DNA of 27,705 bases. Source: Candidatus Micrarchaeota archaeon (GTDB lineage Archaea > B1Sed10-29 > JAJRYS01). Shown here one piece after another: positions 1 through 27,705 of the stretch (positions within the stretch are counted from its first letter, which is position 1; each line of letters begins with the position of its first letter). Position numbers and translations under genes: made by a program. The notes below the pieces were generated by a model, which made no database searches, was not told the DNA's origin, and worked only from the letters and a program-made list of their open reading frames with translations. The stretch is from NCBI GenBank assembly GCA_964496415.1, contig CAZBZN010000003.1, positions 1 to 27,705 on the forward strand, read 5' to 3'.

Positions 1-1
1 A

Positions 2-433
2 TACATAAAAACCAACGGAACCAAAACACCAACCATAACCAAAATAATTGAAAAAACAGGAGACTGCGGTGAAGTGGTTGTTTATTCAAGGTATGGGAAT
101 TCTTCTGCTGACACAGTAATTCCAAGCTCAGGAGTTCCCTTTACTACTAATGATAATCCTCAGGTTTGTTATCTTGGCGCTGGCGAGAACTGTTCAGTTG
201 GGTTTGTTGTTAATGCTACTGACTATGGGGATTACTATGTTGATGTTTTAGCTAATTCTTCTCTTTCTTTTGATGACTCTGTTGACGTGCTTGTAAGGGT
301 TATTTCTGCTGCGTTAAGGGAATGTGATGTGATTTTAAACGATGACTTCACTTCTATTATTACTTATACTATTAAAATCGTTGACAATTACTATGAAAGT
401 ATTACTGCTTCGAAGATGAGTTTATGTTACTAA
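2..433 (+). CDS. C-terminal part of a probable extracellular/surface protein (5' end outside window)
   Basis: The frame of track ORF 74..433 is open back to position 2 (YIKTNGTKTPTITKIIEKTGDCGEVVVYSRY...), so GTG74 is probably internal. Beta-rich, Cys-containing, with N-x-S/T sequons (NGT, NSS, NCS, NAT). Confidence 0.75.
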   Translation, partial: YIKTNGTKTPTITKIIEKTGDCGEVVVYSRYGNSSADTVIPSSGVPFTTNDNPQVCYLGAGENCSVGFVVNATDYGDYYVDVLANSSLSFDDSVDVLVRVISAALRECDVILNDDFTSIITYTIKIVDNYYESITASKMSLCY

Positions 434-747
434 AAGAATATGAAATAGCCGAGGGGGTTTTTGGAAAACTCAGAGGATTAATGTTTAGAAAGAGTTTTGA
501 AAAGCCTTTAGTTTTCAAGCTTAAGAAAAAGACAAGGCTTGGCACAAGCATTCATTCTTTTTTCGTGTTTTTTCCTTTTGACATTGTCTGGCTTGATGAC
601 GGCAAAGTAATTGACTTGTATGAAAATGTGAAGCCTTTTACTTTTAACATTACTCCTAAAAAGCCTGCTGATTGTTTTATTGAATTTCCAGCAGGCTTTA
701 TCAGAAAACATGGGATAAAAGAAGGTTCAATTATAAAACTCGGTTAA
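424..747 (+). CDS. DUF192 family protein
   Basis: Motifs 'KLRGLMFRKS', 'SIHSFFVFFPFDIVWLD' and 'IEFPAG...GIKEG' match the DUF192 pattern. Confidence 0.88.
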   Translation: MLLKEYEIAEGVFGKLRGLMFRKSFEKPLVFKLKKKTRLGTSIHSFFVFFPFDIVWLDDGKVIDLYENVKPFTFNITPKKPADCFIEFPAGFIRKHGIKEGSIIKLG

Positions 748-825
748 ATTTTAACTCTTTAGAGTACGTGAAAACCAAAGACAGTTAAGTAAAAAATATA
801 GGCATGAATTTCAAAAGCAAATTTT

Positions 826-2514
826 ATGAAAATAGTGTTTGATAAAAGCAAGTGTGTTAAATGCGGGTTGTGTGTCGAGGCTTGTCCTTTAGGAATAGGA
901 GTCTTGGGGTTTGAAGAAGCTTCTAAGGTGTTTAATTGTTTCCAGGAATGCTCTGACTGTCAAGAAGCCTGTAAAGCTAATGCTTTTTATGAAGCTGGGG
1001 GTGTGATTGGAATTGATCCTGAAAAGTGTAATGCCTGTGGAGAATGTGTTAATGCTTGTAAGCTTAACGCGATTGTAATAGTAGATTCAAAAGCAGTAAA
1101 ATGCAACTTATGTGCTGACAGAGAAGAACCTGAATGTGTTAAAGCATGTCCTTATAATGCTTTAAGGCTTGAGCTTTCTGATGAAGAAAAAAGATTAATT
1201 GATGAAGTCATTGGTTGGAGGAAAAAGTTCTTTGACAACGTCATTGAAACAATTGAAGTTAATGAGTTTCATGAAGTTGTCTCTTGTACTGATGGGTTGA
1301 AGTATTTAACTAACTCCACTGACCCTTGTCTTGAAGAAGCATTGGTTTCAAAAGCATTTGCTGAGAACCTTGACCAATATGAGCCTTGTGAAGAGTCTTT
1401 ACTTGAGTTCTTAAAAGCTTACGGAGAAGAAAACAAGGTAAACTATCCTGAAGGAATAATTAGCAGCGTGTTAAGGGAAGCTGTTGGTTTTTCTTTCTTT
1501 GAATTGTTTTTAAAAGACCCTTTGCTTGAAGAAATAGCTTTTAATGGTTGCGGTTCTCCGCTTTTTGTTTATCATGAAAAATACGGATGGCTTGAAACTG
1601 ACGTGAAAGTAACTAACGAGGAAAGAGTAGTTGAATTAGTTAACAAGATGATTAAAAAAACAGGAAGAAGGCTTAATTATGGCAATCCTCTTGTTGACGC
1701 TGAGCTTGGTTTTGGAAGAATAAACGCTGTAATCCCCCCTATTTCAAAGAAAGTGGCTGTCACTATAAGAAAGTTAAAGAAGAATGCTTTTGACTTAAAG
1801 AAGCTCGTGGAGAACAAGACTTTATCAAGTGATGCTGCTGCTTTTCTTAGTTTGTGTGTTGAAATAGGATGCAACATGCTCATATGTGGTAATTCAGGGT
1901 CAGGGAAAACAACTTTGCTTAATGCTTTGCTTGAGTACTCAAAAGACAACGAAAGAATAGTGATAATTGAACAGACTCCTGAAATTAAGATAAACAAAAA
2001 ACACGTAGTAAGTTTAGTAAGTAATGAAAAAACGAGCATGGTGAAGCTTGTTGAAAATACTTTTAGAATGCGTCCTGACAAAGTTGTTGTCGGAGAAATA
2101 AGAACACCAGTAGAAGTAATGGCTTTCATTCAAACAATCCTCTCAGGGCAAGCTAAGTCTTCTTTTGCTACTTTTCACGCTGAGTCTGGTGAAGATGCTG
2201 TGAAAAGACTTAAAAAATATGGAATAAAAGACGAGGATTTAAAATCAATAGATGTAATTGTTGTTCAAAAAAGATGGGAAGAAGCTAATAGTCTAACTGA
2301 TAAAAGAAGAGTGACTGAAGTGCTGTTTAGTGAAGATAATGGTTTCTTGGAAGTATTTGAATATGACATGTATGAAGATTGCTTGGCGCCTAAAAAGCTT
2401 CCTGAAAAGTTCTTGAAAAAAGCTCAATTGTACTTTTCAAAAACAAGAGAGGAAGTTATCAACGAGCTTAAGGTGAGAGCATATGAACTTAGAGAACTTA
2501 GTGAATTCTGTTAG
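826..2514 (+). CDS. Type IV pilus/Tad (CpaF/TadA/VirB11-like) ATPase with fused N-terminal four-cluster 4Fe-4S ferredoxin domain
   Basis: aa10-108 carry 16 Cys in four groups (CVKCGLCVEAC, CFQECSDCQEAC, CNACGECVNAC, CNLC-x7-CVKAC). The C-terminal part has DPLLEEIAFNG, RINAVIPPI, TIRK, Walker A GNSGSGKTT, Asp box IEQTPE, Walker B RPDKVVVGEIR and His box TFHAES. One uninterrupted frame. SD of the next gene overlaps its 3' end. Confidence 0.92.
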   Translation: MKIVFDKSKCVKCGLCVEACPLGIGVLGFEEASKVFNCFQECSDCQEACKANAFYEAGGVIGIDPEKCNACGECVNACKLNAIVIVDSKAVKCNLCADREEPECVKACPYNALRLELSDEEKRLIDEVIGWRKKFFDNVIETIEVNEFHEVVSCTDGLKYLTNSTDPCLEEALVSKAFAENLDQYEPCEESLLEFLKAYGEENKVNYPEGIISSVLREAVGFSFFELFLKDPLLEEIAFNGCGSPLFVYHEKYGWLETDVKVTNEERVVELVNKMIKKTGRRLNYGNPLVDAELGFGRINAVIPPISKKVAVTIRKLKKNAFDLKKLVENKTLSSDAAAFLSLCVEIGCNMLICGNSGSGKTTLLNALLEYSKDNERIVIIEQTPEIKINKKHVVSLVSNEKTSMVKLVENTFRMRPDKVVVGEIRTPVEVMAFIQTILSGQAKSSFATFHAESGEDAVKRLKKYGIKDEDLKSIDVIVVQKRWEEANSLTDKRRVTEVLFSEDNGFLEVFEYDMYEDCLAPKKLPEKFLKKAQLYFSKTREEVINELKVRAYELRELSEFC

Positions 2515-3280
2515 CAGAAGTTTTTCTTTTTTGCCAGTAAATGAAAAAAGAAGTATTGAAATTGACAGACAGCTTCAACAAGCCCTGTTAGAAGTAAATG
2601 GAACTGATTATTACAAGGCCTGCCTTGGACTTTTTCTAATAAGCTTTTTCTTATCCTTAACTCTTATAATAATTTCTATAAGACTAATGCTTGTAGGAGC
2701 AATGGCTTCAGGCATGCTGTTTCTATTACTACTAAAAGCACCAGCCATGATTGCTTCTAGAGTAAAAGAGAAAACAGAAGAAGGCCTTGCTTTGTTTTTG
2801 TATGGAGTAAGTTTTGACTTAAGTTCAGGGCTCACAATTGATGAAGCAGTTAAAAGGAATTCTTTCAATCCTTTTGACAAAGTAATAAAAAAAGCAATAA
2901 GCCGAGCAAATAAAGGAGACTTCTTCCTTAAGGCTTTTTTAGAAGAAGCAAGCGTGTTTTGTTCTAAAAAAGTTGACCATGCAGTTAACTTGCTTTTCAC
3001 GATTGAAAAAAAGGGAATACCATCAGAAGTACTGGCAAAAGCAGGGAAAGAGTTCATGCTTGAACAAAAATTAAAACTCAGGGAAAAGAAAAGCAAATTA
3101 AGTTTATTAGCTTTAGTTTTTGTAGCAGTAGTGGTTGTTGCTCCTGGATTAGTTGAAGGAAGCTTGGTTATTTCAAGCATAATGCTTGGAACTAATAATA
3201 CCTTAACTATCTTTTTGTTAATTGATTTAATAATCCCAGTCATAGGAGTTGGCTTGTTATGGATGATGAAAAACTTATAG
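2483..3280 (+). CDS. TadB/TadC-like (T2SS-F domain) pilus platform membrane protein
   Basis: GGTGA SD at 2472-2476. Directly follows the ATPase. Two N-terminal TM helices, a helical soluble domain ('SSGLTIDEAVK') and two C-terminal TM helices, which is the usual TadC topology. Confidence 0.75.
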   Translation: MNLENLVNSVSRSFSFLPVNEKRSIEIDRQLQQALLEVNGTDYYKACLGLFLISFFLSLTLIIISIRLMLVGAMASGMLFLLLLKAPAMIASRVKEKTEEGLALFLYGVSFDLSSGLTIDEAVKRNSFNPFDKVIKKAISRANKGDFFLKAFLEEASVFCSKKVDHAVNLLFTIEKKGIPSEVLAKAGKEFMLEQKLKLREKKSKLSLLALVFVAVVVVAPGLVEGSLVISSIMLGTNNTLTIFLLIDLIIPVIGVGLLWMMKNL

Positions 3281-3834
3281 AAGCAAAAAGCAGGTTCTTT
3301 TACCAACTATCTTCATTAACTCAAGTAATGGGGGTTGAAGAAGGTTTCAAAGAAGCTGCTTCAAACTCAAGCATCTTGTCTTTAAAAAAATCAAGCATTC
3401 TTGCTGAAAAAGGAACAAGCCTTAAAAAAGCAATAACTAGCATAAATGATAAAAAAATAAAAAGCATTCTTTTAACAGGGATAACATTAAGTGATGAAAA
3501 AGCAGCAGAATTGTTTAAAGCAGCTGCAGAGTATTATTCTATGAAAGCAGAAATAGTAAAAGAAGGAAAATCATTAACTCTTATTCCTTTCCTTACAGTA
3601 AAAGCAGGACTAGTACTTAACCCACTAATACTTGGAATGCTCTTGAAGAGTTTTAAAAGCCTTGAAGTTCTTGCAGGGGATACTTTCTTCAAGTCAATAT
3701 CCTCAGTGAATTATCTTTACTTATGCACTACAGGTCTTCTTTTTTCTTTATTCTTGTCAAAAAAACCAGTAAAATCAATCCTACTAACTGTTCCACTAAG
3801 TACTTTTTTGTTCTGGTTAGTGTCAAGCATATGA
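3259..3834 (+). CDS. Second, divergent TadB/TadC-like membrane protein
   Basis: Overlaps the previous gene. 'GVEEGFKEA...KGTSLKKAI' resembles T2SS-F helices; about three C-terminal hydrophobic segments. Call is largely from context. Confidence 0.55.
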   Translation: MDDEKLIEAKSRFFYQLSSLTQVMGVEEGFKEAASNSSILSLKKSSILAEKGTSLKKAITSINDKKIKSILLTGITLSDEKAAELFKAAAEYYSMKAEIVKEGKSLTLIPFLTVKAGLVLNPLILGMLLKSFKSLEVLAGDTFFKSISSVNYLYLCTTGLLFSLFLSKKPVKSILLTVPLSTFLFWLVSSI

Positions 3835-3842
3835 TTTAAATA
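3835..3842 (+). promoter_or_regulatory. Archaeal TATA box for the PAC2 gene (probably leaderless mRNA)
   Basis: TTTAAATA ends 22 nt before ATG3865 and no SD lies between. Confidence 0.6.
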
Positions 3843-3864
3843 CAGGGTTTGGATTATATCCTTC

Positions 3865-4602
3865 ATGCCAGTTGAAATAAGAATGACTGCTGAAGTAAAC
3901 TTGAAAAACCACGTGTTAATTGAAGGCTTTCCTGGAATAGGGCTTGTTGGAACAATAGCTGCTGGATACATTGCCGAGAAAAGGAAAATGAAGCCAGTTG
4001 GTTTCATTTACTCTGAAAAGTTCCCTCCAATGACTTCCATTCATAATGGTATAGCTTACTATCCTGCAAGGATTTACAAAGACCCAAAATCAGACTTTTT
4101 AGCTGTTTTCTCAGAGTTTGTCATTCCCGGGGATGTTGTATTCGAGCTGTCAAAGGCTATTCTTTCTTTTGCTAAGAAAAAAGGAATACGGGAAATTGTT
4201 TCTCTTGCTGGAATGACTTCAGGAAAGCCAAGTAAAGAAAAAAAGGTTTACGGCATAGCTTCTCAGGAAGGGCTTGTAAAATATCTTGCTTCAAAAGGAA
4301 TTGAAATAGTCAAAGAAGGAGTTACTACAGGAGTGTCAGGAGTTCTGCTTGCTGAATGCAGGGCTGAAAACTTCCCAGCGTTTACATTGCTTGCTGAGTC
4401 AGAATTAAACTACCCTGACCCAAGAGCTTCAGTCCTTTTAGTTAAAAAACTTGAAGAAGTAATAGGGTTAAAAGTTGATGTTAAAGAGTTAATAAAAGAA
4501 GCTGAAATGATTGAAACTAAAATGCGTAAGTTAATGAACCAAATGAAAAAAGGAAAAGCTACTTATAAGAAGGCTGAAGAAAGCCTTCCAATGTACGGGT
4601 GA
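3865..4602 (+). CDS. Proteasome assembly chaperone, PAC2 family (PbaA/PbaB-like), with C-terminal HbYX motif
   Basis: 'LIEGFPGIGLVGTIAAGY', 'GVSGVLL' and 'YPDPRAS' are typical of PAC2. Ends in M-Y-G (HbYX). Confidence 0.93.
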   Translation: MPVEIRMTAEVNLKNHVLIEGFPGIGLVGTIAAGYIAEKRKMKPVGFIYSEKFPPMTSIHNGIAYYPARIYKDPKSDFLAVFSEFVIPGDVVFELSKAILSFAKKKGIREIVSLAGMTSGKPSKEKKVYGIASQEGLVKYLASKGIEIVKEGVTTGVSGVLLAECRAENFPAFTLLAESELNYPDPRASVLLVKKLEEVIGLKVDVKELIKEAEMIETKMRKLMNQMKKGKATYKKAEESLPMYG

Positions 4603-4607
4603 TGTAA

Positions 4608-4985
4608 ATGAAAGAAGTCTACGCATTATGTGCTATAGCGTATGAGGAAATGCTTGACTTAGAAAGGCATGGAACAAAAACTTTTGAATTAGTATGCGCT
4701 GACCACATCAACATTGCTCAGAAACTAAAAAAAGGAGACATGTTATTTGTCTCAAACCTAAGCAAAGCTGACGTTAGGAAAGGAAGTGAAGGGCTAATAG
4801 CAAAAGTAAAGGATGTTAAAATAGACTACTGGAGGACTATTCCAAGAGAGTATGATGAAAAAGAACTCTTGACTACGAGGATCCAATTACAGTTTATTGA
4901 TGAAGCAAGGGTAAGAAAAGCAAAAGACTTAGGCCCTGGGAAAGGCTTAAAAGTAGAATACGAAACTCATGTGCTCTTAGGATAA
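4608..4985 (+). CDS. DUF473 family archaeal protein
   Basis: 'YALCAI...TKTFEL...N...LKKGDMLFV...D...GSEGLIAKV' fits DUF473. Directly downstream of PAC2. Confidence 0.7.
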   Translation: MKEVYALCAIAYEEMLDLERHGTKTFELVCADHINIAQKLKKGDMLFVSNLSKADVRKGSEGLIAKVKDVKIDYWRTIPREYDEKELLTTRIQLQFIDEARVRKAKDLGPGKGLKVEYETHVLLG

Positions 4986-5048
4986 AACTGTAACCAATAA
5001 GGTATTTATTAGAGTAAGTGTTTAATCTTCAATGCGGAGGCAGCAGAA

Positions 5049-5588
5049 ATGGTTAGTCCTAATGATTACTGGAAAATCTTAGCTCCTAGAATAACAGTAC
5101 TAGTCACTACTATGGATTCAAGAGGTAGAGCTGACGTTGCTCCTTTTTCTTTTGTTGCTCCAGTGAGTTTTGACCCTCCGCTTTTAATGCTTGCAGTTGG
5201 AACAAACAAGCATTCTTATTGGAACATCACTCAAAAAAAAGAAATCGTTGTAAATATTCCTACTGAGGAAATGCTTGAAAAACTCTGGGTTGCTGGAGAA
5301 AAATGGGATCCTGAAGTATCAAAAATAGAAAGAGCTGGGCTGAAAACAGAAAAAGCTGAAAAAGTAGGACCTCCTGTGCTTCCTGAGTGCGTTGCAAGTT
5401 TTGAGTGTTATGTTGAAGATGCAAGAAAATACGGCGACCACGTGATAATAATCGCTAAAGTAATAAAAATCCATGTTAAGGAAGAATTTCTTGATGAAGA
5501 AGGAAGACTCAAAGTTGACTTAGTAAGACCCCCTCTTCATGTCGCAGATAACTTGTTCGCCTTTCCATACGTTACTAAAGAAGTTTAA
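5049..5588 (+). CDS. Flavin reductase-like FMN-binding protein (flavoredoxin/MTH152-like)
   Basis: 'PRITVLVTT...VAPFSFVAPVSFDPPLL', 'FECYV...GDHVII' and 'PPLHV'. GGAGG SD at 5036-5040. Confidence 0.92.
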   Translation: MVSPNDYWKILAPRITVLVTTMDSRGRADVAPFSFVAPVSFDPPLLMLAVGTNKHSYWNITQKKEIVVNIPTEEMLEKLWVAGEKWDPEVSKIERAGLKTEKAEKVGPPVLPECVASFECYVEDARKYGDHVIIIAKVIKIHVKEEFLDEEGRLKVDLVRPPLHVADNLFAFPYVTKEV

Positions 5589-6676
5589 GCTTTTACTTCT
5601 TCTGCTTTAACTATGACATCCTTGCCGCAGTGCGGGCACTTGTAAATCACTAAGTCTCCTTCATGCCTTACTTGCAAAGCACAGTTAGAGCAGAAGCCTT
5701 TACCGCAGTAAGGACAGTAAATTATTTGAACGTTCTTAGCACCACAGTTAGGGCACTTTACTTCTTTTTCTTTTGGAACTTCCTCTATCTCAGAAAAACC
5801 AGCAAGAGAAGACAAGTCAATTCCTTCTTCAAGTTCTTCTAACTCTCCTATTTCAGGAGAAGGTTCTATTCCAAGGTCTTCTAAGCTTAAGGTTTCAAGA
5901 GAAGACAAGTCAACAGCTTCACCTAAATCAAGTTCTGGAGCTGTTACTTCAGGAACAGGAGCAGTTGGCTGTGCTGTTATTTCTGTTTTTATCTGTTCAG
6001 TGACCTCATGCTTTCTCTTAGCATACCTTTCCTTATGAGCTTCTAAAAGTTTTGAAACAGAATCAGACAATGCCTTAAAGAACGAGGCTCTCTTTTCCCT
6101 AAGCTCTTTCCTCATTGCTCTTGAAAGCCTTGGTTTTGGCTTTTTCTCAGGCTTTGGTTTTACTTCAACTACTTTAACCTCAGCAGGCTTTTCTTTCTTA
6201 ACTTCTTGAACTGCCTCTTTCTTTATACCCTCAGCAACAGCCTTCTTCTTAACTTTTGCAACAGGTTTTTCCTTTTTAGCAGTTTTTTCCACTCTAACTT
6301 TTTCAGCTTTTTTCTTAAGCTTCTCAGCCACTTTGGTTAACTTTTCTTCTTTCTCAGGCTTTTTTTCTTTAAACCTCACTACTGGAACAGCTACTTTAAC
6401 AGTCTTAGGAGGAGAAACCAAGTTCTTTAATTCAACAAAACCAAAAGAAATCAGAACTATGAACGGCATTATCGCATAAGCAAACATTGGAGTGAGGAAA
6501 AAATAAGAAGGAATTGCTGAAAGAAGAAAAATCATGATTCCAGCAAACCCAGCCAATCCTAGTTTTACTTCTCTTGGAAGAACCCTAATGTCAGGAAAAG
6601 CAAACCGCAGCAACAAGTAACCAAAACTAATGCTTCCAAATAAAGCAAAAACATAACTAACCAGCCAAAAGTCCAT
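5585..6676 (-). CDS. Membrane-anchored protein with Lys-rich and acidic linker and C-terminal 8-Cys zinc finger
   Basis: About three N-terminal TM helices, a K/E/P-rich region, an acidic stretch, then CPNC, CPYC, CSNC and CPHC. G-rich SD at 6681-6685. Stop codon shares TTAA (5585-5588) with the convergent gene. Confidence 0.82.
   Translation of the reverse strand: MDFWLVSYVFALFGSISFGYLLLRFAFPDIRVLPREVKLGLAGFAGIMIFLLSAIPSYFFLTPMFAYAIMPFIVLISFGFVELKNLVSPPKTVKVAVPVVRFKEKKPEKEEKLTKVAEKLKKKAEKVRVEKTAKKEKPVAKVKKKAVAEGIKKEAVQEVKKEKPAEVKVVEVKPKPEKKPKPRLSRAMRKELREKRASFFKALSDSVSKLLEAHKERYAKRKHEVTEQIKTEITAQPTAPVPEVTAPELDLGEAVDLSSLETLSLEDLGIEPSPEIGELEELEEGIDLSSLAGFSEIEEVPKEKEVKCPNCGAKNVQIIYCPYCGKGFCSNCALQVRHEGDLVIYKCPHCGKDVIVKAEEVKA
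5803..5913. repeat. 18-bp perfect direct repeat inside CDS (5803-5820 and 5896-5913)
   Basis: caagagaagacaagtcaa occurs twice, 93 bp apart, and encodes DLSSL on the minus strand. Confidence 0.8.
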
Positions 6677-6703
6677 TTAACCCCCGTATTGGAAAGGAGA
6701 AAC

Positions 6704-6714
6704 TTATTTAAATT
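6704..6714. promoter_or_regulatory. Probable bidirectional TATA element between divergent genes
   Basis: TTATTTAAATT in the 58-bp intergenic gap. Reads TTTAAATA on the minus strand (28 nt before ATG6676) and TTTAAATT on the plus strand (20 nt before ATG6735), with a purine-rich BRE-like run upstream on +. Confidence 0.55.
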
Positions 6715-6734
6715 AATAATTCTTTCTAACACTC

Positions 6735-7184
6735 ATGGAGTTTATAAGCTTTATAGCGAATGCCTTCATAATCTCACTGCTTGCTGAAGGATTCATAATA
6801 GCATCTTTAAAAGCAAGCCTCATCGCAAGTGTTATTATTTATCCCTTCTTGTTCATTTGTAAAAAATACGAGTATGCAAAATCAAAAAAATGGGAAAAAA
6901 CTTTCCTAAAGGGCTTCGTTGGCTTTTGGGTCATAGACTTATTAATAAACTTAGTTACTTCAGGAAGACTCTTCAACAGCTTTTCAGGATTATTCGCTTT
7001 ATTCATAGCAACCTTAGTACTGTGCTTTATTGGAACAGTGATTGGCATGAAGTTCTATGAAAAAATAAAACAAAACACTAAGTTGCCTGAAGAACTAAAC
7101 TACTTTGCCAGCTTGTTCATGACAACATTTATATGGTTTATAATCTATAGTTTAGTAATAATCATTGGATTCAGCGTGATATGA
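6735..7184 (+). CDS. Hypothetical polytopic membrane protein
   Basis: Four to five hydrophobic segments. ATGA-coupled to the next gene. Confidence 0.75.
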   Translation: MEFISFIANAFIISLLAEGFIIASLKASLIASVIIYPFLFICKKYEYAKSKKWEKTFLKGFVGFWVIDLLINLVTSGRLFNSFSGLFALFIATLVLCFIGTVIGMKFYEKIKQNTKLPEELNYFASLFMTTFIWFIIYSLVIIIGFSVI

Positions 7185-7822
7185 TGAAAAAAACAATACT
7201 CACTGCGATACTGTTAGTAGTACTTGCAGCAGCATACTCTCAGGAAATTCCTTCTTCAATAAGCGAGCTTGGATGCTACCACACAGACAATTATACAATA
7301 TATTGCCCTATGCCTGGTTATTCTTTTGACACTGAAGTTGAATTCGTTGACAACATAGGATGCTTTTCAGACAACATAACAAAATGCGTTGGAAACTGCA
7401 GTGACCAACTAAACCTCGGATGTTATTCTGGAGTAAAGTTATTAGAAGACATAAACATAACGCTATGCGAGAAAAAGTTCACCAACGAAACAGTGGAAGT
7501 AACTAATTGTACTGAAAGAACAATCAAAAAAGGAACAATAATAATAGTAGAGCTTTATGCTGGAGACGTTGACTTGTCAAACTGCAAGCAAACCCTGACA
7601 AACCACTCAATACTATTCCTTGAATGCCCTTACCTTGGAAAAAAAGCAAAGCTTGACTTAATGACTTATGACGGGGACTTCTTCATAGGGTTTTTCTCAG
7701 AACAACAGCCCAAAGACTATACTTTAATAATAATTGCTTTTATAATAATCTTAGCCATCATCGGAATTGCAGCATATTACTTTATTAAAAAACCAAAAAA
7801 GAAAAAGAGGAAGAGAAAATGA
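7181..7822 (+). CDS. Secreted Cys-rich protein with C-terminal membrane anchor
   Basis: Sec signal (MKKTILTAILLVVLAAAYS), three [LI]GC[YF] motifs, several sequons, and a C-terminal TM followed by KKPKKKKRKRK. Confidence 0.8.
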   Translation: MMKKTILTAILLVVLAAAYSQEIPSSISELGCYHTDNYTIYCPMPGYSFDTEVEFVDNIGCFSDNITKCVGNCSDQLNLGCYSGVKLLEDINITLCEKKFTNETVEVTNCTERTIKKGTIIIVELYAGDVDLSNCKQTLTNHSILFLECPYLGKKAKLDLMTYDGDFFIGFFSEQQPKDYTLIIIAFIIILAIIGIAAYYFIKKPKKKKRKRK

Positions 7823-10800
7823 ACAAAAACCTTAAAATGGCTTACTCAAGCATAATGATGCTGGTTCTCCTCACCACTGTTTTTTCTCCTTTTGCTTATG
7901 CTAAGCATGAAAAAGCAAGCATGCTTACAAGAGTTAACATTTTTGCCCAGGAAGCAGGAGAAGAAAAGCAAGAATGCGAGAACGTGTGGGTTGAAGAACT
8001 TGACTGGAAAGAATACCAAACCCTGCTAAACAGCACCATAAAGCGAATTGACGCCTGGGGAAACAAAGAACTAGGTGAAAGAGAAAAACAATTAGAAGAA
8101 AACGGGTTGGCAAGTAATCCTGAAGCAACCAACCTTAAAGACTATTACATTCCAGGAGTTGACGGAAGACCAGCATTGCTTTACGACGTTCTGAACAAGA
8201 AAGCAGTAGACCCAAACCAAGTATGCCACTTAAGCAACTTAGTAACGTCAAGTAGGATTGCTTATTCTACAAGAATAAAAGAACCAATAAGATACTGCGC
8301 TGGACAGGATCCTGCTTGTGAAGAAAAATCAACCGCAAGCGAAGTTGAAGAAATAAGCGACGTAGTAAACAAACTTAGCAAGCTCCATGAAAAAGCCATT
8401 GACGGTAAAGTTGAAGGTCATTGGCTTGGTTGGAACAGCCTGCTTGAGGCTTATGACAAAAGTGACTTAGTAAGGCAAACAGCAAACGAGCTCGGCTACT
8501 CAAGAGCACAAATAGAAGAATGGATTAACAACGAGGACTCTGGAAAAATAGCTGGCGTAATCGCTGAGATCAGCAGTTACTTAGGCTCTAAAATATCCGC
8601 AGGACCACAGAACTTCGCAGAAGCAAACGAAATAGAGTTCTTGACAAACTCAGACGCAGCATTCCTGTTCCCAGGAACTTACTTGGACTTCATAAACTTC
8701 ATCAGGTCATTCAAACCGCTTGATGATGCAATACTAATAATGACTCTGTTTGACATGGCGATAGGAGCAGCACAAGTAGCCAATTCTGCTAGAACTGCCT
8801 TGTCAAAAGGAGGAATGCTTAGCAAAATAAAAAACTTCTTAAGGTATGGCCGTGGGAACGGAGTCAAGATAATGGCAGAAGGATTAGACGAAGCAAAACC
8901 ATTATGGCAACAAACAGATGACCTTGCAAAATCCTGGAAGGACTTCACTAAAGCTGCTGAAAAAATGGGTGACAAAGTAGGGCCTAATAATCCAAAGTAT
9001 GTAAATTCAATTGATGATTTAATTGACCAAGTAAGAAAAATGGATATTGGAAGAAAAGAAGAACTAATTAATGCTCTTGAAGGTCTAAAAGGAGATTATT
9101 CAAAAGCTGGTGAAGTAAGAAACTTAATCTCACAAATAAAAGAAGCTAACAAGCCTCCTAAGGCTATTGGAGACCGCATAAGAGAAGCTATCAGGTTGAG
9201 AAGACAAACTATTACAAGAGGAGTTCCTGAGAAACCAGAAGTGGGTGCTGGAAGGTTAAGAAGACTTGGCTATGTGGTAGGATATGGTAGTACTGTTTTT
9301 ACTAATTTTGTAAGGCTAATGTTCGGAAACGCTTTTAAAGGCGTTTATGGATGGCTGTTAGTACAGTACAGCAGGGTTAACTTCTTTACAACTGCGTCAA
9401 TTTGGCTTAAGAACAAGCTCGTCTCAGGAGTATTCCAAGCAAACATCATGCACTTGGAGTTAAATACTAGCACTAAAAATTTTGCTTATACTCATGACTT
9501 ACAGCATTGGCTTGAAGTAAGGACAACAGTAAGCCGTCCTGACATGGCTAAGTATTATTCAAACTTATGGAACTTAATGCCTTTTGTTGACATCAAAGGA
9601 ACTGGAGACAAAGTATCTAATAAGATAAAAAGCATTCAAGACATCGTAGTAATTTATGATCAAGATGCTTATGCTGAGAAAAACAAAAGACCTGTGAACG
9701 TCATAAGAGTTAATGGAAGGGAATGGGATTTCTTCTCTTCTTATGATGACTCAAGCGTGATTTACAACTTCGAGCACCCCAGCGGGTATTACGGCGGAGG
9801 CTTGTCAGCGTTAGCTATGAGAATCAAAAACGTTAACGTCGGCGGGATACTTGCCGAAAGCTCTTCAGCATTTTCATATCCTCTTGCTGAAAAAGCATTA
9901 GGAGCAGGATATTGGTTTAGGGGAATAAGAAACGCGTTAGGAGTAGCTACCCTTCTCTCAGCAGCTCCTGCAGGAGCTTATGTTGCAGTTAACACTGTAA
10001 GTATAACTGCTGGAGTAATCACAGAAATAATAGTAGGACTCCTCGTATTTGAATTCGGTGGCTCTCAGAAGATTTATGATCAAGCAACAGCAAGTTATGG
10101 TTACTTTAGCAATCCTAAAGAAATTTACAGCACAGCAGACCCGCAAAAGATATGTAAAAACATTTTTGAATCTGAAAAAGGAAGCATAAAAAGGTTAAAG
10201 TGGACTATTCTTGCTTTTACAACAATTTCTCTTGGAGGAACCCTTACAGGATTTGCTCCTGCAGCAATAATAGGCTCTATTGGACAAATGGCTGCAATGC
10301 ACATCGAAAGTGAAAAAGAAGCAAACCTTGCTAATGCTCTTAAGAATTGTGTTGAGACTGATTTTGAAGCAGTGCTTGTCAAAAACATTCCTTCTTCAGA
10401 AGAAGTTCAAGAAACTAATGATGAATTGTTCAAGCCTGTGGAAGATAACGCGCTTAAGGTGCTGGATGCTTTTTCAATGCAGGGGCTTAATGATTTCTTG
10501 AAAAAGACAGCTAGTTTGAAAGTCCAGGTCTTGAACATTAACGGAGAACTATATGATAACAATACTGTGAGGGTTGTTGGAAGAGAGATTTATAATGTTC
10601 ACTTTAAGGATGGGACTATCAAGTGGTTCCAAGGTCCTGACTGTAATATTCAGTTATGTGAACAGGAGGCTTCAGGGGCTTATGCTTGCTTTGGGCAGAA
10701 CGGTTATTTCTTGCTTGACGAGGATGGTAATCCTTTGCTTGATGGGATTCCTCAGGCTTTAAGCATGAGAATGAATCTTGAAGAAGGGTATGATGGCTTA

Positions 10801-12027
10801 GTGCAGAAAGTGATTAACATAAAACAAAACGATAACGAGATGATGAAGATAAGCAGTGACTGGGTTAGTATTAGTGACTCTTGCTTGCTTTCAAGTATTT
10901 CTGAAGTAACGAAAATCCCAGTAGAACAGTTGAAGGATGTCAGCGTGTTAAGTTCTAAGCTTGGTGACTTTGACGCTGTTTATTCTCCAGAGGCTTTCAT
11001 TTGGATTGAAGGTGGAAAAGTAAACGTGTTGTCTTATGAGGATAAGAAGTGTGAGGGTGGTGACTTCTTAGGAAAAGGAGAAGTATTCAGGTTTGACTCT
11101 GATGAGATTTCGTTCACTCCTAATTCTGAAGGGACTATTAGAATCCTTGACAGTGACGGTAACACTTTGTGTTCTTTCAAGCTTAACTCTGAAGGCAGCG
11201 AAGGGGTGATTAATTTTGAAAACGCCATGCTTAGGAAAGGATTCTACCAGAGCGTTGGAGAGGATGATAACAAGAAGGAAGTTGATTACTCTGATGTTTA
11301 TCACTTGTTCATTTATGACTTGTTAAGCTTCCAGGCAAGTAATCTTGAGTATTTAAGCATTGAAGACATGTGCAGTATTGACCCTGAGACAGGGCAGTTA
11401 AGAGGAGTTAAGCTAATAGGTGGGTTAGGTGGTTATGATTCAGCTTACAGCGACCAATTGTCTTCATTGCTTCAGGATATTTGCTTTAACGAGTTCAAAG
11501 GACTTAACAACGAGCATGTGAGCATTAGGGATGGAAAGCTCTGTGTTGTTGATTCTGAAGGAAACGAAGAATGTTATGACATTGAAGGAGTGAGTGATGG
11601 GAGAATCCAGTTAAGTAATGGCTACAGCATGGGTGCTGGGGTTGACGACTCAGGAATTCCTTACCTGCAGCTTTATGATGCTAACGGCAATCCTTATGGT
11701 GCAAGAATCCCATTACTGTGGGCTACTGGGCTTGGAGGAACAATGATGTACAACCCGAACACTGGAAGTATTAGTATTAAGAACGAGTTCCCGTTCGCCA
11801 TAAACCCGTTGTTCAAGAATTACGGTGCAGGTGGATTAGGCTTGATGACTCCTCAGCTGCCTCCTTGGGGTGGAAGGGCAAAAGAAACAACTGAAGGTGG
11901 AAAGCCTCAGCCAAGCATTATTGCAAGGCTTCCTTGGACTCCTGAAAACAACTTAATGCTTGCAGTGTTCGTTACTATAATCTTAATGTCTGTGTTAATG
12001 ATAAGAAGAAAGGTTAGTAAGAGTTGA
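7819..12027 (+). CDS. Large (1402 aa) secreted/surface protein with internal hydrophobic helices and C-terminal sorting-like signal
   Basis: Signal peptide ending FAYA. Internal G/A-rich hydrophobic segments. Acidic, Cys-containing beta-rich C-terminal half. Ends LPWTPE-NNLMLAVFVTIILMSVLMI-RRKVSKS. Confidence 0.85.
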   Translation: MNKNLKMAYSSIMMLVLLTTVFSPFAYAKHEKASMLTRVNIFAQEAGEEKQECENVWVEELDWKEYQTLLNSTIKRIDAWGNKELGEREKQLEENGLASNPEATNLKDYYIPGVDGRPALLYDVLNKKAVDPNQVCHLSNLVTSSRIAYSTRIKEPIRYCAGQDPACEEKSTASEVEEISDVVNKLSKLHEKAIDGKVEGHWLGWNSLLEAYDKSDLVRQTANELGYSRAQIEEWINNEDSGKIAGVIAEISSYLGSKISAGPQNFAEANEIEFLTNSDAAFLFPGTYLDFINFIRSFKPLDDAILIMTLFDMAIGAAQVANSARTALSKGGMLSKIKNFLRYGRGNGVKIMAEGLDEAKPLWQQTDDLAKSWKDFTKAAEKMGDKVGPNNPKYVNSIDDLIDQVRKMDIGRKEELINALEGLKGDYSKAGEVRNLISQIKEANKPPKAIGDRIREAIRLRRQTITRGVPEKPEVGAGRLRRLGYVVGYGSTVFTNFVRLMFGNAFKGVYGWLLVQYSRVNFFTTASIWLKNKLVSGVFQANIMHLELNTSTKNFAYTHDLQHWLEVRTTVSRPDMAKYYSNLWNLMPFVDIKGTGDKVSNKIKSIQDIVVIYDQDAYAEKNKRPVNVIRVNGREWDFFSSYDDSSVIYNFEHPSGYYGGGLSALAMRIKNVNVGGILAESSSAFSYPLAEKALGAGYWFRGIRNALGVATLLSAAPAGAYVAVNTVSITAGVITEIIVGLLVFEFGGSQKIYDQATASYGYFSNPKEIYSTADPQKICKNIFESEKGSIKRLKWTILAFTTISLGGTLTGFAPAAIIGSIGQMAAMHIESEKEANLANALKNCVETDFEAVLVKNIPSSEEVQETNDELFKPVEDNALKVLDAFSMQGLNDFLKKTASLKVQVLNINGELYDNNTVRVVGREIYNVHFKDGTIKWFQGPDCNIQLCEQEASGAYACFGQNGYFLLDEDGNPLLDGIPQALSMRMNLEEGYDGLVQKVINIKQNDNEMMKISSDWVSISDSCLLSSISEVTKIPVEQLKDVSVLSSKLGDFDAVYSPEAFIWIEGGKVNVLSYEDKKCEGGDFLGKGEVFRFDSDEISFTPNSEGTIRILDSDGNTLCSFKLNSEGSEGVINFENAMLRKGFYQSVGEDDNKKEVDYSDVYHLFIYDLLSFQASNLEYLSIEDMCSIDPETGQLRGVKLIGGLGGYDSAYSDQLSSLLQDICFNEFKGLNNEHVSIRDGKLCVVDSEGNEECYDIEGVSDGRIQLSNGYSMGAGVDDSGIPYLQLYDANGNPYGARIPLLWATGLGGTMMYNPNTGSISIKNEFPFAINPLFKNYGAGGLGLMTPQLPPWGGRAKETTEGGKPQPSIIARLPWTPENNLMLAVFVTIILMSVLMIRRKVSKS

Positions 12028-12523
12028 TTAAAGTTATCTTCCAGGAAGCTGAACTGGTTTTTACTGTAAAGCTTGAAGTAAAAACTGTTTTCCCAGAAAG
12101 ACCAGGTTCTCCTTGCTTGCAGGTTATTTCAGGAGTACCTGGTGAAGGATTCTTGTTTTTGTAACAATAAAAAGAATCACCAGAACTTGAACTGAAAGTA
12201 ATCGTCGAGTTAGGGGAAGGAGAGTTGTCAAAGAAAGCTTTAATTGCTTTTCCTTTTCCTGAAAAATAATAAGCTACTTCATTAACTGGGTCATTTGAAG
12301 ATAGTCTTTCTTTAAGTCCTTGGATGAACCACTCTCCATCCTCATCTTTGATGTTAAAGTAAACAAGCACTGCGGAGCGAAGGTAATCATAATTATACAC
12401 TGCAGTGAACTGCTGGGAAGTATTAGAACCATAAACCTGTGAGATAAAATAAAGCAAAGAAGCACTAGCAGAAGCAATAAACATGAGGAACAACGCGTCA
12501 ACAATTGCTGCTTGAGCTTTCAT
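12014..12523 (-). CDS. Pilin-like protein with class III signal peptide
   Basis: Start moved from 12556 to ATG12523, which has a GGTGA SD upstream. Begins MKA|QAAIVDALFLMFIASASASLLYFI. Confidence 0.82.
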   Translation of the reverse strand: MKAQAAIVDALFLMFIASASASLLYFISQVYGSNTSQQFTAVYNYDYLRSAVLVYFNIKDEDGEWFIQGLKERLSSNDPVNEVAYYFSGKGKAIKAFFDNSPSPNSTITFSSSSGDSFYCYKNKNPSPGTPEITCKQGEPGLSGKTVFTSSFTVKTSSASWKITLINSY

Positions 12524-12533
12524 CTTATTCACC

Positions 12534-12893
12534 TTACTTAACGCACACGTAAGCAACAGCAGGTTGGTTGTTCTTAACCACTAAGTACTTTAGTTTTAAA
12601 ACATAGTCATTACTGCATTCATTGAAAGAAACATCATAACTAACGCCATATGATTTTGCTATTGGGTCTGCTTTCTTTTTCACTGAATTCAAGTCTCCTG
12701 TTATTCCTTCACTCATGAGTATTCTTCCAATGTCAATACCTGCCTTAAGCATTCTAAGAGCTTCTTGCTTTTGACTGTAAACATTGAAAGAGTAAGCAAC
12801 TGCTGAGAAAAACAACACTAATGATAAAACTATTGCTATTATTGAAGGCAAGTCATCGCCAACAGGACCAAGATATGCTTTTAACTTTAACAT
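12534..12893 (-). CDS. Pilin-like protein (atypical class III signal)
   Basis: MLKLKA|YLGPVGDDLPSIIAIVLSLVLFFSAV. Lies within the pilin run. Confidence 0.68.
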   Translation of the reverse strand: MLKLKAYLGPVGDDLPSIIAIVLSLVLFFSAVAYSFNVYSQKQEALRMLKAGIDIGRILMSEGITGDLNSVKKKADPIAKSYGVSYDVSFNECSNDYVLKLKYLVVKNNQPAVAYVCVK

Positions 12894-13375
12894 GCTTTTG
12901 ACTCACACCCCACTATTTCTAACGTGCTTCCTTTTTTTATTACTTTAACGTAATGGATTTTGTCAGAGTAAAAAGAAACCTCGTCACTGCATTGTGCTGC
13001 AGAGTTTTCTTTAAGGCATACTGTCAACCCTTGAGGCACATAAAGTATTGAAGCAGCAGTGTAACCTTTAGGGTTCTCGCCCCAGCCAACAGCAATACTT
13101 AAATAATCACCCGAATGCTGAAAGTAAACAGAATAAGTTCTTCCTCTTTCTTCAGGAATAGTTTTTGAAAGAGGCTTTAAACTAGAGACCTCTAAAGCTC
13201 CTGAAAAAACAGCTGACTGAACATGATCCTTCATTGTCTCAGCAGCAACTGCTGCTGAGTCAGAGTACATTTTTTCCTTAATAAGCAGTGAAAAAGCAGT
13301 AATAGTAGAGAAAGTAATTATTAAGAAGACAAGCATTGACATTTTTGAAAACAACCAAGTTGAAATCCCTTTCAT
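12887..13375 (-). CDS. Pilin-like protein with class III signal peptide
   Basis: MKG|ISTWLFSKMSMLVFLIITFSTITAF. Lies within the pilin run. Confidence 0.72.
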   Translation of the reverse strand: MKGISTWLFSKMSMLVFLIITFSTITAFSLLIKEKMYSDSAAVAAETMKDHVQSAVFSGALEVSSLKPLSKTIPEERGRTYSVYFQHSGDYLSIAVGWGENPKGYTAASILYVPQGLTVCLKENSAAQCSDEVSFYSDKIHYVKVIKKGSTLEIVGCESKAC

Positions 13376-13384
13376 AAAACCAAC

Positions 13385-13936
13385 TCACGGCAGAGTAATA
13401 TCAATCTCATCAGGAGCCTTCTTAGTAATCCTTAAAGAGTAATACTTTTTCTCAAACCAACAATCATCATAACCACTCAATGACTCCCACTCACCATAAT
13501 CAATTGAACTCAAGTCGCAATAACCCGACACCTGATTCCTCACCGTAACATCCCTTGGGATGTTAACTGCTTCAACAACAGCTTGGCCAGTAATCTTTCC
13601 TCCTTCTTCAACAGTAGCAATCACTACCAAACAGTCCTGCCTTCCGAATCTTGCATTGCAAAAATCAGGGCTTCCTTGCAAAATCCTAATATCTTTCACT
13701 TTACTAGTCACCTGTGAAGGTGGGGAAAAGTCAACGTCAACAATCAAGCTGCTTCCAACAGAACCCATGTAAACACTTTCAAGAGTCCTTGCAAGCTTAG
13801 AAATGCTTGCCTTAAGCTTCTGCTCGTACTGAGAAGAAGAAAGATTACTGTAAGCAAGCATTGCAATGACTAACACAAAAGCAAGCATTGTTACTCCAAT
13901 CAAAAGCTCTATAGGAGCTTCTTCCTGACCTTTCAT
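13385..13936 (-). CDS. Pilin-like protein with class III signal peptide
   Basis: MKG|QEEAPIELLIGVTMLAFVLVIAML, then an amphipathic helix and 'VYMGSVGSSLIVDV', as in archaeal minor pilins. Confidence 0.85.
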   Translation of the reverse strand: MKGQEEAPIELLIGVTMLAFVLVIAMLAYSNLSSSQYEQKLKASISKLARTLESVYMGSVGSSLIVDVDFSPPSQVTSKVKDIRILQGSPDFCNARFGRQDCLVVIATVEEGGKITGQAVVEAVNIPRDVTVRNQVSGYCDLSSIDYGEWESLSGYDDCWFEKKYYSLRITKKAPDEIDITLP

Positions 13937-13958
13937 GAATTAAGAAAAACAAACAAAG

Positions 13959-13966
13959 TATTTAAA
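13959..13966 (-). promoter_or_regulatory. Internal TATA box upstream of the 13936 pilin gene
   Basis: TTTAAATA on the minus strand ends 22 nt before ATG13936, the same spacing as at 3835. Confidence 0.55.
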
Positions 13967-13968
13967 GC

Positions 13969-14109
13969 TTAAAACAAAAGCAAAGGCGCTGCGGTCTGAG
14001 CATACTGCGCTGCCTGCTGAAACATCGGCTTTATTATTGCAAACAAAAGAATCGCTGCTATCGCAATTATTATCGCCAAGTATATCGGTGTCCAATTCTG
14101 CGCCTTCAC
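13969..14109 (-). CDS. Very small (46 aa) pilin with class III signal peptide, not in the ORF track
   Basis: Hand translation: GAGGGGG SD, GTG start, MKA|QNWTPIYLAIIIAIAAILLFAIIKPMFQQAAQYAQTAAPLLLF, TAA at 13971-13969. Fills the gap between two pilin genes and has the same MKAQ leader. Confidence 0.85.
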   Translation of the reverse strand: MKAQNWTPIYLAIIIAIAAILLFAIIKPMFQQAAQYAQTAAPLLLF

Positions 14110-14121
14110 AGTATTTCCCCC

Positions 14122-14532
14122 TCAAGGAAGAGTAACGTCTCCTATGCCAATATAACAAGTATCTGTAGTAGCATCACACTTTGTTTTTATCTTTGCTTTG
14201 AAGTTATTTTCAATAGTAACTGTTGTGTCCCCATTAGCGTTACATAGTACTGGTTCACAGTAAAACTCTATGTTAGTTCCAACTCCTCCAACAACATCAG
14301 CAAAAGATTCTCCAGAGTATTCTACTCCTGCCTGGAACTGTGCTTGAGATGTGCTTACGAAAGTAGAACCCTTATATTGGTAAGCTTTTGCAAGCTGATC
14401 TCTTATTATGTTAGTAGGGTCAGCTCCTGGAACAGTTATGCCTCCAAGAATGCTCATAAGTATTCCTAAAATAGCTACTGCCACTACGGCTGCTATCATT
14501 AGTTTGAAAGTGTCAAAAGCTTGGGCTTTCAC
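14122..14532 (-). CDS. Pilin, candidate major pilin
   Basis: GTG start with strong SD GAGGTGG (14545-14539). MKA|QAFDTFKLMIAAVVAVAILGILMSILGG. Has its own upstream TATA. Confidence 0.88.
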   Translation of the reverse strand: MKAQAFDTFKLMIAAVVAVAILGILMSILGGITVPGADPTNIIRDQLAKAYQYKGSTFVSTSQAQFQAGVEYSGESFADVVGGVGTNIEFYCEPVLCNANGDTTVTIENNFKAKIKTKCDATTDTCYIGIGDVTLP

Positions 14533-14571
14533 AGGAAACCACCTCTTTTGATTATGAAAAGAAAGTTTGTT

Positions 14572-14579
14572 TATTTAAA
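14572..14579 (-). promoter_or_regulatory. Internal TATA box upstream of the candidate major pilin
   Basis: aaac-C-TTTAAATA in the 59-bp gap, 39 nt before GTG14532, which leaves room for a short leader with the SD. Confidence 0.6.
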
Positions 14580-14591
14580 GGTTTAGCATGA

Positions 14592-14984
14592 CTAAGAGCA
14601 TGGCTTGTTTAAGTTTATCGTGCAGGAAGTTGTTGTCCCTGTCATTGTGCAGGTAACGCTTACTGGAATGTTTAGCTTCGTTATTGCTTCATATCCTTCA
14701 GTAGTATGCTGGAACCCCCCATTCTCCTTAATCGTGACCGTGACTCCTTCAAGGCTTGCTTCTAGTCCTTGTTCTGATATTATTTCTCCTTGTGAAAAGT
14801 AAACTTTTCTTTCAAAGCATTTTCCAGGCAGGGCTGTTGCTTGAGTAACTAAGTCCCTTACTGATTCAAAACCAGAGTAAGGAGGGTTAATCATTTCAAG
14901 TGCTCCGTAAATGATTACCAGTAATGCTAAGGCAAGTACTGATGCTATGAGCATTTTGAATACTGTGAATGCTTGTGCTTTCAT
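14592..14984 (-). CDS. Pilin, paralog of 14122..14532
   Basis: Start moved to ATG14984 (ATGA overlap with the upstream stop). MKA|QAFTVFKMLIASVLALALLVII. Shares QA...G...F..G and terminal C...C spacing with its neighbour. Confidence 0.85.
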   Translation of the reverse strand: MKAQAFTVFKMLIASVLALALLVIIYGALEMINPPYSGFESVRDLVTQATALPGKCFERKVYFSQGEIISEQGLEASLEGVTVTIKENGGFQHTTEGYEAITKLNIPVSVTCTMTGTTTSCTINLNKPCS

Positions 14985-16984
14985 ACTGCCACCGATATCA
15001 TTGAGCCAAACCAAGCTGAGATGAAGAACAGGAAGGTTGCTATTGGAAGGCTTTTTGCAATGTTTATGCTTAAAGCAATGTTGTTTTCAGGTTCTTCTAT
15101 TCTTGAAATAAAGTATAACAAGAGTAACGTGACTTCAATGACGTACAAGGCCATTATTAGTAAGAATACTGTTGGGCTTGGTACTGCTGAAAGCATTGAA
15201 GTGTCTCCCATTCTCATCATTGGAAGGCTTACTCCCTGTAGGTTTTGGGTCATTGCCTGCTGTCCTTCTATTGATTTTAAAGCTGAGATTATTATTTTTT
15301 GAAGAGCAGTTGTTATCCCTAAGACCAATGGCCCTATGAGGAATGCTATTGACTTCATCATTGCCGTGATTTCTCCTAAGAGCGTGATTATTTTTTCTTT
15401 TATTTTTTCAGAGTCTCTTAACTGCATTGAGAGGGAGATAAGTGACCTTGCTGCTTGTTGTACTCCTAAACTCATTGAATCAACTACTAACCTCATAGTG
15501 TTCCTGATGACTTCTGATGGAATGTTTTTCAACGAACCGTAGTTTGGGTCAAACAATGCTGCTTCTACCGTCATGCCAAGGTTTGAAATGTTATCATAAG
15601 TCTTTTTGAATAGTTCAGCTGTGTCTGATTTTGCAAGGAAGTTGGCAGTGTATGATATTGCTTCTTCTGCTGGCCTGTTTTCACCAAGCCTTGAAGCTAT
15701 CACATAGATTGAGTCTTGGAATTCCTTTTCCATGCTCATTATCTTTTTCTGGATTTTTCTTTTTGGCTTTGCTGAAGCGTACAAGTAAACGCTGGCGAAT
15801 ATTACTCCTGCCATTACTGCTCCTGCTATTTTAAAGAAAGGATAATAAGCTTTTATTGCTTCTGTGTCCCACGGTCTTGTATACAACGGGTTTGGGTTAA
15901 GTACTGGGTCTAAGAAGTAAGCAAAAACAAAGAACGTCAGTAATGCTGCTAGTAATGCAATAACTACTATTGGTACTTCTTTTTTACCTATCTTTATGAA
16001 TCCTTTTTTCGGAAGCCCTGGGTAAGTGTCTGGTATTTTTGGAGGAATGTACACTGGCGGTCTTTTTGAGAGAATGTTGTTTGCGAAAAAGAACACGAAC
16101 AAAGGAATCATCACGTTATACATCAATACTAAGTATTCTGTTTTTGCTAGTGGAAGTTTTGCCATCATTGCTCCTATTGGAAGCATTATGATAAGCATTA
16201 GTGGAAGCAATACTCCGACGTAATAAAGGTAGATGCTTGGCTGCCTCATTTCAGCAGCGTATTTGTTCATTTTTTCAGAGACTCCTTCAAGGGTTTCTTT
16301 TAAAGCTTTTTCAAGTATCATGTGTCTTTTTGCTTCGTCAACTTCCATTACTGATGACCTTATCAGCATTAAAGCATGCTTGAAGTCATCTGAGAAAGCA
16401 CCCCACTTGTACGCGAAGTCATCTAATCCTTCTTCAATGCTTTTGTATACTCCTATTTTAGTATTCCAAAGCATCGTCTTTAGGTCTTCTGCTATTTTTC
16501 CTTTGGCATGCTCTGCAGCAAACTCAACTGCTTTTTCAAGGTTAGGTGATAACTTCATCCTCATTACTAAATAATTCACTAGTTCTGGGATTGTTGTTAT
16601 TGCTTGCCTTCTGAAGTTTTCAGCAGCTCTTAGGATGTAAGTCTGGAAATACCATGACAAGAAAAAAGGCGTTATGAAACAAAAACCAAGCAAGTAAACT
16701 ACAACGTTAATGCTTACGATTCCTATGAAAGGAAGAGGATAACCAGTAATCGCTGAGTAAATTAACAGCCCTGCTAATGGAATGAACACTACAAGACCTA
16801 ATAATAAAGCCATTAATGCTGAAGCATTAACTTCTGCTGGTGTCAGCTTCCAGCCAAGAAACTCTAATGCTTGAGAGTATTCTCTTTTCTTGAATACTTC
16901 AGGAGCCTTAATGTGCCTTGCAGAGAACCTTGCAAAACGAATGTACCAGTTTTCATTTTTTCTTTCTTTTCTTTGCTTTTTCAA
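14981..16984 (-). CDS. Type IV pilus membrane platform protein (TadC/ArlJ-like, two T2SS-F domains)
   Basis: Two repeats of the soluble F-domain pattern ('LVMRMKLSPNLEKAVEF' and 'IASRLGENRPAEEAISY'), each with TM helices. Follows the ATPase. Likely start is TTG16984 after GGAGG; the track start is 17029. Confidence 0.88.
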   Translation of the reverse strand: MKKQRKERKNENWYIRFARFSARHIKAPEVFKKREYSQALEFLGWKLTPAEVNASALMALLLGLVVFIPLAGLLIYSAITGYPLPFIGIVSINVVVYLLGFCFITPFFLSWYFQTYILRAAENFRRQAITTIPELVNYLVMRMKLSPNLEKAVEFAAEHAKGKIAEDLKTMLWNTKIGVYKSIEEGLDDFAYKWGAFSDDFKHALMLIRSSVMEVDEAKRHMILEKALKETLEGVSEKMNKYAAEMRQPSIYLYYVGVLLPLMLIIMLPIGAMMAKLPLAKTEYLVLMYNVMIPLFVFFFANNILSKRPPVYIPPKIPDTYPGLPKKGFIKIGKKEVPIVVIALLAALLTFFVFAYFLDPVLNPNPLYTRPWDTEAIKAYYPFFKIAGAVMAGVIFASVYLYASAKPKRKIQKKIMSMEKEFQDSIYVIASRLGENRPAEEAISYTANFLAKSDTAELFKKTYDNISNLGMTVEAALFDPNYGSLKNIPSEVIRNTMRLVVDSMSLGVQQAARSLISLSMQLRDSEKIKEKIITLLGEITAMMKSIAFLIGPLVLGITTALQKIIISALKSIEGQQAMTQNLQGVSLPMMRMGDTSMLSAVPSPTVFLLIMALYVIEVTLLLLYFISRIEEPENNIALSINIAKSLPIATFLFFISAWFGSMISVAV

Positions 16985-19235
16985 GAAGCTTCCTCCTTTC
17001 AATAAGTAGTTTTGCTTGGTTTTCAACAACCCATTTCTTCCATTCTTCTAAAGCAATCTTGTAATCTGGCTTGCCGAATTCTTCTCTTTGTTTTTCAAGC
17101 ACAAGCATCCACTTGTTGTTTGCAGGGACAGTGTATTTTGCTTCAAGAAGCTCTGGAATGTTAAACTTATTCTTTAAGTCAACCAAGTATTGTTTTGCTT
17201 CTGCTCTTGCATTAATGTCATTCCATAAGTCTTTAACTTTAAGGCCTCTGCTTTTAGCGATTTTTGGGAACAACTCTGACTTTTTCAAGTTTTCTTCAAC
17301 CACGTATTGAGTGTCTTTTGCAGTGTCAAACAAGACCAAGTCAATTAATCCTCCTTCTTTTTCAGGGTCCTCGTACCAGTGTTTTCCAACTTCAGTTACT
17401 GAAACAACTCTCCTATGCTTTCTAAGCGAGCCTTTGAACCTTATCGGAGCACAAGTGACTATCACGTCCGTTGCTTTGAAAGAAGTATTAGGGACTCCCA
17501 AATCGTTTACTATCCTATCCCATACTGAGTAAGCGCTTTCACCATGAATCGTTCCCATTACAACGTTTCCTATTGCCCCCACTCTCATTGCCTCGTAAAG
17601 CACTTTTGCTTCTTTGCTTCTTACTTCACCGATTATCAATACTGAATCACCAAGCCTTAACGCTGTCCTTAAAGCTTCATCAGGAGGCACTTCAGCACTT
17701 GTTCTTGAAACAGCTAAAGGAGACTGGGTCTTAAGCCTCTGAATGTTATAACCTAACTGTTTCATGAAAGGCACTGGAATTTCTAAAGTATCCTCTTGGA
17801 CAAGGATTCTTAAGGACGGGAGAATCTCAAGCATTAAAGCCATTAACATTGAAGTTTTTCCAGAGCCTCTTGACCCGTTAACAAGAGTAGATGCCTGCGC
17901 GTCTACTAAGAAAGACAACAATCCTGCTGTTGTTGAGTTAAGCATTTTCACGTCAATGAACTGCGGGAGAGTCCATGGCGTTTGCTTGTGAAGCCTTAAA
18001 GCAAAAGCAGTGCCGTCAGGTGAAAGAGGAGGCCCTATTACTGCTACTCTTGTCTGAAGCTCTGAAAGTTCTAAGTCAAGCACTGGATGCGCTTCGTCAA
18101 AAGGCCTTCCAGAGATAGCCCTGAACCTTGAAATTATGCCTCTTGCTTCTTCCTCAGTAAACACTACGTTAGTCTGACAAGTGCCATAATCAGAGTGAAC
18201 CACGTAAACTGGTTTTGAGCCAAGAGGAGCATCCATGTACACGTCAGTAAGCCTTCTGTCTGAAAGAATCAACTCCATCATACCATAACCAATAGTGTAC
18301 CTTGTAACGATTCTTGCAAGCTGTCTTTTCTCCTCTCCAGTAATCTTAATCTTGTTCTGGTTAGCAATGTCAGTTATGGTGGTCTCGTAAATCTTTTCAA
18401 AATACCTACGTAAGTCAACAGGATTCATGAAGCCAAGGTTCTCAGGCCTGTAAGAAGCAACCACTTCACGTGTTTTTGAAAGCAAGAAGTACTTTTCAGG
18501 AGTAAGATTATACTCTGGAGGATTCAAGTAGTAAAGAAACTGGATTTTTTCAGGATGCTTGTAAATGCTTACAGTAGCATCCTGAACCATGTACTGGTCA
18601 ACTATCTCAATGTTTTCAGGAGTCTTAAAGAAAACTCTTGAAGCCACGAAAGCAGGTTTTATCTGAGGCTCAAAAATAGAGTGGTAAATCTGTCTTCCAG
18701 GAGGAATCCTCCCAAGCTTTTGAAGAATAACCCTAAAAGTCTTTATGAGTTTTGTTTTTTCAAACTCATTAAGCATGAAGTAAAGAGTCTTTAAGAACTC
18801 TGTTTGTTTTGTCTCCTCAGCGCGTTTTTTCTCTTTTTTAATCAAGTCAACCAAAGCAAGATAAGCTCTTAAAGGATCAGTTAAAAGCAAGTCCTTTGCA
18901 ATCATCACCATCAAGTCATGCCTTGAAGAAAGCAAAGCAGGGTCCTTTGTCCCTAAATGCGAAGGAGTCCACACTCCTTCTCTTTCAAACAAGTCAGCTA
19001 ACTCAGCTATTTCTTTCAACATCATCGTCTGGTTCTCGTCATGAATCTTTTCATAAATGTCGGAAAGAACAACAAGGTCAGGATTAGTTTTTCCAACATA
19101 TTCTATAACTTCTTTCATACATACTGGAAAATCAGCTATAGAAGAACCATAAGGACAATTCCTACAGTCTATTATTAAATACCTCTTTCCTCCTTCTACT
19201 TTAACGGTGTAATCATGAGCAGCCAAACAAAACAC
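16953..19235 (-). CDS. Type IV pilus assembly ATPase (archaeal VirB11/ArlI-PilB-like)
   Basis: Walker A GSRGSGKTS, QEDTLE, LRLGDSVLIIGEVR and MGTIHGES. N-terminal CRNC...C motif. Start is GTG19235 or, more likely, TTG19226 (AAGGTG SD). Confidence 0.95.
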   Translation of the reverse strand: MFCLAAHDYTVKVEGGKRYLIIDCRNCPYGSSIADFPVCMKEVIEYVGKTNPDLVVLSDIYEKIHDENQTMMLKEIAELADLFEREGVWTPSHLGTKDPALLSSRHDLMVMIAKDLLLTDPLRAYLALVDLIKKEKKRAEETKQTEFLKTLYFMLNEFEKTKLIKTFRVILQKLGRIPPGRQIYHSIFEPQIKPAFVASRVFFKTPENIEIVDQYMVQDATVSIYKHPEKIQFLYYLNPPEYNLTPEKYFLLSKTREVVASYRPENLGFMNPVDLRRYFEKIYETTITDIANQNKIKITGEEKRQLARIVTRYTIGYGMMELILSDRRLTDVYMDAPLGSKPVYVVHSDYGTCQTNVVFTEEEARGIISRFRAISGRPFDEAHPVLDLELSELQTRVAVIGPPLSPDGTAFALRLHKQTPWTLPQFIDVKMLNSTTAGLLSFLVDAQASTLVNGSRGSGKTSMLMALMLEILPSLRILVQEDTLEIPVPFMKQLGYNIQRLKTQSPLAVSRTSAEVPPDEALRTALRLGDSVLIIGEVRSKEAKVLYEAMRVGAIGNVVMGTIHGESAYSVWDRIVNDLGVPNTSFKATDVIVTCAPIRFKGSLRKHRRVVSVTEVGKHWYEDPEKEGGLIDLVLFDTAKDTQYVVEENLKKSELFPKIAKSRGLKVKDLWNDINARAEAKQYLVDLKNKFNIPELLEAKYTVPANNKWMLVLEKQREEFGKPDYKIALEEWKKWVVENQAKLLIERRKLLEKAKKRKKK

Positions 19236-19745
19236 CTTAAATTAAACTTAAGCGAACAAGCCCGCAAAGGGCTTTGGTTTCTAATAGGAATAGCTGGTTT
19301 TTATACTTTGTTCTGGGTGATTTTCAAGCTCGCAGAAGGCATTATAAAAAAATACGTTGCCGTGACTTCTTGGGTTTTACTGTCAATGGTTAAAGTCAAG
19401 GCAGAATTGCTGTTTTCACAAAACCCAGTCATTGCCGTCAGCGGCGTAAATGCTGAGATTAATTCTCTTTGTTCAGGAGTGTTTGAAATAGCTTTGATAA
19501 TGGCAATAGTAATGGCTTCCTGGGACCGTTCCTGGAAACAAAGAATAACAGGAGCACTAGGAGGAGCCTTATTCGTGTTACTAGTCAACCCTCTAAGAAT
19601 AATGATAGTATTAGCTGTAGGACATTACTTATCATGGAAAGCAGCTGACCTCACTCATGACATCCTATTCAGGCTAAGCCTTCTACTAATCATAATCGGC
19701 TACTACTACTGGTGGTATGTTAAAGCCACATGCGAGCAGTCATAA
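19215..19745 (+). CDS. Exosortase/archaeosortase family membrane transpeptidase
   Basis: Cys-Arg-His triad motifs in the expected order (EINSLCSG, VNPLRI, THD) in a small protein with several TM helices. Confidence 0.88.
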   Translation: MSSQTKHLKLNLSEQARKGLWFLIGIAGFYTLFWVIFKLAEGIIKKYVAVTSWVLLSMVKVKAELLFSQNPVIAVSGVNAEINSLCSGVFEIALIMAIVMASWDRSWKQRITGALGGALFVLLVNPLRIMIVLAVGHYLSWKAADLTHDILFRLSLLLIIIGYYYWWYVKATCEQS

Positions 19746-19789
19746 AAAACTTTAAAAACATGACCTGTTTTTCAAATAAAGGGATAAAA

Positions 19790-20893
19790 ATGAAGATAAG
19801 AAGACACTTAAACCTTGCAGCAATAACCATAATAATAGTACTATTAATAAACCAAGCATTTGCCAACACCCTTGGAAACGCAGCTTGTGGCTTTACATAT
19901 GATATTGAAAATGAGATAGAAACAGTCACTACCAGTGACGGTAAAATATCAAACTATGTATATAACCCACAGTCAACAATAAAAATAACAGTCTATGCAG
20001 ATCATAAATTCAAAAGAGAAACATGGCAACTATACAATGCCACAGAAACAATAGCTCAATATACTAACCAATATTATGTAGTCAGTGATGATCCTACATA
20101 TGAGCATCAAAAATCAGTAACTTTTACTTATAATACTGAAAGTTTAGCCCCTGAAAATGATTACATGATAAAAGCAGAACTTACAGACAATGGGGGCTGG
20201 TGGGGATCTGCTTATACAAAGACCTGCTACTTTCCAATTCGCATAAAGGATGAGCCTCTTGAATTTTCTTTTCCAGAAGAATTTCAACTTGATAACAATG
20301 TTTATACTGCAAAAATAATAGAAGGGGAACAAATACCAGAGCCAATAACAATAACCGATGACTATGGAGTATACTCAATAATCATCACAGATGTAAACTT
20401 CGCTCTCATTTGCTCTCAAACTTACCCTACTATTGGAACTACAAGTGTTGAAATAAACCTTAACAAAATAGGAGAATCTCTTCCTAACTGCAGTACCAGT
20501 CAAAAAACAATCAAAGAAAAAATAGACAATGGGAAAAGTTTAAGAATATCCGCAAGCGCATATTACTCTAAAGATTACTTTATTACAAAAGAAATAAAAA
20601 TTTTAAAATACAAAAAACCAACCCTAACCTACGGAAACATAAAATCACGGCAAGGCAATGTAGCAACAGCATACTTCAGACCAATCAATTTTGACACAAA
20701 TGAAAAATACAAAAATTTCAAGAACTATTACCTCCTTAGCTTTGAAAAAGGAGAAATAGGAGCACCATTATTTTACATAGTAAAATACCTAGATGAAAAC
20801 AATAATTATAACATCTTTTTTAATTACTTCTACTACTCAGAAGAATATGCAAGCGGAGAACTCATAGAACACACAATCACAGGGTCATGCTAA
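19790..20893 (+). CDS. Secreted hypothetical protein, paralog of 20987..22033
   Basis: Start moved to ATG19790 (MKIRRHLNLAAITIIIVLLINQAFA signal peptide; TTTAAAAA at 19751-19758). Tyr/Ile/Thr-rich beta composition. No C-terminal anchor. Confidence 0.8.
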   Translation: MKIRRHLNLAAITIIIVLLINQAFANTLGNAACGFTYDIENEIETVTTSDGKISNYVYNPQSTIKITVYADHKFKRETWQLYNATETIAQYTNQYYVVSDDPTYEHQKSVTFTYNTESLAPENDYMIKAELTDNGGWWGSAYTKTCYFPIRIKDEPLEFSFPEEFQLDNNVYTAKIIEGEQIPEPITITDDYGVYSIIITDVNFALICSQTYPTIGTTSVEINLNKIGESLPNCSTSQKTIKEKIDNGKSLRISASAYYSKDYFITKEIKILKYKKPTLTYGNIKSRQGNVATAYFRPINFDTNEKYKNFKNYYLLSFEKGEIGAPLFYIVKYLDENNNYNIFFNYFYYSEEYASGELIEHTITGSC

Positions 20894-21484
20894 AAATAAA
20901 TTTTTAACAAAGAATAACCCCTTGAAATCTCATATCATTTTTATACTAAAAAAAGCCTTAAAAACACCCGTTGCTTCTTAAAAACCATGAGAAAAGTGTT
21001 CATGTTAATACTAGCTTTAACATTAATCGTAGGTATTGGGTTTTCTTTTTCCTGTGGAAAAGACTCAGGTTCTATAAAAACAGGGGATATTCAACTTCCT
21101 ACTCATGGTGATGAACACCATATGATTCTCCCAGCAAACACAAATCATGTAATTGCAATAAATTATGAAGCCACTGGAAATTTTGAAGAGTACACTTTCA
21201 AAATAACAGATCTTACCACTAACTCAGTAATAAGAACAGAAAAACTCACTAAAGATGATAAAGAGAAACCAAATGCTGGTTTTACTCAAACTTTGCAAAT
21301 AAGGCATAATTACTCCATTTATTTCCATTACACTGATGACGGAGGCTGGTTGGGAAAAGAATTCTCAGGCGAATGCACTGTTTATGTTTACGCTGAAGAC
21401 TCCCCTGAAATTTCTTTCTCTGAGGAATTTCAAGAAACTGATGGTACTTATACTACAAAAATAATAGAAGGGGAACAAATACCA
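20310..21484 (+). repeat. 29-bp identical segment (20310-20338 and 21456-21484) within a longer diverged duplication
   Basis: caaaaataatagaaggggaacaaatacca occurs in both paralogs, and about 300 bp of flanking sequence is alignable by eye. Confidence 0.85.
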
Positions 21485-22033
21485 ACTGTAACAGTAACCG
21501 ATGACCTTGGATTATATTCAATAAAAATCTTAGATGAAAATGATAATGTCATTTGCTCACAATCTTATCCTGCTATTGGAACCACAAGTGTTGAAGTAAA
21601 CTTTAATAAAATAGAAGAATCACTTCCTGACTGCAGTAATTCAAAACAAAAAATTGAAGAATTTATAAACAACGAAAAAATACTAAAAATATCTGCAAGT
21701 GGTCATTATTCTACAGGAGACTTCACGACAAAAAAACTAAAGGTCAAAAAACTTGAAAAACCGTCCTATATAACCGCTGGAATATGGGAAAAACAAGGAA
21801 ACGGCGTGACAGGATACATGCTTCCTTACTGGTTCACTAGTGAAGATTCTTTAAAAGAATTTGAAGATTACAACTATCGGCTTATTAGCATAGGCACTAC
21901 TAATTATGTTCCTTTCTATCCAATTATTTCATCAACGTCTGTAACATTAACAACCATAAAGAAGGTCTACTATTTTTACTTTTTTACTGCAGAAGATATA
22001 ATAAAGAATAAGATATTGGAAATGACTTATTAA
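20987..22033 (+). CDS. Secreted hypothetical protein, paralog of 19790..20893
   Basis: Signal peptide MRKVFMLILALTLIVGIGFS. Shares TD[ND]GGW.G, EEFQ, KIIEGEQIP, ICSQ.YP.IGTTSVE and ESLP.CS with the upstream gene. Confidence 0.82.
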   Translation: MRKVFMLILALTLIVGIGFSFSCGKDSGSIKTGDIQLPTHGDEHHMILPANTNHVIAINYEATGNFEEYTFKITDLTTNSVIRTEKLTKDDKEKPNAGFTQTLQIRHNYSIYFHYTDDGGWLGKEFSGECTVYVYAEDSPEISFSEEFQETDGTYTTKIIEGEQIPTVTVTDDLGLYSIKILDENDNVICSQSYPAIGTTSVEVNFNKIEESLPDCSNSKQKIEEFINNEKILKISASGHYSTGDFTTKKLKVKKLEKPSYITAGIWEKQGNGVTGYMLPYWFTSEDSLKEFEDYNYRLISIGTTNYVPFYPIISSTSVTLTTIKKVYYFYFFTAEDIIKNKILEMTY

Positions 22034-22068
22034 AAAAGTTTTAAAACCTTGGCTTGGTTATGATATTC

Positions 22069-22962
22069 ATGCGTGGGTTTACTTTGTTTGCTCCGTTGGT
22101 TGGGACTTTGATTATTTTGATTTCTATACTTGTGGCTAGCGTGATGGTTTTGAATGATACTGAGACTGCGAGGAGCCTTAGTTATTCTTATGAAACTAGT
22201 TCTCAGTCAACTGCAGGAGTGCTTATCAGGTCAGCTGCAAGGCTTCAGATAGCAGAAAACATAAGGAATTATTTTGATGATCCTAACTCTGAGTTTTTCA
22301 AGCCTTTTGAAATAAAATGCACTAAACTTCAGGATGGTGTTTCTTGCGATTACTCACAAGCACTTAATTCAAGGATTACCAAAGCTCAGAATGACTTTAG
22401 TCTTTCTTATGACGTGACGTATTCAGGGGTTCTTGACAGCATTGAAGCTGCTACTGATTACGCTGCAGTTGACAAATCAAAAGCAAAGGTGGATCTTTCT
22501 AACGGCCTTGACAGTTGTTTTCCTTTAATGAAAGTATCCTATAATAATGACTGGGTCACTGTGAAGTTGAACCAACAAGCATTAGCAGGATGTGATGTTA
22601 GTTACTTTACTGTTGATTTCGTGAGTAATGTTGATAAGTCAAAAAAAGTAACTGTAAGCATTTTACCAAGCCAGGATGAGTATCACGAGTTTTTTCTTCC
22701 AAGAAGCATATTTGAAGATAGTAAGGAGAGCTATGAGAATGCTGTTTCAAAACTTATGAAGGGAGATATTAGTTTTGATAATTCATTATGTAAATACAAG
22801 AAAGGAGTTAGCACTAACTTTTACAAGCTTGGTAGCGATTACGGGGCTAAGTTCCTTTATTACGTTAACGGAAAACAATTACTGATAGAGTATTACACTG
22901 GGAAGACAAGAAGCACTGGTCCTTTAGTAATAAAATCTGGTGATTACGTAACTTGCGTATAA
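22069..22962 (+). CDS. Large pilin-like protein with class III signal peptide (adhesin candidate)
   Basis: Start moved to ATG22069: MRG|FTLFAPLVGTLIILISILVASVMVL. TTTTAAAA at 22039-22046 fits a leaderless promoter. Confidence 0.78.
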   Translation: MRGFTLFAPLVGTLIILISILVASVMVLNDTETARSLSYSYETSSQSTAGVLIRSAARLQIAENIRNYFDDPNSEFFKPFEIKCTKLQDGVSCDYSQALNSRITKAQNDFSLSYDVTYSGVLDSIEAATDYAAVDKSKAKVDLSNGLDSCFPLMKVSYNNDWVTVKLNQQALAGCDVSYFTVDFVSNVDKSKKVTVSILPSQDEYHEFFLPRSIFEDSKESYENAVSKLMKGDISFDNSLCKYKKGVSTNFYKLGSDYGAKFLYYVNGKQLLIEYYTGKTRSTGPLVIKSGDYVTCV

Positions 22963-23015
22963 CTTTAGGTTTTTATATTAAAAGTGAGTTTGTAGAACTG
23001 GAAAAAGGTGAACGC

Positions 23016-26000
23016 ATGGAGCTATTGAATAAAGTAATCGAGGCTTATTATAAGGTTGAGGATAAGTGGTTTGATTTTCTTGACTTTCTTGACTCAAAAA
23101 AAATTCCTGTTTATTCAATAGTTGATCCTTTGGAAAAACACGGTGTCCCTTCTTTCTTGCTTTTCTTAGGAGTGATTCTTGTCTTGGCTTATTTTTTCCT
23201 TTCTCCAGGAGGAGTTCCTGTAAACCAGGTTGTCTTGCAGGTGACTGATGGAGAAAACCCAGTGTATGCTCATGTCATGATTCTCACTCCTGACGGAAAG
23301 ACTGCTTTTGAAAGCAATGTGAATGGCTCTGTTCAATTAATGCTTAAGCCTGGGAATTATTTTGCTCGTGTTAGTGCTGAAGGATGCACTGATGTTGAGA
23401 ATTACTCGGTTCTCGTAAGTGAAGAGGTTCCTGAAGTAAGCATAGTGCTTGACTGCCAGCAGAGGCCTAAGACAAAGCTTGTGAGTGTTTGTTTTGACTC
23501 TGATAATCTTGGAGCAGTGACAGTGTATAAAAAGGTTGGTTCAAGGATTCCTGACTGTACTCAGGGAAGTGACATTTGTTCTCTCTTAGTTGAAGAAACT
23601 GAAGAGAAGAACTACAAGTTTAAGACTCAAAGCGGTCTCGTGTCTGACTATTACTCTGGTAAAGACTTAATCCGTTTAGAGAACTTAAACAAGTGCGTTC
23701 ACTTGTATCCTTATCTTGACCCTTCTGTTCCAAAAGGAAAAGTATACGTGCTTGTTAAGACAAAAGACGGTAAGAAAGTGCTTGGCGCGATAGTGAAGTT
23801 GTTTAAAGCTAATACCAGTTATGAGCTTTCAAAGTCAGCTACTCATGTTGAAGGGAACTTAAGTGGTTTTGCTGAGTTCACTCTTCCTGTTGGCACTAGG
23901 TTTTACGTGAAAGTAGAGCCAAGTAACATGTCCATTGCTTTTACTGATGAGAACATTTACGAGGTCAAGGAAGGCGTTAATAATGTTGAGGTGACGATTG
24001 ACCCTGGAGTAAGCTCTATGATCACAGTGCTTGCTGAAAGTGAGACTGGAACAGTGCCTGTGGATAATGCTTTCATTACTTTATTTGATTCTTACTTGAG
24101 TGAGGATTCAAGGCAAGGTCCTTTCAAGACTGATTCTAATGGAAAAAAGATTATCAACCTTGTGAAAGGCGCTGACTATGTTGGCTTTGTTTGGAAGAAA
24201 GGGTTTAATGTTTCAAGGTTTGAGTTGAAAGGCGGTGAGAACAAGACAATTTACTTGGAGAAAGCAGCTCCTGGAACCACTGGTGACGTTCATGTAATAG
24301 TTGGTTTTAAGGATTCTAAAGCAGCTATTCCTAATGCTTTTGTTTACTTGTTCAAGGATGGAAAGCCAACTGGCATTCCATCACAGCCTGAAAAGACCAG
24401 TTATAATGGCGAGGCTTGGTTTTACTCTGTTCCTGTTGGCGATGGCTACTGCGTGAAAGTAGTAAGAAAGTTCGGTGAAAGCGAATGTGTTGATGTTGGA
24501 GAGGATGGAAAAGTAAGCCTTGGAACTAATACTGTTGTTGTCGAGGTTGACCCTATTAGTTTTGACATTGACGTTAATGTCAGTGTTGAAGGGGAACAAG
24601 CTCAAGAAGAAGTGGAAGTTGAGGCAGTTGATAAAAACTTAGGTGAAGTGATAGCAAGCGCTAATGTGAACAAGCTTACTGGCTTTGCCTCTTTAACTAT
24701 CAATGAAGGAACTGATGTTGAAATAAAAGGCTATTATTCTAATTCTTCTGGGTCTTATTCAGGAGTAATTGACTTGGGAAGAATAGAAGATTATGTTGAA
24801 AACCATGGTAAAGTAGTTAACCTTGACTTGGAAAAAGTAGGGAATAACATTTCCATAATATCTCCAAGCACTACCCTGAACAAGGGAGTTACTTATTACT
24901 TTACTATCCTGTTAGGAACTGAGAATACTACTTTGTGGCAGAAAGCAACAATAATCCTTTATGACGAAGATGGTTATTTTGAGTTTAAAGAACCAAGCAG
25001 CACTTACGTTACTTCTGTGACTGGAGCTGGAACCAGTAAAATGGAGATAAGTATTAATGTTGAAGAATTAAGAGAAAGGACCCTGAACTTAAGAATTCCT
25101 ATAAGAATAAAGACTTATGCTCCCAACTCTGTTTCTTTTAAGTATAACGCGTCTTGGGTTAAGGAAGAAAAGGCTGGGGAGAAAGTTGACCGTGACCCTG
25201 GCTCAGGAGCTTATACTGCAGGGCCTTATACTGCAACAGGTTCTGTGTGCAGGAAAGCTGAAAACGGAGAACTGTCAGTATGCCTCCCAACTTATGTTAA
25301 CAGCATTGAAATAGGGGCTACTAATGAATTTGAAGTTGCTGTAGTGAATGAGGGAACTAACGCTTTAAGTGGGAGTTCTTTGAGTTTGAAAGTGAAGAAT
25401 TACTATGAAAACGCAGTATTCTCTCTTGTTAAAGTAAAGCTAGGTGATATTGAAACAAGCGGTAGCATCAGTGATGATGGTTTTGAAGTCAGTGTTCCAA
25501 GTGACTTAACCATTGACCCTGGTGAGAAATTAAGCCTGAACATAACAATGCTTGGAATAGGAGGCGGTCCTGTTCAGGTTGATTTGTTGAAAGACGGGAA
25601 AATCATTACTCTTGATGACGGGTCAGAAGCAAGCGTGAGTTTTTCAGTGACTGGAACAAGTCAAGTGGAGATAATAGTGTCTCCTGAGCCTTTGACAGAG
25701 CTTTCAACTGAAATGAACATAAGCTTGATGGCTGGCACTGGTGCTTACAAAAGAGAAGTGCCTGCAAGTGAATGGAGTTATTATACTTCTGTCAGCGGCT
25801 TGACTTGTGATATTCAAAATCTTGCTAGCAACTCATGGTCAAAGGCGTATGGTAATACTTATTCAATTGTGTTTGACAATGACTGTAAGCCTTCAAGAAG
25901 CAAAAAAGTGACTGTGAGTTTTTTGCCTCCTGAAGGTTATTCTTATGCTCCTGCTGAAAAACAGGTTGAAGTAAGCAGGTGCATTAACCTTCCGTCTTCT

Positions 26001-27705
26001 GTTCAAACTCTGTTTTTGCCTTTTACTGCTCCTACAGAACAAAAAGAAGTAACCATTACACTAAAACAAGGACAGTCTGCTAAGTCTTATGTAACCAGTA
26101 GTAATTCTTTCTCAGAAGGAATGGAGGTTAATTACTCAGCAAACTGTGAGTATGATTCTTTAACAGTAACTGCTAGCACAGGTGCTGTCTTTTCAAGTGC
26201 TTCGGTAAGCAAGTCCTCTGAAGGATGGGTGATAATTTACTCTTATTCAAAACAAAAAGAAGGTGGGGAAGAAACTTCTAAAGACGTGATAAACCTCAAG
26301 CTTACTTTTAAGAAGGGGGGTATTACTTCAGAATACACTTTAAGCATTCCAGTTCTTATTGCGACAGAGCTTTCTGCAGAAACCCTTTCATTAACAGGAA
26401 TCTCAGTAGTGCCTATTCAGAAATACGGTGAAGATTATAACTGCGAGTATGATTATTGTACTATTTCTCAGGCTTTAAAATACGCTTACGACCATAGGGG
26501 TCAGGGAAGTCTTACTTTGAAGCTTCTAAGGACAGGAAGCCTTACACTGCAGGACATTCAAAAAATATACTCAAACATTGGAATAACTACTGATGTTATT
26601 GATGAAAGCACTCTTGCTCAGGGAACTCCAAGTGAATTCAGTATTTTAAGTGACCCTGACTCATTCAATTTCGGTGAAGCTGGGAATTACTTATTCTCAA
26701 TCAGTAAAAACACTTTAAGAGAAGTAACCCCACTAGACAGTGGTTCTGATGTAACAAAAGCTTTTTACCAGCTTCAATTAAACAAGCTAACTGATGATGG
26801 AAATATTAACAATCAGATAAACTTTGGTCTTTATCCTTCTCATGGCGACAAAGCAGCATGGGATGATGATCAATTAAAAGGTATTGCTGATGAGTTTTCT
26901 TCTCTTGCAAGAACATTCTTCGGAATACCTGAAAGTGACTCAAGTAATTATGGTCCTTTTGTTTATGGTTCAGACCACCGTACTTACGTTATAGTTAAGT
27001 TGGTAAAGTGTGATGCTGAAAAAATCCAAGAATCAGGAAACGACTGCAGCATAATAGACTCTGACGTCGGAGGATTGAACAATTTAAGAGGAGTAATAGC
27101 TTATTACCCGCAAGGGATTGGAAGGATCTCATACCCGACTTTGGTGTTTGCTTCATTATCCTATGATGGCTTAGAAGAAATGGTTGAAAGGTACTTTAAT
27201 ACTCTTGAAGGAAACTACCAGCTTAGCATTTACGAGAATAACGGGTTTTACTTCCTGTCAACAGCACCAAAAGTGCTTAGAGTGTTCTGTGCTGGCAAAA
27301 GCGATGAATGCAGTAAAGTCTCTGATGAAATAAGAAATGAAGGAAGCATGCTTACTGCTTTAAGGAAGTTTTATGCTGTTGAAGCAGGGTATAATCCTGA
27401 TGAAATTGGCGTGGTTGAAAAAAGCGATGAAAGACAAGCTGACTTGAAGTTAGTGTTCTGCACTGATTTCACTGAATCAGGATGTGAGGATGAGCAAGGA
27501 AAATACTCTCAGTTAATGAATAACGTGTTCGGAGCAAATATTAACGAGGTATTCACTACTAATGTTCCTGTTAATGGAATACTTTTCAAGTTAAGCGGGA
27601 CACAAGAAGGTTCAAACCTTAGGTATTACTTGTATGCTTGGAATACTTCAAGCGCGCAGAGGCTTCTTGAAGAGTATTATAATGCTTACTGGCAGCAGCC
27701 TGAGT
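23016..27705 (+). CDS. Giant N-terminally anchored surface protein with carboxypeptidase-regulatory-like beta-sandwich repeats (>1560 aa, 3' end outside window), not in the ORF track
   Basis: TTTATATT at 22972-22979, GGTGA SD at 23007-23011, ATG23016. Begins MELLNKVIEAYYKVEDKWFDFLDFLDSKKIPVYSIVDPLEKHGVPSFLLFLGVILVLAYFFL. Repeats include LKPGNYFARVSAEG, GKVYVLVKTKDGKKVLGAIVKLF, PVDNAFITLF and AIPNAFVYLF. The same frame is open at the window end (RLLEEYYNAYWQQPE), and the track lists no stop-terminated ORF in it. Confidence 0.9.
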   Translation, partial: MELLNKVIEAYYKVEDKWFDFLDFLDSKKIPVYSIVDPLEKHGVPSFLLFLGVILVLAYFFLSPGGVPVNQVVLQVTDGENPVYAHVMILTPDGKTAFESNVNGSVQLMLKPGNYFARVSAEGCTDVENYSVLVSEEVPEVSIVLDCQQRPKTKLVSVCFDSDNLGAVTVYKKVGSRIPDCTQGSDICSLLVEETEEKNYKFKTQSGLVSDYYSGKDLIRLENLNKCVHLYPYLDPSVPKGKVYVLVKTKDGKKVLGAIVKLFKANTSYELSKSATHVEGNLSGFAEFTLPVGTRFYVKVEPSNMSIAFTDENIYEVKEGVNNVEVTIDPGVSSMITVLAESETGTVPVDNAFITLFDSYLSEDSRQGPFKTDSNGKKIINLVKGADYVGFVWKKGFNVSRFELKGGENKTIYLEKAAPGTTGDVHVIVGFKDSKAAIPNAFVYLFKDGKPTGIPSQPEKTSYNGEAWFYSVPVGDGYCVKVVRKFGESECVDVGEDGKVSLGTNTVVVEVDPISFDIDVNVSVEGEQAQEEVEVEAVDKNLGEVIASANVNKLTGFASLTINEGTDVEIKGYYSNSSGSYSGVIDLGRIEDYVENHGKVVNLDLEKVGNNISIISPSTTLNKGVTYYFTILLGTENTTLWQKATIILYDEDGYFEFKEPSSTYVTSVTGAGTSKMEISINVEELRERTLNLRIPIRIKTYAPNSVSFKYNASWVKEEKAGEKVDRDPGSGAYTAGPYTATGSVCRKAENGELSVCLPTYVNSIEIGATNEFEVAVVNEGTNALSGSSLSLKVKNYYENAVFSLVKVKLGDIETSGSISDDGFEVSVPSDLTIDPGEKLSLNITMLGIGGGPVQVDLLKDGKIITLDDGSEASVSFSVTGTSQVEIIVSPEPLTELSTEMNISLMAGTGAYKREVPASEWSYYTSVSGLTCDIQNLASNSWSKAYGNTYSIVFDNDCKPSRSKKVTVSFLPPEGYSYAPAEKQVEVSRCINLPSSVQTLFLPFTAPTEQKEVTITLKQGQSAKSYVTSSNSFSEGMEVNYSANCEYDSLTVTASTGAVFSSASVSKSSEGWVIIYSYSKQKEGGEETSKDVINLKLTFKKGGITSEYTLSIPVLIATELSAETLSLTGISVVPIQKYGEDYNCEYDYCTISQALKYAYDHRGQGSLTLKLLRTGSLTLQDIQKIYSNIGITTDVIDESTLAQGTPSEFSILSDPDSFNFGEAGNYLFSISKNTLREVTPLDSGSDVTKAFYQLQLNKLTDDGNINNQINFGLYPSHGDKAAWDDDQLKGIADEFSSLARTFFGIPESDSSNYGPFVYGSDHRTYVIVKLVKCDAEKIQESGNDCSIIDSDVGGLNNLRGVIAYYPQGIGRISYPTLVFASLSYDGLEEMVERYFNTLEGNYQLSIYENNGFYFLSTAPKVLRVFCAGKSDECSKVSDEIRNEGSMLTALRKFYAVEAGYNPDEIGVVEKSDERQADLKLVFCTDFTESGCEDEQGKYSQLMNNVFGANINEVFTTNVPVNGILFKLSGTQEGSNLRYYLYAWNTSSAQRLLEEYYNAYWQQPE

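Follow-up and report, generated by a model that had tools for sequence, protein, structure and literature searches.

The window, a 27,705-nucleotide stretch of contig CAZBZN010000003.1 from Candidatus Micrarchaeota archaeon, carries near its start a gene in which a domain with the sixteen cysteines of a four-cluster ferredoxin is joined, in one reading frame, to a complete assembly ATPase of a type IV filament machine. We know of no type IV filament motor that bears an Fe-S module; motors of this kind are controlled by nucleotides, by phosphorylation and by partner proteins. The architecture recurs across a class of DPANN archaea, in which the module is kept, and it is apparently undescribed: a search of titles and abstracts returned no Fe-S domain on a type IV pilus or T2SS ATPase, and the supplements of PMC4858521 and PMC13705601 are places where such an architecture could be listed. 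The features on which the analysis rests are collected in Table 1.

Table 1. Features of the fused gene and of its neighbours in the window (all on the forward strand).
Feature	Position	Strand	Evidence
Whole gene, 562 aa: four-cluster Fe-S domain and type IV filament assembly ATPase	826..2514	+	ORF, Pfam, AF2, Foldseek
Fe-S domain, aa 1-117, 16 Cys, predicted 4 x [4Fe-4S]	826..1176	+	Fer4 Pfam, AF2, Foldseek
Cys motif I, C10-x2-C13-x2-C16-x3-C20-P; C10/13/16 predicted to bind cluster A, C20 cluster D	853..885	+	Sequence, correlated loss
Cys motif II, C38-x3-C42-x2-C45-x3-C49; C38/42/45 predicted to bind cluster B, C49 cluster C	937..972	+	Sequence, joint loss
Cys motif III, C68-x2-C71-x2-C74-x3-C78; C68/71/74 predicted to bind cluster C, C78 cluster B	1027..1059	+	Sequence, joint loss
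Cys motif IV, C93-x2-C96-x7-C104-x3-C108-P; C93/96/104 predicted to bind cluster D, C108 cluster A	1102..1149	+	Sequence, Cys counts
Linker helix, aa 118-135; conserved E121 and G130-W motif, start point of unfused orthologues	1177..1230	+	AF2 models, alignment
ATPase N-terminal domains, aa 131-334: beta-rich N1, helical region, NTD	1216..1827	+	AF2 secondary structure; alignment to afGspE/FlaI
Catalytic C-terminal ATPase domain, aa 335-520	1828..2385	+	Pfam T2SSE, invariant alignment columns
DUF192 (COG1430) gene, directly upstream, sole genome copy	424..747	+	Pfam E 1.9e-14
First platform protein, TadB/T2SSF-like, 265 aa	2483..3280	+	PF00482 E 5.2e-7; syntenic T2SSF genes in 14/14 relatives' loci
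Second platform protein, TadC-like, 191 aa	3259..3834	+	BLASTP to second T2SSF gene of locus L100
PAC2-family gene, syntenic downstream neighbour	3865..4602	+	Pfam E 1.3e-49; 9/14 relatives' loci
Flavin-reductase-like gene, possible, weakly linked redox neighbour	5049..5588	+	PF01613 E 4.8e-30

The fused gene and its two parts

The ORF is a single intact gene with an ATG start and a stop-free frame. A ferredoxin contiguous in frame with a pilus ATPase had been proposed from the letters of the DNA, and the profile searches bear this out, with the Fer4 families and T2SSE all above their Pfam cut-offs and far beyond chance. Residues 2-83 matched Fer4_6 (54.7 bits, cut-off 25), Fer4 (53.6, 21.1), Fer4_7 (45.3, 27), Fer4_10 (36.2, 25.5) and Fer4_9 (34.1, 27); T2SSE (PF00437) scored 116.1 bits over residues 298-485 (cut-off 24.9). 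The window protein was not listed for PF13247 (Fer4_11) at E ≤ 0.01, and this family is present in the precomputed domains of the homologues P0003, P0005, P0006 and P0008-P0010, and in the split protein of genome G021 (E 8e-9). The AF2 model of the full-length protein had a mean pLDDT of 94.2 and a pTM of 0.83. Residues 119-128 form a helix in the AF2 models, and the pLDDT across the linker in the full-length model is 93-97, which suggests that the Fe-S domain is fixed to the ATPase rather than floppy. E121 and G130 are invariant in the alignment of the fused N-domains, the latter still so when unfused sequences are added.

The ATPase part is complete, as the sequence-only reading had it, both in its motifs and in its two-domain NTD and CTD fold. 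Walker A (G355-T362, nt 1888-1911), the Asp box, Walker B with its catalytic Glu and the His box are all conserved in an alignment of 60 sequences, in which G355, S359-T362, E382, E386, R414, P417, D418, E424, R426 and H451 are invariant or nearly so; R414-D418 lie within the catalytic domain. With the full model, Foldseek returned archaeal GspE (2oap, E 6e-34), FlaI (4ihq/4ii7, 1e-31) and CpaF (8rjf, 4e-29), the matches to the CpaF/afGspE/FlaI group spanning E 6e-34 to 1e-27. Residues ~190-551 align to 2oap (E 2e-37), CpaF 8rkd (1.6e-35) and FlaI 4ii7 (1.9e-32). The scores against the TadA/CpaF equivalog TIGR03819 (166.1 bits) and the FlaI equivalog NF058587 (164.5 bits) are below the respective NCBIfam cut-offs of 373.15 and 550, and by these profiles the protein is related to both without being an equivalog of either. 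It shares the motor fold and motifs with CpaF/TadA of the bacterial Tad pilus, afGspE and FlaI/ArlI, and TadB/TadC-like genes lie adjacent. The solved CpaF, afGspE and FlaI, in contrast, have no Fe-S domain, and the extra ~117 residues here are N-terminal to all aligned parts. By analogy with its homologues the protein would form a hexamer, with up to 24 clusters.

The 16 cysteines lie exactly where they had first been read (motifs I-IV, Table 1). The AF2 model of the Fe-S domain alone had a pLDDT of 90, and its top Foldseek matches were HycB3 (7qv7_A), WOR5-B (6x6u_B), AOR (9mqx), PsrB (2vpw_B), HycB (7z0s_B) and FdnH (1kqf_B). There were 16 matches at E ≤ 1e-3, the top 11 all four-cluster electron-transfer subunits, with a TM by query of 0.61-0.69 and E of 5e-7 to 1e-5 against those subunits. 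Searched as a single sequence, the N-domain had only one near-length match; a profile search found 1162 proteins, essentially CooF/HycB-like, with a fragment of a fused protein (P0273) as the top match. The closest free-standing relatives are annotated as the electron carriers CooF, HycB and DmsB. The assignment of this part to the CooF/HycB/FdnH/DmsB kind is thus supported by its fold and by the loss of cysteines in whole clusters, described below, and there is good support for an origin of the N-terminal add-on, ~117 residues long, among the four-[4Fe-4S] electron-transfer proteins of the CooF/HycB family. The four Cys motifs, the fold and the predicted nested ligands are those of CooF, HycB, HycB3/4, FdnH, PsrB/DmsB and the small subunits of WOR5 and AOR. 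Unlike those subunits, which have about 150-290 residues, the domain has 117, forms one polypeptide with a P-loop motor and adjoins no catalytic redox subunit; it also falls below the equivalog cut-offs for FDH-beta (43 bits vs 335) and DmsB (32 vs 214).

Cysteine conservation and occurrence of the fusion

In known four-cluster proteins the fourth cysteine of each motif serves another cluster, and the correlated loss of cysteines among the homologues matches this topology. All 16 are kept in 38 of 54 non-fragment sequences. When the 16 sequences with incomplete cysteines were grouped by the nested sets A {10, 13, 16, 108}, B {38, 42, 45, 78}, C {68, 71, 74, 49} and D {93, 96, 104, 20}, 39 sets were full, 14 fully absent and 11 mixed; grouping the same sequences by sequence motif gave 25 full, none fully absent and 39 mixed. 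The losses of whole sets agree with nesting and not with a sequential arrangement; on this indirect, evolutionary evidence the division of the cysteines into these four predicted ligand sets is well supported, and together they would bind four [4Fe-4S] clusters. C38/42/45 are lost jointly with C78 in G006, G012, G014, G015 and P0129, and C68/71/74 jointly with C49 in P0022 and P0211. Set D is nearly always kept (C93 in 58, C96 in 57, C104 in 59 and C20 in 54 of the 60 alignment rows), which makes cluster D the most conserved of the four. Across 22 relatives the N-domain is 33-50% identical to that of the window protein, vs 33-43% over the full length; it is conserved at least as well as the whole protein.

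Of 30 genomes in the same class (Iainarchaeota/Diapherotrites), 22 carry the full-length fusion, at 35-44% identity. The fusion is also present in 27 of the best 150 clusters at 50% identity, and in an ESM Atlas cluster of 184 members T2SSE is on 100% and Fer4 on 83%. Two of the findings that, by the sequence-only reading, would count against it can be checked computationally: confinement of the fusion to one assembly, and a junction without read support. The first is answered by this recurrence. As for the second, contigs from runs X1 and X2 cover the junction, and a 264-bp contig from a separate study (X4) spans positions 1128-1391 with zero differences. A chimera of ferredoxin and ATPase genes, produced by misassembly, a missed stop or a frameshift, could be suspected in a metagenome assembly of 41 contigs, the more so as the two parts are separate ORFs in G021; against the recurrence, the bridging contigs and the stop-free frame its probability is negligible, and we regard an artefact as refuted for practical purposes.

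The exceptions to the fusion take two forms. In G021 a 124-aa Fer4 ORF, 72% identical to the N-domain of the fused P0005, ends in a stop that overlaps the ATPase start as ATGA, and by this overlap the Fer4 gene is translationally coupled to the ATPase gene. Unfused orthologues in loci L008 and L112 have the same DUF192-ATPase-TadB-TadC-PAC2 synteny; a separate Fer4 ORF was sought in the 428-bp gap of L008 and none was found. A contig search by ATPase motifs only, which gave the unfused L008, had no fused form among the matches listed (80 loci). Since unfused orthologues occupy the same synteny, the Fe-S module is accessory and not core.

The filament locus and its genome

Two platform-like genes follow the ATPase, as the sequence-only reading had noted, the second identified by transitive homology: it had no Pfam match even at E ≤ 5, and it matches the second T2SSF-positive gene of the L100 locus (BLASTP E 8e-11, 28% identity). 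A pair of T2SSF genes adjoins the ATPase in 8 of 14 relatives' loci. The DUF192 gene lies upstream of the ATPase in 9 of the 14, and also in L008; a literature search on DUF192 gave nothing relevant. The flavin-reductase-like gene is three genes downstream, a position that it holds in only two of the 14 loci (L102, L110). No conserved redox enzyme was found among the 14 loci, and no catalytic redox subunit at the locus of the window. Pilin-like K/R-G-Q N-termini are encoded upstream in L101, L110 and L113, and the window's own contig begins just upstream; the genome has two Peptidase_A24 genes. In PMC13705601, 'system 1' (Epd-like) of the archaeal type IV filaments (T4F) is defined by one ATPase and two platform-protein genes, which is the gene content found here. 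It is well supported that the product of the fused gene is the cytoplasmic ATPase that drives assembly of an archaeal type IV filament, the machine being Epd/Tad-like and, by its gene content, probably of 'system 1'.

The genome, 0.69 Mb and 91% complete, is small, and its relatives carry the names Diapherotrites and Iainarchaeota, which fits a DPANN archaeon. Candidate redox suppliers are a 2-oxoacid:ferredoxin oxidoreductase (POR_N, TPP and Fer4 domains) and two small ferredoxins of 59 aa each, one single-cluster and one dicluster. SufBD is encoded, as is ABCE1, whose twin ABC ATPases carry Fer4_RLI and Fer4 domains.

Possible roles of the Fe-S module

We tentatively read the Fe-S module as a domain through which redox state, oxygen or the ferredoxin pool acts on the motor, an interpretation that could well be wrong. 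It would sit as an accessory input domain where sister motors bear regulatory or adaptor domains. FHA plus T2SSE architectures are among the matches (P0029, P0057, P0099, P0105), and the FHA domain of actinobacterial CpaF is likewise an accessory N-terminal input domain on the same ATPase family; the MshEN c-di-GMP domains sit N-terminally on MshE/PilB. Unlike the module here, those domains respond to phosphothreonine or to a nucleotide second messenger and bind no metal cluster. PMC13705601 describes subsystem-specific N-terminal extensions on archaeal T4F ATPases and proposes them as interaction interfaces for accessory proteins. We lean to an input role because such N-terminal domains and extensions occur on relatives, because selection retains the clusters in the majority of sequences, because a supply of redox partners is encoded in the genome and because the full-length model suggests a fixed attachment.

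In such a scheme, the low-potential clusters would equilibrate with the cell's pool of reduced ferredoxin, and both oxygen and a shortage of Fe-S would damage them. A change in their redox state or intactness, with cluster D mattering most, could alter the packing of the module on the N-terminal domains, and the altered packing would allow or prevent activity of the hexamer or its coupling to the platform. Filament assembly would then be confined to cells in a reduced, anoxic state with Fe-S in good supply. We propose by analogy both that the clusters exchange electrons with ferredoxin and that their state affects ATPase activity. The input reading is weakened because the known Fe-S sensors (FNR, SoxR, NsrR and WhiB) have a single cluster each and no four-cluster chain, and because the nearest free-standing relatives of the module are annotated as electron carriers. 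There are losses of whole clusters and, in some lineages, of the entire domain from loci that are otherwise retained, and gating, if any, is therefore non-essential.

The clusters might instead hold together a compact docking or mechanical domain, with no redox readout. ABCE1, which acts in ribosome recycling, has an Fe-S domain that is mechanical rather than redox-active, and ABCE1/Rli1 resembles the fused protein in having an N-terminal ferredoxin-like [4Fe-4S] domain on an ATPase; it has two clusters rather than four, its ATPase is of another superfamily, and the kinship of the Fe-S parts is only that of the Fer4 superfamily. A partner for such a domain could be a platform loop, DUF192, PAC2 or another protein, and any sensitivity to oxygen or iron would be a side effect. 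The occurrence of ABCE1 in the same genome, the rigid, high-confidence AF2 model and the proposed interface role of the T4F extensions (PMC13705601) are all in keeping with this explanation, and the loss of cluster B with retention of C in G006, G012, G014 and G015 fits local structural staples better. Yet four low-potential clusters are an expensive scaffold, the source family's free-standing members are annotated as electron carriers, and most sequences keep all 16 ligands. No partner confined to the fused form was found either, since DUF192, T2SSF and PAC2 are in unfused loci too. We consider a structural or adaptor role somewhat unlikely.

A role in electron transfer, in which up to 24 clusters would form a conduit or ring leading from cytoplasmic ferredoxin to a membrane or machine-associated acceptor, appears improbable. 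Variants would couple ATP hydrolysis to electron transfer or, in the extreme form, deliver electrons to the filament or a host cell. The fold and relatives of the module are those of electron wires (HycB3 of the hydrogen-dependent CO2 reductase, AOR, WOR5, FdnH, PsrB, CooF/HycB), most sequences have the complete four-cluster chain, and the flavin-reductase-like gene could be a redox neighbour in the window and in the two relatives' loci that share it. An acceptor is not evident, however: the window's platform proteins have two and one Cys and no cofactor motif, and the locus is without a conserved redox enzyme. On these same observations, the suggestion of the sequence-only reading that electrons might move toward a surface structure is unsupported. 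We know of no route from the cytoplasmic ATPase through the platform to the pilins, and with neither acceptor nor route we set aside electrons reaching the filament. Moreover, we take the order of the cluster chain to be A-D-B-C, from the sequence topology and the arrangement in FdnH, and on this presumed order one lineage is without the presumed middle cluster and keeps the distal one. The losses of the whole domain with retention of the locus also weigh against a conduit.

A possible parallel comes from Sulfolobus, for which PMC11178785, PMC11178815 and PMC13705601 report that AapX, an Fe-S oxidoreductase-like protein, is needed for assembly of the Aap pilus in a role that is unknown, and that its deletion abolishes pili; this requirement would favour electron transfer. 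Homologues of AapX bear an FAD-binding domain (PMC11178815). As described there, AapX shares with the fused domain its Fe-S character and a genetic link to the ATPase and platform pair of an archaeal type IV pilus. The likeness is by description only, and AapX, unlike the fused domain, is a separate, membrane-anchored protein of another pilus subsystem, in the Thermoproteota.

The boldest form of these ideas, which we regard as a long shot, is a ring or spokes of up to 24 clusters, set at the foot of the filament machine, that exchanges electrons with the ferredoxin pool and a machine-associated acceptor and so couples assembly to electron flow. If true, the motor would have a redox clutch or would carry out ATP-assisted electron transfer; this would explain why the unrelated Aap pilus needs AapX, and archaeal pilus motors would generally take redox input.

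The fusion is compact, at 562 aa, and the relatives with three clusters, with two, with a split module or with no such domain make up a ready-made mutant series, in which the split and lost variants are natural controls. It raises the question of how N-terminal add-ons control this motor family, and of whether archaeal pilus assembly involves Fe-S proteins more generally, a possibility hinted at by the requirement for AapX. For these archaea, whose filaments are probably a means of attachment, it raises the further question of whether the surface filaments of such tiny anaerobes depend on the redox state or on oxygen.

A four-cluster ferredoxin domain on a filament ATPase

The fused gene has an ATG start and a frame that stays open throughout. 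The 16 cysteines that the sequence-only reading had placed in the first 113 residues were recovered at exactly those positions in the translated ORF, in four groups (motifs I to IV: CxxCxxCxxxCP, Cx3CxxCx3C, CxxCxxCxxxC and CxxCx7Cx3CP). The proposed union of ferredoxin and motor in one ORF was borne out by the profile scan, in which both parts exceeded their Pfam cut-offs: several Fer4 families at aa 2-83, and T2SSE at aa 298-485 (116 bits vs 24.9). Sub-threshold NCBIfam matches were to FDH-beta, DmsB and NrfC (aa ~40-129) and, partially, to TadA, FlaI, VirB11 and TrbB (aa ~211-560). Compared by sequence with solved structures, aa 190-551 matched archaeal GspE (2oap, E 2e-37), CpaF (1.6e-35) and FlaI (1.9e-32), aa 9-90 the polyferredoxin MvhB (5e-13), and aa 41-127 FdnH (4e-7). 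The catalytic residues of the ATPase are invariant or nearly so across 60 sequences.

The AlphaFold2 model of the N-domain (23-sequence alignment) had a mean pLDDT of 90, and its best PDB matches by Foldseek were all four-cluster ferredoxin-like subunits, out of 16 matches at E<=1e-3. The first, with E 4.8e-7 and a query TM of 0.68, was HycB3 (7qv7_A) of the hydrogen-dependent CO2 reductase; other top matches were the WOR5 small subunit, AOR subunits, PsrB, HycB of formate hydrogenlyase and FdnH. For the whole protein, the model (alignment of 60 sequences; mean pLDDT 94.2, pTM 0.83; linker 93-97) resembled afGspE, FlaI and CpaF by Foldseek. The protein is shown to be a motor of the pilus type on which the four-cluster module is an accessory.

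Features of the fused protein and of the window
Feature	Position	Strand	Basis or remark
Fused gene, 562 aa	826-2514	+	ORF
Fe-S domain	aa 1-117	+	full-length model
Helix	aa 119-128	+	full-length model
Small beta domain	aa 131-162	+	full-length model
Helices	aa 169-229	+	full-length model
NTD	aa 234-330	+	full-length model
Catalytic CTD	aa 335-520	+	full-length model
C-terminal helices	after CTD	+	full-length model
Truncated ORF	2-433		
DUF192 (COG1430)	424-747		
First platform gene, T2SSF-like	2483-3280	+	Pfam
Second platform gene	3259-3834	+	BLASTP E 8e-11 to the homologous second T2SSF gene at a relative's locus
PAC2	3865-4602		
DUF473	4608-4985		
Protein, 363 aa	5585-6676	-	N-terminal membrane helices, long Lys/Glu-rich low-complexity middle
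ORF, 1402 aa	7819-12027	+	signal-peptide-like N-terminus
Second filament locus	12014-19235	-	
Small genes (at least four), pilin-like N-termini M-K-[AG]-Q then hydrophobic stretch	12014-12556, 13385-13936, 14122-14532, 14592-15014	-	
ORF, 682 aa, no family	14981-17029	-	second filament locus
T2SSE ATPase, 760 aa, long Cys-containing N-terminal extension	16953-19235	-	Pfam E 2.8e-20
ORF, 176 aa	19215-19745	+	weak exosortase/archaeosortase (PF09721) match, E 2.3e-6
Secreted-protein gene, >1584 aa	22953-27704		CarboxypepD_reg domain

A search with the window protein returned 1942 proteins at E<=0.001; among the best 120, Fer4 and T2SSE occurred together on 10, the window's own and 9 others at 35-43% identity. 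The architecture is not unique to this assembly, as matches beginning at query residue <=8 and extending past residue 500 were found in 22 of the 30 same-class genomes (Iainarchaeota/Diapherotrites). Two more (G001, G016) had matches cut by contig ends, G028 carried a reduced form with motifs III and IV only, G021 held the Fe-S part and the ATPase apart, and four (G005, G011, G017, G030) had matches that all lacked the Fe-S part; the completeness of G005, G017 and G030 is 61-78%. Among the matches listed for 10 more distant archaeal genomes, none began before residue 159. When 1.84 billion cluster representatives were searched with a profile, 27 of the best 150 matches began at profile position <=20. 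An ESM Atlas cluster of 184 members, mostly Candidatus Iainarchaeota, carried T2SSE on 100% and Fer4 on 83%. The junction is spanned by Logan contigs of two hydrothermal-vent runs, possibly the source runs, and by a 264-bp Logan contig that belongs to a different study and covers 1128-1391 with no difference. With the fusion common among relatives and the junction bridged, it is next to impossible that the fused ORF is an artefact, and this explanation is excluded for practical purposes.

Cysteine loss and cluster topology

We aligned 60 distinct fused sequences, after removal of 5 duplicates; six rows that are fragments or are truncated at the N-terminus (G028, P0177, P0157, P0154, P0197, P0188) were left out of the counts of intact sets. 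All 16 cysteines, whose conservation the sequence-only reading had made a test of its proposal, are kept in 38 of the remaining 54; the 16 others lose them as sets. Set {10,13,16,108} (A) is lost in P0009, P0010, P0152, P0129, P0022, P0211 and P0230, set {38,42,45,78} (B) in G006, G012, G014, G015 and P0129, and set {68,71,74,49} (C) in P0022 and P0211. Set {93,96,104,20} (D) is kept almost everywhere, with cysteine at C93, C96, C104 and C20 in 58, 57, 59 and 54 of the 60 rows. In the 16 incomplete sequences, this nested grouping gave 39 full, 14 absent and 11 mixed sets, and grouping by sequence motif 25, 0 and 39. The 16 sequences overstate independence, because the losses amount to about five separate events on the ATPase tree; counts among the relatives are phylogenetically non-independent.

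The pattern is nonetheless predicted by the nested ligand topology of CooF/FdnH-type proteins, a topology consistent with the fold matches. The putative clusters are under selection as units. From the sequence topology and the arrangement in FdnH, the clusters would lie in the spatial order A-D-B-C, and a central position of D would suit a cluster that is never dropped.

Gene neighbourhood and history of the fusion

We surveyed 88 neighbouring genes at 14 relatives' loci by Pfam scan. The two platform-like genes that had been noted after the ATPase both stood, the first by Pfam and the second, in which the Pfam scan found no family match, through its homology to a gene of a relative's locus. 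T2SSF adjoins the ATPase at all 14 loci (two T2SSF genes in 8), DUF192 lies immediately upstream in 9, PAC2 downstream in 9, and DUF473 and a flavin-reductase-like gene occur in 2 each; the window holds all of these. Its DUF192 gene, a single genomic copy, directly precedes the ATPase, and PAC2 and DUF473 follow the platform genes. The recurrence of the uncharacterised DUF192, PAC2 and DUF473 near fused and unfused ATPases alike (L100-L117, L008) suggests that they may be part of, or co-regulated with, the filament machine. According to PMC13705601, archaeal 'system 1' (Epd-like), the presumed origin of the bacterial Tad pilus, is marked by a single ATPase accompanied by two platform genes. 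Pilin-like N-termini (K/R-G-Q, then a hydrophobic stretch) occur upstream at L101, L110 and L113; the window's contig begins just upstream of the locus and does not hold this region.

Large lectin-like surface proteins (Laminin_G_3, DUF2341, F5/8 type C) are encoded just before the DUF192-ATPase locus in L106, L108 and L117, and the truncated ORF opening the window may be the last part of a similar gene. Relatives also have small mobile or addiction modules within or next to the conserved locus: HicB/HicA between DUF192 and the ATPase (L102 of G019, 3504-3945), a PIN/MazE-like pair upstream (L104 of G023, 5869-6624) and a TnpB/Cas12f-like ORF beside the platform genes (L103 of G014, 920-2161).

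The window also holds a second, separate type IV filament locus, whose 760-aa ATPase has a 665-aa paralogue on contig C28 with CxxC pairs near its N-terminus. The 176-aa ORF adjoins large secreted-protein genes (19730-20893, 20987-22033 and the one in the table). The 363-aa protein has two C-terminal zinc-ribbon-like CxxC pairs (weak Pfam Zn_ribbon_3 and HVO_2753_ZBP matches), and the 1402-aa ORF matched no Pfam family.

On a 985-kb contig of another archaeon (L008), the order DUF192-ATPase-TadB-TadC-PAC2 is the same, the ATPase is unfused (470 aa), and no Fer4 ORF was found in the 428-bp gap. In G021 (L113, - strand), a Fer4 ORF of 124 aa (3343-3717), 72% identical to the N-domain of the fused P0005, ends in ...ILGWVKTK, and its stop codon TGA shares bases with the start ATG of the ATPase (2078-3361) as ATGA; the public gene call P0141 begins at this ATG. 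Either the gene has truly split, with translation of the two parts coupled, or one base is wrong in the assembly; another unfused sequence, P0011, clusters with it in the tree. Split genes or truncated gene calls may account for some of the public proteins classed as 'unfused'. A quick maximum-likelihood tree built from the ATPase portion (Fe-S columns cut off, five fragments dropped beforehand, 90 of 91 rows used, rooted on three paralogues of the same genome) placed the fused forms basally with unfused ones nested among them, and parsimony needed 15 changes, at least four forced by well-supported branches. Support along the backbone is weak and the rooting depends on paralogues, so that a fusion present in the ancestor and lost repeatedly is likely rather than proven.

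Function and precedent

In relatives the genes of the machine stay in place even where the module is separate, shortened or missing, which speaks for an add-on rather than a mechanical part of the core. Cluster binding, gating and all functions considered here are inferred. The genome (0.69 Mb, 41 contigs, 91% complete) encodes one SufBD, two ferredoxins of 59 aa and an enzyme of the 2-oxoacid:ferredoxin oxidoreductase type that bears a Fer4 tail of its own, which makes Fe-S assembly and a pool of low-potential ferredoxin plausible in this cell; a 113-aa dicluster protein and ABCE1 are also present. It has two class III signal peptidase candidates and seven T2SSE-family ATPases, with ferredoxin motifs only on the fused one. 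For a cell this small, seven is an unusually large commitment to motors for filaments or secretion.

FHA fusions occur among the matches to the window protein, and c-di-GMP-binding MshEN domains exemplify N-terminal input. A 2026 census describes subsystem-specific N-terminal extensions of T4F ATPases and proposes them as interfaces (PMC13705601). The N-terminus of this family is an attachment point for inputs and adaptors, and for this reason we favour, at somewhat below an even chance, a module that would sense redox, oxygen or Fe-S status and then license filament assembly. The main rival, a purely structural or adaptor Fe-S domain like that of ABCE1, is rather unlikely. The electron path of FdnH, the filament-forming HycB and single-cluster sensors offer further comparisons. 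A true electron conduit or ATP-coupled electron transfer would suit the family from which the Fe-S domain comes, but no acceptor is visible and one lineage has lost the presumed middle cluster, making this quite improbable.

By its description, the nearest biological precedent is AapX. According to PMC11178785 and PMC11178815, the gene for this membrane-anchored, Fe-S oxidoreductase-like protein of Sulfolobus acidocaldarius neighbours that for the Aap pilus ATPase, and pili are lost when it is deleted, although what the protein does there is unexplained. No description of the architecture was found in the literature searched, supplements aside: the main text of PMC4858521 (Makarova et al. 2016) lacks the terms ferredoxin, Fe-S, iron-sulfur and 4Fe-4S, the available text of Sivabalasarma and Albers 2026 (PMC13705601) reports no evidence that ATPases have split or fused and does not mention ferredoxin, a search pairing 'T2SSE' with 'Fer4' gave no paper, and broader searches gave no relevant title or abstract. 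The family itself is already in databases under automatic names ('4Fe-4S ferredoxin-type domain-containing protein' for the 184-member cluster; only 'ATPase, T2SS/T4P/T4SS family [Candidatus Diapherotrites archaeon]' for two public records). The novelty therefore lies in the recognition and interpretation of a variant of a known machine.
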